Virus record (IMG/VR): IMGVR_UViG_3300038393_001851
Location: 2,145-66,144 of that record
Source of the DNA: a virus
Length of the DNA: 64,000 nt
Direction: 5' to 3' (one strand)
Shown here: positions 1-64,000 of the stretch, piece by piece
How positions within the stretch are numbered: position 1 is the first letter of the stretch
How the letters are laid out: the number at the start of each line of letters is the position of its first letter
Notes under the pieces: model-generated
Database searches by the model: none
What the model saw: only the letters and a program-made list of their open reading frames with translations
What the model was told of the DNA's origin: nothing
Program-made: the position numbers and the translations under genes

Positions 1-1428
1 GAGCAGCCCGGTGCGGTATTCGACGCGCAGGGTGGGCGGCTTGCCGGGCTTGGCGTGGCGTGTGTAGCGCGCGCCAGTGACGTTGTAGACGGTCGGCTCG
101 ACCTGTGACGCGAGCAGCGCGCCGCTGCCGGCTTCGCGCCCATGCTTGAGCAGCACCGGCCATTCGTACCCACACTCGGGGCAGGTCATGACACTGGTGT
201 GGAGCAGCGAGTGACAGGTCGGGCACTCCTTGGCGGGCGCGATCGAGACCTCATCGCCCTTGCCCTTGGACTTGTGGTTGATGTGGATGCTGTCGATCGG
301 GCCGTGGGTCTCGACGTTGCCGGCAAAGTCGAGCACCAGGCAGTTCGGTTTCGGCCCCTCCGCAATGGCGGCGCGGCGGCCGGCGCGCGTTTCCAGGTCG
401 TGGCCAGGCGCGTACACCGGGCGCAGGCCGCGCCCCAGGATCTGCACGTACAGGCCCACCGAGTCGGTCGGGCGCAGCATGGCGATCAGGTCCACGCCGG
501 GGTGGTCAAAGCCGGTTGTGAGCACGTCCGCGTTGGTCAAGGCGCGCAGACGTCCGGCCTTGAACTCGGCCAGCAGGCGGGCGCGCTCGATAGCGGGCGT
601 GTCGCCGCACACCATCGCCGCCTCGATGCCGTAGTGGTTCAGGCAGTCGGCAACGTGCTGGGCGTGTTCGACCCCGCTGCAGAACACCAGCCAGCTTTTG
701 CGGTTCTGGCCGTAGCCGATCATTTCCTCGACCGCGCCGGTGATCAGCTCCACCTTGTCCATGCGCGCGGCCAGCTCAGCGGGGATGAAGTCGCCGGCCC
801 GCCGGTGCAGGCCGGACAGGTTGGCACGCGTGAGGCCGCGCTTGCTGATCAGGGTGGACAGGTAGCCCTGGTCGATCAGGTCCCCGACGTTGGCGCTGTA
901 CGCGAAGTCGGTGAAAATCGCGTCGTCGCCATGGGTCAGCAGGCCCGAGTCGAGCCGGTACGGCGTGGCCGACAGGCCAATCACCTTCAGCTTGGGGTTG
1001 TACTCTTTGAGCGCGTACAGAAAGCGCCGGTACATCGTGCCCGCGTTGCGTGATAGCAGATGGCACTCGTCGATGATAACGATGTCGCACGGTGAAAACT
1101 GGCCGGCGCGCTGGTGGACCGAGGCGATGCCGGCCACCGTGACCTGGGCCACCTCGCGGCGCTTCAACCCGGCAGACCAGATCCCGACCGGCGCCTGCGG
1201 CCAAAAGCGCAGGATCGCCGCGGCGTCCTGCTCGATCAGCTCCTTTACGTGGGTCAGCACGATGATGCGGGTGGCCGGGTAGTCGGCTAACGCACGCGCG
1301 ATGAAGCCGGCCAGGATCACGCTTTTGCCCGATCCAGTCGGAGTATCAACGATGGGGTTGCCGTCCTTCTCCGCGAAATAGGCGTACAGGGCCTCGATCG
1401 CCTCCGACTGGTACGGGCGCAGCTTCAA
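1..1428 (-). CDS. SF2 DEAD/DEAH-like helicase (YejH/RadD-like) with Zn finger; runs off window edge
   Basis: Not in ORF track; read manually from TTG at 1428: LRPYQ Q-motif, PTGSGKS Walker A, IIDECH, LYVQILGRGLR motif VI, CxxC...CPEC. Confidence 0.9.
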   Translation of the reverse strand, partial: MKLRPYQSEAIEALYAYFAEKDGNPIVDTPTGSGKSVILAGFIARALADYPATRIIVLTHVKELIEQDAAAILRFWPQAPVGIWSAGLKRREVAQVTVAGIASVHQRAGQFSPCDIVIIDECHLLSRNAGTMYRRFLYALKEYNPKLKVIGLSATPYRLDSGLLTHGDDAIFTDFAYSANVGDLIDQGYLSTLISKRGLTRANLSGLHRRAGDFIPAELAARMDKVELITGAVEEMIGYGQNRKSWLVFCSGVEHAQHVADCLNHYGIEAAMVCGDTPAIERARLLAEFKAGRLRALTNADVLTTGFDHPGVDLIAMLRPTDSVGLYVQILGRGLRPVYAPGHDLETRAGRRAAIAEGPKPNCLVLDFAGNVETHGPIDSIHINHKSKGKGDEVSIAPAKECPTCHSLLHTSVMTCPECGYEWPVLLKHGREAGSGALLASQVEPTVYNVTGARYTRHAKPGKPPTLRVEYRTGLL

Positions 1429-1667
1429 GATTTGTACAGGTACTTGCGCAGTTGTTCGATCGTGAGGCCGGTCACGTCGTACATGCGCAGCAGGTGTCCG
1501 CTGTTGACCGGAGTTCGTCCGTGGCGCATCTTGGAGATCTGCGGGGGCGCCATGCCCAGCTTCTCGGCCAGCACCGAGTCCTTATGCAGGCCCAGATGGG
1601 CCAGCAGGGCGTCAATCAGGTTGGCCGGATGCTGCTGCGGTTCGTTTTTGTCGCGCATAGGTTTCAT
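1425..1667 (-). CDS. Small HTH DNA-binding protein
   Basis: LIDALL..L....DSVLAEKLGMAPPQISKMRH..TPV...LLRM pattern, resembles a small HTH family common in Oxalobacteraceae; start uncertain. Confidence 0.7.
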   Translation of the reverse strand: MKPMRDKNEPQQHPANLIDALLAHLGLHKDSVLAEKLGMAPPQISKMRHGRTPVNSGHLLRMYDVTGLTIEQLRKYLYKS

Positions 1668-1692
1668 AGGGGCTTTCGGAGTTCGAAGGGGA

Positions 1693-2076
1693 TTAGAAAT
1701 GGCGGCTCTTGTAGGCCTTGTGGTCGTTCGAGCCTTCACGCATGCCGTAGCTGGATGGCTTGTAGGTCAGGGGCCTGAACGGCGGCGGTGTGCGGGGCGT
1801 GGCGACGCGCGACGGGTCGATTGCGGGAATGGTGCCGGTCTGCGCGCACTGGTCCATGTGCCGGGTGGCCGCCAGCGTCAGCAGGTAAAGCCCGCCCGGC
1901 TCATGGAGGACGATGCAGCCCTGGTCCTGCAGCGAAACCAGGACTGCGGCGATCGTGCGCTCATTGTTGAAACGGGCCGGCAGCGCGGCATGCACGCCAG
2001 CCCCTGTCAGCGGGCCGTATTCGTACAGCGCCTGACAGATCGCATAACCGCATGAATGATTGGTCGGGAATTTCAT
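1693..2076 (-). CDS. Hypothetical protein, possible winged helix
   Basis: ATG overlaps stop of upstream exonuclease (ATGA); fits operon packing. Confidence 0.6.
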   Translation of the reverse strand: MKFPTNHSCGYAICQALYEYGPLTGAGVHAALPARFNNERTIAAVLVSLQDQGCIVLHEPGGLYLLTLAATRHMDQCAQTGTIPAIDPSRVATPRTPPPFRPLTYKPSSYGMREGSNDHKAYKSRHF

Positions 2077-3161
2077 GGTTTGATCCTCGCGTTGAATTCG
2101 CGGCGTACCGCGTCGGTCCAGTCGTCGGTGATGACATCGGCGCGCGCCGCGCAAATCTCGGCGCTCTGGTAGATCACCGGCTCGCCACAGGCGGCCAGCA
2201 CCTCGGGGGCGATCACGCTGTTGGCGGTGGCGATCATGAATACCTTGTTGGTGGTCCGGTGGCGCATCAAGATCCACTCATCGCCCGCATCCAGCGGCTC
2301 GGCGTACTGCACCAGCGGCGGCAGCGGCAGGTGGCTTTCGCAGCCCTTGAATTGCTGCTCGTGGGTCGGCTGGATCTGGTAGCGCGCGCACTCCCAGGCG
2401 CCGTCGCCGGTCTTGACCGGGCTGGCGTGGACGCAGGTGCGGCACGACTTGCGCGGTACGCGGTCGCCGTGGCACACGGCGTGGTGGTCGCACATTTTGC
2501 ATTTGTAGAAAGCCGGATCGTCGGACAGGCGCGGCGGGGGCAGGGCGGCGAAGATGATCCGCTCGGCCTTCGTGCGCAGGCGGTCGAACAGGACCGGATC
2601 GTTTTCAATGTGCTCGGCGTACAGCTCGTCGGTGTCCTTGTTGCGCGCCAGGTAGAGCGCATGCGAGACCTTGGCCCATGCCATGTAGACCTGCATCTGC
2701 GCGTAATGCAGTGGCTTGGACAGCCGCACGCCCAGCCGCTTCAGCTCCGCGAAGCTCTTGGCGCTGTGGGTCTTGAACTCAAGGACGTGGCGCATGCGCT
2801 GGCCGTTGGGCAGGTTGTGCGCCAGGCCGTCCGTGCTGCCCCGGAAGTGGCCCCACAGGTCGCTGTAGGCGAACTGGCGCCCGGTCGCCGGGTCGCGCTC
2901 ATAGACGGTGGCGCCGATGTCGCGCAGGTCGCGGATCAGACGCGGCTCCTCGAGGTGGCCGGTCTGGAACAGGCGGTACATGCGCCCGTCGAATTCCGGC
3001 AGCGTGGCCCAGCGCATGCCATACCACAGCTTGCGCTCGCACTCGTCGCCGATCACCGAGGCGCCGAGGTAGGCGCGCGGCAGCTCGGCCTCGCCGCGCT
3101 CGCGGTACGCCTCGTAGATCGCCTCGACCACATCGTGGTCAACTTGGGGCAGGGCAGGCAT
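2073..3161 (-). CDS. Cas4-like / YqaJ-type PD-(D/E)xK exonuclease with Cys clusters
   Basis: LGASVIGDECERKLWY, GSTDG...LEFKT, HYAQMQVYM, CKMCDHHAVC, CRTC. Confidence 0.85.
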   Translation of the reverse strand: MPALPQVDHDVVEAIYEAYRERGEAELPRAYLGASVIGDECERKLWYGMRWATLPEFDGRMYRLFQTGHLEEPRLIRDLRDIGATVYERDPATGRQFAYSDLWGHFRGSTDGLAHNLPNGQRMRHVLEFKTHSAKSFAELKRLGVRLSKPLHYAQMQVYMAWAKVSHALYLARNKDTDELYAEHIENDPVLFDRLRTKAERIIFAALPPPRLSDDPAFYKCKMCDHHAVCHGDRVPRKSCRTCVHASPVKTGDGAWECARYQIQPTHEQQFKGCESHLPLPPLVQYAEPLDAGDEWILMRHRTTNKVFMIATANSVIAPEVLAACGEPVIYQSAEICAARADVITDDWTDAVRREFNARIKP

Positions 3162-3520
3162 TACTCGGCCTCCTGCAGGCGAAGCGCCTCGATGGCTTCG
3201 ATGAATCTGCGCCAGTCGGGCCGTCGATACTCCCAAAAGTTGAGGTAGGCCGGGTGGTTGATCGCAAAGACGCGGCCCAGGTCGGTCGAGTGGTGGTCGT
3301 TGATTTTGAAAGAGCACTGACCGCGCTCGCGGTGGCGTGTGTAATGACGGATTTCTTCGAGGATGGTGCGTGCGGAGAAATGGGTCCACCCGGCGCCAAT
3401 CAAATCCTTGGTCTGTTGCTCGAACTGGCGATAGATCGCCTCATTCATCTCGAGCCATGCCAAAAAGCCAGGGCGGAAATAGGTCTCGAAGGGTGCGACG
3501 GACTCGGTGAGTGCGCTCAT
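3161..3520 (-). CDS. Conserved phage hypothetical protein
   Basis: Clean ORF abutting exonuclease; FSARTILEEIR..T...FKINDH pattern. Confidence 0.7.
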   Translation of the reverse strand: MSALTESVAPFETYFRPGFLAWLEMNEAIYRQFEQQTKDLIGAGWTHFSARTILEEIRHYTRHRERGQCSFKINDHHSTDLGRVFAINHPAYLNFWEYRRPDWRRFIEAIEALRLQEAE

Positions 3521-3676
3521 TGGATGATCCTGTACTATGTTGTACAGCCTTATATTGTTCGGGGCCGCTTACGGCGGCCAGTCGGCGCAATCACCCCTGG
3601 AAAGGTCAAACCCATAAGGAGACAGGGGCTTGCGCTGCGGTCGATTTGGCCCTCGCGCCGCTGGGGCGTCCGGCGA

Positions 3677-4126
3677 TTATTTCGACCAGGGCGCGCTTTT
3701 TGCGGCCGGCGCAGGCGCGGCGGCGGCCGGCACGGCGCCCACCGGGTAGTAGCCGGTGATCCGGTTGCGGTCCTTGCCCTGCTTGTCCTTCTCGATGTCG
3801 ACCGCGACCAGGAACGGCTTGCCCAGCAGTTCGGACGATTGCTTCGGGGTCGGCACACCGACTGCCAGGCACAATGCGGCCAGCTCGCGCTGGGCCGGCG
3901 GGCGCGCGGCCTCGTTCTCGTGCCACAGGTTCAGGTACACCCACAGCTTTTTGCCGCTGTAGCCCTCGGTCAGGACGTCGAGCACGAACATCAAGTAACT
4001 GCCGCGCTTTTGCGAGTTCTCTTTTTCCTCCTCCTGCGTGGCCATCACGGTGTACACACCGGGGGGCAGGACTTCGAAGGACGATTCGGGGACTTCATTG
4101 GCGTTAAAGCCGGCGAGATTGGCCAT
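3677..4126 (-). CDS. DUF669-like single-stranded DNA-binding protein
   Basis: FEVLPPGVY N-terminus, Ala/Pro tail ending PW; follows AAA_24 ATPase. Confidence 0.8.
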   Translation of the reverse strand: MANLAGFNANEVPESSFEVLPPGVYTVMATQEEEKENSQKRGSYLMFVLDVLTEGYSGKKLWVYLNLWHENEAARPPAQRELAALCLAVGVPTPKQSSELLGKPFLVAVDIEKDKQGKDRNRITGYYPVGAVPAAAAPAPAAKSAPWSK

Positions 4127-4141
4127 GTTTGTCTTCCTTGG

Positions 4142-4888
4142 TTATGCCTGCTTGCAGGCGGCGAGATAAGCGGTGTAGAAGGCGTCCCACGACAGCTTCA
4201 TGGTGGGCGGCAGGGCGTAGCGGTTCTTGGCCTTGTAGGCGGCCGTCTCCTCGGTGTGGATCAGGCGCTCGCCGGTCGAGATACCGCGCACGTTCTTCTT
4301 GTTGAAGCCGGCGTCCTCTTTCTTGATGAGGGTCTGGTAGTTGCAGAACAGGACCGCATCGGCCCACTCCTGCACCAGCGCGCTCGACTTCTTGTTCATC
4401 TTCGGCTGGTAGCGGTCGTACGCTTCGGTGTCGGGGGCGTCGAAGCGCGCGATCTCCGAGTGCGCGATCAGGATCACGTTCATGCCCCGGTCGTCGCGCA
4501 GCGCCTTGAACCCGTCGAGCAGCATCGCCCACTTCTGATGCAGGATCAGGGCGTTCTTGCCGTAGGCCAGATCCTGGGCCGAATACTCCTTGTTGATCTC
4601 GTCCGTCAGGAAGTTGTCGAGCCAGTCGGCCGAGTCGAGCACGCAGGTCTTGTAGTCGTGCTTGTCGCTGTACAGCGTGCCGAGCGCTTCGATCACATCG
4701 GCGCTGGTTTTCGCCAGCGGGAACTTGGCCACATCGAGGGAGCCCAAGCCGTCCTCGGTCTGGATGAACACCGGGTTGGGGGCGTCGGCGCCAAAGGTGG
4801 ACTTGCCGATGCCATGCACGCCATACAGCAGGATCAGGGGCGGCTTGGGCTGTTTGCCCTTCTGGATGCTGGACAGGTCGAAGGCCAT
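4142..4888 (-). CDS. AAA_24 / Sak4-like recombination ATPase
   Basis: LYGVHGIGKST Walker A, VLDSADW Walker B, ILIAH, EWADAVLF. Confidence 0.88.
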   Translation of the reverse strand: MAFDLSSIQKGKQPKPPLILLYGVHGIGKSTFGADAPNPVFIQTEDGLGSLDVAKFPLAKTSADVIEALGTLYSDKHDYKTCVLDSADWLDNFLTDEINKEYSAQDLAYGKNALILHQKWAMLLDGFKALRDDRGMNVILIAHSEIARFDAPDTEAYDRYQPKMNKKSSALVQEWADAVLFCNYQTLIKKEDAGFNKKNVRGISTGERLIHTEETAAYKAKNRYALPPTMKLSWDAFYTAYLAACKQA

Positions 4889-4889
4889 A

Positions 4890-5108
4890 TCAGCGTCCCT
4901 CCGGCAGCAGGATGCTGGGGCGCTGCTCGGCCTCTTCGGCCAGGCGGTCCTCTTCGGCCAGGCGGTCGGAGCTGTTGCGCACCAGGTTCCAGCAGTAGGC
5001 GATCAGCGCGTGCGGGATTTGGGTTTCGTCGTAATCGCCGCCGCTAAACGCGACTTCCATCTGCAGCCGGTCGTCGTTGTGGCGAATGGTTATGCTTGCA
5101 TCGCTCAA
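4890..5108 (-). CDS. Hypothetical protein
   Basis: AGGAG RBS upstream; operon packing. Confidence 0.6.
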   Translation of the reverse strand: MSDASITIRHNDDRLQMEVAFSGGDYDETQIPHALIAYCWNLVRNSSDRLAEEDRLAEEAEQRPSILLPEGR

Positions 5109-5138
5109 GGCATGCTCCTTCGGGGGTGGAAAAGCGGA

Positions 5139-5525
5139 CTACTCGCCCAGCAAGGTGATCTCGATGCTCGGCTTGGTGATCGTGCGCGTCAGCGCGGGCG
5201 CCAGCGCCGCGTAGATCGCGGGGCGGTTTTCGCGCAGCCAGCGCAGGCCAGCGGGATCAGGCTCGCGGCGGGTCTTGACGGGCTGCAGATGGGAGGGGAT
5301 CTGGTTGGCGAGGCGGTCGTACTCGGCCCAGTCGAACTTGTAGGTCTCGTTGACCTTGACGACGATCTTGGCGTCGGCCGCGGTGACGGTCATTTGGCCG
5401 GTCTCGCGGGTGCCGGTGATGTCGACGATTGCTTGTTCGATCGCCAGCCGGCGGGCCTTGGCGGTGTTTTCGGCTTGCTTGGCTTCCAGCCATTGGGCAG
5501 AGAGTTCGCGCAGTTCGCTAGTCAT
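5139..5525 (-). CDS. Phage hypothetical protein, first gene of leftward operon
   Basis: W..AK..E..A...R..IE coiled-coil start typical of genes preceding Sak4. Confidence 0.7.
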   Translation of the reverse strand: MTSELRELSAQWLEAKQAENTAKARRLAIEQAIVDITGTRETGQMTVTAADAKIVVKVNETYKFDWAEYDRLANQIPSHLQPVKTRREPDPAGLRWLRENRPAIYAALAPALTRTITKPSIEITLLGE

Positions 5526-5557
5526 GATCGGCCACTGAGATTCAAGAGAGAAACTTG

Positions 5558-5599
5558 ATTCTAGTAGTCAAAAATGACGATGACAAGCAATCGTTGTCA
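5558..5599 (-). promoter_or_regulatory. PL-like sigma70 promoter overlapped by 19-bp operator
   Basis: TTGTCA(5586-5581)-17 nt-TAGAAT(5563-5558); operator TGACAAGCAATCGTTGTCA 5581-5599. Confidence 0.75.
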
Positions 5600-5666
5600 C
5601 TTCGCACGAAAATAATTTTCTTGCGGGATAAAGCCAGTCGGGTGTATTTGCGCGCGCGGGCGCGGG

Positions 5667-5692
5667 AAAACCTATCAGACTTGACAGGTTTT
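5667..5692 (-). terminator. Intrinsic terminator after cI
   Basis: Minus strand ACCTGTCA-AGTC-TGATAGGT stem then short T run. Confidence 0.5.
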
Positions 5693-5700
5693 ATGCCCCC

Positions 5701-6321
5701 TTACAGCAGCGTGCGACGGACGATCTCGCGGACTCGTCCGACAATCTTCACGCCAGGTCCGAACGGCAGGGCCGGGATGGTGAGGATTTCGGTTGTGAAC
5801 CAGGCAGCGGCGCCATCGATAGTGCATTGGCGCAGCACTGGTTCCTTGGAGTCTGGAGGAATGAGATAGTAAATCCCGTTGGGAATGAGACGCTGGTCAC
5901 GCTCGACGATCACGATGTCGCCTGGCGCGCAGGTTGAGTGCAGCAGATCGCTGTTGACCATGACGGCAGCGGCCGTGCCTGGGGCGAAATCCTGACTCGT
6001 CTGCACTGCGGTGGTCGCCTCCTTGAAATCCCATTTGGCCAACGCGGCGAGGGGTAACAGAGGGACGGTAGCAATCTCGTACGTGGAACGGACGCGGGGG
6101 GTATCGACTGTCCCCTGCAGGAAATCGAGTGGGACGTCATAGAACTCAGCAAGTTTAACCATGACGTTCAATTCCGGCATGTTCTTGCCAAGCTCCCAAA
6201 GGCTCAATGCCGACTGTGAGAAACCAAGCAATTTGGCAGCTGCCCGCTGACTTAGCTTTGGCACCTTACTCTCGCGCACCTCTCGCAGGCGGCGAGCGAA
6301 GATCTCCCGATGGTCGCTCAT
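5701..6321 (-). CDS. cI: CI-like repressor (XRE HTH + degenerate S24 domain)
   Basis: LSQRAAAKLLGFSQSALSLWELGKNMP HTH; PGDIVIVE and IVGRV S24-like segments; divergent from cro. Confidence 0.85.
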   Translation of the reverse strand: MSDHREIFARRLREVRESKVPKLSQRAAAKLLGFSQSALSLWELGKNMPELNVMVKLAEFYDVPLDFLQGTVDTPRVRSTYEIATVPLLPLAALAKWDFKEATTAVQTSQDFAPGTAAAVMVNSDLLHSTCAPGDIVIVERDQRLIPNGIYYLIPPDSKEPVLRQCTIDGAAAWFTTEILTIPALPFGPGVKIVGRVREIVRRTLL

Positions 6322-6413
6322 AGGTTTCCTTTTAGTAAAACTTTCAAGATTATAGTCTGAAAAGCAATCGGCGTCTGCAAAAATCTGGCATTAGTTGTTT
6401 TTTTCCACTTGCT

Positions 6414-6469
6414 TTGATTCCGCGAAGAATTTGGCGTACAGTCGGCGGCCTGACAACGTTTGCTTTTCA
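6414..6469 (+). promoter_or_regulatory. PR-like promoter with downstream operator
   Basis: TTGATT(6414)-17-TACAGT(6437); operator-like TGACAACGTTTGCTTTTCA 6451-6469. Confidence 0.65.
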
Positions 6470-6483
6470 CTTGGAGGCTGAAG

Positions 6484-6726
6484 ATGACAGCGGTAAAAAA
6501 ACGTGATGCCAGTTCCCCGGCGGGAATGACGATCACGGGCGTCGTGGAGCTGGCCGGGGGGGTCGGCGCGGTGGCCGCCGCGTGCGGCGTGAGCCGCTCG
6601 GCGGTATCGCAGTGGGTGCGCGTACCGAAGCAGCATATCAGGACCGTGCGCGATCTGAGCGGCCTGCCGTTGAGCGTGCTGCGTCCTGACCTGTTCACGG
6701 TGCCAGCGTTCGGGGTGCCCGTATGA
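6484..6726 (+). CDS. cro: Cro/YdaS-like HTH regulator
   Basis: GGVGAVAAACGVSRSAVSQW..VP and LRPDLF motifs; GGAGG RBS. Confidence 0.82.
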   Translation: MTAVKKRDASSPAGMTITGVVELAGGVGAVAAACGVSRSAVSQWVRVPKQHIRTVRDLSGLPLSVLRPDLFTVPAFGVPV

Positions 6727-9224
6727 GCAGACCACCGTTCTCCTCACCGTTTGCGACGGCCAGCCAGCGGTATATCGACAACGGCCTGTCGGTAGTGCCG
6801 ATCGCACCAGGCACCAAGCGCCCCGGCGCCTACACCCACGGCGCTTGGCACGGCATGAGCAAGTGGAACGAGTATTTCGCACGCTACCCGGCGCCGTTTG
6901 AGCTGGACCTGTGGAACACGTATCCGGATGCCGGCATCGGCCTGTTGTGCGGGAAGCTGTCCAACGTGATCGCGGTCGACGTCGATACCGACGACCCGGC
7001 GCTGCTGCGCATGCTGGCCAACATCATGCCGCCTTCGCCGGTACGCAAGAAGGGCAAGAAGGGCTTCACGGCCTTCTATCGCTACGAGGAGATCCACAAG
7101 TCGCGCTCCTGGGACGTGCATTCGCAGCGCGTGCTGGATCTGCTGTCGGACGGGCGCCAGACCTGCATGCCGGGCACGCCGCATCCCGATGGCATGACCT
7201 ACGTGTACCTGACCGAGGACGCGCTGGACGACTTCGATATCGCGTTGCTGCCGCTGCTGCCGGCGGACTTCACGGAGCAGGTTGACCGCGTGCTGGCGCC
7301 GCTGCAGACCCCCGAGGACAAGGCTGCGCGCCGCGCCGCGCCCCTCGATCGCGCCGAGAAGCCGGGACAGGCCATCGTGCAGAGCATCGCGTCGGCCTTC
7401 TGGCGCGAGATCAACAACCAGGCGCTGCACCGTCTCGATGAATGGGTGCCGCTGATGATCCCCACAGCCAAGCCGGTCAACGGGGGCTATCGCTGCCGCG
7501 CGTTCTGGCGCGCCGCGCTGAACCCCAACGTCAGCATCCATCGCGACGGCATCCGCGATTGGGGGGGCAACGCGGGCCTGACGCCGATTGACCTGGTGAT
7601 GTACGCGACCAATGTGAACTTCAGCCAGGCGTCCGAGGCGCTGCGCAAGGTGCTGGGCATCGGCGGCGACCAGTTCAAGATGAGCCTGGGCGACGAGGCC
7701 GAACCGCCCCCGCTGCCGGGCCAGGAGACGGTGGACCTGAGCGCGCTGCTGCAAAGCCGACGCGTGCCGCCCCCGGCGCCGTTGGTGGCGCCGCGCGAGG
7801 AACCCAGCGAGGGCGCCCGCGCCATGCTGGCCGAGATCGAGGCGCAGGCCGCCGAGGAGGAGGCCGAGGCCGAGCGCAATGCGTACCGGCCGCCCGAATT
7901 CGTCACCAACGCGCCAGGCATGATCGGCAAGATCGCGGACTGGATCAACCTGACGGCCAAGAAGCCGCAGCCCGAGCTGTCGCTGGCCGCGGCGCTGGCC
8001 TTGGTGGCGACCGTGATGGGGCGGCGTTACCGCACCAATGACAACAACTGGTCCAGCCAGTACATCGTCATGATCGCCAAGTCGGGCGAGGGCAAGGACC
8101 ATCCGATGAAGTGCGTGCGCGCCTGCCTGGTCAAGGCCGGCCTGCTCGACCTGCTGGGCGGGGCCGGCTACACCAGCCAGGCCGGGGTGTTCACAGAACT
8201 GAACCGCGCCCCGTCGCACCTTGCGATCATCGACGAGATCGGCCAGATGCTCAAGATGTCGATGTCCAAGTCGGGCGCGTTCCTGACGACCGCGATTACC
8301 GAGCTGGTCAAGGCTTGGGGGGCATTGGACGGGCTGGTGGCGCCGCCGACCCGTTCGGCCAACGGCAAATCGGCCGACCAATTGAAGCTGGAGGCGCGGG
8401 GGCCGGTGTACAACCCGGCCATCACGATCCTGGGCGCGACCACGCCCGACGTGTTCTATTCGGCGCTGGCCGATGAGCATTTTGAGGGCGGTTTCCTGAG
8501 CCGCCTGATGATCGTGGAATCGCTGAAACCGAGGGCGCTGTCCGAATACCCCTCACGGCGCGAGCCGCCCAAGGAAGTCATCGACTGGTTGAAGGAGCTG
8601 GTCGAGGAGCACAAGGCGATCGGGAACCTGGGCGGCGAGATCCGCGCCGACATGGAAGCGGTGCCGGTCGAAATGTTCTTTGCCCCCGAGTGCAAGGCGA
8701 TGCAGGTCGAGTTTGAAACGGCGATCATCGCCAAGCAGAACTCGCTGGAGATGGAGGCCGAAGAATCGCTGTTGGCGCGTTCGGTGGAAAAGGCGCAGCG
8801 CATTGCCATGCTGGTGGCGAAAGCGACCAATTCGCCCCGCGACAACATCATTCGCACCGAGGCGATGGAATGGGCGATCCAGTACGTGAAGCACTACGAT
8901 TTTCTGATGGCCTCCAACGCCCAAAGCAAGCGCCCACAGACCAAATCCGAGGACGCCATCAAAAAGGCGCTGGGGTTCATCAAGCGCGCCCGCAAATACA
9001 ACGAAAAGCAGTACATCAAGATCACCAGGGCGGGCGGCATGCCGCACGCGATGCTGCTCCAGAAAATGAAGATGGACGCGCAGGAATTCGCCAGGGTGAT
9101 CACCACGGCGATGGAATCGGGCCGGATTCACCGCGCCGTGGGGTTCACCGCGCCCGGCTACATTTTCAACGGCATCGTGTATTACGCATCCCAGCCGCCG
9201 ACCAACGAGGGGGATGAGAAATGA
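6723..9224 (+). CDS. Bifunctional primase-polymerase (Prim-Pol) fused to DUF3987-like helicase
   Basis: VVPIAPGTKRP, GIGLLCG, IAVDVD, PGTPHPDG; C-terminal AKSGEGKD, IIDEIG, GFLSR. Confidence 0.87.
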   Translation: MSRPPFSSPFATASQRYIDNGLSVVPIAPGTKRPGAYTHGAWHGMSKWNEYFARYPAPFELDLWNTYPDAGIGLLCGKLSNVIAVDVDTDDPALLRMLANIMPPSPVRKKGKKGFTAFYRYEEIHKSRSWDVHSQRVLDLLSDGRQTCMPGTPHPDGMTYVYLTEDALDDFDIALLPLLPADFTEQVDRVLAPLQTPEDKAARRAAPLDRAEKPGQAIVQSIASAFWREINNQALHRLDEWVPLMIPTAKPVNGGYRCRAFWRAALNPNVSIHRDGIRDWGGNAGLTPIDLVMYATNVNFSQASEALRKVLGIGGDQFKMSLGDEAEPPPLPGQETVDLSALLQSRRVPPPAPLVAPREEPSEGARAMLAEIEAQAAEEEAEAERNAYRPPEFVTNAPGMIGKIADWINLTAKKPQPELSLAAALALVATVMGRRYRTNDNNWSSQYIVMIAKSGEGKDHPMKCVRACLVKAGLLDLLGGAGYTSQAGVFTELNRAPSHLAIIDEIGQMLKMSMSKSGAFLTTAITELVKAWGALDGLVAPPTRSANGKSADQLKLEARGPVYNPAITILGATTPDVFYSALADEHFEGGFLSRLMIVESLKPRALSEYPSRREPPKEVIDWLKELVEEHKAIGNLGGEIRADMEAVPVEMFFAPECKAMQVEFETAIIAKQNSLEMEAEESLLARSVEKAQRIAMLVAKATNSPRDNIIRTEAMEWAIQYVKHYDFLMASNAQSKRPQTKSEDAIKKALGFIKRARKYNEKQYIKITRAGGMPHAMLLQKMKMDAQEFARVITTAMESGRIHRAVGFTAPGYIFNGIVYYASQPPTNEGDEK

Positions 9225-9598
9225 TCGAAAAAAACGAGAAGGCCGCGCCGGCCCTGGTGACGGCGGCGGCGCGTGTGGCGGCCAGGCGTGCGCTGTTGCA
9301 GGCCCGCGCCGCGCAAGGGCTGGGACCGGCCCAGCCCCCCCGACGTGGCCGGCGCCGACGCCCTTGGGTCGAGCTGGTTGAACTTCCAAGTAAAATTTCG
9401 TAGGTGTGTTCCTACAGGGATGGGCGGCGCCATGGCCGCCCATCCGGGCCGGCGCGCGCCACGGCGCCAGGAGGGACGGGGTGTGCGCTGACCTGTTGCT
9501 GTCAGCAATATCCTACATTGTTAGGTTGTGCCGTTTGTTAAATGCTGGTATCGTTTTCGTTCGGTAGTTCAATAGCAAGAAGACAACGGGGGAGCGCC

Positions 9599-9913
9599 AT
9601 GCTGCTCGAAAAATTTCATTCCACGCTGCAATCGAGTGCCGATGCTTGCCTGAGCGCGATCGAGGACATCGAACAGGCCCGCGTCGAGTATGCGCGCCTG
9701 GGCAGCAGCACGACGGGCGAGGCGGCGCTGGTCATCCGTGCCGGCTGGGTGGGCGATTGCTTCCAGTGGACCATCCAAAACGTCAATGACGGGCGGCAGC
9801 TCGTGCTGAACCAAGAAGGCGAGCGCGAAGACAGCGCGTTCATTGCGAGCCGCCTCGCGGCCGTCCTGGGTGTGGCCTACCCGACCCTCCGTCTCACGCG
9901 CCTGCCGGGGTAA
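9599..9913 (+). CDS. Hypothetical protein
   Basis: GGGGAG RBS; upstream TTGTGC-17-TATCGT promoter at 9526-9554. Confidence 0.6.
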   Translation: MLLEKFHSTLQSSADACLSAIEDIEQARVEYARLGSSTTGEAALVIRAGWVGDCFQWTIQNVNDGRQLVLNQEGEREDSAFIASRLAAVLGVAYPTLRLTRLPG

Positions 9914-9937
9914 GGTTTTTTGCGCCCGGTCAAGGCG

Positions 9938-9962
9938 CATGCGTGCATAATGCAAGTATGAT
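9938..9962 (+). promoter_or_regulatory. Early palindrome module 1
   Basis: CATGCGTGCA-TAA-TGCAAGTATG with TATGAT -10. Confidence 0.7.
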
Positions 9963-9991
9963 CGGGGCCTTACCCACAACGGAGGCCCGTC

Positions 9992-10204
9992 ATGGCAGTC
10001 AATCTATCCGCCGCATTACCGAAGCTCCAGGCCGCCGGCATCGGTTTGGATGCCGACTTTCATTCCCTCAGTAGTGACCAGGTGCGCGTGTTGCTGGAGT
10101 GCGCCGCCGCCGATCATTATCAGCCGCCGAAAAATGCCAGCGGCAGTAAGGCGCGCATGTATTTTTACGCGCTCGTACGCAAGGCAAACGGGGGCCAATC
10201 ATGA
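9992..10204 (+). CDS. Small early hypothetical protein
   Basis: GGAGG RBS, follows palindrome module. Confidence 0.7.
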   Translation: MAVNLSAALPKLQAAGIGLDADFHSLSSDQVRVLLECAAADHYQPPKNASGSKARMYFYALVRKANGGQS

Positions 10205-10395
10205 GCGGGCGCGTTTCTGCCGAAATGCTGGAAGCGCGCAGGCTGCTGCGCCAGGGTTATACCGCGTACGCAGCTGCGAAAGAGACCGGGCTGAATCAAA
10301 GTTCGATTTCGCGGTGCAAGGTGTGCCGGCAAATCATCAAGGAGGTAAAAGAGGCAAAGGAAGCGGAAGCGGAAAGAGGCAATCATGACAACTAA
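10201..10395 (+). CDS. Small HTH-like protein
   Basis: GYTAYAAAKETGLNQSSISR; ATGA overlap. Confidence 0.6.
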   Translation: MSGRVSAEMLEARRLLRQGYTAYAAAKETGLNQSSISRCKVCRQIIKEVKEAKEAEAERGNHDN

Positions 10396-10639
10396 GAAAG
10401 CCATCCTGACCAGGTTCATTGGCGCTACCGAGAACCGGCCGCCGCGCATTGCAGCGTCGGACGGCGACGGCAACCGCATCACGATCAAGTACCCGGCCGA
10501 TGCCGACCTGGATTTTGGGGAACCGCGCTACCGTAAGGCTGCGGAGGCCCTGTGCGAAAAAATGGGGTGGGATTCATCCACGCTGATAGGCGGTTGGCTC
10601 AAGCCGGACCATTATGTGTTTGTTTTTAATGAGGACTAA
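10385..10639 (+). CDS. Small early hypothetical protein
   Basis: GAGG RBS; operon packing. Confidence 0.7.
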   Translation: MTTKKAILTRFIGATENRPPRIAASDGDGNRITIKYPADADLDFGEPRYRKAAEALCEKMGWDSSTLIGGWLKPDHYVFVFNED

Positions 10640-10641
10640 TT

Positions 10642-11058
10642 ATGAAAAACCTGACCGATGCACAGCACGCCACGCTTTTGGCCGCATTGCGTTTTTATCA
10701 GCGAAATACGGTAGATGGCGAACGTCAGTTCGACGACATCGCCACGAATTGCGGAGAGGTCGAGCCGTTGGACAATCTGGAGATCGACCAACTGTGTGAA
10801 ACGTTGAACCTAAGTGAAGGGCAGACCTATCAGCAAATTGCCGAGTACTTGGACGCGCTGCCGGGGGTCCTGGCGCTGTGGTGGTTCATGGAAAACGTGA
10901 ACGACGACCATCCGCACCGCAGCGAGCTGTTTTTCTACTGCCGGGAGCGGGTGCGCCGCTATTCGCATAACGCGCACAAAGCGGACCAGCGTAGCGCCTA
11001 TCTGGATGAATTGGAATGGGACCGGGAGGCGTTCAGACGGCTGGAAGAAGAATCATGA
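10642..11058 (+). CDS. Small early hypothetical protein
   Basis: GAGGA RBS; acidic protein-like composition. Confidence 0.7.
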   Translation: MKNLTDAQHATLLAALRFYQRNTVDGERQFDDIATNCGEVEPLDNLEIDQLCETLNLSEGQTYQQIAEYLDALPGVLALWWFMENVNDDHPHRSELFFYCRERVRRYSHNAHKADQRSAYLDELEWDREAFRRLEEES

Positions 11059-11228
11059 GTCTCATCACGACGATCCAAACCGCCATGCTGGACGACGACG
11101 AGGACGACAGCGAACGGCTGGAACATCTGTACCAGGACGCCAACCCCGAAGAGAAAGAATTGCTGGACAATGCTTTCATCTGTCTGTGCGGGTATAGCCT
11201 GGGCCGGCTGATTCAAATGACAAAGTAA
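11055..11228 (+). CDS. Small acidic hypothetical protein
   Basis: ATGA overlap; ends before terminator. Confidence 0.65.
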   Translation: MSLITTIQTAMLDDDEDDSERLEHLYQDANPEEKELLDNAFICLCGYSLGRLIQMTK

Positions 11229-11232
11229 ATAC

Positions 11233-11278
11233 AAAAGGGGGCAGCTGCCTTTTTTTTTGGGGCAGCTGCCTTTTTTTT
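11233..11278 (+). terminator. Tandemly duplicated terminator-like unit
   Basis: GGGGCAGCTGCC-T9 followed directly by GGGGCAGCTGCC-T8. Confidence 0.6.
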
Positions 11279-11319
11279 CGGGGGAAACGGACGCGCATCG
11301 GTTTGAGGAAACGCAAAAC

Positions 11320-11344
11320 CATACTTGCATCATGCAAGTATGCT
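11320..11344 (+). promoter_or_regulatory. Early palindrome module 2
   Basis: Perfect CATACTTGCA-TCA-TGCAAGTATG with TATGCT. Confidence 0.75.
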
Positions 11345-11375
11345 GGGGTCTCCACCAAGCGAAACGGAGGCAAAA

Positions 11376-11942
11376 ATGGGTTGGACAACGACGCACAAAC
11401 CGAAGGGCATTTCGGCCACCGACTATTTGCTGCATCATTCGGGCGCTTTGTCCTGGGGGCCGGACAATCCGGCCACCTACAAGGTGCTGGATACCGCCAT
11501 CGTCAACCTGAAAACGTTTTATGCGGCAGTCGAGCGCATCGACAAGCAGACCAAGGCCCGCGAAGTGTGGGCGGCAATTTTCCTGCTGGGGTACTGGCGC
11601 GGTGAAGAGAATTTCGGCTGGAAGAGCATGAGTGAGGAAATGGGACCGTGCGAGGCCGAATGTCCCGAGCGCATCCTGGACCTGCTGACCGAGACGGACA
11701 ACGAAAACGCGCTTGACTGGCGCAAGCGTTGCCGTGAATTTCACGCACGGCGCAAGGCCCGGCCCAAGATCGTGCCGCAATCGCGCATCGTGTATGGCGG
11801 CCGGCGCTATCTCGTGCTGGAGCGTTACGGCAAAAGCGCCTGGCGCATTCAGGACGAAAACACGCGCCAGGTGTATAAGTTGACGGACATGCGTGCGCGC
11901 CAGGTTACCGAAGTGATCGCGCCGACGACCAAGGGAGGCTGA
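11376..11942 (+). CDS. DUF6927-like protein (plasmid/phage early region)
   Basis: MGW start, FYAAVE, FGWKSMSEEMGP...CPERILDLLT...A..WR..C. Confidence 0.7.
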   Translation: MGWTTTHKPKGISATDYLLHHSGALSWGPDNPATYKVLDTAIVNLKTFYAAVERIDKQTKAREVWAAIFLLGYWRGEENFGWKSMSEEMGPCEAECPERILDLLTETDNENALDWRKRCREFHARRKARPKIVPQSRIVYGGRRYLVLERYGKSAWRIQDENTRQVYKLTDMRARQVTEVIAPTTKGG

Positions 11943-12041
11943 CCATGTTCGACATTAACGTTTTCTTGGCCGGCATGCTGGCCGGGGTGGCAATAGCATG
12001 CATTATCAACGAAAAATTAAATGGCACCGCGACAAGGGGGA

Positions 12042-12209
12042 ATGATGATTAGCGCGCAAGACATACGGGAATTTAACGGCTACCTAGCCAATTGCACGGA
12101 CGACCAGGTGCGCGGCGTGTACGAAAAGGAGCGCGACGCGGGGCGCGAAGAGTACGCGGAGCTGGCGCGCACCGAGGCCAACCGGCGCGGCATTGTGTTG
12201 GAAGATTAA
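12042..12209 (+). CDS. Small hypothetical protein
   Basis: AAGGGGG RBS. Confidence 0.6.
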   Translation: MMISAQDIREFNGYLANCTDDQVRGVYEKERDAGREEYAELARTEANRRGIVLED

Positions 12210-12229
12210 ACCCAAGGGAGGACACCATC

Positions 12230-12664
12230 ATGGACCACAATAATCCGGAGCCCGAGCTGCACAAATTCGCGTTTGACCTACGCCTGATTGCCGCTTTGCG
12301 CGTCAAAGCGCCGACGCTGGCCGCGGCCCGCGAACTCATTACCAAAACGATCGACGCCAAACGCGCCGAGCTGGGGGAGTGGCCGAACGGCGACCCGATC
12401 ATTGCGGAGGTTTCCGTTGCCGACGACGAGCCGATTAGCCTGTTTCAGGCCGACGAGATTGACGCCGAGTCGTCGCGGTTCGTCCACATGGGCCGGGTGT
12501 ACGACACCATCGTATTTGAGAATGCAAACGACGCAAATACATTCATGGAAGGTGCGCCAGGCTTCGGAGTGCTGGCCGTGAAAGATGGTCAGCCACACGT
12601 GGCGCATTGCACGGACCAGGGCGAACCGTGGCCATACGGGCCGAATGTGGACCCGGCGGCATAA
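12230..12664 (+). CDS. Hypothetical protein
   Basis: GGAGG RBS. Confidence 0.65.
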   Translation: MDHNNPEPELHKFAFDLRLIAALRVKAPTLAAARELITKTIDAKRAELGEWPNGDPIIAEVSVADDEPISLFQADEIDAESSRFVHMGRVYDTIVFENANDANTFMEGAPGFGVLAVKDGQPHVAHCTDQGEPWPYGPNVDPAA

Positions 12665-12680
12665 CTGACATTGCTCAATC

Positions 12681-12705
12681 CGTGCTTGCATTATGCAAGT
12701 ATGAT
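12681..12705 (+). promoter_or_regulatory. Early palindrome module 3
   Basis: CGTGCTTGCA-TTA-TGCAAGTATG with TATGAT. Confidence 0.75.
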
Positions 12706-12736
12706 GGAATCTCCACGAACGAACGGAGATTTCATC

Positions 12737-13120
12737 ATGCAGCCGATCACGATTCACCCAAACAAACCGGGCCAGCGTTTCAGCGACGCGCTTGCAATCC
12801 AAGCCGGCGCGTGCAATCCAATCGCCATTTCGCGTTCGCTGGTGCGAGCCGTGGAGGAAGTGCGCGACCTGGACACCAACGCCATTTGTGCCGATCCTGC
12901 CGTTCGGTTGATCGTGCACCAGCTGGCTTTTCTCACGAATGTGGCCAGTCTGAACCACAACTTTGAGGATTACGACAAGACGACCGCCGCATGCAAACCG
13001 TACGTGGTCGGGGGAACCGAACGGTTTGCCGATCTGGACTCAGCCAACAAACGGGCCAAGGCGATATTTGACGAGACGGGGGCCGTGGTGTCCGTGGAGG
13101 ATAAGAGGGGCGAAACATGA
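12737..13120 (+). CDS. Hypothetical protein
   Basis: GGAGA RBS after palindrome. Confidence 0.7.
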   Translation: MQPITIHPNKPGQRFSDALAIQAGACNPIAISRSLVRAVEEVRDLDTNAICADPAVRLIVHQLAFLTNVASLNHNFEDYDKTTAACKPYVVGGTERFADLDSANKRAKAIFDETGAVVSVEDKRGET

Positions 13121-13356
13121 CAGACCTCACCCAATACCGCGTGGACCGTTCGGATTCTGCCGTGGTGGTCCCCGTTGGTATGAATAGCGTTCGGTACGTG
13201 GGCAAATCTTGGCGCGAGGCGCGCAAAGCATACGAGCGGATCGCGCCAGGCTTCGACGTATGGGACCGACCGAACAAACGTTTTGGCGTGATTCTTTCGG
13301 TGTGGGACCAGACCAAACAACGTTACGTGGTGAAATGCAGTAAGGGATTCGTCTGA
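13117..13356 (+). CDS. Hypothetical protein
   Basis: GAGGGG RBS, ATGA overlap. Confidence 0.65.
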   Translation: MTDLTQYRVDRSDSAVVVPVGMNSVRYVGKSWREARKAYERIAPGFDVWDRPNKRFGVILSVWDQTKQRYVVKCSKGFV

Positions 13357-13366
13357 TCTACCGCAA

Positions 13367-13393
13367 ATCCTACTTGCATAATGCAAGTAGGAT
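13367..13393 (+). promoter_or_regulatory. Early palindrome module 4
   Basis: Perfect 12-bp arms ATCCTACTTGCA-TAA-TGCAAGTAGGAT with TAGGAT. Confidence 0.75.
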
Positions 13394-13430
13394 GAAGTCT
13401 CCAATTCAGCAACACTGGAGACCAAAAAAA

Positions 13431-13889
13431 ATGATTACCGCCAGCCAATTCGATGATGACGCAATCATTGCCCAGGCAATGAACATCCTCAAAAAACGGA
13501 TGCGTGAACCCGGTTTGGTATGCCGGGAACCCGCCGCCGCCGCCAGCTACTTGAAATTGAAAACCGCAAGCCTGGAGCATGAAGTTTTCAATGTCATGTT
13601 CCTCGATGTGAAAAACCGCGTGATCACGACCGAAGAAATGTTCAGGGGAACGCTAACGTCCACTTCCGTCTATCCGCGCGAAGTGGTGAAAAAAGCCATG
13701 CACCACAACGCTAACGGTGTCGTCATTTCGCACAATCATCCATCCGGCGAGCCGGAACCGAGTGACGCCGATATGCACGTTACCGACCATTTACAACAAG
13801 CGTTGGCACTGGTTGGTGTGCGTGTGCTGGACCACATCATCGTTGCAGGAGATCGGCATTATTCATTTGCCGAGCATGGAAGGATATGA
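13431..13889 (+). CDS. radC: RadC-like JAB/MPN domain protein
   Basis: EHEVF, GTLTSTSVYPREV, HNHPSG.PEPSDAD, VLDHIIV. Confidence 0.92.
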   Translation: MITASQFDDDAIIAQAMNILKKRMREPGLVCREPAAAASYLKLKTASLEHEVFNVMFLDVKNRVITTEEMFRGTLTSTSVYPREVVKKAMHHNANGVVISHNHPSGEPEPSDADMHVTDHLQQALALVGVRVLDHIIVAGDRHYSFAEHGRI

Positions 13890-13892
13890 AGC

Positions 13893-14111
13893 ATGGCCAC
13901 CAAAGCCCAGTTGCAACGCATCGCGGACGAGTGGAGCCAGTACGCGAACGAGCCGGTACGGGTCGAAGAGATTGGCGGCACGTTCTACGGGTTTGGCTCC
14001 GAGCTGGCCACGCTGCGCCTGTACCGGCATTATGGCGACCGGCCCAACGTGAGCCAGGGATTTAGTAGTAACCTTGGCAGTTTCTACTTTTCATTAACAC
14101 CGAGATTCTAG
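13893..14111 (+). CDS. Small hypothetical protein
   Basis: Operon packing, protein-like composition. Confidence 0.65.
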   Translation: MATKAQLQRIADEWSQYANEPVRVEEIGGTFYGFGSELATLRLYRHYGDRPNVSQGFSSNLGSFYFSLTPRF

Positions 14112-14121
14112 AGAGGCCAAC

Positions 14122-14364
14122 ATGAAAACCGCATCACCACACTTGCCCCCCGACCCGGACGACCTAAACGACCACCGCGCCGAGTGGGCAAGCGCCGCGC
14201 TGCGCGAATTCCAGCGAACGACCAACGACGTCAACGAGGATGCTCTGGCCGGCCTGCTGGCCGGCTTGATGCACTGGTGCGACCGCCACGGCACCGATTT
14301 CGAGCACGAGCTGACCCGCGCTCGCAGCATGTACGGCAACGAGACGAACGAGGGTAAGAAATGA
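14122..14364 (+). CDS. Small hypothetical protein
   Basis: GAGG RBS; LLAGLMHWCD motif seen in mobile-element proteins. Confidence 0.7.
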   Translation: MKTASPHLPPDPDDLNDHRAEWASAALREFQRTTNDVNEDALAGLLAGLMHWCDRHGTDFEHELTRARSMYGNETNEGKK

Positions 14365-14807
14365 ACGACCGGGACACGGACGACGACGACTGCGAGAACC
14401 AATTCGACATGTATTGTCCGAAGTGCGGGGCGAGCGACGAACTTGATATTGCCGCTACCGTGTGGGTCCGGCTGTGCAAGGACGGCACGGACGCGGATGA
14501 ATCGCATGATGGCAGTCACGAATGGGACGATGATTCTGAGTGTCGCTGCAACAACTGCGGATGGACCGGGACCGTCCTAAACGCCAGCAAGGAGAAGAAG
14601 GCCGAGGCCGAGGAAGGGGAATACACCAACTTCTATCTCCATTGTGGCCGGCATTGGCGCGACAAGTGGAGCTGCATGTGCAACGATCATTGCCCGGTAT
14701 GCGATAAGGAAATCGAGCCGTACAAGTCGGTGGACGCGGAGGGCGAGGTTATCAACCATGTGGGCGACGAGCTGCCCGCGTTTGAGCAAGGAGAGGACGA
14801 TGAATAA
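14361..14807 (+). CDS. Cys-rich (Zn-ribbon) acidic hypothetical protein
   Basis: CPKC, CNNC, CNDHCPVC. Confidence 0.7.
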   Translation: MNDRDTDDDDCENQFDMYCPKCGASDELDIAATVWVRLCKDGTDADESHDGSHEWDDDSECRCNNCGWTGTVLNASKEKKAEAEEGEYTNFYLHCGRHWRDKWSCMCNDHCPVCDKEIEPYKSVDAEGEVINHVGDELPAFEQGEDDE

Positions 14808-15138
14808 GCAGGACCAGGAGGACCGCCAACGCCTCATGTTCGGCTGCACGCAAGCCGAGCTGGAAGCGACGTTGGCCGAGCACGCGCCGCTGTTGGGGGC
14901 GCATCCGGCGCGGTTTATGGCCGTGTCCATGCTGTCGGACGCGCAGGAGCTGCTAGAACGTGGCCAGCACGAGCGCGCACGGCAAGCGATCAACCGGGCC
15001 AAGTTCCTGATCATGCAGGAAACGAGCGCGGACGTGGCCATGCAAAAGTTACGCAAGACCGAGGGCAACGTTACCGTGGCGGGTGGCGTGCTGACGTTTC
15101 CGGATGGGGGCGTGATCGACCTGGGCGAGGGGTTATGA
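14800..15138 (+). CDS. Hypothetical protein
   Basis: GAGGA RBS. Confidence 0.65.
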   Translation: MNKQDQEDRQRLMFGCTQAELEATLAEHAPLLGAHPARFMAVSMLSDAQELLERGQHERARQAINRAKFLIMQETSADVAMQKLRKTEGNVTVAGGVLTFPDGGVIDLGEGL

Positions 15139-15575
15139 AAACGAACCATTTGGCGATCCTACGCGGCATCCAGCACGCTTGCGACCATGAGGAAAAGTCG
15201 CTCCTCGACGAGGGCGTTATCGACGCCTTGCAGCAGCTGGACATGGCCGCGCTGGTGGCCGCACTGGAATCCTTGCAAGGCTGTGCGCGCTGGATGCTGG
15301 CCAATCACAAATCCCATACCAACGAGTTTGCCGCCGCGTGCAAAGCGCTGGCCGACGTCGGCCTGGACATACGGCCAGAGGAAGCCCGGCAGTTGCGATC
15401 ACGGCGCGAAGTGCCAATCGGGGAACGTTCGAGTTGCGCGCTGTGTGGCCAGGACATCGAGTACTCCGGCAATGGCGAATGGCGCGACCGGGGCGGCAAT
15501 CGTAGTTGCGTGCCGTACAAAAAGGCCGATGGGGAGATCATCACGCCGCCGGATGGTTCCAAGCACCGTCCATAA
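15135..15575 (+). CDS. Hypothetical protein
   Basis: GAGGGG RBS, ATGA overlap. Confidence 0.65.
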   Translation: MKTNHLAILRGIQHACDHEEKSLLDEGVIDALQQLDMAALVAALESLQGCARWMLANHKSHTNEFAAACKALADVGLDIRPEEARQLRSRREVPIGERSSCALCGQDIEYSGNGEWRDRGGNRSCVPYKKADGEIITPPDGSKHRP

Positions 15576-15660
15576 TTCACCAAGTAAATACAAGCAGCGG
15601 TTGATCCGCGTCACGCGTGGCGCGGGGAACCGCTGTGTTTGCTTTTGCTTCTAACGGGTT

Positions 15661-15679
15661 CACTTGCATGATGCAAGCA
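15661..15679 (+). promoter_or_regulatory. Early palindrome module 5 (degenerate)
   Basis: CACTTGCA-TGA-TGCAAGCA. Confidence 0.6.
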
Positions 15680-15697
15680 ATCCCGAGGAGAAACAAT

Positions 15698-16111
15698 ATG
15701 GAAGAGAAACAGTATGTCGTGACCGTGCGTCTCAGCGATGGCAAGCGGGAGGACGTGGAGCGTTGGGCCGCGAATGAATCCGATGCTAGGCAGCAAGCTG
15801 GCTGGGGCTATCTCCGTGATGGCGTGGTGGAGTCGGTCAAGGAGTTCGACGAGAACCCGTACCAACGGAAGTACACCGCCACCGTTGACCAAAGCCTTGA
15901 TTTTGGCGATCCCGAGGCGGCAATTCAGCACGTGGAGCAAGCCGGGCGCGGGCGCGTGGTCCTGTTCGCTGGTTCCCCGAACCTGCGCGGTTGCCTGCCG
16001 TTTATCAGGTTCCGCTCTTGTGCGATGTGGACGTATCAGGATGGCAAGTGGTGGGTCCATGCGATCGACAACGGAACCGGCGAGCGGGTGGCCGAGCAAC
16101 GGCCACATTGA
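15698..16111 (+). CDS. Hypothetical protein
   Basis: GAGGAG RBS. Confidence 0.65.
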   Translation: MEEKQYVVTVRLSDGKREDVERWAANESDARQQAGWGYLRDGVVESVKEFDENPYQRKYTATVDQSLDFGDPEAAIQHVEQAGRGRVVLFAGSPNLRGCLPFIRFRSCAMWTYQDGKWWVHAIDNGTGERVAEQRPH

Positions 16112-16124
16112 CCTGGAGGACAGC

Positions 16125-16436
16125 ATGAGCAAAGGACACTGCAAAGGATGCGACGAGCCGATAGCACTAGATCAACGGCTCTGCGCCGACTGCCAACGAG
16201 AGGGCGTCAAGGTGCCGCTTGATAACGCGGAGTTCATGGAGGACCTGCTAACGTGGTGCCGCAATCCGCTGGTGCATGTGATGGTGTTGCAGGCGGTCGA
16301 AGAGTTCGCTACGGCAGTCGCCGCGAGCAAACCGGAGGACTACAAGCAGGATGGCATGGTCAATCCGGCTGCGTGGATCGACGCTGGGCGGGAGATCGTG
16401 GCCAAGTTCAAGGAGCGGCGGGAGGGCCAAGCATGA
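16125..16436 (+). CDS. Hypothetical protein with N-terminal Zn finger
   Basis: GGAGG RBS; CKGC...CADC. Confidence 0.65.
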   Translation: MSKGHCKGCDEPIALDQRLCADCQREGVKVPLDNAEFMEDLLTWCRNPLVHVMVLQAVEEFATAVAASKPEDYKQDGMVNPAAWIDAGREIVAKFKERREGQA

Positions 16437-16648
16437 GCACCGTTCAGGAAAAGCGCCGTGCAACGATGTCCCGGCTGTCGTATAAGCCGGGGAAGCCGTA
16501 CGACATTCGCCAGCACCGCCGTGCCGCGTATGTGTCCGTGAAGTTCGCCCGAGGGCTGGGTATCGCTTCGCCCGAGCTGGTCAAGGCCACCCGGCAAGTA
16601 ATCAGCCGGTTGAGCGTGCGCCGCGCACGGCGCCGGATGGGCTGCTGA
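16433..16648 (+). CDS. Small basic hypothetical protein
   Basis: GGAGG RBS, ATGA overlap. Confidence 0.5.
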   Translation: MSTVQEKRRATMSRLSYKPGKPYDIRQHRRAAYVSVKFARGLGIASPELVKATRQVISRLSVRRARRRMGC

Positions 16649-16659
16649 CCCCGCTTGTC

Positions 16660-16882
16660 CCTGTTTTTGCCTTGCGAACAAGGCGAAAACAGGTGCGCCA
16701 GGACGGTCTCTCATAGGGGGAAATGGGCGCTCTTGCCCTTTGGCAAGGGCGCTTTGTGCGTTTGTCGTTGTCCCTCATATATATATCCCCTGAAAAAGTA
16801 TTTTTCTAGGGATACAGATATGGGTAAGACATAGAAACAATATAAGTAAGAAATATATATTAGAAGTATAAATTCTCCTATG
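16660..16882. other. Two hairpins plus AT-rich tract; candidate replication origin
   Basis: Inverted repeats 16660-16693 and 16727-16752, then ~100 bp of very AT-rich DNA in a GC-rich genome. Confidence 0.45.
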
Positions 16883-17076
16883 GAAGAGCCCTGCCGGTTG
16901 CCTTGTCCGAGGCCTGGACAACCTTGGCGCACAACGGGGACCGCGATTAACTTTCCTGATCGTTGGCGCGGGGGCGATAGGGACCCGTGCTACCGTCACC
17001 CGAACGGTCGCGCGCGCGTTGCATCGTGGCAATGCCGCGGCCGGCATGTGTACTGCATGCACTTTGTTGTTCAAAG

Positions 17077-17118
17077 TGATGACGATTGCTTGTCATTCCT
17101 CAATATGACGACTAGAAT
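17077..17118 (+). promoter_or_regulatory. sigma70 promoter overlapped by 19-bp operator
   Basis: TGATGACGATTGC-TTGTCA(17090)-17-TAGAAT(17113), same layout as PL. Confidence 0.75.
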
Positions 17119-17250
17119 CTCTGCTAGGAAACGTGGCGGTTGGGCAAGGATTCGCCGCCGGTAGCACGGCAGTTACACCAGGATTTACACCATCTGGCCG
17201 AGACGCCTAGGGAATCGGGTCTCCGCGACGCCTACACGAGGAACCGCACC

Positions 17251-17631
17251 ATGATTCGTTCTGAAGAGAAAGAACAAGCGCGCCTCATCACGTGGTCCCA
17301 TTTGCCTGCCGTGCGCGCCGTGGCCGGGATGCTGGCCTACCTGTTCCACTGCCCGAACGGCGGCAAGCGCGACGGGCTGGCGGGCGCGCAAATGCGCCGT
17401 CTGGGCGTCAAGCGGGGCGTGCCGGATCTGCTCTTGCCGATCGAGCGCAACGGCTACAACGGCCTTGCCATCGAGATGAAAACGGCCACCGGCACCACGA
17501 CCCCGGACCAGGACCGCTGGTTGGACACGTTGCGCGCCAACAACTGGCAAATCCACGTCTGCCGGTCTGCCGAGGAGTCGCGCCAAGCGATCATGCGCTA
17601 TCTGGGCGTGGACCTGCCGGAGCTGCCATGA
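17251..17631 (+). CDS. VRR-NUC domain nuclease
   Basis: FHCPNGGKR, GVKRGVPDL, LAIEMK, QDRW. Confidence 0.88.
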   Translation: MIRSEEKEQARLITWSHLPAVRAVAGMLAYLFHCPNGGKRDGLAGAQMRRLGVKRGVPDLLLPIERNGYNGLAIEMKTATGTTTPDQDRWLDTLRANNWQIHVCRSAEESRQAIMRYLGVDLPELP

Positions 17632-17957
17632 CGATCCGGGCCGCCATCCTTGCCGCTTTGCACGGCTGTGCTCAGCCGGTTGGTGGCCGTGAGGTCGCCA
17701 GCATGACCGGCCTACGCTACAAGTCGGCCATTGACGCATTGAATCGCTTGCTCGACATGGGGCGCGTGTACCGCCTGGGCCGGACCCACACCGCACGCTG
17801 GACCACCACACCGCCGCACGACCCAGCTCTCGACGCCGCCGCCGCCCTCGACGCCGCTTGGTTTGGCGCCGCCCGCGCCGCCGGCCGGCGCCACTCGACC
17901 CCCACCCCCCCGGGGGGGAGGGGCGAAGCCGGGACCCCGCGCCCGAAAAATTTCTAA
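17628..17957 (+). CDS. Winged-helix DNA-binding protein
   Basis: REVASMTGL.Y.SAIDALNRL...GRV.R.G. Confidence 0.6.
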   Translation: MTIRAAILAALHGCAQPVGGREVASMTGLRYKSAIDALNRLLDMGRVYRLGRTHTARWTTTPPHDPALDAAAALDAAWFGAARAAGRRHSTPTPPGGRGEAGTPRPKNF

Positions 17958-18117
17958 TGATCCGACCCTCAAAAAATTTTCGCGCATCCACTATGAACCG
18001 AAAACTTATTAAAATGACAATAAAAGCCAACGTCGTGTCGAGCATTGGCGTCTTCCTCGCGGTGGCGGCCCCGCAGATGGTCCTGGCCTACCTCCTCCTG
18101 CACTGAAAGGACTCCCC

Positions 18118-18390
18118 ATGTCCCTGACCACTGACGACGACCGCCGCGACTCCGCGCTGCAGCTGCTGGAAATGCTCGCCCAGCACATCGAGGACGGCAA
18201 TGTCCACGGCCTGGTGCTGGGCGCCGAAAACGTGTTCGGGGCGATGGAGTTCTTCACCACGTACGAGCCACGCGACACGGTGGCGATGGCGGCGCTGGTG
18301 AACCATTGGGCCATCAATCGGGTGTTCCCGGCGGTCGCGCCACGGCCTGGCGTTGACCTGTCGATGGCCGCACCGGAGAACATGCAATGA
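18118..18390 (+). CDS. Hypothetical protein
   Basis: AAGGA RBS. Confidence 0.65.
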   Translation: MSLTTDDDRRDSALQLLEMLAQHIEDGNVHGLVLGAENVFGAMEFFTTYEPRDTVAMAALVNHWAINRVFPAVAPRPGVDLSMAAPENMQ

Positions 18391-18578
18391 GCCGCCGCCA
18401 GCGCATCGGCCGCTGCGAGTGCGGCGACGACCTGCCGGGGCACTGCCCCGGTCCGGCCGCCTGCCCGTACGCGAGCAAGCCGGATGACGATGAACTGGAC
18501 GACCTGCGCGATCTGGCCGATGACGTCGACCTGCCGGACGACGACTTCCCGGACGACGACGAGGCGCTGTACCGATGA
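18387..18578 (+). CDS. Small Cys-containing acidic protein
   Basis: ATGA overlaps both sides. Confidence 0.55.
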   Translation: MSRRQRIGRCECGDDLPGHCPGPAACPYASKPDDDELDDLRDLADDVDLPDDDFPDDDEALYR

Positions 18579-18817
18579 GCGACCACCTGAAACTGGCCCC
18601 GGTCGCCGTGCTGCCGGTGATCACGCGCCTCGACCTGGACGCCGAGCGGGTCCTGCAGCAGGCGGCCGAGAAGCTGGCCGAGGTGGTGATCGTCGGCTTC
18701 GACCATGACGGCGAGTTCTACTTTGCCAGCAACAAGGCCGATGGCGGCACGGTGCTCTGGCTGCTGGAGAAGGCCAAGCTGCGGCTGCTGGAAGCGGAGA
18801 TCCCGGAGGAGGGGTAA
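18575..18817 (+). CDS. Conserved phage hypothetical protein
   Basis: ITRLDL..ERVL..A...L..VVIVG...DGEFYFAS pattern. Confidence 0.7.
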   Translation: MSDHLKLAPVAVLPVITRLDLDAERVLQQAAEKLAEVVIVGFDHDGEFYFASNKADGGTVLWLLEKAKLRLLEAEIPEEG

Positions 18818-18869
18818 CCGGACAGTGTTGTACAAGACAGTACAAGACATAAGACCACAAGGGGACACA

Positions 18870-19046
18870 ATGCACATCAATCCTGTTCAGCCCTACGCCC
18901 GCCTGGCCACCAGGGAGCGCTGTGCCCACTGCGGCGGCAGCGGGCACTCGTCGCGCAACTGCCCGCGCAAGGCCTATATTGGCCAATTTACTAAGGTACA
19001 GGGCAGCGGTGTACAGGACAGTACTACACAAGGGTGGACGGCATGA
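18870..19046 (+). CDS. Small CCHC zinc-knuckle protein
   Basis: CAHCGGSGHSSRNC; AAGGGG RBS. Confidence 0.55.
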   Translation: MHINPVQPYARLATRERCAHCGGSGHSSRNCPRKAYIGQFTKVQGSGVQDSTTQGWTA

Positions 19047-19522
19047 TCCTGTCTCTACTGACCGCCCTCGGCGGGGGCCTGCTGCGCATGATGCCCGAGC
19101 TGTTCGCGTTCCTGAACCGCAAGCAGGACAACGCCCACGAACTGGCGCTCATGCAGCACCAGATCGAGCTGGCCAAGCTGCAGGGCGACATTGCGCACGA
19201 GGCCACGGTGACGCAGGGCGAGATCGACCAGGCGCTCAAGATGCTCGACGCGACCACCAGCGCGCTCGCGGGCCAGATGCAAAAGACGGGTTTTTGGCTG
19301 GTGGACGGGATGAATTTCTTGGTGCGCCCGCTGACGACCTACCTGCTGCTGGCGATGTACGCGGCCCACAAGCTGGGCGGCGCGATGCTGCTGTACGGGA
19401 CCAACAACAGCCTGGCCGCCACCTTCGTGACGATCTACACGCCCGAAGACTTCGCGCTCTTGACCGGGATTTTGTCGTTCTGGTTCGTGGGGCGCTCGTT
19501 CGACAAGCAGAAAGGCGCGTGA
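19043..19522 (+). CDS. Holin-like membrane protein
   Basis: Hydrophobic segments, VRPLTTY and FWFVGR motifs; next to lysozyme. Confidence 0.65.
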   Translation: MILSLLTALGGGLLRMMPELFAFLNRKQDNAHELALMQHQIELAKLQGDIAHEATVTQGEIDQALKMLDATTSALAGQMQKTGFWLVDGMNFLVRPLTTYLLLAMYAAHKLGGAMLLYGTNNSLAATFVTIYTPEDFALLTGILSFWFVGRSFDKQKGA

Positions 19523-19632
19523 TGTACGGCGACGACGCTTGGACGTGGGGGATCGGGGTGATCGCAGCCTTGCTGGTCGCGCTGGGGGCCTTGTGCGGGC
19601 TGGTTGGTTACCTGCTGGCGCGGCTGCTATGA
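19522..19632 (+). CDS. 36-aa single-TM peptide
   Basis: WGIGVIAALLVALGALCGLVGYLL; overlaps neighbours' stop/start. Confidence 0.5.
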   Translation: MYGDDAWTWGIGVIAALLVALGALCGLVGYLLARLL

Positions 19633-20063
19633 CGGCGGCGCTCGACCTACTCGTGGCCATGCTCAAGCGCTTCGAAGGGTGCCGGCTGGTGGCCTACCGC
19701 GACGTCGGCGGGATCTGGACGATCGGCTACGGCGAGACGGCCGGGGTCACCGAGGGCATGGTCTGGACCCAGGAACAGGCCGAGTCCTGCTTGCGCGCGC
19801 GCGCTGCCGCGTTCCTGGCCAACGTGCTGGTGACCTGCCCGAACCTGGTGGACCAGCCACACCGCGCCGCGGCTTGCGCCAGCCTCGCCTACAACATCGG
19901 CACCAGGGCTTTTTATGCCAGTTCGGTAAGGCTGAACACCGCGCGCGGCCAGTACGCCCGCGCGGCCGAGTGCTTCGTCCTGTGGAACAAGGTCAAGGGC
20001 CGCGTGGTGGCCGGCCTGACCCGGCGCCGCCTGGCCGAGAAGATGACCTATCTGACCCCTTGA
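19629..20063 (+). CDS. Endolysin, GH24 lysozyme
   Basis: FEGCRLVAYRD..GIWTIGYG.T catalytic E-D-T, AYNIG, GLTRRR..E. Confidence 0.92.
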   Translation: MTAALDLLVAMLKRFEGCRLVAYRDVGGIWTIGYGETAGVTEGMVWTQEQAESCLRARAAAFLANVLVTCPNLVDQPHRAAACASLAYNIGTRAFYASSVRLNTARGQYARAAECFVLWNKVKGRVVAGLTRRRLAEKMTYLTP

Positions 20064-20067
20064 AGTC

Positions 20068-20676
20068 ATGAGAAAAGACCTGATCCCCCCGCGCCGTCCG
20101 GTCGTGACGGCAGAGTGCAACCGCTACGGGCTGGACCCGCAGCAGGAGGTGTACGCGCAGCTGCGCGCGTCCGGCCTGCCGATCGACGAATGCGTGCAGC
20201 GCTCGGGCGTGCAGTGCAAAAGCCCGAAGAAGTACGAGGCCAAGAATCCGGCGATCGTGGCGCGCATCACGATGCTGCAGGACGAGGCCTGCGAGCGCGT
20301 GATCGAGAAGATCAAGTTGGACAAGGAATGGGTGGTCAACGAGCTGCTGCGCCAGTACGAGGCCAACGGCAAGGTCGTGAAGGCGATCGACAAGATGGGC
20401 AATGAAACCCACGCCCCGCAAAAGGCCAACGAGGCGATCAAGTGCCTGGAGTTGATCGGCAAGGAGTTGGGAATGTTCGTGGAACGCAAAGAAATCCGAG
20501 TGGGAGCACTGGATGGACTCAGTGATGAAGAACTTGCCCGAATCGCTGCGGAACTCAGCGCCGCAATTGGCTTTAACCCAGGTACTGGCCGAATTGAAGC
20601 GGCGCCGGGACCGGAACAAATTGAGTTTGTACCGGCCGTATGCGAGGCAGAGGGAGTTCCACAACGCGGGGAATAA
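20068..20676 (+). CDS. terS: Terminase small subunit
   Basis: CLELIGKELGMFVER and LSDEEL motifs; upstream of TerL. Confidence 0.8.
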   Translation: MRKDLIPPRRPVVTAECNRYGLDPQQEVYAQLRASGLPIDECVQRSGVQCKSPKKYEAKNPAIVARITMLQDEACERVIEKIKLDKEWVVNELLRQYEANGKVVKAIDKMGNETHAPQKANEAIKCLELIGKELGMFVERKEIRVGALDGLSDEELARIAAELSAAIGFNPGTGRIEAAPGPEQIEFVPAVCEAEGVPQRGE

Positions 20677-21976
20677 GTACCGCGAACGGCTGTTCATGGC
20701 CGGTAACCAGTTGGGCAAGACCTGGAGCAGCGCCTACGAGATTGCGATGCACCTGACCGGGCGCTATCCGGACTGGTGGAAGGGGCACCGCTGGGCCAGT
20801 CCCGTTACCGGCTGGGCCATGGGGGTGACCGGCGAGTCGCTACGGGACACGCTGCAGCGATTGCTGCTCGGGCGCGGCGGCGAGTGGGGCACCGGGACCA
20901 TCCCGGCCGACTGCATCCTCGAGATCAAGCGCGCCCAGGGTATCGCCGATGCGGTGGACACGGTGCTGGTGCAGCACGTGTCGGGCGGGGTGTCGCGGGT
21001 CTCGTTCAAGTCCTACGAAAAGGGCCGGGAAAAGCTGCAGGGCGAGACCATTCACTTTGCCGCCATGGACGAGGAGCCGCCGCTCGATATCTACGTCGAG
21101 ACGCTGACCCGTACCAACGCCACCAAGGGCATCTTGTGGATGACGTTCACGCCGCTTTTGGGCATGAGCGACGTGGTGCGCCGCTTCCTGAACGAGGAAA
21201 GCCCGGACCGCACCGTGACCAAGATGACCATCGAGGACGTGGAGCACTACACGCGCGAGGAGAAGGACCGGATCATCGCGTCCTACCCCGAGCACGAGCG
21301 CAAGGCGCGCGCCATGGGCATCCCGTTCTTGGGCAGCGGGCAGGTGTTCCCGGTGCCGGAATCGTCGATCATGATCGACTACATGGTGCTGCCGGACTAC
21401 TGGCCCAGGATCTGCGGGATCGACTTCGGTTTCAACCACCCGTTCGCGGCCGTGTGGCTGGCGTGGGACCGCGACAACGACACGGTGTACGTGTACGACG
21501 TCTACACCAACAAGGGCGGCACGCCGTCCGTGCATGCCGGGCCGATCCTGTCGCGCGGGCCGTGGGTGCCGGTGGCCTGGCCGCATGACGGCCTGCAGCA
21601 CGACAAGGGGTCGGGGGTGATGCTGTCGGAGCTGTACCGGCAGGCGGGGCTCAACATGCTGCACGAACGGGCGCAGTACGAAGAGGTGCCGGGGGTGACG
21701 GCCGGCGCGCAGAAGCTGCGCTCGTCGGTCGAGGCGGGCGTCATGGACATGCTGGAGCGGATGAAGAGCGGACGGTTCAAGGTGTTTTCGCACCTGGCCG
21801 ACTGGTGGGCCGAGTTCCGCATGTACCACCGCAAGGACGGCAAGATCGTGGCGATCGAGGACGACTGCATGAGCGCCACGCGCTACGCCGTGATGTCGCT
21901 CCGGTTCGCCGCCACGCCGCCGCTGGGGAACCGGCAGGTCAGCCCGACGCGCGACTACAACTGGCGCGTGGGTTGA
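20513..21976 (+). CDS. terL: Terminase large subunit, P22-like
   Basis: AGNQLGKT Walker A, MDEEPP, TFTPLLG, GIDFG, WPHDG, DDCMSATRYA. Confidence 0.95.
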   Translation: MDSVMKNLPESLRNSAPQLALTQVLAELKRRRDRNKLSLYRPYARQREFHNAGNKYRERLFMAGNQLGKTWSSAYEIAMHLTGRYPDWWKGHRWASPVTGWAMGVTGESLRDTLQRLLLGRGGEWGTGTIPADCILEIKRAQGIADAVDTVLVQHVSGGVSRVSFKSYEKGREKLQGETIHFAAMDEEPPLDIYVETLTRTNATKGILWMTFTPLLGMSDVVRRFLNEESPDRTVTKMTIEDVEHYTREEKDRIIASYPEHERKARAMGIPFLGSGQVFPVPESSIMIDYMVLPDYWPRICGIDFGFNHPFAAVWLAWDRDNDTVYVYDVYTNKGGTPSVHAGPILSRGPWVPVAWPHDGLQHDKGSGVMLSELYRQAGLNMLHERAQYEEVPGVTAGAQKLRSSVEAGVMDMLERMKSGRFKVFSHLADWWAEFRMYHRKDGKIVAIEDDCMSATRYAVMSLRFAATPPLGNRQVSPTRDYNWRVG

Positions 21977-22614
21977 TCGGCGCTACGCCGTGCCACCAAA
22001 ATGGCGGCCAGCGCTTTGTCGCCCTCGCGCATCCACAATGCGTACTCGGTACGCGTCATTCCCAGCAGCTCGCGCAACGATTGGGTCGAGCCGATTTCCG
22101 TGCCGTGCCAGCGCTCGACCCAATTGTCGATCTCCTCGGTACGGGCCTCGCCGCGCAGGCAAGCTTCGATGAAGGTCATCTCCTTGCGGACGCTGTGCAT
22201 GCACGGCTCAGTGCTGACGCACCCGCCGTCCGGCGTGGTGATGCAGTTCGCGTCCGGCTCGGCATTGGCGAAGTGCAGGATGGCGAGCTGGCAGCCCGCG
22301 TCAGCATTGGTCAGCGCCCCGGTAGCATACATGCTCTCCAGTTCGTCCACTGCGTTGTTGAAATCCCATGCAGGGGCGCGTGCTCCCGGCTCGGGCATCA
22401 ACTGCGGCACCGTGTTGTGCTGGATGACGGCTTCGCGGATCGCTTCGCCGCGCCAGTCGGTGTATTGGCCACACTCGGCCTTGCACGTGATGACGGGCAC
22501 CGATGCGCACAACTTGATGCCGTGCCCCTCCGGCCCGTACTCAAAGTGCTGCACCTCGATGGATTCGGTAGCCGAGCCGCCACAGCTCGGGCAGATGGGG
22601 TGGATCGTCGTCAT
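21955..22614 (-). CDS. YgiT/MqsA-type Zn-finger protein with mosaic C-terminus
   Basis: CPSC...VPVITCKAECG; GAGGT RBS. Confidence 0.6.
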   Translation of the reverse strand: MTTIHPICPSCGGSATESIEVQHFEYGPEGHGIKLCASVPVITCKAECGQYTDWRGEAIREAVIQHNTVPQLMPEPGARAPAWDFNNAVDELESMYATGALTNADAGCQLAILHFANAEPDANCITTPDGGCVSTEPCMHSVRKEMTFIEACLRGEARTEEIDNWVERWHGTEIGSTQSLRELLGMTRTEYALWMREGDKALAAILVARRSADQPTRQL

Positions 22615-22640
22615 GGCTGACCTCGATTACGTTTTGCAAT

Positions 22641-22672
22641 AAAAAAAACACGCCCCTTGCGGTGGCGTGTTT
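22641..22672 (-). terminator. Intrinsic terminator (minus strand)
   Basis: AAACACGCC/GGCGTGTTT stem with A8 on + strand (U8 on minus). Confidence 0.65.
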
Positions 22673-23120
22673 CCGTTTGATAAAATAAGGACGCCCGGCA
22701 AGTGGTTCCAAGCACTTGATCGAGGAGAAAGTTGTGAAGCGACCACGAACTCAATCGGGGAAGATCTCCCTCGTCCTGTTCGTCCATTCTACATTACTTT
22801 TCCGAAATTCTCTACCTGTACGTCCATCTAGTTGATGCCCGGCTTGGTAGCAGAATGGGTAGCCGTTAAAGCGGGATTCCGAAAGCGGCAGGGAAGCACG
22901 TTCGACCCCTCGGAGGCGCCGATCACACGGCGGACGAACAAGGTACAGGCTGTGATGGTCCTGTACTCCCGTGACTAGACGGCCGGCTCCATACAGGCGA
23001 ACCGACGACTTACCGGGTGAGGCTTCCACTGCCCTAACGGGTAGGGGGCAGCTTTGCCCGAAATCTCCCAGCCCCACCACCAGGCGAAAGGTGTTGAAGC
23101 TCTGGAAACAAAAAAAAGAA
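22673..23120. ncRNA. Candidate structured non-coding RNA
   Basis: No credible ORF; several hairpins and long-range complementarities; convergent promoter-like elements. Confidence 0.4.
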
Positions 23121-23237
23121 CTCAACAATAAAGTGGAAATTCACACGTTCAATATCCAATCTTGATAGGTTTTTCGTGATTGCTCATTGCTAATTGGTGG
23201 GCTATCATGCGCAAGATTAACCATAGGAGACCGGCCG

Positions 23238-23585
23238 TTGAAATCAACTAAAGAATTAAAAGCCGAAATCGTCGCGGTGAACAAGCAGTTGGATGCGGAT
23301 ATTGCGCAGTTACGCCGTGTGGCCAAGGCCCGGGTTTCTGAGCTGGAAGCGCAAATTAAGCAGATCTCGTCCAGCGAAATCAGGGCAGCCAAAGAGCAGG
23401 TGCTGGCAGTGCTGGCCCAGCATGGCCTGTCGGTGAAAGACTTGAACGTCATGGTGCCCAAAGAACGCGTGCGCCGTGCGCCTACCCAAAAATATATCGG
23501 TCCGAATGGCGAAACGTGGAGCGGCATGGGCCGTCAACCGCAGTGGCTGAAAGGCCAAGATAAGAGCAAGTTTCTGGCATCATGA
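23238..23585 (+). CDS. hns: H-NS family nucleoid protein
   Basis: Coiled-coil N-terminus, KY..PNGETWSGMGRQPQWL; AGGAG RBS before TTG; TTGCTC-17-TATCAT promoter 23180-23208. Confidence 0.88.
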   Translation: MKSTKELKAEIVAVNKQLDADIAQLRRVAKARVSELEAQIKQISSSEIRAAKEQVLAVLAQHGLSVKDLNVMVPKERVRRAPTQKYIGPNGETWSGMGRQPQWLKGQDKSKFLAS

Positions 23586-23926
23586 ATGCCGCCCTTGAAC
23601 AAACCCTGAACCGGCTGGCCAAATGGCGCTCCGTCCTGGCGGGGTGGCAGCTGGGTACGCGCGCGGATACCGACGCCGAATGCCAAGCGGTGCGGGATCA
23701 CCGCGAAGTAACCTTAATGCTGCGCGTCGAGGTCAACACTTTGCTTTCGCTGCTGCTCGCCAAGGGGGTATTCACCCAGGCCGAATTTGAGGCCCAACTG
23801 GCCGAAGAGGCCGAGCATTTGGACGCCAGCTTGCGCAAGCGCTTTCCCGGCTTTCGCGCTACCGACAACGGCATTGCGATGAACCCGACGATTGCCAGCG
23901 ATACGATGCGGGGATGGCGGCCGTGA
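23582..23926 (+). CDS. Hypothetical protein
   Basis: ATGA overlap. Confidence 0.7.
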   Translation: MNAALEQTLNRLAKWRSVLAGWQLGTRADTDAECQAVRDHREVTLMLRVEVNTLLSLLLAKGVFTQAEFEAQLAEEAEHLDASLRKRFPGFRATDNGIAMNPTIASDTMRGWRP

Positions 23927-24171
23927 AGACCCTGCGTCAGCTGCGCGCCCAGATCGAAGCGGGCATCCCGGCGACGTATGACGACGTGGCCGACCTGTTC
24001 GCGCAGACGATTATGGGCAAGGCCACCATGGGTTACAACCGGCTGGACCGGGAGGCGTTGATTGCGGTGATGCGCAAGCGTTACCCGGTGGAGGCTGATT
24101 TGGGGCGCGCGGTGGCGCAATTGGCGGCGCTGGTGGACCCGTCGATGTGGGACGACCCGACCAGGCATTAA
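23923..24171 (+). CDS. Hypothetical protein
   Basis: GTGA overlap. Confidence 0.6.
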   Translation: MKTLRQLRAQIEAGIPATYDDVADLFAQTIMGKATMGYNRLDREALIAVMRKRYPVEADLGRAVAQLAALVDPSMWDDPTRH

Positions 24172-24188
24172 AGGGTGGGAAAAACACA

Positions 24189-24440
24189 ATGGGAAACCGA
24201 CTTACTCGCAAAGACAAGCTGGCCGCCATCGCCAAGGCGCTGATCGGCAAACGCTACGACGAACATGAGGCCGTCATCGGCTTGCACGTGCCGTACCAGT
24301 TCATCGAGCTGGACGGCAAGCGTACCGGCCACAACACGGACAGCGTGCGCGGCGTCGTGCTGATCTGGCATGGCGCCGACGACCGTATCTACCGCACGCA
24401 CGTCGGCACCGTTAAGGACGACAGGCACGCGCACAAATGA
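24189..24440 (+). CDS. Hypothetical protein
   Basis: Operon packing. Confidence 0.6.
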   Translation: MGNRLTRKDKLAAIAKALIGKRYDEHEAVIGLHVPYQFIELDGKRTGHNTDSVRGVVLIWHGADDRIYRTHVGTVKDDRHAHK

Positions 24441-24739
24441 CCAACGACGAGCAGCGCTTTCTGGAGGCGGTCAAGGCCCAATGGGGCGAGTATCTGGTGC
24501 ATCCGAAGCTGCTGGGCGACTGGGGGGTGGTTGGCCTGCAGAAGTTTATGTTCACGTGGGCGATCCTGGCCGAGGTAACGCCGTTTGGCTATGGCGATCG
24601 CTGGTGCTATCACGGCTATGGCGATGCGAAAGCGGCATTCGACGCCTGGGACGGGAAAAGCGAACCCAAAGGCTGGCATCGCCATCCTGCCAGCGGGCGT
24701 CGCATTAAAGAAGATGGGACGATGGAGGTTTACCGATGA
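24437..24739 (+). CDS. Conserved phage hypothetical protein
   Basis: FMFTWAI, GY.DRWCY, WDG..EP.GWHRHP.SGRR. Confidence 0.7.
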   Translation: MTNDEQRFLEAVKAQWGEYLVHPKLLGDWGVVGLQKFMFTWAILAEVTPFGYGDRWCYHGYGDAKAAFDAWDGKSEPKGWHRHPASGRRIKEDGTMEVYR

Positions 24740-25029
24740 GCACGAACGACGTCGAAGACGATGAAATTGCTGATCTGGCCAAGGCGGGAATGCTGTTCGT
24801 GTCCAAACTGGACGAGGTGCTCGCGGAATTAAACCTGCCGACCCACTTCATTGTGATCCTGTTTGGCGAATTCTCCCGCAGGATCGTCGCCATGGATATC
24901 GAGGACGGGATAAACCCGGAACAAGCGCACCAAGAAGTGATCCGGTCCTTTATGCGGGGGCTGGGGCTGGAAGCGGCTATTGTGAGGCGTCTGGATAAGC
25001 CAATCATGGACGGCACAACGCAACACTGA
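24736..25029 (+). CDS. Hypothetical protein, paralogue of 25272-25544
   Basis: GGAGG RBS; LP..F...LFG.F...and F.RG.GL shared. Confidence 0.7.
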   Translation: MSTNDVEDDEIADLAKAGMLFVSKLDEVLAELNLPTHFIVILFGEFSRRIVAMDIEDGINPEQAHQEVIRSFMRGLGLEAAIVRRLDKPIMDGTTQH

Positions 25030-25041
25030 AGGAACAGGAAA

Positions 25042-25275
25042 ATGACAGTCCATACCTGGAACTACCGCGTCCTGCGGCACGGCGAGGGCGATGAAATAAC
25101 CTATGCGATCCACGAAGTGCATTACGAGGACGGCGTACCCAAGTCGTGCAGCAGCGAACCGGCAGCAGTGGCGGCCGAAGATCTGGTGGGGCTGTGGGAG
25201 ACGCTTGAGCTCATGAGTAGTGCTGCAACTAAAAATAAGCCGGTGCTGAATTACGAGGACTTCGGAAAACCATGA
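25042..25275 (+). CDS. Conserved phage hypothetical protein
   Basis: TWNYRV...YAIHEVHY..G.P...S..P. Confidence 0.7.
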   Translation: MTVHTWNYRVLRHGEGDEITYAIHEVHYEDGVPKSCSSEPAAVAAEDLVGLWETLELMSSAATKNKPVLNYEDFGKP

Positions 25276-25544
25276 CCGATAAGCTGACCCCCGAACAGGA
25301 CGCGCTGGCCCTCCGCGGTCTGCACTTCATCCAGACTGTGACCGATATGGCACGCGCGGCGAAGCTGCCGCCCGAATTCGTACTGACCCTGTTTGGCGCG
25401 TTCGCCAAGAAGGTCGTCGATTCTGGCATCGACACCGGGGGCGACCCCGAGGCCGAAATCGAATGGGCCACGCGCGCCTTCCTGCGCGGCATGGGGTTGG
25501 ACGTGGGCCATATGCACCGGATCGACCCAGAGGGTCAGCACTGA
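25272..25544 (+). CDS. Hypothetical protein, paralogue of 24736-25029
   Basis: ATGA overlap; visible similarity. Confidence 0.7.
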   Translation: MTDKLTPEQDALALRGLHFIQTVTDMARAAKLPPEFVLTLFGAFAKKVVDSGIDTGGDPEAEIEWATRAFLRGMGLDVGHMHRIDPEGQH

Positions 25545-25939
25545 TGAGCTGGAACAACATCATACCGGCCGAAGTACTGTTGTACGAGGCCGAGCAGCGC
25601 ACGCGAGCGAGCCGCAACGGGCGCGAAGGCCGCTATCTCGGTCACTGGATGGGTCAGGCCGTGCGCTCGCACCAGTGGCAGCGGCTAGCCCCTGGCTTTC
25701 GCTTCGGATCGGTGGCGGCGCTGTCCGAGTTGATCGAACGCAGTCCTGGCGCCCCGCCCCCGCTACCGCGCGGCTACCTCAGCCGCGAGCGCGTGGCCGC
25801 GATGAACGCGCAGATGCTGGCCATGGCCGACAAGGCTAGGGCGTCCAGCGCGCCGAAGCCGATGGCTAAAGATGTGGAAGAGCTGTGGGAAACGCTTGAA
25901 GTCGTGATGAGTGCCGCGACCAAAGGAGAACCATCATGA
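25544..25939 (+). CDS. SRNxREGRY-motif protein 1
   Basis: SRNGREGRYLGHWMGQAVR; TGATG coupling. Confidence 0.7.
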   Translation: MSWNNIIPAEVLLYEAEQRTRASRNGREGRYLGHWMGQAVRSHQWQRLAPGFRFGSVAALSELIERSPGAPPPLPRGYLSRERVAAMNAQMLAMADKARASSAPKPMAKDVEELWETLEVVMSAATKGEPS

Positions 25940-26016
25940 CCACCAACAAAGACTGGCCCAGCGCCGATTGATGCAGACCCGCTGGTTCACCCACACGGCC
26001 GGAGTGCTGAACGCCT

Positions 26017-26334
26017 TTAACCTGGTGCGCTGTCTGGACGCGGGCGAGTGGGGCTGGGCTGCCCTTTCGTTGTCGGCGGTGCTGATGGTGGCGCGCTGGA
26101 GTCGGTAGCCTTGTCGAACTTGTCGAGCACGGCCAGCACGCGCGCCTGTATCTCGGCGATGCGCGCCTTGCTCGTGTACCAGTGGCGCGGGATGCGCGGC
26201 GGCGGCCCGCCTGGGCGCTCGGCCCACACGGTTAGCGCGGTGTAGGCGCTGGGCGCGACCAGATAGCCATGGGCGCGCGTGTGCAAGCCGTTGTACTTGC
26301 CCACGTAGCGCCCCTCGCGCGCGTTGCGGCTCAC
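26017..26334 (-). CDS. SRNxREGRY-motif protein 2
   Basis: GTG start with GAGG RBS; SRNAREGRYVGKYNGLHTR. Confidence 0.7.
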   Translation of the reverse strand: MSRNAREGRYVGKYNGLHTRAHGYLVAPSAYTALTVWAERPGGPPPRIPRHWYTSKARIAEIQARVLAVLDKFDKATDSSAPPSAPPTTKGQPSPTRPRPDSAPG

Positions 26335-26534
26335 CTCACCTCCATCCGCGCCGCCGTGATCTTCTGGTAGAAGTCCCACAGCGCCTTGCCGATGCGGTCC
26401 ACGTCGTCCTGGAACAGGCCCGCATCCTTGTGGTTTTCGATCAGTTCGCCGAACTGGACCGTCAGCGCGTAGCTGCGGTCCATCAGTTCGTGCAGCCCGA
26501 GCGCGTCGGGCCTGCTAACAGGTTGGTCGTTCAT
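26331..26534 (-). CDS. Small hypothetical protein
   Basis: AAGGAG RBS; HELMDRSY. Confidence 0.65.
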   Translation of the reverse strand: MNDQPVSRPDALGLHELMDRSYALTVQFGELIENHKDAGLFQDDVDRIGKALWDFYQKITAARMEVR

Positions 26535-26824
26535 CGTGGCTCCTTGTGGTCGTGGGCAATGTAGCGCGGGCGGCGCACTGGCAGCGGCATCTTGGCGCGT
26601 GTGCTCATCACTGTCCACGCGACTTCCGCGTCCGCGCCGAGGCGGCGAAACAGGAAGTGGGTGCTGCGCACCGCCTTGCCCTGCCAGCGCCCGACATAGC
26701 GCCCTTCGCGCCGGTTACGACTGGTCATCCTGATGTGGGCAAGCCCGCGCGCGACGGCGCGCAACAGCACGGCCTCGGTCACCGGCTCGTCGTAGCGGGA
26801 ACGTGCCTTGATCGTTTTCATCAT
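26531..26824 (-). CDS. SRNxREGRY-motif protein 3 (alternative start 26728)
   Basis: MTSRNRREGRYVGRWQGKAVR. Confidence 0.65.
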   Translation of the reverse strand: MMKTIKARSRYDEPVTEAVLLRAVARGLAHIRMTSRNRREGRYVGRWQGKAVRSTHFLFRRLGADAEVAWTVMSTRAKMPLPVRRPRYIAHDHKEPR

Positions 26825-26838
26825 TTCGATTCTACCAT

Positions 26839-26991
26839 TTATCGGCGGCACGGCCGCCCGCCGTAGCTGTAGCGCCGGTTCGGCTGTTCCCACGTCGCGC
26901 GCCACCGGCGCATCGCCTGCGCCAGGCGCACGTGGCGTCCACCGATCTTGCCCAGGTAATGGCCCTCGCGCATGTTGCGGCTGGCTGTCAT
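26839..26991 (-). CDS. SRNxREGRY-motif protein 4 (50 aa, below ORF-track cut-off)
   Basis: Manual translation MTASRNMREGHYLGKIGGRHVRLAQAMRRWRATWEQPNRRYSYGGRPCRR; ATGA overlap. Confidence 0.65.
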   Translation of the reverse strand: MTASRNMREGHYLGKIGGRHVRLAQAMRRWRATWEQPNRRYSYGGRPCRR

Positions 26992-27128
26992 CGGCGCACG
27001 AGCCGGAACTGGACGTTGAAGCGGCGGCGGCGGTGCTGCGCGTGCGCTGCGCGCATGGCCAGCGGCACGCGCTTCGGGCGTCCGTTGACCTTGCCGAAGT
27101 AGCGCCCTTCGCGCGCGTTGCGGCTCAC
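26988..27128 (-). CDS. SRNxREGRY-motif protein 5 (46 aa)
   Basis: GTGA overlap, GAGG RBS; SRNAREGRYFGKVNGRPKR. Confidence 0.65.
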   Translation of the reverse strand: MSRNAREGRYFGKVNGRPKRVPLAMRAAHAQHRRRRFNVQFRLVRR

Positions 27129-27394
27129 GCGGCCTCGCGCAGCTTGAACCCCATCACCGCCACCGCCTTGCGCCGCGCGGGTGCCCATTCAACGAAGTAG
27201 CACACGGCGCCATCCCAGATGGCCGGGTGGCTGATCGAGCCGAGGATGACGCCAGGGGTGCCGTCCGGGTGCGCGTCGCCCGGCTCCGAGTTGACCTTGA
27301 CGATGCGGGTGCCGTTGGCTAGCGCGCCCTTGGCCTGCTGGCGGGTGAACATCCCATGCCAGCCCGGCTCGCCTTTGAAGGGGAAGTCCGTCAT
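27125..27394 (-). CDS. Hypothetical protein
   Basis: ATGA overlap; SH3-like GTRIVK...GVILG...YFVEW. Confidence 0.65.
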   Translation of the reverse strand: MTDFPFKGEPGWHGMFTRQQAKGALANGTRIVKVNSEPGDAHPDGTPGVILGSISHPAIWDGAVCYFVEWAPARRKAVAVMGFKLREAA

Positions 27395-27642
27395 GGGAAC
27401 ACCCGCGCAAAGCCGTCCGCGCGCAGCCATGCGCGCACGGTCGTGTCATAGGTCAGGTTGTCCGGGGCGGCCAGGCGGTACTTGGCCAGGTCGTTCGATG
27501 CCTGCGGCATCGACACCCCGAAGTAGTCCATGATGTGGCGCCGCCGCACCAGCCCGAAGTGCTCGATGAGGAAGTCGATAAAGCGCAGCCGCGCCAGCAG
27601 CGCCCCGTTGAGCGACGGCCAGTCGTCAACGCGTTCGCTCAC
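27391..27642 (-). CDS. Stand-alone CapW/BrxR-type winged HTH (no WYL domain)
   Basis: RLRFIDFL....G.V.R..IMDYFGVS.PQAS.DL..Y...AP.NL.YD. Confidence 0.72.
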   Translation of the reverse strand: MSERVDDWPSLNGALLARLRFIDFLIEHFGLVRRRHIMDYFGVSMPQASNDLAKYRLAAPDNLTYDTTVRAWLRADGFARVFP

Positions 27643-28004
27643 AGCGTACCCCGCCCGCGCACGGTGACGACCGGCCCCGCCTTCTCGCCCAAGCGCTTGA
27701 TCGCCGCCTTCAGCCGCTTTTCCTCGCGCTTCAAGGCGTCTACCCGGTCCACCAGTTCGCGCACGTTGGCCATCACCTCGCGGTGGCGCTGCCAGCCGCG
27801 CCGGATGGCCAGCGCTTCGCCGTGCAGGTAGTCGAACGGGTCCAGCACTTGCGCGCACGCGGCGCACGAAACGACCCGCTCGTGCGGATCGACCCGGATC
27901 GCCTCGTGCTGGCAGTAGTGCGGCACGCCCGCCGGGCGCGGGGCGATGGCGACCGGGTTGTCGGGCAGCTCGGGGAAGGCCCGAATGATGTTGTCGTCGC
28001 TCAT
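27639..28004 (-). CDS. Zn-binding coiled-coil hypothetical protein
   Basis: CQH...VSCAAC..LDPFDYL then heptads. Confidence 0.7.
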   Translation of the reverse strand: MSDDNIIRAFPELPDNPVAIAPRPAGVPHYCQHEAIRVDPHERVVSCAACAQVLDPFDYLHGEALAIRRGWQRHREVMANVRELVDRVDALKREEKRLKAAIKRLGEKAGPVVTVRGRGTL

Positions 28005-28019
28005 AGTTTTACCATTGGC

Positions 28020-28048
28020 ATTGTAGGCGCCGTCTCCCCGTTTGTCCA
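28020..28048 (-). promoter_or_regulatory. sigma70 promoter of leftward accessory operon
   Basis: TGGACA-17-TACAAT on minus strand. Confidence 0.7.
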
Positions 28049-28103
28049 CCCGTACCCCCTCGGCCTGTACACAACAGTACAGCCCAGGGGAATACGGCAC
28101 AGG

Positions 28104-28130
28104 GTCGAATAATTTTCCAGACGCGAGAAT
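28104..28130 (+). promoter_or_regulatory. Late promoter motif 1 (portal)
   Basis: GTCGAATAA-N12-GAGAAT. Confidence 0.7.
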
Positions 28131-28155
28131 ACCTCGCGTGCAACCTGGAAAATTC

Positions 28156-30489
28156 ATGGCCCAACCAATCGTCACGACGCCGAAGGCGCTTGCCAAAGGG
28201 CGGATCAGCCGCCTGCCCGACCAGTCCGGCAAGCCAATCAGCAGCGCCTCGCCGCCCGAATTGCGGGACGAAGCGCTGTCGCGTGAAGAGGTCGAGAACT
28301 TCCTGTTTGAGATCAAGCACCAGCCGAACTGGCGCCGCGAGTCCGACCGCGCCGCCGACTACTACGATGGCAACCAGCTGGACCAGGATGCGGTCGATAA
28401 GCTGACCGAACGTGGCCAGCCGCCCCTCATCACCAACCTGATCAAGCCCACGATTGACACCGTGCTCGGGCTGGAAGCCAAGAGCCGTACCGATTGGGTG
28501 GTGCGGCAGGAGGATGATGCCTCGTCCGAGGCCGACCTGGCCGAAGCGCTGTCCGTCAAGCTCAAGCACGCCGAAATCGAGTCGCGGGCGGACCGCGCCT
28601 GTTCCGACGCCTACGCCGCCCAGGTCAAGGCCGGCCTGGGGTGGGTCGAGGTCTCGCGCAACACCGATCCGTTCGATTCCGATTACCGCGTCACCTACGT
28701 TCACCGCCGCGAGATCTTTTGGGACTGGCGCGCCGAGAAGCCCGACCTCTCCGATGCCCGCTACCTGATCCGGCGCCGCTGGCTCGACTTGTCGCACGCG
28801 ATCGCGTTGATGCCTCAGTACGCGCAACTGCTGCGCAATACGGTAGCCGGCTGGAGCGGGTTCGACCCGCTGATGGAGGAGCCAACCGGGCTGGTGCAGT
28901 CGTTCTATACGGAACGCGACACCCGCTTGGACGTTTCTGACTGGCGCGACAACGTGCGCCAGCGCGTATGCCTAAACGAAATCTGGTATCGCAAGTGGGT
29001 CAAGGGCACCGTGATGAGGTTGCCCAACGGGCGCGTGGTCGAGTGCGACTTGGACAATCCTGCACACTGCGAGGCTGTACTGTCTGGTATTGTTGAGGTC
29101 AGGGAAGCAGTGTACCAAAGGGTACGGCTGGCCTGGTATTGCGGCCCGCACTTCCTGTATGACGTGCCAACGCCCTACAGGCACTCGTATTTCCCCTACG
29201 TGCCCTTTTTCGGCTTCCGCGAGGACCAGACCATGGTCCCGTATGGCCTGATCCGTTCGATGATCTCGCCCCAGGACGAGATCAACGCGCGCAAGAGCAA
29301 GCAGCTTTGGCTGCTCAACAGCCGGCGCGTGATCACCGACTCGGACGCCGTGAACGACCACGAGCAGGCGATGCGCGAGATCGCGCGTCCCGACGCTTAC
29401 GTCATCCTGAACCCGAACCGGCGCCCCAATTCGCGCTTCGAGGTCGAAGACGGCACCGCGCTGGCCCCGGCCCAGGGCGCGGCCATGATGGAGGCCAAGA
29501 ACGAGATCGCGGAGGCGTCGGGCATCCACAAGGCGATGATGGGCCAGTCGTCGGCCGCCACCGCCGGCATCGCCATCAATTCGCTGATCGACCAGGGCCT
29601 CACGACCTTGGCGGAGATAAACGACAATTTCCACTTCGCCCGCCGCCTGGTGGGCGAGTGCCTGTTCTCGATGCTGCAGGAGGACCTGTCCAAGGGGCCG
29701 GTGCCGGTCAAGCTGGGCAGCGGCATGAGCGAGCGGGTGGTGGTGCTCAACGACCTGCAGCAGGATCCGCAGAGCGGCCAGCCGGTGCTGGTCAACGATG
29801 TGGCGCGCGTGCGCGCCCGCATTGTACTGGACGACATCAAGTCGACTCCGACCTACCGCCAGCAGGTCATGACCCAGCTTACCGAGATCACCAAGTCGCT
29901 GCCGCCCGAAGCCCAGGCCGCGCTGGCGCCGCTGTGGGTACAGGCCTCGGACCTGCCGGGCAAGGAGCAGGTCATCGACACCTTGCGCCGCGCCCTCAAC
30001 CTGCCGGACGACTCCCCGCAGGGCCGGATGGCGGCCCAGCAGCAGGCTGCCATCAACGCCAAGAAGCAGGAAGACCAGTACGCGCTGGCGATGCAGGAGC
30101 AGCAGGCCAAGATCGAGAAGCTGCACGCCGACGCGGCCAAGCTCATGGCCGACGTGCGCGCGATTGACCGCAACATCGAATCGGTGCCGCACGTGCCGCT
30201 ACTGGATCACCACAACGCCCTCAACGAGGTGCGCCAGGCCGGCCAGGACCAGATCGACGCGCTGCAGGAGCAGATCGCCAAGCTGCAGGTGCAGCTGGCC
30301 AACCGCCAGGCCGAGATCGCGGCCAAGTCGGATTCCGACGTCGTGGCCGGCCGCGTGAAGATCGAGCAGGCCAAGATCAACGCCCACGCCCAGCTCGAAG
30401 CGGCGCGCATGGCCGCCGATTCGGCCAAGGAGGTCGCGCTGGTACACGCCAAGGCCAAGGCGACCGCCGAAAAGAAAAAGGTCGAATAA
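28156..30489 (+). CDS. Portal protein, P22-like
   Basis: DYYDG.Q, RGQPP...NLI.P.ID.VLG, FPYVPF, YGLIR.M..PQDE.N; C-terminal coiled-coil barrel. Confidence 0.93.
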   Translation: MAQPIVTTPKALAKGRISRLPDQSGKPISSASPPELRDEALSREEVENFLFEIKHQPNWRRESDRAADYYDGNQLDQDAVDKLTERGQPPLITNLIKPTIDTVLGLEAKSRTDWVVRQEDDASSEADLAEALSVKLKHAEIESRADRACSDAYAAQVKAGLGWVEVSRNTDPFDSDYRVTYVHRREIFWDWRAEKPDLSDARYLIRRRWLDLSHAIALMPQYAQLLRNTVAGWSGFDPLMEEPTGLVQSFYTERDTRLDVSDWRDNVRQRVCLNEIWYRKWVKGTVMRLPNGRVVECDLDNPAHCEAVLSGIVEVREAVYQRVRLAWYCGPHFLYDVPTPYRHSYFPYVPFFGFREDQTMVPYGLIRSMISPQDEINARKSKQLWLLNSRRVITDSDAVNDHEQAMREIARPDAYVILNPNRRPNSRFEVEDGTALAPAQGAAMMEAKNEIAEASGIHKAMMGQSSAATAGIAINSLIDQGLTTLAEINDNFHFARRLVGECLFSMLQEDLSKGPVPVKLGSGMSERVVVLNDLQQDPQSGQPVLVNDVARVRARIVLDDIKSTPTYRQQVMTQLTEITKSLPPEAQAALAPLWVQASDLPGKEQVIDTLRRALNLPDDSPQGRMAAQQQAAINAKKQEDQYALAMQEQQAKIEKLHADAAKLMADVRAIDRNIESVPHVPLLDHHNALNEVRQAGQDQIDALQEQIAKLQVQLANRQAEIAAKSDSDVVAGRVKIEQAKINAHAQLEAARMAADSAKEVALVHAKAKATAEKKKVE

Positions 30490-30507
30490 CTTTTTCGAAA
30501 CTACTCT
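30481..30507 (+). promoter_or_regulatory. Late promoter motif 2 (scaffold/capsid)
   Basis: GTCGAATAA-N12-TACTCT; TAA is the portal stop. Confidence 0.65.
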
Positions 30508-30576
30508 TGCCACTGACCCCGGCCGGTGGGACATCCGGCCACGCCCTTTACGCGACCGACGCGATACGTGGAGACG

Positions 30577-31575
30577 ATGAGCATGGCAATTGAGTTGATG
30601 CAGGGAGACCTGACGCCAAGTGACGCTTTGAAGATGTTGGAGGAGCTGGAGAGCGGCATCGAGCCGGAACCTGACCCGAAGACGGAAGCAGCGCCCCCCG
30701 CCGCGTCGGAAGCCCCCGCCGCTGCAAAAGAAGCAGAAGCACCGCCCGAACCCGAAGTTGAGCAGGAGCCGCAAGGCATTGCGACCAAGGACGGCAAGCA
30801 TGTGATTCCGTATTCGGTGCTGCAAAGTGAGCGTAACCGCGCCGCTGCCGCCGAACGAGAACTGCAGGCCACGCTGGCAAAGATCGCGGAGCTGGAGGCA
30901 CGCCAGACTGACCCGAAACCTGCGGCGAATAACGGGGCCGCCGCCCCCACGGAAGAACAGTTGGCCGAGTTGGACCCGGAGACACTGGCCGAGTTGGAGC
31001 AGGATTTCCCGACCATCGTGGCTTTGCACAAGATCGCCGAAAGCAAAAACAAGGCTTTGCAGGCACAGATCGAGGCGCTTAAAGCCAAGCTGGACCCGCT
31101 GGAAAACCTGACCCGGCAGGAGCAGGCCAACCGCGAGCAGCAGCGCGCGCAGACCGTCCAGGAGGCGATCGACGCGGTGCCCAAGCTGGCGCATGTCCAG
31201 GCATCCGACCCTGACGCCTTCGCAATGGCGCAGCAGTTCGATTCAACCCTGCGTGAGCGTCCCGAATGGGCTGACAAGCCGCTGTCGGAACGCTTTGCCA
31301 AGGTGGTCGAGCTGGTCGAGGCGGCGCGCGGCGAGATTCAACTCAAGCAACCAGCAGCATCGTCGGAACCAGCGAACTTGAAGCAGGCTGCAGCCGCGAA
31401 GCTGAAGGACAGCGCCGAGAAGGCGGTCCCCACCTCGCTGTCGCAATTCCCCGCTGGCGAGCCGGTTGCGACCGACGAAGCCAGCGCGATTGCGGCGCTC
31501 TCGCACGCACAGATTGCGGAAAAGTTCGCCCGTATGACGCCCGCCCAAATGGACGCCTACCTCAACAACTTTTAA
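30577..31575 (+). CDS. Capsid scaffolding protein
   Basis: Acidic coiled coil between portal and capsid; KDGKHVIPYSVL. Confidence 0.8.
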   Translation: MSMAIELMQGDLTPSDALKMLEELESGIEPEPDPKTEAAPPAASEAPAAAKEAEAPPEPEVEQEPQGIATKDGKHVIPYSVLQSERNRAAAAERELQATLAKIAELEARQTDPKPAANNGAAAPTEEQLAELDPETLAELEQDFPTIVALHKIAESKNKALQAQIEALKAKLDPLENLTRQEQANREQQRAQTVQEAIDAVPKLAHVQASDPDAFAMAQQFDSTLRERPEWADKPLSERFAKVVELVEAARGEIQLKQPAASSEPANLKQAAAAKLKDSAEKAVPTSLSQFPAGEPVATDEASAIAALSHAQIAEKFARMTPAQMDAYLNNF

Positions 31576-31587
31576 GAGAGTGCCACC

Positions 31588-32856
31588 ATGGCTACTACCA
31601 TCCCAGTTGGAAGCCCGCTCGCGCGTAAAGTGTATAGCGTCGGCCTGTTCACCCGCGTGCAGCACGCACCGGGTTTCATGAACCTGATCTCGGGCGAAAT
31701 GCCCAAGGCAGGCGATTTCGCCGCCAAAGCCAAGGGCCAGACCAGCCCGGACTACCCGATCGTGAAGACCGGCGATCTGGCCAAGGGCGCAGGCGATACG
31801 GTCTCGATTGACCTCTTCAATATCCTCCAGGGTAAGCCCGTCATGGGCGACAAGCGCATCGCTGGTCACATGATGCCGCTGACTTACAGCTCGATGGACG
31901 TGAAGATCAACCAGGCCCGCGGCGGCGCTGACAGCGGCGGCCGTATGTCGCAAAAGCGTACCGTCAACAACCTGCGCAACATCGCCATGAGCGGCCTGCA
32001 GGCGTGGATGACCCGTTACGAAGACCAGTGCGCCCTGGTGCATCTGGCCGGCGCGCGCGGTTCGCAGCAGACCACCGATTGGGTGGTGCCGCTGCAGTCG
32101 GACCCGGACTTCACCGAGACCATGGTCAACAAGGTCAATGCGCCGACCAAGAACCGTTATTTCGGTGCTGGCGCCTCCACCGGCCCGGCCACGATCTCGA
32201 CCAGCGACGCCCTGACCCTGCAGGACATCGACCGTATCGTGGCCTCGCTGCGCGAGTCCTCGGTCCCGCTGCAGACCATCAAGATCAACGGCGACGACAA
32301 GGCCTGGAACGATCCGCTGTGGTGCATGTTCGTGACCGAGCGCCAGTGGCTGTACCTGCAGGCCCGTACCTCGCAGACCCAATGGCGCCAGGCGATGCAA
32401 AACGCGTTCGAACGCAAATCGGGTAGCGTCAAGCATCCGCTGTTCGACTCGTACGAGACCCTGATGTGGTCCGGCATGCTGATCAAGCGCCTGAACCGCT
32501 ACGCGATCCGCTTTAATACCGGCGATTCGGTGGTGGTCGATACGGGCGGCACCGATGGCGCCACCTACACCGAGTCCACCGTGACCGCTGCCCAGCCGTT
32601 CGACCGCGCCATCATCCTCGGGGCGCAGGCGCTGGCCAAGGCCTACGGCAAGTCGGCATCGGACTATTTTTACGACTGGTCGGAACAGGAAGTCGACCAC
32701 GGCAACGGCGTGGAGATCGTCACCTCGACCATGTGTGGCGCCTCCAAGATCCGCTTCCGCATCGACGGCGCTGACACCGACTTCGGGGTGGCCGTGGTCG
32801 ATTCGTATGCACCGGACCCGACCTCCTCGGCAGGCCGCACGCTGCTGTCTTCGTAA
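31588..32856 (+). CDS. Major capsid protein, N4-gp56/DUF4043 family
   Basis: DLAKGAGDTV..DL, P.MGD...G, HLAGARG, HPLF, RAIILGAQALA.A.G, DFGV. Confidence 0.92.
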   Translation: MATTIPVGSPLARKVYSVGLFTRVQHAPGFMNLISGEMPKAGDFAAKAKGQTSPDYPIVKTGDLAKGAGDTVSIDLFNILQGKPVMGDKRIAGHMMPLTYSSMDVKINQARGGADSGGRMSQKRTVNNLRNIAMSGLQAWMTRYEDQCALVHLAGARGSQQTTDWVVPLQSDPDFTETMVNKVNAPTKNRYFGAGASTGPATISTSDALTLQDIDRIVASLRESSVPLQTIKINGDDKAWNDPLWCMFVTERQWLYLQARTSQTQWRQAMQNAFERKSGSVKHPLFDSYETLMWSGMLIKRLNRYAIRFNTGDSVVVDTGGTDGATYTESTVTAAQPFDRAIILGAQALAKAYGKSASDYFYDWSEQEVDHGNGVEIVTSTMCGASKIRFRIDGADTDFGVAVVDSYAPDPTSSAGRTLLSS

Positions 32857-32864
32857 GCACGTCT

Positions 32865-32891
32865 GGGCTGACAACGATTGCTTGTCAGCCC
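32865..32891. promoter_or_regulatory. Perfect inverted copy of the 19-bp operator inside a hairpin
   Basis: GGGC-TGACAACGATTGCTTGTCA-GCCC; core is the exact reverse complement of 5581-5599. Confidence 0.7.
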
Positions 32892-32924
32892 TTCGCCTGA
32901 CCACCTCATTTTCGGAGAATTACC

Positions 32925-33332
32925 ATGACCACTTATGTAGCCCCTACCGTATCGCGGATCCAGTCGTCCGGCGAATACGGCAATGCCTTCTTCGCGCACG
33001 GCACCTACACCGCCGCCGCTGCCGCGATCAACGACAACGTGTACCTGGTGCGCCTGTACGCCGGCACCAAGATCTACAACGTACGCCTGATCAACGCGGC
33101 GCTGGGCGCCAGCACCACCGTCGATATCGGCTTCAAGCACGTTGACGGCCAGGCCGGCGACAGCCCGACCGCGTTCCTGACCGCCCAAGCCACCAGTACG
33201 GCCGGTGCCAACCAGTCCTCGACGGCGCCGATCACGCTGGCCTTCGACGCGTACATCGTCGCCACCTTCAAGGGCGGCGTGGCCACCGGCCAGATCGACG
33301 CGATCGTGCAATACGAGTTCGTGGGCACCTAA
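32925..33332 (+). CDS. Virion structural protein (capsid decoration-like)
   Basis: GGAGA RBS; small beta-rich protein right after capsid. Confidence 0.7.
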   Translation: MTTYVAPTVSRIQSSGEYGNAFFAHGTYTAAAAAINDNVYLVRLYAGTKIYNVRLINAALGASTTVDIGFKHVDGQAGDSPTAFLTAQATSTAGANQSSTAPITLAFDAYIVATFKGGVATGQIDAIVQYEFVGT

Positions 33333-33359
33333 TGCCCGCTGGTGTGCAGCAGCACACCG

Positions 33360-33387
33360 ATGGGGCCAGCCGGCCCCATTTTTTTTT
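33360..33387 (+). terminator. Intrinsic terminator after head genes
   Basis: ATGGGGCC-AGCC-GGCCCCAT then T run. Confidence 0.85.
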
Positions 33388-33402
33388 GGGGAGAGTGTGA
33401 CC

Positions 33403-33798
33403 ATGATCCGAATTAAATATGTCGGCGTGCAGGCCCCGCTGGTTGACGCGGTAGCCAAGACCGGCATCGTCTGGACGGACGGCGCTGTACATGCCGTCTC
33501 GACGCGCCAAGCACGCGCGCTGCTGCGCCACCCCGACCAGTGGCAGCTGGTGGACAAGAAGGACGCCGCGACGCTGGCCAAGCAGCCGATGATCAGCTTC
33601 ATCAACCCCGAGGGCAAGCGGGTCCAGATCCCGGAGACGGTGCTGACTACGCCGCTGGAACGGCTGAACTCCGACGAGGTGCGGGCGGTGGCCCTGCACC
33701 GCTACGGCAAGACGTTCCGGCCCGATGCCGCGCGCGCCCGCATGATCGACGAAATCGAGGACTTGGCGGCCGGCATGGATCCGATTACCAGGCTGTGA
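33403..33798 (+). CDS. Hypothetical head-region protein
   Basis: GGAGAG RBS; LLRHPDQW. Confidence 0.7.
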   Translation: MIRIKYVGVQAPLVDAVAKTGIVWTDGAVHAVSTRQARALLRHPDQWQLVDKKDAATLAKQPMISFINPEGKRVQIPETVLTTPLERLNSDEVRAVALHRYGKTFRPDAARARMIDEIEDLAAGMDPITRL

Positions 33799-33887
33799 AC
33801 CTACGGTCTACCGGCAGACTGTAGGTCCAACCGGCAGACCCTGTGGTCTTGTACTGTACCAGACAGACATGTACGGTCATGTTCAGG

Positions 33888-33914
33888 GTCGAATAAGTCC
33901 GCGACACGGATACT
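33888..33914 (+). promoter_or_regulatory. Late promoter motif 3
   Basis: GTCGAATAA-N12-GATACT. Confidence 0.7.
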
Positions 33915-33944
33915 GACGGCACTTCCCATTGTGCCGAGCCTGCC

Positions 33945-34550
33945 GTGAAATTTCTCGACCTGCTGTCCTACGTGTTGCCCGAAGTGGCCGGTTGCACGGA
34001 CCTGCTGGTGGAGCGCGCCCTGCGCGACACCCTGGCCGACCTGTGCCTGCGCGCCAAGGTCTGGAGCGAGAAGACGTACCCGCAGAACACCGTGCCCGGC
34101 GTGGCCGACTACGACGTCGACTTGCCGTGCTGCGCCGAGCTGGTTGAGATCAAGTGGCTGGCCTTCGACAATCGCCGCCTGTTCGGCGTGCCCGACGAGA
34201 CCCCGGCGCTGGGGCAGGCCCCCGGCACGCCGCGCGCCTATGCCCAGTTGACCCCGGACACCGTGACGCTGGTCCCGGCGCCGGATACGGCCGCGCCGCT
34301 GACGATGACGCTGACGCTGCGCCCCACGCTCGATGGGGTCGATTTCCCCGACTGGCTGATCACGCGCTACCAAGACGCGCTGCTGGCCGGCGCCAAGGCG
34401 CGCTTGCTGATGATGACCGGCCGCGCGTGGTTCGCGCCGCAGCAGGCCCTGGCGTACCAGGCGATGTACGCCGCCGAGGTCGCGCGCGCGATGTACGACA
34501 CGGCCCATGGCGCGGTGCGCGGGCCGCTGCGCACCATTTCCCAACACTAG
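33945..34550 (+). CDS. Head-tail adaptor-like protein
   Basis: VLPEV.GC.D, L.PAPD, Y..AL..GA.ARL..M....W..P. Confidence 0.7.
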   Translation: MKFLDLLSYVLPEVAGCTDLLVERALRDTLADLCLRAKVWSEKTYPQNTVPGVADYDVDLPCCAELVEIKWLAFDNRRLFGVPDETPALGQAPGTPRAYAQLTPDTVTLVPAPDTAAPLTMTLTLRPTLDGVDFPDWLITRYQDALLAGAKARLLMMTGRAWFAPQQALAYQAMYAAEVARAMYDTAHGAVRGPLRTISQH

Positions 34551-34559
34551 GACACCACG

Positions 34560-35189
34560 ATGGCCGCTCTTGTCGATCCTCTCCTGGCGCGTGTCTCGGT
34601 CCTGCTGCAGGACGTGGCGCATACGCGCTGGCCGCTGGCCGAACTGCTCAACTGGCTCAATGACGGCCAGCGCGAGGTCGTGCTGCGCAAGCCGAATGCG
34701 TACGTCGTCAGCCGCGCGTTCGCGCTGGCCTACGGCACCAAGCAGGTGCTGCCGGCCGACGCGGTGCTGTTGGTGGATGTGGTGCGCAACCTGTCGGGCA
34801 AGGCGATCCGGCAGGTCGAGCGTGCCGTGTTGGACGCGCAGAACCTGGGCTGGCACGACCAGCTTCCGGCCACGGCGGTCCAGCACTTTTGCTATACGCC
34901 GCTCGACCCCAAGCATTTCTACGTGTACCCGCCCAACAACGGGACGGGGCAGGTCGAGCTGGCCTACAGCGCGCTGCCCCCCGATTGCGTGCTGGGCGGC
35001 GCGCTGTCGCTGGACGAGATCTACCAGTCGCCGCTGGTCGATTACGTCATGTATCGCGCCTATTCCAAGGACTCGGAACAGGCCGACACCCAACGTCTCA
35101 TCCTGCACTACGCCGCATTCGACCGCTCGCTCGGTGGCAAAGCGCAGCTTGAACGCGTCCCTTACCCCGCAACCCCTTCACAAGGATAA
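34560..35189 (+). CDS. Phage adaptor protein (DUF6682-like)
   Basis: LLQD...RW...EL..WLN.GQ, FYVYPP, LVDYVMYRAYSKD. Confidence 0.75.
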   Translation: MAALVDPLLARVSVLLQDVAHTRWPLAELLNWLNDGQREVVLRKPNAYVVSRAFALAYGTKQVLPADAVLLVDVVRNLSGKAIRQVERAVLDAQNLGWHDQLPATAVQHFCYTPLDPKHFYVYPPNNGTGQVELAYSALPPDCVLGGALSLDEIYQSPLVDYVMYRAYSKDSEQADTQRLILHYAAFDRSLGGKAQLERVPYPATPSQG

Positions 35190-35193
35190 AACC

Positions 35194-35601
35194 ATGGCTC
35201 TCCAACTGTCTGTCGCGGCGCGCAATGCGCGCTTGGACGCAATCGAAACCGTCATCGGCACGGCCGCCAAACTCAGGATTCTGACCGGCGCGCCGCCCGC
35301 CGACTGCGCCACCGCCCAGACCGGAACGCTGCTGTGCGAGATGGCGCTGCCGGCCGACTACCTCGACAACGCCTCCGGTGGAAGCAAGCTCAAGAGCGCG
35401 GGCGCCTGGAGCGGCACCGGCGTTGCCACCGGCACGGCCGGCCACTTCCGCATCGTCGATTCCAGCGGCACCACGTGTCATCTGCAGGGCACGATCACGA
35501 TCGCGGGTGGCGGCGGCGACATGACACTTGACAATACGTCAATTGCTGCGACGCAACAAGTCACCGTCAACACGTTCTCGCTGACCGACGCCAACGCCTG
35601 A
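35194..35601 (+). CDS. Small virion filament/fibre subunit-like protein
   Basis: AAGGA RBS; ARNARLDAIE..IG, GTAGHFRI, LDNTSIA. Confidence 0.7.
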   Translation: MALQLSVAARNARLDAIETVIGTAAKLRILTGAPPADCATAQTGTLLCEMALPADYLDNASGGSKLKSAGAWSGTGVATGTAGHFRIVDSSGTTCHLQGTITIAGGGGDMTLDNTSIAATQQVTVNTFSLTDANA

Positions 35602-35628
35602 TCGCCCTTGGCGGGGAGGGGAGGAACC

Positions 35629-36675
35629 ATGAGCTTGATTTATATTGACGGCTTCGACCATTACGGGACGGCCGATATCGGCAAGAAGGGCTGGGTGTTG
35701 TCCGGCCCGTCTAGCACCAGCGCGGCCAGCATCGCACCGACCGCCGGACGGCGCGGCGGCGGCGCGGTCAAGTTCACTTCGTCGCCCGATCTCCACCTGA
35801 ACAAGGCGGTCAACAACCTGTCCACCGTGACGATGGGCTTTGCCTACAAGACCACCGGCAGCGGCAACCAGGACATCCTGACCCTGAAGGACACGACGAC
35901 GCACCAGGTCACGCTGTCGGTGACCAACACCGGCCTGCTGCAGGTCTACCGGGGCAACGGCTTGTCCTTTAGCGGCAGCGGGCTGCTGGGCCAGTCGACC
36001 CAGGCGCTCCCGCTCGGCAGTTGGAATTACATCGAGCTCAAGGCCACGATCGCCCCTTCGGGGGGCGCGGTGGAGGTGCGCGTCAACGGCGCGGCTTGGA
36101 TCACGGTGGGCAGCGCGAACACGTCCAGCACCGGCACCAATCGGATCACCACCGTGGCTCTGGGCACGCGCGGCCAGGCCAACAGCGGCGGCAACGACTT
36201 CTGGTACGACGACTTCTACCTGTGCGACACGGCCGGCACGGTCAACAACACCTTCCTTGGCGACTGCCGGGTGGACACGCTGCGCCCGACCGCCAATGGT
36301 ACTTCTGCCTTTTTCACGCCGTCCAACGGCACCGGGCCGAACTGGCAACTGGTCGATGAGGCCGTGCTTGACACGACCGACTACGTGAGCGGCACCGGCG
36401 GATCGGAGATCTACCAGTTCAGCGACCTGACCGGCACCCCAAGCCAGGTGTTCGGGGTGCAGGTGGCCGCCGCCGTCGCCAAGGATGACGCGGGGACGCG
36501 TACCGTGGCCACGATGGTCTGGAACGGTGCCACCGGGAGCGCGCCCGCAGGGGTTCCGATCAGCACCGACTATGCCTACGTCATGAACGTCTGGGAGCAG
36601 ACCGCCACGAGCGGCGGCGTGGCATGGACCGTCAGCGCCGTCAATGCGGCCCAGTTTGGCGTATTTGTAAGCTGA
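35629..36675 (+). CDS. Beta-sandwich (lectin/LamG-like) virion protein, paralogue A
   Basis: MSLIYIDGFDHY...WNYIELK...DDFYLCD...NNTFLGD. Confidence 0.7.
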   Translation: MSLIYIDGFDHYGTADIGKKGWVLSGPSSTSAASIAPTAGRRGGGAVKFTSSPDLHLNKAVNNLSTVTMGFAYKTTGSGNQDILTLKDTTTHQVTLSVTNTGLLQVYRGNGLSFSGSGLLGQSTQALPLGSWNYIELKATIAPSGGAVEVRVNGAAWITVGSANTSSTGTNRITTVALGTRGQANSGGNDFWYDDFYLCDTAGTVNNTFLGDCRVDTLRPTANGTSAFFTPSNGTGPNWQLVDEAVLDTTDYVSGTGGSEIYQFSDLTGTPSQVFGVQVAAAVAKDDAGTRTVATMVWNGATGSAPAGVPISTDYAYVMNVWEQTATSGGVAWTVSAVNAAQFGVFVS

Positions 36676-36676
36676 C

Positions 36677-37711
36677 ATGACGACGGCACTGGTCGCCCAA
36701 GTCGCCACCGAGGCGCTGGTCACCTCCAGCCCCCGGCTGCAACTGGCGCAGGTGGCGCCCGAGGCGCTGGTGACGACCAGCCCCCGGCTGCAACTGGCGC
36801 AGGTGGTGGTCGAAGTATTGGTGCCCAACGACCCCCTGCTGGGCAATCTCACCCTGAGCGCCAGCGGCACCGTGGTGTGGCCGCCAGCGACCCGGGTCGG
36901 CGACGTCAGTTGCGTGCTGGGCGCCTTGACCGCCAGCGCGAGCGGCAACGTGCTGGTAACAGCCTTCTTGAGAGCGCGGGGCCGCGCCGACGACAACCCG
37001 AACCTCGGCGCGCTTACCGGCAGCGCCGTCGCCGGCACCACCGTGACGGCCAGCTTCGCCGGCACCCTGGCTGAAACGGTCGCCGCGGGCGGCAAGGTAT
37101 TGGTGCAGGCCAACGGCGCGTTGCGGCCGGGAGCCTTGGCCCTCAGTGCCACCGGGCTCGGGGGGCTGCGGGCCTTCTTCGGGGAGCCCCTCGGCATGCT
37201 GACCGCCAGCGCGAACGGCGCGGTGAAGGTCAATGCCCGCGTGGACAACAGTACCGGCGGGCGCGAACCCGTACCCATTTACGCGACCGGGCCGGTAACC
37301 AGCAGCGCCGCCGCCCGCAACGGCATCACGGCCACCTTTGCCTGCACCCTGGCCAATACGGTCAGCGGCGGGGGCAGTGTGCTGGTGCAGGCCAATGAAT
37401 CCGGCGCGTTCGGTGCGCTGGCCCTCGGCGCGGGCGCCGCCACGCGGGTCAACGCGGCGGCCAACGGGACGCTCGGCGCGCTGCGCCTGGTGGGGCCTAG
37501 CTTGGTCTTGATCGAGGTGCGTGCGCGCCTTGAACAACCCGATGGGGGGCGGCTTGGGGCACTGACGCTGGCGGGCACCGGGGGCTTGCGCGCGGCCCGA
37601 CCGCGTACCTTGCTGGTGATGGCGGCCCCCCGGCGCAGCTTTGCGCCGCGCCAGCGGGTGCGCACCTTCTTTGTTGGCCCGAACGACCGCAGGAGCACCG
37701 TCGAATGCTGA
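36677..37711 (+). CDS. Repeat-rich fibre protein
   Basis: N-terminal AQVxxEAL repeats, then LGALTxxAxG repeats. Confidence 0.65.
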   Translation: MTTALVAQVATEALVTSSPRLQLAQVAPEALVTTSPRLQLAQVVVEVLVPNDPLLGNLTLSASGTVVWPPATRVGDVSCVLGALTASASGNVLVTAFLRARGRADDNPNLGALTGSAVAGTTVTASFAGTLAETVAAGGKVLVQANGALRPGALALSATGLGGLRAFFGEPLGMLTASANGAVKVNARVDNSTGGREPVPIYATGPVTSSAAARNGITATFACTLANTVSGGGSVLVQANESGAFGALALGAGAATRVNAAANGTLGALRLVGPSLVLIEVRARLEQPDGGRLGALTLAGTGGLRAARPRTLLVMAAPRRSFAPRQRVRTFFVGPNDRRSTVEC

Positions 37712-38013
37712 TCGACCAATTCAAAATCGGCGCCGACGGGCGCGCCACCGTCTACAAGGATCCGGACGCGCTGCTTGACTACACGTTCGACTGGAGCGAC
37801 TACCTGGCAGCGCTGGGGGGGGATCGGCTGGTGGACGCGGCGTTCACCAGCAGCGCCGGGGAGCTGACCGCCACCGAGCTGCACGAAGGGATGGCGGTCG
37901 CCTGGCTGGCGGGGGGCACCACCGGCAGCACGATCGCTTTGAACTGCCGGATTACCACTGCCGGCGGGCGGGTTGATGCCTGCACCGCATTTATCAAGAT
38001 AAGGGAACGCTAA
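37705..38013 (+). CDS. Fibre-tail adaptor domain protein
   Basis: KDPDALLDYTFDWSDYL...WLAGGT.G...CRITTAGGR. Confidence 0.75.
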   Translation: MLIDQFKIGADGRATVYKDPDALLDYTFDWSDYLAALGGDRLVDAAFTSSAGELTATELHEGMAVAWLAGGTTGSTIALNCRITTAGGRVDACTAFIKIRER

Positions 38014-38735
38014 TGGCCTCGATCGTAAAAGACCCGCAGGCGGTCCTCGATTACCACATCGACTGGACCGACTACCTTGCGCCGCTGGACGATACTCTCA
38101 TCGATGCCACGTTCAGCGTCTCGGCCGGCGTCCTGCACGCCACCAGCTTTGGCGAGACCTCGGCCATCGCTTGGGTGGGAGGGGGCGAGGTGGGGCAGAC
38201 GATCGTGCTGACCTGCCACATCGTCACGGCTGGCGGGCGCACTGATGAGCGCTCGGTGTTCATCCAGGTCAAGGATTACTTGGGCTGGCACTTCTGCCCC
38301 GACGACGAAACCGGCGCGACCAGCACTGGCCCCGGTGGCTCCGGCAGCGTCGGCCAGCCGGGGCCTCCGGGGCCTCCGGGTCCGCCGGGACCTCCGGGGC
38401 CAGCCGGGAGTGCGGCCAAGCGCATCGCCACGCCTGTGTGGGCCGCCAGCATGACGCTGGACTGGAGCCTGTACGACGTGTACCGGATCACGGCCCAGGG
38501 CAATACGGCGCTGACCTTCACTGGCGGCACCGATGGCCAGACCTGCCTGATCGAGTTCACCCAGGGCGGCACCGGGACGCGCCTGATCACCTGGCCCGCC
38601 ACCGCCCGTTTTTCAACCGACCTGCCGGCGCCGATCCTGAGCACCGGGGCCGGGGTAATGGACCGGATCGGTTTTCAGGTCAACACCGTAACGAACCGTT
38701 ATGACTGCGTGGCAGTCGTGAAAGGGTACTCATGA
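38013..38735 (+). CDS. Fibre adaptor domain + collagen-like linker + tip domain
   Basis: KDPQAVLDYHIDWTDYL; (GPP)n; TQGGTG.R.ITWP. Confidence 0.75.
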   Translation: MASIVKDPQAVLDYHIDWTDYLAPLDDTLIDATFSVSAGVLHATSFGETSAIAWVGGGEVGQTIVLTCHIVTAGGRTDERSVFIQVKDYLGWHFCPDDETGATSTGPGGSGSVGQPGPPGPPGPPGPPGPAGSAAKRIATPVWAASMTLDWSLYDVYRITAQGNTALTFTGGTDGQTCLIEFTQGGTGTRLITWPATARFSTDLPAPILSTGAGVMDRIGFQVNTVTNRYDCVAVVKGYS

Positions 38736-39781
38736 GCTTGCTTTACGTCGACAGCTTCGACCATTACCAGACGTCGGATCTCAAGCTGAAATGGGATCAG
38801 ATCAACGAACCGTCCAGCGGCAGCCCGACCGTGACGATCGCGCCCACCGGGGGGCGGCGCGGGGGCGGCGCGCTGCTCATGGGGCTTCTCGGGGGCTGGG
38901 TCAAGAAAACCCTGGCGGGCAGCCCCACGACGGTGATTACCGGCGCGGCGATCAAGCTCAGCACCTTTGGCGACAGCACCGCGCCACTGATCGCTTTCGG
39001 GGGGACCGCCGATCACGTGCGGATCTGCACGCTGGCCAACGGCTCGCTCGTCGCGCAGCGCATGGTGAGCACCCCGGCCGTCCCGCAGCAGATCGGTGTG
39101 ACGAGCGCCGCAGCAGTGCCGACCAACGTGTTTTTCTATCTCGAGGTGAAGGTGACGATCAGCGACACCGGGGGCCGCGTCAAGATCCTGGTCAACGGTG
39201 CGACGGTGCTTGACCTCATCGACATCAACACGCTGGGGACGGGCGCCGGAACCGGCGTCGGTTACGTGAAGTACTTCAATGGCACTCTGCTTGCCATGCC
39301 GACGACGGTTGACGACCTGTATATCTGCGACGGCAACGGCATCAGGAACAATGACTTCTTGGGCGATATCCGCATCGACGTGTGCCGGCCGAACGACGAT
39401 GGCACTTACCGCGACTTCGTGCCCGACACCGGCACCGTCCACTACAGCCGGGTCAACGAGGCGATTGCCGATACCACCACCAGCGTCGCGTCGGCGATCG
39501 CCGGCACCAAGGACTCCTACCAGTTCAGCGACGTGACCCTGGTGGGCGGTTTTATCAAGGGGCTCCAGATCGTGAATGCCGCTCTCAAGGACGACTCAGG
39601 CCCCCGCTCGATCGCCAATCTGACCCGCTCGGGAACCGCCGAGGTGGAGTCGGCGGTGATGCCGCTTTCGACCGACCGCCGGCTGTACTCAACGATCCAG
39701 GAAACCGACCCGGCGACGGGCGGCTCCTGGACGCCGGCCGCTGTCAGCGCCGCCGAATTCGGCGTCACGGTGGTCGAGTAA
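38732..39781 (+). CDS. Beta-sandwich (lectin/LamG-like) virion protein, paralogue B
   Basis: MSLLYVDSFDHY...FFYLEVK...DDLYICD...NNDFLGD. Confidence 0.7.
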   Translation: MSLLYVDSFDHYQTSDLKLKWDQINEPSSGSPTVTIAPTGGRRGGGALLMGLLGGWVKKTLAGSPTTVITGAAIKLSTFGDSTAPLIAFGGTADHVRICTLANGSLVAQRMVSTPAVPQQIGVTSAAAVPTNVFFYLEVKVTISDTGGRVKILVNGATVLDLIDINTLGTGAGTGVGYVKYFNGTLLAMPTTVDDLYICDGNGIRNNDFLGDIRIDVCRPNDDGTYRDFVPDTGTVHYSRVNEAIADTTTSVASAIAGTKDSYQFSDVTLVGGFIKGLQIVNAALKDDSGPRSIANLTRSGTAEVESAVMPLSTDRRLYSTIQETDPATGGSWTPAAVSAAEFGVTVVE

Positions 39782-39784
39782 GCG

Positions 39785-40048
39785 ATGACCACGGCGCGCA
39801 TCTATCAGCTGGTGGTGGAAGTGCCGTCGCAGTTGGCCGCGGAGGCGACGAAGGCGCGCACCAGCCAGCTCGTGGTCGAAGTGGCCGGCCAGAAGCAGGA
39901 GCCGAAGGCAGTCACCAGCCAGTTGGTGGTGGAAGTGCCGTCGCAGTTGGCCGCGGAGGCGACGAAGGCGCGCACTAGCCAGCTCGTGGTCGAAGTCGTC
40001 AGCCGCAACGTAGCAGCCACCGCATCGTCGTATTTCATGATGTTTTAA
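39785..40048 (+). CDS. 87-aa protein of four QLVVEV repeats
   Basis: 114-nt direct repeat; QLVVEV x4. Confidence 0.7.
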   Translation: MTTARIYQLVVEVPSQLAAEATKARTSQLVVEVAGQKQEPKAVTSQLVVEVPSQLAAEATKARTSQLVVEVVSRNVAATASSYFMMF

Positions 40049-40062
40049 ATTAGGGGGAGCCG

Positions 40063-40332
40063 ATGGAGCCGGAAAAACTCGTTTTGTACGCACTGCAGGC
40101 CGTTGGCGGCGGCTTCTGTTCCGTCCTTTGGTTCAACTATCGCCTGCTGCTGGCCAAGGTGGACAGCACCGCGAACGACCTGGCGATGTACAAGATCCAC
40201 ATCGCTGAAAACTACGTGAACCAGAACGAGCTGACCAAGGCAGTCGAGTCGTTCAACCGCTCGGTCGATGGAATCATCTTCAAGCTCGGGCGCATCGAGG
40301 ACAAGTTGGACAGCAAACAGGACAAGGCTTGA
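40063..40332 (+). CDS. Small TM + coiled-coil protein
   Basis: GGGGAG RBS; hydrophobic N-terminus, AENYV, RIEDKLD. Confidence 0.7.
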   Translation: MEPEKLVLYALQAVGGGFCSVLWFNYRLLLAKVDSTANDLAMYKIHIAENYVNQNELTKAVESFNRSVDGIIFKLGRIEDKLDSKQDKA

Positions 40333-40335
40333 ATC

Positions 40336-42885
40336 ATGGCAGGCATGAAATTCGACCGCTTCCTTGGCCTGCTGCCGCGTGTCCCGCCCTCGCTGCTGCC
40401 GGGGGCGAACGCCACGATCGCGGAAAACTGCGATTTCGCCTATGGCGAGCTGCGCAACACGCGCGGCGGGCTTGAGGTCACGGATACGATGGCCAATGCC
40501 CCGGCTACGGTGTACACCGACGACGGCCTGCGCTTTTACACCTGGGACGAAGACGTGGACGTGGTGCGCTCGCCGCTCGCGCACGACATTTACGACCGGA
40601 TCTACTACACCACCGCGAGCGACTTCCGGGTGGCCCCGCGCGCGGGCATGAGTCCGAACGGGGGGCCACCGCCGGTCAGCTACCGCGTGGGCGTACCGCG
40701 CCCGAGCGTGCCGCCACGCCTGGCCCTCGGCCCGACTGCCAGCTTGACGGGCGCGACTTTCAGCTTTTCGTCGTTCTTCGACAGTGGCACCCCCGGCTCG
40801 CCCAAGATGTTTGAACAGGCTGAAACGGAGCTTGCGGGGTCTGCGGTCGGCGCATGGCGTTTTAAATGGCGCCCCAACCCGATCACCAATCACTACCCGA
40901 AACTGGACCAGTTTCCTGGCACCGGCATGGAGCACGATGCGAACAACGTGCCGGTGTTCTACAAGGACGACTCGACCGGGAAATACTATGTGTGGGTCGA
41001 TTTCCTGCTCGCGTACCTGCCCGTCGCCACCTGGTCCGAAACGGCGCAACTGATTTACCGGGTCAGGGCTGTGGCTGCGGACGGCGTGACCGTGATTTTC
41101 GACGCCTACACGCCCGGCTCCAGCTTTAACAATCCTGCCAGCGCCTACCAGTTGGCGCTCACCTCGGAGGGCATCACCCATACCACCCCATCCGGCACCA
41201 CGTGGTATGAGCCAACGATCGCGATCGTCTCGCTGACGGACCACCGTACCGGCACCGACTCTGACCAAACCCGCGTCTACGTCTACACCTATGTGAACGT
41301 CTACGGCGAGGAAAGCGCGCCTAGCTCGCCAGCGTCGATCACGGTGACGACGCTGGCGAAAGTGAGCGTCGGCCTGCACCTGGACGTGGAGGCGCTAACG
41401 CCTTACGCACCGCTGCGGGAAATTCGCATTTACCGCACCAGCGGCACGACCAGTGCCAGCTATTTTTACGCGGGCAGCGTTCCCGCGTCCGCTTTCGGCG
41501 TGGAGGCCACCTTCCTCTTGCACCTGTGCGAGGGCATAGTCAGTGCGATATACCCGGTGCTGTTCGGGCGCGTGGTGGACGCCGGGGGGCTGACATTCTG
41601 GTCAAAGACCCTCGCCCAGGGCGTCCAGCTGTCCGCTGCCATCGCCGTCATGATGAACAGCGAAGAGTACAAGAACAGCGGGCGCCAGGTCGCGCTCATC
41701 GACGTGTACCGGGCCGTGGTCACCTCGCTGTACCAACAGCTTTTCGGGCGCGCGCCGGACGCGGGGGGCCTGGCATTCTATGCAGACTCGCTCTTCAAGG
41801 GCTACTCGTTGTTCTCCACCATGCAAGCCCTGATGACCAGCGCCGAGTACGTGCATTTGCGCGGCCTGGACGGACTCGTGGTCGATTTCACGTTCGTCGA
41901 CACCAGCACTGCCAGCACGCTTAACGAACCGTTGTCGTCGACGTTCGCGGTGGCGCCGGATCCGCTGCTGGTTGGCCTGCTCAGCCTGCCCAACGGCATC
42001 CTGATGGCGTTCAAGGACAACGAACTGCACTTCTCCGATCCCTACAAGCCGTGGTCGTGGCCACCCGCGTATGTGCTGACCGTCAGCGGTCGCAACATCG
42101 TCGGCACCATCCCGAGCGGCACCGGCGCGTTGGTGACCACCACCGGCCAGCCTTTTTTCGTCTCGGGCGTGTCGCCCGACTCGATGACCCAATCGGTGAT
42201 CATGGCCGACCAGGCCGGGGTGTCCAAGTGGGCACTGGCCAATGTCGGTGATGCGATCGTGTACGCCAGCCACGACGGGCTGGTGATGGTCTCTGGCGGC
42301 CAGGCCTCGATGGCGATGTCGGAGACCTACTTCACGCGCGATACGTGGCGCAGGCGCTTCGGCCTCGGTCTGGACAGCATGCGCATGGCGGTTTGGGACG
42401 GGCGCCTGATCGTGTATTCGTCGGAGGACAAATTCCCACCGATGATGCTGTCGATCGACGAAGCAACCGGCGCCATGACCGATCTGCCGCTGCTCAAGGC
42501 CCGTTGCCATTTCGTCTCGCCGATCGCGGACCAGTGCTTTTTCGCTCTGGGCACCTCACTGTTCCAGTTCATGGCGGGAGATCCCGAGGGGCCGCTGCTC
42601 TGGCAATCGCGCGAGATCGTGCTGCCGCGCCCGATCAACCTGGGCTGCATGCAGGTGCTGTGCGTGGGCGACTGGACCGTCGAGGTGTTCGCGTATGACC
42701 GGGAAACTGGTGGCGTTTTCGAGGGCATGCAGCGCAAGCACATCCAAAGCGGGCTGAGCGGGCAGGTCACTTTTACGCTGCCAAGCGGCTTTACCAGCGA
42801 CCGCTGGCAGTTCAGGATCAGCGGCATGGGCATTTTCCGTGAACTGCGCGTTGCCACGTCGATGTTCGAACTGCGAGGGCTGTGA
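40336..42885 (+). CDS. Tail nozzle/stabilisation-like structural protein with DUF4214-like insertion
   Basis: YVYTYVN.YGEESAPS, IRIYR, LPNGI, P..WP..Y, YASHDGLV, LPSGF. Confidence 0.75.
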   Translation: MAGMKFDRFLGLLPRVPPSLLPGANATIAENCDFAYGELRNTRGGLEVTDTMANAPATVYTDDGLRFYTWDEDVDVVRSPLAHDIYDRIYYTTASDFRVAPRAGMSPNGGPPPVSYRVGVPRPSVPPRLALGPTASLTGATFSFSSFFDSGTPGSPKMFEQAETELAGSAVGAWRFKWRPNPITNHYPKLDQFPGTGMEHDANNVPVFYKDDSTGKYYVWVDFLLAYLPVATWSETAQLIYRVRAVAADGVTVIFDAYTPGSSFNNPASAYQLALTSEGITHTTPSGTTWYEPTIAIVSLTDHRTGTDSDQTRVYVYTYVNVYGEESAPSSPASITVTTLAKVSVGLHLDVEALTPYAPLREIRIYRTSGTTSASYFYAGSVPASAFGVEATFLLHLCEGIVSAIYPVLFGRVVDAGGLTFWSKTLAQGVQLSAAIAVMMNSEEYKNSGRQVALIDVYRAVVTSLYQQLFGRAPDAGGLAFYADSLFKGYSLFSTMQALMTSAEYVHLRGLDGLVVDFTFVDTSTASTLNEPLSSTFAVAPDPLLVGLLSLPNGILMAFKDNELHFSDPYKPWSWPPAYVLTVSGRNIVGTIPSGTGALVTTTGQPFFVSGVSPDSMTQSVIMADQAGVSKWALANVGDAIVYASHDGLVMVSGGQASMAMSETYFTRDTWRRRFGLGLDSMRMAVWDGRLIVYSSEDKFPPMMLSIDEATGAMTDLPLLKARCHFVSPIADQCFFALGTSLFQFMAGDPEGPLLWQSREIVLPRPINLGCMQVLCVGDWTVEVFAYDRETGGVFEGMQRKHIQSGLSGQVTFTLPSGFTSDRWQFRISGMGIFRELRVATSMFELRGL

Positions 42886-44888
42886 TGGCGAACTCCACTC
42901 AACGCCCCAAGGTCATTCCCGGTATTCCGGTCGGGGCACTGTCCGCGATCGACGACATCAACACGCGCGAAGTGCTGCGCGCGGTGGTGGACGGCCTGCA
43001 CGTGCGCAACGGCATGGTCGGCAACGGGGACGAGCGCTTCATCACGGCCAGGGAACTGAATGCTTTGCTGAAGGCGAAAGGAACACAGGTCGTCGACACC
43101 AGCCCGACCCCGGCCCCGACCCCGGCGCCGACCTCGCCCCCGTCTCAGGCGCCCAATCCGTATGTGCCGGTCACGCATACCGCGGCCGGCTCCACGCCCG
43201 GCGCCGGTATCGGCAACTGGATTGACGTCGCCTCGATGCAGGTGCCTCTGATCGCGCCGGGGCGGCTGTTCGCGTTCTCCAGCGGGCAGATCGCCTACAG
43301 CGCCGGCTGGGCCAGTGCGGCCAGCCGCTTGCTGATCGACGGCGTAGTCGTCAACACGGCCAGCGGCAGTGAGGCGTACATCAACGCGCTGCACGCCGGC
43401 TCGCTGCCGATCAGCACGGCCCGGACGGTCGTGGTCCAACTGCAGTTCGCGGGTGCCTCCGCTGCGGTCTCCATCATCAACCCGACCCTGTTCGCCACCT
43501 TGACCGGCGGCGGCGCGAGCGCGGGGGCGCTGGTCAAGGTCCTCGGCGGGCTGAGCCTGGCGTCCAGCGGGATCACCGCCGCGCTGCGGGTGGGGAACCT
43601 GTCCAGGGCACTCGGCCGGGTGACGCTCGCCAGTGCGGCGCGGGGACAGGTCAAGGCGACGGCGGCAAAGTCCCTCGGGGCGCTGCAGCTTTCGGCCGGC
43701 AACACCCGGCAGGCAACCCTCGGCAAGCTCCTCGGGGCGCTGGGCGTGACGGGCAGCGCGGCAGCGCGGGCCACGGCAAGCGCTGCCTCGACGCTCGGCC
43801 CGCTGGCCTCCCGCGCCGCTGCCTACGCGCCCACGCTGTATGTCGCCACGAACGGATCGGACAGCAACAATGGGCTCAACTCGGCCACGCCGTTCAGGAC
43901 GATCGCCAAGGCCGCATCGGTGGCCGTGGCGGGCGACGTGATTTCGGTCGCGGATGGCCAATACGACGGCGGCTTTGCGACCGGCGCGAGCGGGACCGCA
44001 AGCCAGCCGATCGTGTATTTCTCGGCCAATAAATGGGGTGCCAAGATCGTCCCCCCGAGTTCGTCGGCAACCGATGCGGGCTGGAACAATACGGGCGCGT
44101 ATGTGGTGATCGACGGGTTTGAAATCGACGGCACCAACGACCCGGCGTCGGGCACCAAGTGGCGCTTCGGCATTAATTCGACGGGCGAGGGGACGATCGT
44201 CAAAAACACGCACGTTCACCATATCGCGCTGACGGTGGCGGTGACGAGCAGCGGCGGCGCCGGGATACTGCTGGACTCGTACTACAACGGCCAGAACATG
44301 CAGGCGCTGAACAACCTGGTGCATCACGTTGGCCCGGTCGGCGGCGGCAACTGGTTCCACGGCATCTACATGACCGCCAGCGGGAAAATCCAGAACAACA
44401 TCGTGGGCAACGTGGTTGGCGGCGGCATCCACTTGTGGCATGACGCGCGCCATATCGAGGTCACCAACAACACCTGCTTCAACAACAAGATCGGCATCAT
44501 TTACGGTGGCGGCGACTTCGTGAACCTGCCGCCGCCGTGCGATTACATCATCGTGACCAACAACATCATGTGTAACAACGCGGTCAACGGCCTGTCCGAG
44601 CAGCAGGCCGACGTGGACTACGTTGGCCCAAACTGCATCATCCGCAACAACCTGGTCGACAACAGCGGCACCGCCTACTCGACGGTCATCACGACGCCGA
44701 CCGACACCTACACCGGGGATCCGTTGTTCGCCAATTACCAGGCAAACGCCAGCGGCGACTACCACATCACGCCCGGCTCGCCGGCCATCGGCCACGGCAT
44801 CGGCACCTATTCGCCGACCGCCGACTACGCGGGATCGGCGCGCGGGGGCAACGGCAGGTACGACATCGGCGCCTACGTCGGGCCGTGA
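42882..44888 (+). CDS. Tail spike/receptor-binding protein with right-handed beta-helix
   Basis: YVATNGSDSN.G....PF.TI..A, GD.I.V.DG.Y, Asn ladders, GSPAI..G...DIGAY. Confidence 0.78.
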   Translation: MMANSTQRPKVIPGIPVGALSAIDDINTREVLRAVVDGLHVRNGMVGNGDERFITARELNALLKAKGTQVVDTSPTPAPTPAPTSPPSQAPNPYVPVTHTAAGSTPGAGIGNWIDVASMQVPLIAPGRLFAFSSGQIAYSAGWASAASRLLIDGVVVNTASGSEAYINALHAGSLPISTARTVVVQLQFAGASAAVSIINPTLFATLTGGGASAGALVKVLGGLSLASSGITAALRVGNLSRALGRVTLASAARGQVKATAAKSLGALQLSAGNTRQATLGKLLGALGVTGSAAARATASAASTLGPLASRAAAYAPTLYVATNGSDSNNGLNSATPFRTIAKAASVAVAGDVISVADGQYDGGFATGASGTASQPIVYFSANKWGAKIVPPSSSATDAGWNNTGAYVVIDGFEIDGTNDPASGTKWRFGINSTGEGTIVKNTHVHHIALTVAVTSSGGAGILLDSYYNGQNMQALNNLVHHVGPVGGGNWFHGIYMTASGKIQNNIVGNVVGGGIHLWHDARHIEVTNNTCFNNKIGIIYGGGDFVNLPPPCDYIIVTNNIMCNNAVNGLSEQQADVDYVGPNCIIRNNLVDNSGTAYSTVITTPTDTYTGDPLFANYQANASGDYHITPGSPAIGHGIGTYSPTADYAGSARGGNGRYDIGAYVGP

Positions 44889-44891
44889 GGG

Positions 44892-44918
44892 GTCGAATAA
44901 TGCGCGGCGCGCTACGCT
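44892..44918 (+). promoter_or_regulatory. Late promoter motif 4
   Basis: GTCGAATAA-N12-TACGCT, ATG 5 nt downstream. Confidence 0.7.
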
Positions 44919-44923
44919 GGGGC

Positions 44924-45412
44924 ATGGACAACGAACTTGCCACCATCGACGCCGCGCTGGAAGCCTTCAAGGCGCTGCCGCCGCGCGAGCAGATCGCCAG
45001 CCTGGTCGCGGACCTGCTGGCCGACCCCGACAGTTCCCGCGAGTTCGTGGTGCGGCACAGTTTCGCCCCCGGTATGTATATCCGGGAAATGGATATCCCG
45101 GCCGGCACCCTGATGGTGGGGAAGATGCACAAGACCGAGTGCATCAACGTGTGCGCGTGCGGCGACATCGAGATCCTGACCGAGGCCGGTGTGATGCGGG
45201 TTACCCCGCCGTTCGTGGCGGTGTCGGCGCCGGGCACCATGAAGCTCGGGGTGGCGTATGCCGACACCACTTGGGTCAACATCTTCCGCACCGATGAAAC
45301 CGACCTGGCCAAGCTGGAAGCGATGCTCGCTTACGACGAGGCCGAAACGATCGCGCTGCTCGATCCGCAGCGCAAATATTTCAAGGAGCTGCCATGTCAC
45401 TGGGCTTTGTAA
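44924..45412 (+). CDS. Cupin-fold phage protein
   Basis: H.FAPGMY.RE..IPAGT...GK.HK. Confidence 0.75.
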   Translation: MDNELATIDAALEAFKALPPREQIASLVADLLADPDSSREFVVRHSFAPGMYIREMDIPAGTLMVGKMHKTECINVCACGDIEILTEAGVMRVTPPFVAVSAPGTMKLGVAYADTTWVNIFRTDETDLAKLEAMLAYDEAETIALLDPQRKYFKELPCHWAL

Positions 45413-46167
45413 GTTCCGCGCTACCGGCGATTGGCACGATCGGGGGCCTGTGGGCCGCGAACAAGCAGCGAAAACAGGCCGAGAAGGCGCAGGACCAGGC
45501 CAATGCGCTGAACCAGCGTGCGCTCGATCTGCAGGAAAAGCAGATCGAGCAAAACTCGTACATGGGCGAGATCGCCAGGGACCAGTACGACGAGTACAAG
45601 AACCTCTACCGGCCGCTGGAGCGCCAGCTGGTGGCCGACGCATACGCCTTCGACACCCCGGCCAGTTACGAGAGGGCCGCCGCCGATGCCCAGGGCGCGG
45701 TGTCGTCGCAGCTCGGGCTGGCCCGCGAACGGCTGAACCGGCAGGTAGGCTATGACCCGTCCAGCGCAGCAGCCCAGCAAGCCAGTGCCAACATGGAGCT
45801 GCAGGGCGCAGCGCTCGGCGCGCAGGCGCAGAACGCGGCGCGCGAAGGCGTGCGCGACAAGGCTTGGGCGCGCAAGGTTGATGCCCTCGGGCTGGGCAAG
45901 GGGATGGTGGCCAACGCGTCGGCCAGCCTGGCCAACGCGGCGAGCGGTTATGGCTCCGCGGCCGGCAGGGCGGGCGATTTGGCCTACAACTCCCAGCGCC
46001 TGGCCGGTGCCCAATACGATCGCGCCGGGCAGACCGCAGGGAATGTCGGCGGGATGATCACCGGGCTGGGAAAACTCGGCCTGGACCTGTACCGGCAGTG
46101 GAACACGCCGGGCTATACCGGCATGACCTATTCCGACAACGGTGGTATTGATAACACCTTGTTCTAA
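45394..46167 (+). CDS. Internal virion (ejection) protein
   Basis: AAGGAG RBS; Ala/Gly/Gln-rich helical, podovirus position. Confidence 0.65.
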   Translation: MSLGFVSSALPAIGTIGGLWAANKQRKQAEKAQDQANALNQRALDLQEKQIEQNSYMGEIARDQYDEYKNLYRPLERQLVADAYAFDTPASYERAAADAQGAVSSQLGLARERLNRQVGYDPSSAAAQQASANMELQGAALGAQAQNAAREGVRDKAWARKVDALGLGKGMVANASASLANAASGYGSAAGRAGDLAYNSQRLAGAQYDRAGQTAGNVGGMITGLGKLGLDLYRQWNTPGYTGMTYSDNGGIDNTLF

Positions 46168-46184
46168 GGACCGAAGGGATCACC

Positions 46185-47315
46185 ATGGGCTTTGATTTGG
46201 GGATGGCCGCGTTGGCCTACAAGGGCGCGCAGGAAGAGGCAAAGCGGCTGCGCGACGAGGAATTCCTGCAGGCGCAGCGCGACTACTTGCGCGCCAACTG
46301 GGAAGCCGATGCGTCGTTGCGTGATCAGCGCACCGCTAACGCGCGCAAAACCCTGAACCTGCAGGGTCTGCAGACCGATGGCGCAATCGAGCTGCAGCCG
46401 GGAGAGACCGAGCTTGCGCTGACCAGGCAGCGTACCGCGCAAAGCGCGGCCGACAATGCCGCTACGATCCAGCCGGTGCTGAACCAAACCGCGAGCGAAC
46501 AGGCCGATACGGGACTCGTCAACGCGAAGACGGCCGGGGTCAAGGCCACCACCGGCAGGATGGCCGCCGACGCCGAGCACGAGGGCATGGCGCAGAAGAT
46601 CGAGGCCGCCGTCGCCGCTGGCCAGGCCGACGCCGACGCGATCCGCGACAACATGTTCGGCCACTTGTACGGCGAGCACCCGGACGGCGATTTCTCGAGT
46701 TCGGTCCGGCGCCTGCAGTTCGCCGCCGACAAGATGCCGCTGACCTTCCCCGAGCTGGCCGGCAAGCAGATCGGCAGCGCCAAGGGCGAGACGGACGCCG
46801 ATGGCAACAAGATGCTGGTAATCCGCGACAAGTCCGGCAAGGTGCTGATGCGGCAACCGGCGTCCGCGATGGCGACCGCCTACAACAGGATGGGCAAGGT
46901 CATGACGCTCAGCGACGGCCAGAACCTGTATCAGGTGAACGGGGGCCGGGCGACCCCGCTGACCAGCAACAAGAAGACGGTCGGCGCGGGTAGCAGGGGC
47001 GGCGTGGGCGGCAAGGGCCTGGGCGGCGTGCAGGGCGACCTGGTGCGCATGCTGCAGGAAGACGCCAAGGCGCGTGGCAAGCCGGTGCCCTCGGTGGACG
47101 AGGCGCTGCGAATGATCCATGCCAACCCGGAGGCCATGGCCACGCGCCTGAGCGCCAACGACTGGCGCCTTCCCGCTGCCAAGACCGACGAGGAGCGCAT
47201 GCGCTACATCAACCAGAACCGCGCTGCGGTTGGCCTGCCGCCGCTGGCCTCCCCCGGCCTGTCAGGGCTGGACCCGAAGACGCAGAGCATCATCAAGTCG
47301 GTGATCGGCAAATGA
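46185..47315 (+). CDS. Internal virion (ejection) protein
   Basis: Ala/Gln-rich; precedes giant gene. Confidence 0.6.
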   Translation: MGFDLGMAALAYKGAQEEAKRLRDEEFLQAQRDYLRANWEADASLRDQRTANARKTLNLQGLQTDGAIELQPGETELALTRQRTAQSAADNAATIQPVLNQTASEQADTGLVNAKTAGVKATTGRMAADAEHEGMAQKIEAAVAAGQADADAIRDNMFGHLYGEHPDGDFSSSVRRLQFAADKMPLTFPELAGKQIGSAKGETDADGNKMLVIRDKSGKVLMRQPASAMATAYNRMGKVMTLSDGQNLYQVNGGRATPLTSNKKTVGAGSRGGVGGKGLGGVQGDLVRMLQEDAKARGKPVPSVDEALRMIHANPEAMATRLSANDWRLPAAKTDEERMRYINQNRAAVGLPPLASPGLSGLDPKTQSIIKSVIGK

Positions 47316-47317
47316 CA

Positions 47318-47344
47318 GTCGAATAATCGCCCGCCCGCGAGAAT
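47318..47344 (+). promoter_or_regulatory. Late promoter motif 5
   Basis: GTCGAATAA-N12-GAGAAT. Confidence 0.7.
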
Positions 47345-47368
47345 CAGGGGACTCAACTCGCGGGGGCA

Positions 47369-50300
47369 ATGACGATGGCGACTGGCTGGCTCAACGACAA
47401 CGAACAGGGCAAGCCGCGCGCTCCCGAGACGGGCTGGCTGGGGGACGTGCAACCGAAACTGGAGCCGGCACCGGAGCCGGACAGCGAGGACGATAGCCCC
47501 GCCAGCATCGACCTGAGCGACCGCGCCTCGGTCGTCAACGCCGTCTACAACGCCATCATCAAGCAGGAGAGCGGCGGCAACGACCGGATCGGCAAGAGCG
47601 TGAATGGCGCCATCGGGCCGGGGCAGGTCATGCCCGGCACCTTCTCGCGCTTCGCCCGGCCGGGCGAAGTCATCACCAACCCCGCCGATAACCGCCGCGT
47701 CGCGCAGCGCTATGTGGACTACCTGTACGACAAGGCGGGCGGCGACCCGGCCAAGATGGCGGCCGGTTATTTCTCTGGCGAAGGCAACATCGGCACCCAC
47801 AGCCCGTTCAAGCAGGATCTGCGCGACGGCAACGGCACGCGGGTTTCGGCGTATGTGGCCAGCGTGATGCGCCGGCTGGGCCAAGGCGGCGACACGCCGA
47901 TCGAGGCGGCGCCGACCGAGGCGGCGCCCACGCAGGGGCCGACCTGGGCCGAGGTGACGAAGCGTGATGCGTTCCAGGCCCTGAGCGAGCCGCTGCGCGA
48001 AGTGGCGCGCGCCGAGTATTTCAACACGTACGTGGCGCCCAGCCTCGCGCCAGGCCAGCTGGAAGCCGCCAAGGCGGCCTTCATGGAGCAGAGCCGCGCG
48101 GCCGACTACCAGCCGCCCAGCCTGATGGACAAGGTGATCGGCGGGCTGAAGTCGGCCGGCGAAGACGTGTATCGCTGGGCCACGCACCATGGGAAACCGG
48201 CGCGCCCGTCCGTGCAGCCCGAGTACATGGCGCAGATGCGGCGCACCGCTGGCCCGGCGCAGAACTTCAATGCCAGCATGGAGCGGGACGACTACGCCCG
48301 TCAGTTCCTGGCGAATAACCCGCAGGCCAGCCAGGACGCGTTTGCGGTGGCGATGGCCCAATACGACCAGGCGCAGGCGGCACGCTCGAAGGAGCGGGCC
48401 GAGCGCGCGCAGGACCGTTCCAAGCAGCCCGTCCCGTCGCCCGAGGAGTTCTTCAACGCCCGCCTGACCAAAAAACTGCAGAGGCACAGCGAGAAGGTGC
48501 CCGCGATCGTCCCGCCACTGCCAGGCTACACGCCCCCGGATCCGGAGAATTGGGCGCCGCGCAACCGTGGCCATGCGATCCCGGCCGAACTGGCCGGTAA
48601 CGCCGTGGGGCAGTACTTGAACACGGCAATGGGGGTTTTGGCCACCTATAACGCGATGATCGGGAACGACGAGGAGGCGGCGAAGTGGGACAAGGCCCGC
48701 GCCGACGTCGCCAAGAGGCTGCGCGAAGACGTCGGTGGCGAAACCATCCCGAACCGTGTGGCCGGGATGGTGGGCGGGGTGTCGCCAGCCTTGGCGGCGC
48801 CCGAGGCACTGGTGGGGCAACTGTTTTCGAACGCGGGGCTGTTTGCCATCCCGGCGTTCCGGGATACCTACAAGGCCAAGATCGCGCAGGGCCAAAGCCC
48901 CGGATTGGCGGCGGCCCATGCGCTGGAAGTGGCCTCGGTCCTGCTGGCGGCACCGACTGTCGCGACCAAGGGGACCGCCGCGCTGCTCGGCAAGGCAGCC
49001 GAACCAGGCGCGGCCGGCGTGGGGGCGGCGGCCAAGCAGCTCGGCGCGGCGGGTGCCGAGGGGGTGGCCTTTTCGGCGGCGAATACGGCTCTCGACAAGG
49101 GCACCGACTTGCTGGCCGGGCAAAAGAATGACAATCCATGGTTCGACCCGGAGGACATGAAGGTGGCGGCGGGCGGTTTTGCTGCCCTGCGCTCGCCGCG
49201 TGCGCTCGGTATTGCGCTGACCCCATCCGAGGCAAAGCCGCGCGCGCGCACGCTGGACGATGAACTGGCCGATGAGGGTTTTGTCGACCTGGCCGGCCGC
49301 GATGGGACGGGCCGCCGCCCCAGCATGACGGCGCCGCGCCTGACGAATGGCGCCGAACCGCCGTCAGGCGCGCGCGCCGAGCCGACCATGGGGGAGGCGC
49401 CCGAGACCCCGGCGGCCGGGGATGGCCGGGTCGAACCGACCTTGGACGATAACTTTGCGGCCGGCCTGTCGCCCGAGCAGCAGGCGGCTGACGCCAAGGC
49501 GCGCGCCGCGTTCGCCGACCAGACCGGAGACCAGCCGGAGGGGCACGACCAGCTGGCCGCGCAGCTGCTCGACGCCCAGCAGCAGTTCATGGAGGCCTAT
49601 CGCAGCGGCGACAAGGGCAAGTTCGACGAACTGCGCCAGAGCCTGACGCAGACCTTCCTGCCGCTGCTGGGGCCGGACAAGACGGCCGACTACGTGACCC
49701 ACCTGGTGGACGAGGGCGGCCTGCGCAACGGCGCCGGGATCAGTCATCCCCTGTTCGACGAGGCGGGCACCGCGCTCGATGAACAGGCCAAGGGGGAGAC
49801 GCCCGCGACTCCCCCTGTCGCGGAGAAGCCGGCCGCGGACACCTGGCAGGCCTCGCCGTTCGCCCCGCGCATCCAGAAGATGCTGGACGAGCTGCGCGCG
49901 GCGGGCCTGGACGACTACGCCAAGGCGATCGAGAGCGGCGTGCGTGGAGACGCCAAAAACGGCAAGCTGTCCGAGGAAAACACCGCCTTCCGCGAGCGCA
50001 AAACGGCCGAGTGGCTGCTGGCCAAGGCCAACGAAGGCAAGCCGCTGCCAGAGGCCCAGATCGAGCCGATGACGCCCGAGAAGCTGGTCGAGCTGTCGCC
50101 CACGGCGGGGACGCTGCCCAAGCCGATTGTGGATGCGGCGGTGGCGAGGTGGAACGAAGAGGCCCCCAAGCTGGCCAAGCTGGGCTACAAGTACGGGCAG
50201 GTCAACAACGGCCACGCGCCCGAGGCCGTGCAGCAGCACAAGAAGCTCATCGACATTCACATGGCGCTGGAGGGGCTGGCCGCGCGCCGCTACCAGCAGG

Positions 50301-53300
50301 CACGCGGGCACAAGAATCTCAACCCGGACGCGGTGCAGCGCAATGAAGACCGCGCCAGCCAAGTGCTGGGGATCGACACCCGCGCCCATCCGGGGGTGGA
50401 CACCAGCCGCCCGATCACGCTGGGCGCGGGGGTACGCGATCCGGATTGGAAGCCGCTGAAGGGCAAGAAGCCGAAGACGGAGAAGGAGGCCAAGGACCGC
50501 CGCACTGACCTGATGGCGCGGGTCAATGCACTGACCTCGGACGATGTACACGAGCTGCAGGAGCTCATGGGCTTGGGCAAGGGCTATCTCCCGACCAAGC
50601 AGCAGATCAAGCACATCAAGGAGGCCGGGCCGGACGCAATTGAAAAAGGGTTTAAGGCGATCGAGGCCAAGCGCGCGTGGGAAAACGGCATCGCCAAGGC
50701 CGGGGAGAAGTACGGGTTGGTCAAGGTGGACCATCCCGGCAAAATGGGGGTGAACCTGGCGCTGCGCGCGGACAACCAGGCGCCGTTCATCCAGCTCAAT
50801 GCAATGGGAATGAGCGGGGATCATTGGCAATTGCGCCCGCACGGCCTGACGCGCGTCGACCTTAACAAAAAGTGGGGGTGGGAGGACGAGTACAAAACCC
50901 CGACGCTCGATCAGGCTTTGAAAGTGGCGAGCGACATGCTGCGCGAGGACGCCGATACCACACTGCCGGATGAGCAGCTCAAGGCCAACCGCGCTCGTCG
51001 TCGCTCGGAAAGCGATGCGTTTGGCGAAAAGCTGCGGCAAGAGATCGACGCCGAGATCGCCAAGATCGAACGCGAGCGGGAGGCCAAGGCACCGGCGCAC
51101 ACCAAATACACGTTCAAGCGCCTGCTGGACTGGAAGACGCCCGGTCTGCCGAACATCGAGATCCCCGAGGCGCTGGCGGCCAAGGTGCAAGAAACGCTGC
51201 GCACCCGGCCGGATGCCTACAAGCTCAAGAAGCACAGCGATGGCGACACCCGGCTCGACCTGCCGAACGGGGCGCAGATGGCGGTGCACCCGAACGGCGA
51301 GGTAGAACTGCTGGGGGATGCCGAGCACCGCTGGGGCTCGACCATGACCAAGGCCAGCATCAAGCGCACCTTGGAAGGCTGGCTGAAGAACCTGCCGCCG
51401 AAGCCGGACGTGATGCCCGCCGAGCCGGAAGACCTTCTCGCTACGCATACGGCTCAGTTGCAAGCGTCGATCATGCGCAAGCGCGAGATCTTGCGCGAAC
51501 AAGGCCAGCTGGTGGTCCCGCATCCGACCGAGGACGAGCTGCGCAAGGGCGCTGCAGCCATCATGCCGGTCCCGTTCTTCCACATCGCCGGCATGACCGA
51601 GACGGTGGTATACAAACCCCGCGCTGACGGCCTGCCGGAAGCGCCGGGGGGGCGGACCCATGTGTCCGCTCAGCGGTATGAGAACGGCAAGGCGGACCGC
51701 TGGGTGCCGTTCCAGTCGCACCGGATTGATGTTGTCCTGCGCGACGGGAAGCCCTACGCGGTCGAACGGATTTGGGGCGATCCCGAAATGTCGGTGCTGA
51801 AGCCGATCACGGTGCTGGAGAGCGCACCGGGCGGCAAGCCCGAGAAGGCGGCCAAGGCCAAGAAGGAGAAGGAGAAGCCGGAAGTCGACCCCGCCACGAT
51901 CAAGGTGTCGCCGGACTCGCTGTACCAGCCGACGCATAAGTTGTTCGCACGCTTTGCCGAGTTCAAGGTGGATACCCCTTACGGTAAGGATATGCCGGTG
52001 TCATTGTCGGGAGCATTCAATCCGGCAAATTACGAGGCAATCTACGGCGAGCCGGGGGGCATCATCAATGTGCGCACGCCCGTTCCCAATGCTGACGGCA
52101 GCTGGGGGTCGAACGAGCGCGCCGGGGTGATGTACAAGGGCGTGCTGACCTTGGAGCACGCCAAGGACATCGCACGCCGGATCATCGAAGAGGCCTTCGC
52201 CAACCAACCGAAGGGCGGCGCCAAGCCGGCGCAAACGCTGGTCGAGCACCTGCGCGACAAGATCCTGGCCAATGAAATGCCGAAGGACAACGCGGCGCTG
52301 CGCAAGATCGTCGCGGACTTCACCAAGAAGGAAGTGACCCCGGCGCGCATGAAACAGGCGCAGGAGGAGCTGGAGGCGGCGATCGTGAGCGTGGCGCGCG
52401 GCATCGTGGCCAAGAAAGAGGGCGACCGCAGCACCTTCGACGTGCTGCTGCGCCTGTACAACTCGCAGCCCAACCTGAACGTGCGCACCAGTACCAGCGT
52501 GTCCAACCAGGCCTACAGCACGCCGGCCCCGCTGGCGTACCTGGCTTCGCGCCTGGCCGGGATCGGGCCGAAGACGAAGGTGCTGGAGCCGACCGCCGGC
52601 ACCGGCATGCTGCTGATCGGCGCCGACCCGAAGAACGTCACCGCAAACGAACTCAACCCGGAGCGCGCCGCGCTGCTGCGCCGGCTGGGCTTCAACCCGT
52701 CCGAGAAGGACGCGACGACCGAAAACCTGCGCCACGCCGGCTATCCGGTCGATGCGGTTATTGCCAACCCGCCTTTTGGCTCGATTAAAAACGCCAGCGG
52801 CAAAACCGAAAAGCGCGCGATTGACGGATACAAGATTGGCAAGATTGACCATTTGATTGCGGCGCGTGCGCTCGATGCAATGAAGGATGACGGCCGCGCC
52901 GTGCTGATTCTCGGCGCCGATAAAGTGGCGGGCGGCGTCAGTACCGACGACCGCATTTTCATGAATTGGCTGTACAGCCATTACAATGTCACTGGACATT
53001 TCGAAGTGGACGGCGGCCTGTATCAGCGCCAAGGTGCAGGCTGGCCGGTCCGTGTTATTTCGATTAATGGCCGCGTGGCGTCGAATAAGGTGTCACCCCG
53101 CGCCGGGGAAATCCCGCGCGCCATGACGTGGAGCGAGGTATATGACCAGTACACCAAGGCTTTGGACGCCGCGAAGTCCGATGACCGAAACGCAACGCGC
53201 AGCCCTGACCGTGGAAGCAAACCCCGAGCAGGCGATGGACTATCAACTCCACCTGTCGCTGATGGAACAAAAGTTCCGCAAGCTGATTCAGGCCGACCCG

Positions 53301-56300
53301 AAGGAGGCGCAGGCGGCAATGGAAATGTCGGCGGAAGGCGCGCCGGAGCTGTGGACCATCGCGGCGACGGAGCCGATGAAAGCCTGGCCGGCGCAACTGG
53401 CCAACAGCGAGGTGATCTTGAACCTCCTGCGTCTGATCGACTGGAATCTGGAGAACCAGCCGGGGGCGCGACCGACGCCGCCGGAACCGATCTCGCTGCG
53501 GGAGATTCTGGAAGAAATGCTGTAGCCGGCGACGAAGACCTGGGGGCCATGTTCGACGAGATCATGGCCGAGGAGGACGCCAAACTCGCGCCCAGCGGCG
53601 CGGAATCTGCCGTTGGCGGGGGCGGGAAAGGTGGTGGCGGGGGCAAGGGCCGCGCGCCGGCCGCCGCTCCGCGCGAGCGCCCGCCACGCCCGGCCAGCGA
53701 GGCCGCAGCAAGCGCCGCGCGCAATTCGGCCAAGGCGTTCGATGAAGCGATCGACGCCCTGGGAAAACTGTTTTCTGACCCCGGCTCGCTCGGGTCCGGC
53801 CCGGTCTTCAACGAGGAGACCTACGCCCGCGCCAAACCACTTTTTGAGAAGGCCATCGCGCACCTGAAAGAGGCGTGGTCCGACATCAGGGAAGCGATGC
53901 GGGCCGTGATCAAGGCTTTGCGCGAGCGCTTCGGCGCGCAGACAACTGCGCGCATGCGTGAGTACGTGGTGCGCTTCGTGGAGGAGGTGCGCGGGCGCGA
54001 GCGCCAGAAGGCGTCCGAGAAGGACGCCGATCTGGACAACCCGTACCAGGTGCCCTACACCCCGCGCTCGGCCGTCAAGGACCGCGATGTTCTGATCCCG
54101 AAGAACATGGCCGACCCACTGCAGCACGCGCTGGACCGGCTGGAAGACGCGGTGGGGGATATCGACGCCTACGCCGCGCGCGAGCTGGGCTACCCGGACA
54201 CCGACGCGCTGCACAAGGCCCTGATGGGGCTGCAGGTCGATTCGGTGGCCTCCGCGATCTACCAGATCGGCCGCGGCAAGGCCGTGGTGATCGCGGACCA
54301 GACCGGCATCGGCAAGGGCCGCCAGGCCGCCTCGATCATCCGCTGGGCCGCCAAGAACGGTCACGTACCGATCTTCTTTTCGTACAAGCCGGAGCTGTTC
54401 AGCGACATGTACGGCGACCTGGCCGATATCGGCAGCGACGATATCGAGCCGCTGATCATGAACGTGGACCGTTGGATCAGCGGACCGGGAGGGGAGAAGC
54501 TGTACGCCAACAAGGCCGGTGAGCACCGCAACGTGCTGCGCCAGATTGTCGATACCGGGCGCCTGCCGGAGGGGCGCAACGCGCTGTTCTCGACCTACTC
54601 GCAGATCAACGTGGCCAACCTGCAGCGCGATGTGATCACGGCGCTGGCCGACCGCGCCGTCTTCATCTTGGACGAGTCGCACAACGCGGGCGGGGACTCC
54701 AACACCGGCCATTTCATCACTGGCGTGCTGGGGCCGGCAAAAGGCGTGGTGTACCTGTCTGCCACCTTCGCCAAGCGGCCGGACAACATGCCGCTGTACT
54801 TCAAGACCGACATTGGCGACGCGATTCAGGACGACGATACCCTGCAAAACGCGATGGCGGCGGGCGGCCTGGCGCTGCAGACGGTGGTGTCGAACAACCT
54901 GGTCGCGGCCGGCCAAATGTTCCGGCGCGAGCGCAGCTTCGCCGGGATCGAGTTCAAGACCCGCACGGACGTCGCCCACACCGACCAGCACGAGGCGACT
55001 GCGGACAAGGTGACGTCGGCCTTGCGCGCGATTGTCGAAGCCGACAGGATGTTCCACGAGAACTACTTCAAGGCGCTTCAGGACGAGCTGGCGGCGGCCG
55101 GCGCGACGGCGGAGGCGGCCGGCAACGAGGCGCAGGCCAGCGTGGACCACATCGAGTTTTCCAGCGTGGTGCATAACTTTGTGCGCCAGTTGTTGCTCGG
55201 GCTGAAGGCAGATACGGCGGCCGACGCAGCGATCGCGGCGCTCAAGGCGGGCAAGAAACCGTTGATTGCGCTGGAAAACACGATGGGGTCGTTCCTGGCC
55301 AACTACGCCCAAGAGAACATGCTGCGGGCCGGGGACAAGCTGGGCCGCTTCGACTACCGCAACGTGCTGTCGCGCGCGCTGGAACGCACCCGCTACGTTC
55401 AGGAAAAAGATGAGCGGGGCAACAAGCTGCCCAAGCGCTCGATCCCGCTGTCCGAACTGGATCCGGTGACGCGCCGCGCGTACGTAGAGGCGCAAAGCGT
55501 GATCGACGCCCTCGATATCGGGGATATCCCGGTGTCGCCGATCGACTGGATGCGCCACCGCCTGACCGCCGCAGGCTACACGGTGGCCGAGATTACCGGG
55601 CGCGGTTTGGCGGTGGACTACAGCGGCAAGGAGCCGAAGCTGGCCGCCGTCCCGGAGCACGAGCGCAACGACAAGACCGCGACCACGCGCGCCTTCAACG
55701 GCGGCACGCTGGACGCGATCATTCTGAATGTGGCCGGGTCGACGGGTATCAGCCTGCACGCGTCGGAGAAGTTTGCCGACCAGCGCGCGCGCCACATGAT
55801 CGTGGTGCAGCCGGCGCAGGATATCAATGTGTTTATGCAGATGCTGGGGCGCCCGAACCGCACCGGCCAAGTGGTCAAGCCATCCTATGATGTGCTGAGC
55901 GTGAACCTGCCGAGCGAGAAGCGCCCGACCGCGCTGCTGGCCAAGAAAATGAAGTCGCTGAACGCGAACACGTCCAGCAATACCGAGTCGGCCACCTCGG
56001 TCAAGGCGCTGGACATGCTCAACAAGTACGGCGACCAGGTGGTGGGCCAGTATTTGGCCGACAACTTCGAATTGAGCCGTTCCCTGAATATCCTCGATCC
56101 GCTCGACGCCAAAGGCAACGCGGTTCCCGACGTCGCGCGCAAGGCCACCGGGCGCCTGGCACTGCTGCCGGTGGAAGTGCAAAAGCAGGTGTACGCCGAT
56201 CTGGAGGACCAGTACGAGACCCTGATCGAATACCTGAACAGGACCAACCAGAACGACCTGGAGCCGCGCACGTTCGACTTGGACGCCCGCGAAACCAGGT

Positions 56301-59300
56301 CGCAGGTCATGTACCAGGGGCGCGACCCGAGCACGCCGTTTGGCGAAGATGCGGTGTACGGCGAATATTCGATCAAGGCGCAGGGCAAGCCGATGACGCC
56401 CGACGAAATCACCGCCGAGATCACCGGGAACCTGAACGGCCAGACCTCGCTGCAGCATGCCGAGGCGATCGTGGCGAAGATGCGCGCCGACTGGATCGAC
56501 GGGATCGTGCAAGCACGCGCGCGCAATGGGCTGGGAGAGACGTACGACGAGGAGCGCTACCGGGCCGCGCTGAAGGCGGCCGGGTATAGCGAAGATACGA
56601 TCACCATGATGGCGGCCACCGCACGCGGGTGGTATGCATCCGGCAAACAGCCGTCCGTATCGGACTTTGCCAACAGCCTGGCAAGGGCGCCGCTGCCGCC
56701 GGGCGGCACCCGCGTGCAGGACTTCGTGTACGACCACAAGATCGGGACTGCCTGGCGCGTCGATATCAACGGCGAGGTCTACAATGCGGTGATCACCAAT
56801 ATCCGCAGCACGCACAAGGGAACCGGCAGTCCGTACGCGATGAGCAAGGTGCAGGTGACGCTTGCGCTGAACGGCGCGCTGCGCCAGGTGACGCTGCCGG
56901 CCACGCAGTGGGCGCGCATCGAGGTGACCGGGGAGGGGCCGGTCGGGCCGCTCACGATCGGCAAGATGTTCGCAGTGCGCGCGACGAACGAGCGCGACAC
57001 GGCCAAGATCATCACAGGCAACCTGCTGGCGGCCTATGGCGAACTGCGCGGCACGCGCGGCACCATCATCCACTTCACGAAGGCCGATGGCACGATCGCG
57101 CAGGGGATCCTGCTGCCCCGGTCGTTCGACCCGGCGCTCAACCTGGCCAACGACTATCCGCTGCCCACCGCCGCGGCGGCGGCCAAGTTCCTGCGCGAGT
57201 CGACCAACCCGGCGATTACTGACATCGGCATCGCCAACCGCGACCAGACCGTGCGGGTGGTGCCGGACGGGCGCGGCGGGATCACGATTCGCGTGCCGAA
57301 GTCGAAGGCGGCGGGCGGCAAGTACTTCCTGGATAAGCCGCTCTTGGTCGTGACCGGCGACTTCGTGACCCAAGGCCGGTTCATGCAGGTGGACGTGCCG
57401 GCCGCCCGCGTGGTGCAGGCGCTTGATGCGCTGATGAAGAAGACGGCGCTGTACGCGGCGCCCTCGATGAAGGACGAGGCGCGCCAGATCCTGGGCGACC
57501 CGGAGCAGGTGATGCAGGATCTGCCGGACGACACCGGACCCCCGCAGGGCGGGCGCGACCAGCTCGTATGGACGCCGCCCACGGTGCCGGAACCGAAGCG
57601 GGTGGCCACGCTGGCCAAGCTCAAGCAACTGAAGGCCAAGCGCGAAGCCGGCAAGCTGACCGACGCCGAATTTGCGCTGGCCGTGTCGGACCTGATCAAG
57701 GATCTGGAGGACCGCAACGAGACCAAGCAAACGCGCAAGGCAATCAAGGAATGGACCGAACGCGAGCGCGGCGAGCTGTGGATTCGCGAGCGCCTGATCC
57801 GCGCGCGCCGCAAGGGCGAGCTGGACCCGGAGACGGTCAAGTTCGCGCTGTGGGCGCTGGACCAGAACCCGAACCTGGCGCACGACCTGGGTATCAGCAT
57901 CCGCGGCGAGAGCGGGCGCGGCAGCGCGGGCGAGTACAACCCGTTCAGCCGGGTGATCTCGCTGTTCACGGCCGGCGCCAACGACGGCACGGCGGTCCAC
58001 GAGATCCTGCACCACGCCGAGCGCATGATGCCCGCCGAGGTGCGCAAGGGGATTCTGCGCGAATACGCGCGGACGATGGCCCGGTTCCTGATGACGGCCA
58101 CGCCCGAGCAGCAGGCGGCGCTGGCCGACCTGATCGCCGCCTCGATGGGCGACCCCGAGGCGCGCCAACGGGCGCAGCAGGCGTTCCGCGACGGCACCCT
58201 CAACAAGGACGAACACTACCAGTTCACCAACGCCTCCGAATTCTGGGCGGAGAACGCGACCCGGATTCTGGGCGACCGCTTTGCGGCGGCCGGCAAGTCG
58301 TGGGTGGCGCGTGCGCGCCAGTGGCTGCGCGAGCTGTGGGAGAAGGTGAAAGGCTGGCTGGGCAAGAAGTCGGACGCGGCGGTGCTGGCCGGCCTGAAGG
58401 CGGTGATGGAGAGCGACGGCACCCAGCTCCACCCCCACATGCTGGCCAACGCGGACCGCTTCGAGGCCTGGAACAAGATGCGCGACGGGTACAGCCCGTA
58501 TGTCGGGGTCGAGGTCACGAAGATCCCGTCAACCCCGATCGGCGGTTCGCTACGCAAGGTGTTCGTGCCGGCCTCGCGCGGGCCGGTGGCCGAGGAAATG
58601 GCCGGGATCATCCGCGCCAACCTGGGCCAGCAGGCGCGCGAGCGTGAACTGGCCCTCGACCACCTGAAGCAGTTCGCGGCGATGTTCGACCGCCTGCCGG
58701 TGGCCGACAGCTACCAGTTCATCGCGCAGATGGAAGCCGGGGCGCCGCACGGCAATGCCAAGCTGACCGAGGCCGCCACGGCGCTGCGCAAGCTGCTGGA
58801 CGAGCGCCGCGACGCGGTGATCGCGCTGGGCAAGGGCCAACTCGAGAACTTCAACGCCAACTACTTCCCGCATATCTGGAAGCAGAAACGCAGCGCCATG
58901 GACTTCTTCGGGCGCCGCTCGCTGGAGGGCAAGAAGGACTTCCTCAAGCAGCGCACCTACGACACGTTCGCGGCGGGCCTGGCGGCCGGCCTGACGCCGA
59001 TCACCACCAATCCGGTCGAGCTGACCCTGCTGAAGGCGCGCGAGATGGACCGCTATATCTATGGCCAGCGCATTTTCGCCGAGATGAAGCTGGCCGGGTT
59101 TGCCCGCTTCGTCCGGTTCGGCGCCAAGCCCCCGGTGGGCTGGGTCAAGATCAACGACAAGATTGCGAAGGTGCGCCAGTACTCGGCCGTCGAGAAGGGC
59201 TTTGTCGATCGCGGCGACTACTACGCGCCCGAGCCGGCCGCGACCCTGATCAACAACCACCTGTCCAAGGGACTTACCGGCATCGGCGCATTCGACCTGT

Positions 59301-60745
59301 TCCGCTCGATCGGCAACATGATGAACGCGGTGCAGCTTGGCCTGTCGGCGTTCCACCTCGGTTTTACCACGATGGACGCCATGGTTTCGCGCGTCGCGCT
59401 GGGGTTCCAGCAGGTCAGCCGCGGCGACATCATCCGGGGCGCCGGCAACATCGCGCTGGGCGTCTCCCCGGCGCAGCCGTTCCTGAACCTGTACAAGGGG
59501 GACCGCCTGCTGCGCGCCTACCTGGGCCACCTGAACGACCCGGATATGGCCGTGATCGTGGAGGCGCTGACGGCCGGCGGCGGGCGCGTGCGCATGGACG
59601 AGTTCTACCGTAACACGGCCGTCAACGCGTTCAAGCAGGCGCTGCGCACCAAGCGCTACGGCGAGGCGACGCTGAAATTCCTGCCGCGCGTGCTCGATCT
59701 GATGAACAAGCCGATCTTCGAATGGCTGGTGCCGCGCCAGAAGCTGGGCGTGTTCTTCGATATGGCGCAGGACGCCCTGCAGCGCAACCCGAACATGACG
59801 CTGCAGGAAAAGCGCGCCACGATGGGCAAGCTGTGGGATTCGGTGGACAACCGCATGGGCGAAATGGTGTATGACAACATCTTCTGGAACCGCGCGCTGA
59901 AGGACGGGCTGCACGTGCTGGTGCGCTCGGTCGGCTGGAACTTCGGCACCTTCCGGGAGCTGGGCGGCGGCGTGGCCGATAGCCTGCGGCTCAAGGACAT
60001 TCGCCAGAACGGCCTGTCGCCGCGCACCGGCTACGTTTTCGGCCTGGTGTTCCTGACCGCGATCGCCGGCGCGATCCTGCAGTACCTGTACACCGGCGAG
60101 GGGCCGAAGGAACTGAAAGACGTGTTCTTCCCGCGTGACGGCGGCACCACCACGGCCGGCGCGCCCAGCCGCAAGTCGCTGCCGTCGTACATGAAAGACG
60201 TGTACGAGTACGGCCACGACCTGAGCGGCTTTGTGAAGTACGGCGCCAACCCGACCCACACGCTGCAGAATAAAATGCACCCGCTGCTGTCCACCATCGG
60301 CCAGGTACTGGAGAACGAGGACTTCTACGGCGCCAAGATCCGCAGCCCCGGCGACCCGGCGCTCAAGCAGCTGCAGGACGAGGCGGGGTACCTGCTGCAG
60401 CAGTTCATGCCGTTCTCGGCGCGCAGCTACCAGCAGCAGCAGCAGTCGAAGGGCGAAGAGCTGTCGCTGGCCGGCTACGTGTTCTCGCCGGCGTTCATCG
60501 GCATCACACAGGCGCCGGGCTACATCACCAAGTCCGACGAGCAGATCCAGAGCGAGGAGGTGGCGCACCAGATGCCAGGCTTGATCAAGAAGTTCCGGCA
60601 GGAGTTCCGGGACGCCGACGACAAGGCAGACGTGATCCGGCGCATGCACGCGGCCGGGATGAGTCCGAGCCAGGTGCGCCAGGTGATCCGTGGCGCCGGC
60701 CGCGGCTACGTGCCGCGCCCGCCCAAGAAATTCGGGGAGGACTGA
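47369..60745 (+). CDS. Giant DarB-like polyvalent protein: lytic transglycosylase, N6-adenine MTase, Strawberry-notch-type SF2 helicase, zincin-like peptidase
   Basis: IIKQESGG..GPGQVMP.T; VLEPTAGTG, VIANPPF; DQTGIGKGRQ, DESHN, SAT, QMLGRPNR; HEILHH. Confidence 0.9.
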   Translation: MTMATGWLNDNEQGKPRAPETGWLGDVQPKLEPAPEPDSEDDSPASIDLSDRASVVNAVYNAIIKQESGGNDRIGKSVNGAIGPGQVMPGTFSRFARPGEVITNPADNRRVAQRYVDYLYDKAGGDPAKMAAGYFSGEGNIGTHSPFKQDLRDGNGTRVSAYVASVMRRLGQGGDTPIEAAPTEAAPTQGPTWAEVTKRDAFQALSEPLREVARAEYFNTYVAPSLAPGQLEAAKAAFMEQSRAADYQPPSLMDKVIGGLKSAGEDVYRWATHHGKPARPSVQPEYMAQMRRTAGPAQNFNASMERDDYARQFLANNPQASQDAFAVAMAQYDQAQAARSKERAERAQDRSKQPVPSPEEFFNARLTKKLQRHSEKVPAIVPPLPGYTPPDPENWAPRNRGHAIPAELAGNAVGQYLNTAMGVLATYNAMIGNDEEAAKWDKARADVAKRLREDVGGETIPNRVAGMVGGVSPALAAPEALVGQLFSNAGLFAIPAFRDTYKAKIAQGQSPGLAAAHALEVASVLLAAPTVATKGTAALLGKAAEPGAAGVGAAAKQLGAAGAEGVAFSAANTALDKGTDLLAGQKNDNPWFDPEDMKVAAGGFAALRSPRALGIALTPSEAKPRARTLDDELADEGFVDLAGRDGTGRRPSMTAPRLTNGAEPPSGARAEPTMGEAPETPAAGDGRVEPTLDDNFAAGLSPEQQAADAKARAAFADQTGDQPEGHDQLAAQLLDAQQQFMEAYRSGDKGKFDELRQSLTQTFLPLLGPDKTADYVTHLVDEGGLRNGAGISHPLFDEAGTALDEQAKGETPATPPVAEKPAADTWQASPFAPRIQKMLDELRAAGLDDYAKAIESGVRGDAKNGKLSEENTAFRERKTAEWLLAKANEGKPLPEAQIEPMTPEKLVELSPTAGTLPKPIVDAAVARWNEEAPKLAKLGYKYGQVNNGHAPEAVQQHKKLIDIHMALEGLAARRYQQARGHKNLNPDAVQRNEDRASQVLGIDTRAHPGVDTSRPITLGAGVRDPDWKPLKGKKPKTEKEAKDRRTDLMARVNALTSDDVHELQELMGLGKGYLPTKQQIKHIKEAGPDAIEKGFKAIEAKRAWENGIAKAGEKYGLVKVDHPGKMGVNLALRADNQAPFIQLNAMGMSGDHWQLRPHGLTRVDLNKKWGWEDEYKTPTLDQALKVASDMLREDADTTLPDEQLKANRARRRSESDAFGEKLRQEIDAEIAKIEREREAKAPAHTKYTFKRLLDWKTPGLPNIEIPEALAAKVQETLRTRPDAYKLKKHSDGDTRLDLPNGAQMAVHPNGEVELLGDAEHRWGSTMTKASIKRTLEGWLKNLPPKPDVMPAEPEDLLATHTAQLQASIMRKREILREQGQLVVPHPTEDELRKGAAAIMPVPFFHIAGMTETVVYKPRADGLPEAPGGRTHVSAQRYENGKADRWVPFQSHRIDVVLRDGKPYAVERIWGDPEMSVLKPITVLESAPGGKPEKAAKAKKEKEKPEVDPATIKVSPDSLYQPTHKLFARFAEFKVDTPYGKDMPVSLSGAFNPANYEAIYGEPGGIINVRTPVPNADGSWGSNERAGVMYKGVLTLEHAKDIARRIIEEAFANQPKGGAKPAQTLVEHLRDKILANEMPKDNAALRKIVADFTKKEVTPARMKQAQEELEAAIVSVARGIVAKKEGDRSTFDVLLRLYNSQPNLNVRTSTSVSNQAYSTPAPLAYLASRLAGIGPKTKVLEPTAGTGMLLIGADPKNVTANELNPERAALLRRLGFNPSEKDATTENLRHAGYPVDAVIANPPFGSIKNASGKTEKRAIDGYKIGKIDHLIAARALDAMKDDGRAVLILGADKVAGGVSTDDRIFMNWLYSHYNVTGHFEVDGGLYQRQGAGWPVRVISINGRVASNKVSPRAGEIPRAMTWSEVYDQYTKALDAAKSDDRNATRSPDRGSKPRAGDGLSTPPVADGTKVPQADSGRPEGGAGGNGNVGGRRAGAVDHRGDGADESLAGATGQQRGDLEPPASDRLESGEPAGGATDAAGTDLAAGDSGRNAVAGDEDLGAMFDEIMAEEDAKLAPSGAESAVGGGGKGGGGGKGRAPAAAPRERPPRPASEAAASAARNSAKAFDEAIDALGKLFSDPGSLGSGPVFNEETYARAKPLFEKAIAHLKEAWSDIREAMRAVIKALRERFGAQTTARMREYVVRFVEEVRGRERQKASEKDADLDNPYQVPYTPRSAVKDRDVLIPKNMADPLQHALDRLEDAVGDIDAYAARELGYPDTDALHKALMGLQVDSVASAIYQIGRGKAVVIADQTGIGKGRQAASIIRWAAKNGHVPIFFSYKPELFSDMYGDLADIGSDDIEPLIMNVDRWISGPGGEKLYANKAGEHRNVLRQIVDTGRLPEGRNALFSTYSQINVANLQRDVITALADRAVFILDESHNAGGDSNTGHFITGVLGPAKGVVYLSATFAKRPDNMPLYFKTDIGDAIQDDDTLQNAMAAGGLALQTVVSNNLVAAGQMFRRERSFAGIEFKTRTDVAHTDQHEATADKVTSALRAIVEADRMFHENYFKALQDELAAAGATAEAAGNEAQASVDHIEFSSVVHNFVRQLLLGLKADTAADAAIAALKAGKKPLIALENTMGSFLANYAQENMLRAGDKLGRFDYRNVLSRALERTRYVQEKDERGNKLPKRSIPLSELDPVTRRAYVEAQSVIDALDIGDIPVSPIDWMRHRLTAAGYTVAEITGRGLAVDYSGKEPKLAAVPEHERNDKTATTRAFNGGTLDAIILNVAGSTGISLHASEKFADQRARHMIVVQPAQDINVFMQMLGRPNRTGQVVKPSYDVLSVNLPSEKRPTALLAKKMKSLNANTSSNTESATSVKALDMLNKYGDQVVGQYLADNFELSRSLNILDPLDAKGNAVPDVARKATGRLALLPVEVQKQVYADLEDQYETLIEYLNRTNQNDLEPRTFDLDARETRSQVMYQGRDPSTPFGEDAVYGEYSIKAQGKPMTPDEITAEITGNLNGQTSLQHAEAIVAKMRADWIDGIVQARARNGLGETYDEERYRAALKAAGYSEDTITMMAATARGWYASGKQPSVSDFANSLARAPLPPGGTRVQDFVYDHKIGTAWRVDINGEVYNAVITNIRSTHKGTGSPYAMSKVQVTLALNGALRQVTLPATQWARIEVTGEGPVGPLTIGKMFAVRATNERDTAKIITGNLLAAYGELRGTRGTIIHFTKADGTIAQGILLPRSFDPALNLANDYPLPTAAAAAKFLRESTNPAITDIGIANRDQTVRVVPDGRGGITIRVPKSKAAGGKYFLDKPLLVVTGDFVTQGRFMQVDVPAARVVQALDALMKKTALYAAPSMKDEARQILGDPEQVMQDLPDDTGPPQGGRDQLVWTPPTVPEPKRVATLAKLKQLKAKREAGKLTDAEFALAVSDLIKDLEDRNETKQTRKAIKEWTERERGELWIRERLIRARRKGELDPETVKFALWALDQNPNLAHDLGISIRGESGRGSAGEYNPFSRVISLFTAGANDGTAVHEILHHAERMMPAEVRKGILREYARTMARFLMTATPEQQAALADLIAASMGDPEARQRAQQAFRDGTLNKDEHYQFTNASEFWAENATRILGDRFAAAGKSWVARARQWLRELWEKVKGWLGKKSDAAVLAGLKAVMESDGTQLHPHMLANADRFEAWNKMRDGYSPYVGVEVTKIPSTPIGGSLRKVFVPASRGPVAEEMAGIIRANLGQQARERELALDHLKQFAAMFDRLPVADSYQFIAQMEAGAPHGNAKLTEAATALRKLLDERRDAVIALGKGQLENFNANYFPHIWKQKRSAMDFFGRRSLEGKKDFLKQRTYDTFAAGLAAGLTPITTNPVELTLLKAREMDRYIYGQRIFAEMKLAGFARFVRFGAKPPVGWVKINDKIAKVRQYSAVEKGFVDRGDYYAPEPAATLINNHLSKGLTGIGAFDLFRSIGNMMNAVQLGLSAFHLGFTTMDAMVSRVALGFQQVSRGDIIRGAGNIALGVSPAQPFLNLYKGDRLLRAYLGHLNDPDMAVIVEALTAGGGRVRMDEFYRNTAVNAFKQALRTKRYGEATLKFLPRVLDLMNKPIFEWLVPRQKLGVFFDMAQDALQRNPNMTLQEKRATMGKLWDSVDNRMGEMVYDNIFWNRALKDGLHVLVRSVGWNFGTFRELGGGVADSLRLKDIRQNGLSPRTGYVFGLVFLTAIAGAILQYLYTGEGPKELKDVFFPRDGGTTTAGAPSRKSLPSYMKDVYEYGHDLSGFVKYGANPTHTLQNKMHPLLSTIGQVLENEDFYGAKIRSPGDPALKQLQDEAGYLLQQFMPFSARSYQQQQQSKGEELSLAGYVFSPAFIGITQAPGYITKSDEQIQSEEVAHQMPGLIKKFRQEFRDADDKADVIRRMHAAGMSPSQVRQVIRGAGRGYVPRPPKKFGED
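53142..53525 (+). CDS. Nested out-of-frame gene inside giant gene
   Basis: GGAG 8 nt before ATG; helical protein-like composition while main frame becomes G/D/R/A low-complexity. Confidence 0.55.
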   Translation: MTSTPRLWTPRSPMTETQRAALTVEANPEQAMDYQLHLSLMEQKFRKLIQADPKEAQAAMEMSAEGAPELWTIAATEPMKAWPAQLANSEVILNLLRLIDWNLENQPGARPTPPEPISLREILEEML

Positions 60746-60747
60746 GC

Positions 60748-61224
60748 CTACAGCGGGGGCAGGATCTTGTGGAACCGGCCCTCGCCATCTGGTTGTGACA
60801 CGCTCAGTTCTCCGAGCGTGACGGCGCGGCCCTTGCGCACCAGGGGCGCCTCGACCAGGTAGTTGCCCTCGCGCGACTCGATCCCGAGGAACACGATCTC
60901 GACCCGATCGGGGCATGCGGACACGGAGCCGTAGCGCGCACAGATGGCCTCGCGCTGGCCTTGCAGATGCGGGGGCAGGGTCCAGCCCTCGGCCACCAGC
61001 ACGGCGGCGTCGCAATGGTGTAACTTGGCCAAATGGCGCAGCATTAGCGCGTCGATGTCCTTGGCGGTTTCGGTGTCGGTGTTCAGTTCATGGACGATCA
61101 GCTCGTCACCGAACAGGAACATCGTGGCCGGGACCTCGCCGCGCTCAGCGAGCATGCGGCGCACATCGCGCAGCAGGGTGTCAACCAGCGGCTGCAGCTT
61201 GGGGGGAAGGGTGCAGTTCGACAT
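60748..61224 (-). CDS. Hypothetical protein
   Basis: DAAVLVAEGW...PDRVE motif; convergent with giant gene. Confidence 0.7.
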   Translation of the reverse strand: MSNCTLPPKLQPLVDTLLRDVRRMLAERGEVPATMFLFGDELIVHELNTDTETAKDIDALMLRHLAKLHHCDAAVLVAEGWTLPPHLQGQREAICARYGSVSACPDRVEIVFLGIESREGNYLVEAPLVRKGRAVTLGELSVSQPDGEGRFHKILPPL

Positions 61225-61234
61225 CAATCCAGTC

Positions 61235-61429
61235 TCAAAAAGTTCGCGGCTTGCCCAGCACCAGCCCGCCGTCTTCGCGGAAGCCAGCCCAGGCCCATAT
61301 GGTGAACTGGCCCAGCCGCATGCGCGGCCCGAGCTGGGCGGGCAGCACGGCCAAGAACTCCCCGCTCTGGCTAGTCACTACGCGCGCTGCGCGCAGGGCA
61401 CCGGGGCCGCGCGGGCGCGTGATCTTCAC
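61235..61429 (-). CDS. Small hypothetical protein
   Basis: Fills gap in leftward operon; start uncertain. Confidence 0.4.
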   Translation of the reverse strand: MKITRPRGPGALRAARVVTSQSGEFLAVLPAQLGPRMRLGQFTIWAWAGFREDGGLVLGKPRTF

Positions 61430-61466
61430 GATGAACTGCGGGCGCGGTCTTGGCGTGGAAGCTTTA

Positions 61467-63215
61467 TTACTCCTCACCGTCATCGCCATTGGCCACGTAG
61501 TGCTCGTTGAGCACGCCCTGGTGCAGCCACAGATCGAGCTGGTGCTTGACCGAGCTGCCGGACCCCATGACCTTTGCAAAGCGGTGCTTGAAGTGGTCGG
61601 CCAGTCCGTCCAGGTGGCTCTTGGTCATGTACTGCCCCATCGCGATCACGCGCACGCAGTTGCGCAGCGAGTTGATGAGCGGCCCGATTTTCTGGTGCTT
61701 GTCCCCGAACTCAAATTTGAGCTGCGGGTAAGACGCCTCCAGCATCCGCTCCTGAATCGGCTGGGCGCCGACGATACCCACCAATGGCTTTGCCGGCGGT
61801 GCCGCCTTCTTCGGGGGCGGGGGCTCGATGTGCGGCTTGGGGGCGGGGGGGCGATGGATGTGCGGCGGCGTGGGGGGGGCGGGCGGCTGCTCCACAACAC
61901 GGTTGGCCGCAGGTGGCGTTGCCATCGCAGGGGGCGCCGGGGCCGTGGTCGGCTGCTGCACGGCAGGCGCTGCGGGGGCTGCGGGGGCTGGTGTGGCTGC
62001 AGGGGCGGCTGGCGCAGCCCGCAGCTCGACGACCAGTTCGCGCAGGACAGGCCGTAGACTTTGCGCCAAGGCGTCGGCAAAAATCTTGGCCATGTCAGTG
62101 AGCGCGGCGCGCAGCGGATCCACACCGTTGTGGACCATGGTCGCGGGCGCGAACAGCGGGGCCGGCGCCTGCTGCTGCGCTTGATTGGCGGGCGCCTGCA
62201 AGGCGGCCTCTTGGGGCGGGGGCGCGGCAGGCGGTTGAGGCGGCAGTTCCTCGTCCTCGGGTTCCGGCACCGACGTCGGCGCCGGAACCGCCGTGATAGT
62301 GGCCGCGCCCGGCATCTTCGAAAACTCTTCCCACAGCGCATCCTTGGGGCGGGTCAGGCCGAAAAAGCCCATGCGCCGCCGCTTCGGCGGCAGCACCCGC
62401 TGCGCCACCATCAGCTTCTCGGGGGTCAGTTGCGTGAGTTCGGGGTCGTGCCGGAACTGCGCCTCGGGATAGCGGCGGTTCAGTTCCTCGGCCACCAGGC
62501 GCCATTCGTGCGGCTCCCACTGCGTATGGTCGAGCTGCTCGTAGGTGAGCGGCACGTCCTCGTCGTCATACGGTCCAGTACTGTACTGGGTAGCGTCCTG
62601 CTGTACTGGGGTGACGTCGCGCAGCGGGCCGTATTGCGGCGGCGGCGGCACCGCCAGGGGCTTAGGTTCTGCCCGTACCCGGGCGAAGGCATCTTCAAAG
62701 TGGTGGCGCAGCGGCGTGATCGAGTAGAGCGTCCGCTGGCGGGGTGGCTCGATCGCGGCTTCCATCGCTTCGCGCACTGAATGAAGCGAAAGATCGTCGG
62801 TTGTGATGTCTGGCCGCTTGGCCAGCATGACGCGCGCCATCGCATCGTACTCGTCGTTGCGCCACTTGGTGCGCGGTTTGTGACGCCAGTCCTCGTCGTC
62901 TGAGGAAGTAGTGGTTTGTGCTTGGACTTGAGGTCTGTTTGACTCGGCAGAGTATGCAGCCATGAATTCAGGGTCGTCCGACAGAGAGGCGCGCAGGTCG
63001 TCATAGATCTGCTGGAGTTTGTCTCGGAATCCGTTCAGGCCGCCTCTTTCGGGGAAGGGCCGTTGACGCTCCGGCGGCATCTTTGCCATGGCCGCGCGGA
63101 GCGATTCCAGGTTGGCGATGTAGCGTCCCGGCCGTAGAACCTCCGGCCGGATTTTTGCTAGCTCCATCGCAAAGAACAGCCATTCACTATCAGTCCAACG
63201 GATATGTATCGACAT
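61467..63215 (-). CDS. Protein with three W-x3-E helical repeats, Pro-rich linker and DUF2325-like C-terminus
   Basis: GAGG RBS; internal triplication; VGIVG...VIAMGQYM..SH. Confidence 0.75.
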   Translation of the reverse strand: MSIHIRWTDSEWLFFAMELAKIRPEVLRPGRYIANLESLRAAMAKMPPERQRPFPERGGLNGFRDKLQQIYDDLRASLSDDPEFMAAYSAESNRPQVQAQTTTSSDDEDWRHKPRTKWRNDEYDAMARVMLAKRPDITTDDLSLHSVREAMEAAIEPPRQRTLYSITPLRHHFEDAFARVRAEPKPLAVPPPPQYGPLRDVTPVQQDATQYSTGPYDDEDVPLTYEQLDHTQWEPHEWRLVAEELNRRYPEAQFRHDPELTQLTPEKLMVAQRVLPPKRRRMGFFGLTRPKDALWEEFSKMPGAATITAVPAPTSVPEPEDEELPPQPPAAPPPQEAALQAPANQAQQQAPAPLFAPATMVHNGVDPLRAALTDMAKIFADALAQSLRPVLRELVVELRAAPAAPAATPAPAAPAAPAVQQPTTAPAPPAMATPPAANRVVEQPPAPPTPPHIHRPPAPKPHIEPPPPKKAAPPAKPLVGIVGAQPIQERMLEASYPQLKFEFGDKHQKIGPLINSLRNCVRVIAMGQYMTKSHLDGLADHFKHRFAKVMGSGSSVKHQLDLWLHQGVLNEHYVANGDDGEE

Positions 63216-63295
63216 ACAAACTTCCTCTCGGAAACCGGGTTGTTCCCGAGATGATACTGCAGGTTGTGTTCAATAAGCAACCAGCAGAAACTCTC

Positions 63296-63631
63296 TCACG
63301 AACGTTTGTAGTAATGCTCGTCCAGCAGGCGCTGTACTTCGGTCTCGGTGCCGACCTTGATGATTTTCTGCAGCGACAGCTGGGGCACGTTACGGGTCAG
63401 CCATTTCATCTTGGCGTACAGCTCGGGGTGCAGCATCAAGTTCTGCCCCTTGGGCAGGTCGGGAAGATACTCGTCGTTGTTCCAAGGGAGCGGGGCGCCG
63501 GGATCGGTCTTGCGGCGCTCGCGCGGCTCCTCCGGGACGCCGGAAGGAAACGAATTAAGGTCAAGCAGCGCTTCGATCTGCTTGGGGTCGGCTGGCGGCG
63601 GGGACAGGGACAGTGCTTTCGGTTTTTTCAT
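63296..63631 (-). CDS. Small partition partner (centromere-binding, RHH-like)
   Basis: ATGA overlap with parA; flexible N-terminus, PW then beta-helix-helix pattern. Confidence 0.6.
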   Translation of the reverse strand: MKKPKALSLSPPPADPKQIEALLDLNSFPSGVPEEPRERRKTDPGAPLPWNNDEYLPDLPKGQNLMLHPELYAKMKWLTRNVPQLSLQKIIKVGTETEVQRLLDEHYYKRS

Positions 63632-64000
63632 GATGAGATTTCCAGTAGTTCGGAGTAAAGGGCACGTGCCTCGGCGGCGGCCGGCCCGTTGGGTTCGACT
63701 TCGAAGACGGTCAGGCCATGGGTCATTGCTTCGTCCCAGGCCGCGCGCGCGCGAGAGACGGTCTTCAACGTGGGAATGCGAGCTTGCTCCAGCAGTTCGG
63801 TGGTGCGTTTGGCGAGCGATGTCCGGGCGGCCTGGTTGACCAGGAAGACAGCTTTGGCGTGAGTGCGGAGCACCGATACCTGGTCAAAGAGGTCCAGGAT
63901 CGGCTCGGCGCACCAAATCTCGCCGGGCAAGGGTTTGGTCGGGATCACCACGACATCGGTGCAGGCCATCGCGGTGACGTTGATCTGCGAGACGTTGGCC
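63628..64000 (-). CDS. parA: ParA-family partition ATPase, C-terminal part (5' end outside window)
   Basis: DVVVIP..P, FLVNQ, R.AW.EA...GLTV.E.EP.G.AA.E...L..EL. Confidence 0.85.
   Translation of the reverse strand, partial: ANVSQINVTAMACTDVVVIPTKPLPGEIWCAEPILDLFDQVSVLRTHAKAVFLVNQAARTSLAKRTTELLEQARIPTLKTVSRARAAWDEAMTHGLTVFEVEPNGPAAAEARALYSELLEISS

Follow-up and report, generated by a model that had tools for sequence, protein, structure and literature searches.

A phage-borne protein family joining a near-invariant, putatively nucleic-acid-binding head to many different tails

The main source of undiscovered host-takeover and counter-defence functions lies in the small accessory proteins of phages. 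Lambda N and similar phage antiterminators carry arginine-rich N-terminal RNA-binding peptides, some viruses encode whole ribosomal proteins, and toxin-antitoxin genes are usually common in bacterial genomes. The T-even internal proteins have been described as a diverse set with only a capsid targeting sequence in common (PMC3012670), and HicB has been described as carrying an RHH or HTH DNA-binding domain C-terminal to its N-domain (PMC6159526). In a description of the ribosomal protein bS16, residues R25 and R28 of the β2-β3 loop touch helices 7 and 15 of the 16S rRNA (PMC2847233). With these systems we compared a group of small proteins, here called SRN, encoded in a window of 64,000 nucleotides (the whole stretch of DNA analyzed) from a phage genome of 66,144 bp.

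A six-frame regular-expression scan of the whole genome with RN.REG[RH]Y revealed five matches, all located at window positions 25613-27122, and the looser patterns REG[RHK]Y and G[RH]Y[VLFIM]G.{3}G found no further copy in the same scan. The sequence-only reading had reported five copies of an S-R-N-x-R-E-G-[RH]-Y motif within 1.6 kb; these five are real genes, termed c1 to c5, and are the only ones in the genome. On the plus strand, c1 (25544..25939, 131 aa) is the final gene of its operon, and its head, S23-R42, lies at 25610-25669. The minus strand carries c2 (26017..26334, 105 aa, GTG start, head at 26331-26272), c3 (26531..26824, 97 aa, head from S35 at 26722-26663), c4 (26839..26991, 50 aa, head at 26982-26923) and c5 (26988..27128, 46 aa, GTG start, head at 27125-27066). 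The five frames showed a GC3 of 0.77-0.89 against a GC2 of 0.53-0.62; the antisense frame is equally high in GC3, and the strand of the genes therefore rests on the open reading frames and their starts. These starts are closely coupled to upstream stop codons, with TGATG before c1 and ATGA after c3. In particular, the c2 GTG overlaps the stop of an upstream 67-aa ORF (GTGA) and is preceded by GGAGG at 4 bases, the c5 GTG overlaps the stop codon of an upstream 89-aa ORF (GTGA), and the c4 ATG overlaps the c5 stop (ATGA). The most likely start of c3 is MMKT (26824), because its 34-residue N-terminal extension was found again in the family member P0033. The motif had been placed 1-3 residues after a possible start in four copies; this probably does not hold for c3, and the motif is internal in both c1 and c3.

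Comparison of the five proteins with one another and with their relatives revealed that the nearest relatives of each lie in other phages and not in the window, so they are not redundant recent duplicates but old, distinct paralogues. The c1 protein contains an N-terminal helix and a tail belonging to the large group named "cluster 0", and its further likeness to c2, which had been noticed earlier, is real, at 39% identity over 113 aa. The c3 tail is 70% identical to that of P0067, the c4 tail has kin only in c5 (45% over 47 aa) and a few other proteins, and the nearest relatives of c5 are P0053 and P0047 (56%).

The family search and copy-number survey that the sequence-only reading had proposed were carried out. 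Among 5.8 billion proteins, 61 family matches were found at E<=1, and the SRN family comprised at least 198 representative clusters from phages and metagenomes (50% identity, E<=0.001). We confirmed 21 viral loci and added 13 true-positive loci from a pattern search that matched 14 (L009, a false frame, was left out), with GC contents of 44-68%; 12 of 28 other loci carried 2-4 SRN copies. In contrast to this spread among phages, a pattern search of 185,579 bacterial species genomes gave a single match, within a prophage, and only 3 of 401 Burkholderiales genomes matched at E<=0.001, one being that prophage and two being borderline. Searches of Pfam, PHROGs, NCBIfam and PADLOC with c1-c5 gave no match, nor did any other member of the family match these libraries, so that no characterized Pfam family accounts for these proteins; a PDB sequence search with query A4 and a megablast of the SRN region against phage GenBank entries also gave none, and four motif strings were not found in a full-text literature search. 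Because the motif strings were absent from that search and no library matched, we regard SRN as an undescribed phage-borne family that joins a near-invariant head to many tails. The family is thus sizeable, missing from curated libraries and clear in its architecture, with several subtypes side by side.

The head consists of about 20 residues with the consensus S-R-N-[QKA]-R-E-G-R-Y-[VA]-G-x3-G-x-H-x-R, in which eight positions are invariant or nearly so. Across 178 motif-bearing proteins, the S, the first and second R, the G and the later G were each present in 178/178, E in 177, N in 175 and Y in 167 (with F in the other 11). The His was found in 121 heads and was missing from 57, as well as from c1, c3 and c5. 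The tails of these proteins fell into one large cluster, many small clusters and 88 singletons, and included long helices, Zn-ribbons and Pro-rich loops. The proteins, of 40-220 aa, are strongly basic (median pI 10.5; above 9.5 in 163 of 182), and only 13 of 181 tails were net negative; the basic, mostly divergent tails seen in the window are thus basic and mostly unrelated across the family as well.

The head is not confined to the N terminus. It started within three residues of Met in 105 of 178 proteins, whereas at least 10 residues preceded it in 57 and at least 25 in 54, including RHH-like and HicB N-domains. RHH-like domains, assigned below the Pfam thresholds, preceded the head in 14 clusters. 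In three clusters (P0018, P0033 and P0068) the preceding part is a genuine HicB N-domain, which in blastp matched a HicB adjoining a Pfam-positive HicA (E 1e-10 to 3e-11, 32-34% over 62-65 aa). In these three, the SRN head and tail fill the slot of the HicB DNA-binding domain. A second type of N-terminal extension (YKGF...AKGAITK, 10 clusters) was considered as a UPF0150/HicB-like domain and rejected at an hhalign probability of 0.4%.

AlphaFold predicted the head as a one-turn helix and a β-hairpin packed on the first tail helix. The c3 model had a pLDDT of 80 (88-95 over residues 41-80), and the c2 model (pLDDT 83.7) contained the same helix-hairpin-helix arrangement, with a helix at residues 3-7, strands at 9-14 and 17-21, a helix at 30-39 and a long helix at 56-79. 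In these models, the N, E, G, Y and later G residues appear to be structural, forming a helix cap, turns and core, and the S, the four Arg and the His probably form a putative nucleic-acid-binding surface that is invariant. Foldseek searches of the PDB with c2 and c3 and of BFVD with c3 gave no fold match above noise, and neither did VIA-align 2 in a wide search of about 48,000 chains with c2 and c3 or on re-alignment of the top Foldseek matches of c3; the ESM Atlas gave nothing above 0.79. The queries were whole models, and the c2 list was filled by its long C-terminal helix, so that these searches barely covered the head by itself. An AP2/integrase-type DNA-binding fold, suspected from the strand-strand-helix pattern, was set aside at an hhalign probability of 0.13% (with only 7 bacterial AP2 sequences), and no AP2 match was present in the Foldseek PDB or BFVD searches.

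A new finding of the present analysis is that the head has at its core the best-conserved stretch of bS16, DSRxxRDGRxIE, which covers the β2-β3 loop and the start of β3; for example, c3 reads SRNRREGRYV where betaproteobacterial S16 reads SRNRRDGRYI. An hhalign comparison of 25 SRN with 30 S16 sequences gave a local probability of 57.9% (P 1e-4, 15 columns), and none of 150 column shuffles reached its score (27.25 against a shuffle maximum of 17.6). At the DNA level, a pattern for S-R-N-x-R-[DE]-G-R-[YF] occurred once each in 78 of 301 genomes, while the reversed control gave none; the 30 pattern loci that we examined comprised 29 rpsP genes, one SRN gene and nothing else. The near-identity is confined to 10-12 residues, the most conserved block in both families. 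After about 12 residues the SRN sequence scored at shuffle level, with no counterpart of the S16 C-terminal helices, and the Pfam S16 model (PF00886) matched 0/5 window proteins and 0/49 cluster-0 members at E<=10, whereas as a control it scored 70-99 bits in 31/31 genomes. On these two results, homology over the whole S16 domain was rejected. In a PDB sequence search S16 appeared at E 0.6, and there was no significant database-wide match. In addition, SRN lacks the N-terminal strands and the Lys-rich loop of bS16, most SRN proteins beginning at the motif Ser; it has Glu for Asp, Gly for Glu and a second strand, Gly-x-His-x-Arg; and it is encoded by multi-copy phage accessory genes.

Our preferred reading, to which we give about an even chance, is that SRN is a putative nucleic-acid-binding head on diversified tails and not a capsid tag. 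Of the three options offered at the outset (capsid targeting, docking on a common hub, nucleic-acid binding), this fits best and capsid targeting does not. The S/Arg/His surface of the head, whose core has the sequence of the rRNA-touching S16 loop, would bind nucleic acid, and the variable basic tails would add oligomerization or target specificity; we propose that a phage carries several non-redundant versions because its tails differ in this respect. The genes, the family, selection on the protein, the conserved head, the fusions and the motif shared with S16 are observed; what we infer is nucleic-acid binding itself, the choice between RNA and DNA, and whatever the proteins do to host or phage. 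As in lambda N-type antiterminators, there would be a short, Arg-rich, nucleic-acid-binding N-terminal element in a small phage protein; however, the two share no sequence similarity, the SRN element is predicted to be a hairpin and not a bent helix, and the genome has five SRN copies. Against this reading, the His is limited to 121 heads, the 14 clusters with an RHH-like domain would have a second nucleic-acid-binding module within a small protein (if these sub-threshold calls are correct), and a surface that is polar and invariant could just as well bind protein.

The last point leads to a fairly unlikely alternative, in which the head is a peptide that docks on a single conserved hub protein of the host or phage and the tails supply different inhibitory activities in anti-defence or host takeover. 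Such a role would agree with a near-invariant polar head on more than 100 unrelated tails, with distinct subtypes in tandem arrays in accessory regions, and with the occurrence of both stand-alone forms and fusions behind small DNA-binding-type domains, a combination that resembles self-regulated anti-defence genes. However, PADLOC and the other family libraries gave no match, the head is modelled within a fold and not as a free peptide, the motif shared with S16 suggests contacts with RNA, and their strongly basic character sets the proteins apart from most known inhibitor mimics. If the head does bind protein, it would be a ready-made affinity handle for finding the hub.

We consider it unlikely that SRN acts as a small toxin domain, such as an RNA-binding RNase of the HicA type in strongly reduced form, held in check by a HicB N-domain, an RHH domain or the acidic 67-aa ORF of the window. 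The HicB fusions place SRN in the C-terminal slot behind a HicB N-domain, in other fusions it follows an RHH-like domain, the window contains GTGA- and ATGA-coupled gene pairs in which an acidic protein precedes a basic one, and hhalign set REGRYvG..G.H on G....R..GSH of HicA, as had been guessed. But the probability of that alignment was 0.6% (21 HicA sequences), Pfam HicA (PF07927) gave no match, the would-be catalytic His is missing from 57 of the 178 heads and from three window proteins, and the family is nearly absent from bacteria; the HicA-like toxin was accordingly rejected as an identification and retained only as a minor rival. Moreover, c1-c5 contain neither a HicB nor an RHH-like domain, and no kinship of the SRN domain to RHH, HTH or HicA could be detected.

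A more specific form of RNA binding, which we hold to be decidedly unlikely, would make the head a captured or convergent bS16 rRNA-contact loop and the arrays polymorphic takeover factors of the ribosome or of its assembly. The proteins would dock where S16 sits on the 5' domain of 16S rRNA, on nascent rRNA or on intermediates of 30S assembly, would display different tails there, and would differ from the whole ribosomal proteins of other viruses. If the head binds RNA like the S16 loop, it would offer a simple entry to phage interference with ribosomes or their assembly; the 46-aa protein suffices to test either this outcome or protein binding.

Very improbable is a capsid-targeting or packaging tag as in the T4 internal proteins, by which the head would route diverse small proteins to the prohead and so to injection. 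The two systems share a short constant sequence on polymorphic small basic proteins with several per genome, the 105 near-terminal heads recall an N-terminal signal on diverse basic cargo, and the minus-strand array lies between the large terminase and portal genes, and in 10 other loci a large terminase gene lies at a distance of about 1 kb. However, a T4-type targeting sequence would be expected at the extreme N terminus of every member, and SRN heads are not so placed. The SRN head is often internal, twice as long and predicted to be folded, the arrays run on the strand opposite to the packaging genes, and in L003 and L007 the SRN gene adjoins an integrase. Because of the N-terminal extensions in 57 of 178 proteins, the folded domains among them and the modelled packing of the head with the first tail helix into one compact mini-domain, capsid targeting is not supported. 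The earlier idea of a constant tag with variable effectors thus stands for the constant head and variable tail, and fails for the tag.

A repeated DNA element (a recombination or binding site) that is open in one frame by chance and encodes no protein is effectively refuted: the head DNA is fairly alike among the window copies, with a 20-base identical run in c2 and c5, but pairwise differences at invariant residues among 23 distinct heads from the window and viral loci were 0.02 at first, 0.00 at second and 0.49 at third codon positions (the search pattern itself fixed the first and second positions of most compared codons), one peptide is encoded across contigs of 44-68% GC, ribosome-binding sites precede M-S-R-N starts at other loci, and 198 protein clusters exist. 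The differences, which lie almost only at third positions, support the earlier view that synonymous variation reflects selection on the protein. A further caveat to this contrast is that Ser was encoded by AGY in 23/23.

The c2-c5 genes belong to an eight-gene, translationally coupled minus-strand operon (nine genes counting the separate plus-strand c1). A predicted sigma-70-like promoter, TGGACA-17-TACAAT (28020..28048, minus strand, 10/12 by consensus match alone), would drive this operon, diverging from the portal gene. Nothing supported a tie to the late region's six GTCGAATAA sites, as the 9-mer occurred in just 2 of 76 loci. The first gene of the operon is a 120-aa ORF (27639..28001, minus strand) that matches phrog_1621, to which PHROG assigns no function. 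The 89-aa ORF directly upstream of c5 (27125..27394, minus strand) and the 67-aa ORF between c3 and c2 (26331..26534, minus strand), which is acidic, helical and coupled to both neighbours (ATGA and GTGA), have no family match. The last ~30 aa of c1 are common to c1 and a neighbouring WNYRV protein. The 83-aa ORF of the same operon (27391..27642, minus strand), which has no Pfam or NCBIfam match, has homologues in two other SRN-bearing contigs (52-54% over 72 aa).

The window spans 64 kb of a phage genome contained in a single contig of 66,144 bp, and it encodes a T4-type large terminase (20513-21976), an 815-aa portal protein (28042-30489) with at most 40% identity to known phage portals (best, Achromobacter phage CF418P1), and a plus-strand single ORF of 4458 aa (47369-60745) that occupies a fifth of the window. 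Scanning all six frames of the full genome confirmed the sequence-only reading: the peptide RN.REG[RH]Y is present in exactly five copies, all within 25613-27122, and looser patterns returned the same five and no others. The copies lie in the ORFs c1 (25544-25939, plus strand), c2 (26017-26334), c3 (26531-26824), c4 (26839-26991) and c5 (26988-27128), the last four on the minus strand. The called frames had GC3 of 0.77-0.89 and GC2 of 0.53-0.62, resembling the portal gene, with the high-GC3 bias also present in the antisense frame. The c1 start overlaps the upstream stop as TGATG, those of c2 and c5 each overlap the preceding stop as GTGA, and ATGA overlaps join c5 to c4 and c3 to the next ORF; the c2 GTG start has GGAGG four bases upstream, and good ribosome-binding sites precede M-S-R-N starts in other contigs. 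Genes c2-c5 belong to a single coupled minus-strand run of eight genes (a phrog_1621 protein, an 83-aa ORF, an 89-aa ORF, c5, c4, c3, a 67-aa acidic ORF and c2), ahead of which a sigma-70-like promoter match is located (28048-28020, minus strand). The c1 gene is the last of a plus-strand operon convergent to this run.

We found that proteins carrying this motif, the SRN head, form a family that Pfam, PHROGs, NCBIfam and PADLOC did not match from c1-c5; the motif strings retrieved no paper in a full-text literature search. As a single query among 5.8 billion proteins, c2 found only itself. A degenerate DNA pattern reached 14 viral contigs, 13 with short motif ORFs and one a false frame. A 20-sequence profile was then matched at E<=1 by 61 of 1974 candidate proteins, all from metagenome sources and none with a Pfam domain. 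These were named 'hypothetical protein', 'predicted transcriptional regulator' (three RHH-fused forms) or, in one evidently spurious case, 'ribosomal protein L39E'. When 1.84 billion representatives were searched exhaustively, 198 proteins reached E<=0.001, 12 of them E<=1e-10, and lengths were 42-222 aa for all 150 among the matches listed. A second viral scan yielded 21 confirmed loci from 77 pattern stretches. The family is rare in cultured genomes: 185,579 species genomes held one pattern match, within an Undibacterium prophage, and among 401 Burkholderiales genomes, three reached E<=0.001, namely this prophage and two borderline matches.

The constant head and variable tail proposed from the five copies held across the family. 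Among 184 proteins, including the window's five with c3 counted twice, 178 had the motif, in which S, R, the second R and two G positions were invariant, with N in 175, E in 177, R in 122, Y in 167 (F in 11), and then G in 140, H in 121 and R in 166. The head began within three residues of the Met in 105 of the 178 and was preceded by at least 10 residues in 57. Clustering of the tails by BLAST at E<=1e-3 put c1, c2 and c3 into one 55-member cluster (consensus G.PDA..AW...S.R...PLP.RRPRY..K). The remaining tails formed about 15 small clusters or stayed single; the 88 singletons include c4 and c5. The proteins are basic (median pI 10.5; above 9.5 in 163 of 182), and tails were net-negative in 13 of 181. 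Each window copy had closer kin outside the window than within it (c1-P0019, 73%; c2-P0025, 45%; c3-P0067, 70%; c5-P0053, 56%), c4 and c5 being the only local pair (45%). Two to four copies occurred in 12 of 28 other loci, and the window's five were the highest count seen.

Protein-level selection, previously suggested from synonymous codons, was borne out by a comparison of 23 different heads, taken from the window and from the viral loci L001-L014. At invariant residues, pairs of heads differed by 0.02 per first, 0.00 per second and 0.49 per third codon position, although the fetching pattern itself had fixed positions one and two in most of these codons. Since heads outside the pattern-fetched set and the Ser codon showed the same third-position behaviour, and since the peptide is encoded across contigs of 44-68% GC, the head is conserved as protein, not as DNA. 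In the same heads, the invariant Ser was AGC or AGT in 23 of 23 and never TCN, as expected if this residue was never allowed to change.

AlphaFold models built with family alignments (pLDDT 80 for c3 and 83.7 for c2) shared a predicted core in which R-N-x-R-E forms a one-turn helix, G-R-Y-V-G-x and G-x-H-x-R form a hairpin, and the conserved Trp lies on a further helix; beyond this core, the c2 model had a loop rich in Pro and a helix of 24 residues. Fold searches with these models, which scarcely probed the head alone, gave nothing above noise. A PDB sequence search with an RHH-SRN profile listed ribosomal protein bS16 at E 0.6, aligned to the head. Against 30 S16 sequences taken from genomes, hhalign placed mmSRN~REGRYvG on tDsR~~RDGr~IEri (15 columns, local probability 57.9%, P 1e-4), with a score of 27.25; shuffling the columns of the S16 alignment 150 times never came near this score and reached at most 17.6. 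Searched as a DNA pattern in 301 genomes, S-R-N-x-R-[DE]-G-R-[YF] had a single match in each of 78, whereas the reversed control had none; of 30 loci examined, 29 were rpsP and one was an SRN gene. In Thermus, R25 and R28 of this S16 loop contact 16S helices 7 and 15 (PMC2847233). We read the head and this loop as a putative shared RNA-contact motif, which may reflect fragment capture or convergence. Membership of the S16 family was rejected: scores outside the shared motif were at shuffle level, the Pfam S16 model matched none of 49 SRN members, and the similarity was not significant as a database-wide E-value.

The best-supported reading, to which we give even odds, is that of a small putative nucleic-acid-binding head on diversified basic tails. 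It is unlikely that the near-invariant head is instead a putative docking motif for a protein hub. At least 25 residues preceded the head in 54 proteins; 14 of these extensions shared a strand-helix-helix domain with only sub-threshold matches, to six RHH families and two RHH structures, 10 shared a YKGF...AKGAITK domain, three shared a Cys-rich start, and three matched the N-domain of a HicB encoded beside a Pfam-positive HicA (E 1e-10 to 3e-11, 32-34% over 62-65 aa). The c3 extension recurred in P0033, preceding the HicB N-domain. In HicB, the N-domain binds toxin and a C-terminal RHH or HTH binds DNA (PMC6159526); in the fusions, the SRN domain occupies that C-terminal slot. A putative toxin-antitoxin-like role is doubtful, and the boldest reading, in which SRN proteins would dock at the S16 site of 16S rRNA, is a long shot.

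The sites of SRN arrays are accessory, at operon ends, and are not head-assembly positions. The packaging tag suggested earlier, with the head targeting the capsid, is very improbable. In ten loci, the array lay about 1 kb from an opposite-strand large terminase gene, and in seven (L013, L061-L064, L070 and L075), an opposite-strand serine recombinase (~190-210 aa) adjoined it between array and terminase genes, with a median gap of 84 bases; in L003 and L007, the SRN gene was beside a tyrosine integrase. A non-coding repeat has a negligible chance given the codon pattern of the head. The small 'WNYRV' protein (phrog_21321) was found just upstream of the arrays in five loci, the window and four others; in the window, it is a 77-aa neighbour of c1 (25042-25275, plus strand). 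The last ~30 residues of c1 (25840-25936, plus strand) matched its C-terminal half (53% over 32 aa, E 4e-7); c1 looks like a local chimera.

Some minor features were also observed. The 83-aa ORF of the SRN operon (27391-27642, minus strand), which Pfam and NCBIfam did not match, had homologues of 52-54% identity in the SRN-bearing contigs L005 and L011, several kb from their SRN genes. At the convergence point of the two operons, the 3' end of c2 (minus strand) is overlapped by a small plus-strand ORF (25911-26108) that contains a hydrophobic segment (…WGWAALSLSAVLMVARW…). The sequence GTCGAATAA occurred six times in the late region, on the plus strand only (28104, 30481, 33888, 44892, 47318 and 53080), versus 0.13 expected; six copies were reached in 0 of 100 shuffles, and it was present in only 2 of 76 fetched loci. 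In the Undibacterium prophage (L015, 2638-5762), at least five early genes end in …GG[AV]A or …GTA with stops overlapping the next starts, each ribosome-binding site seemingly being encoded in the last codons of the preceding gene.
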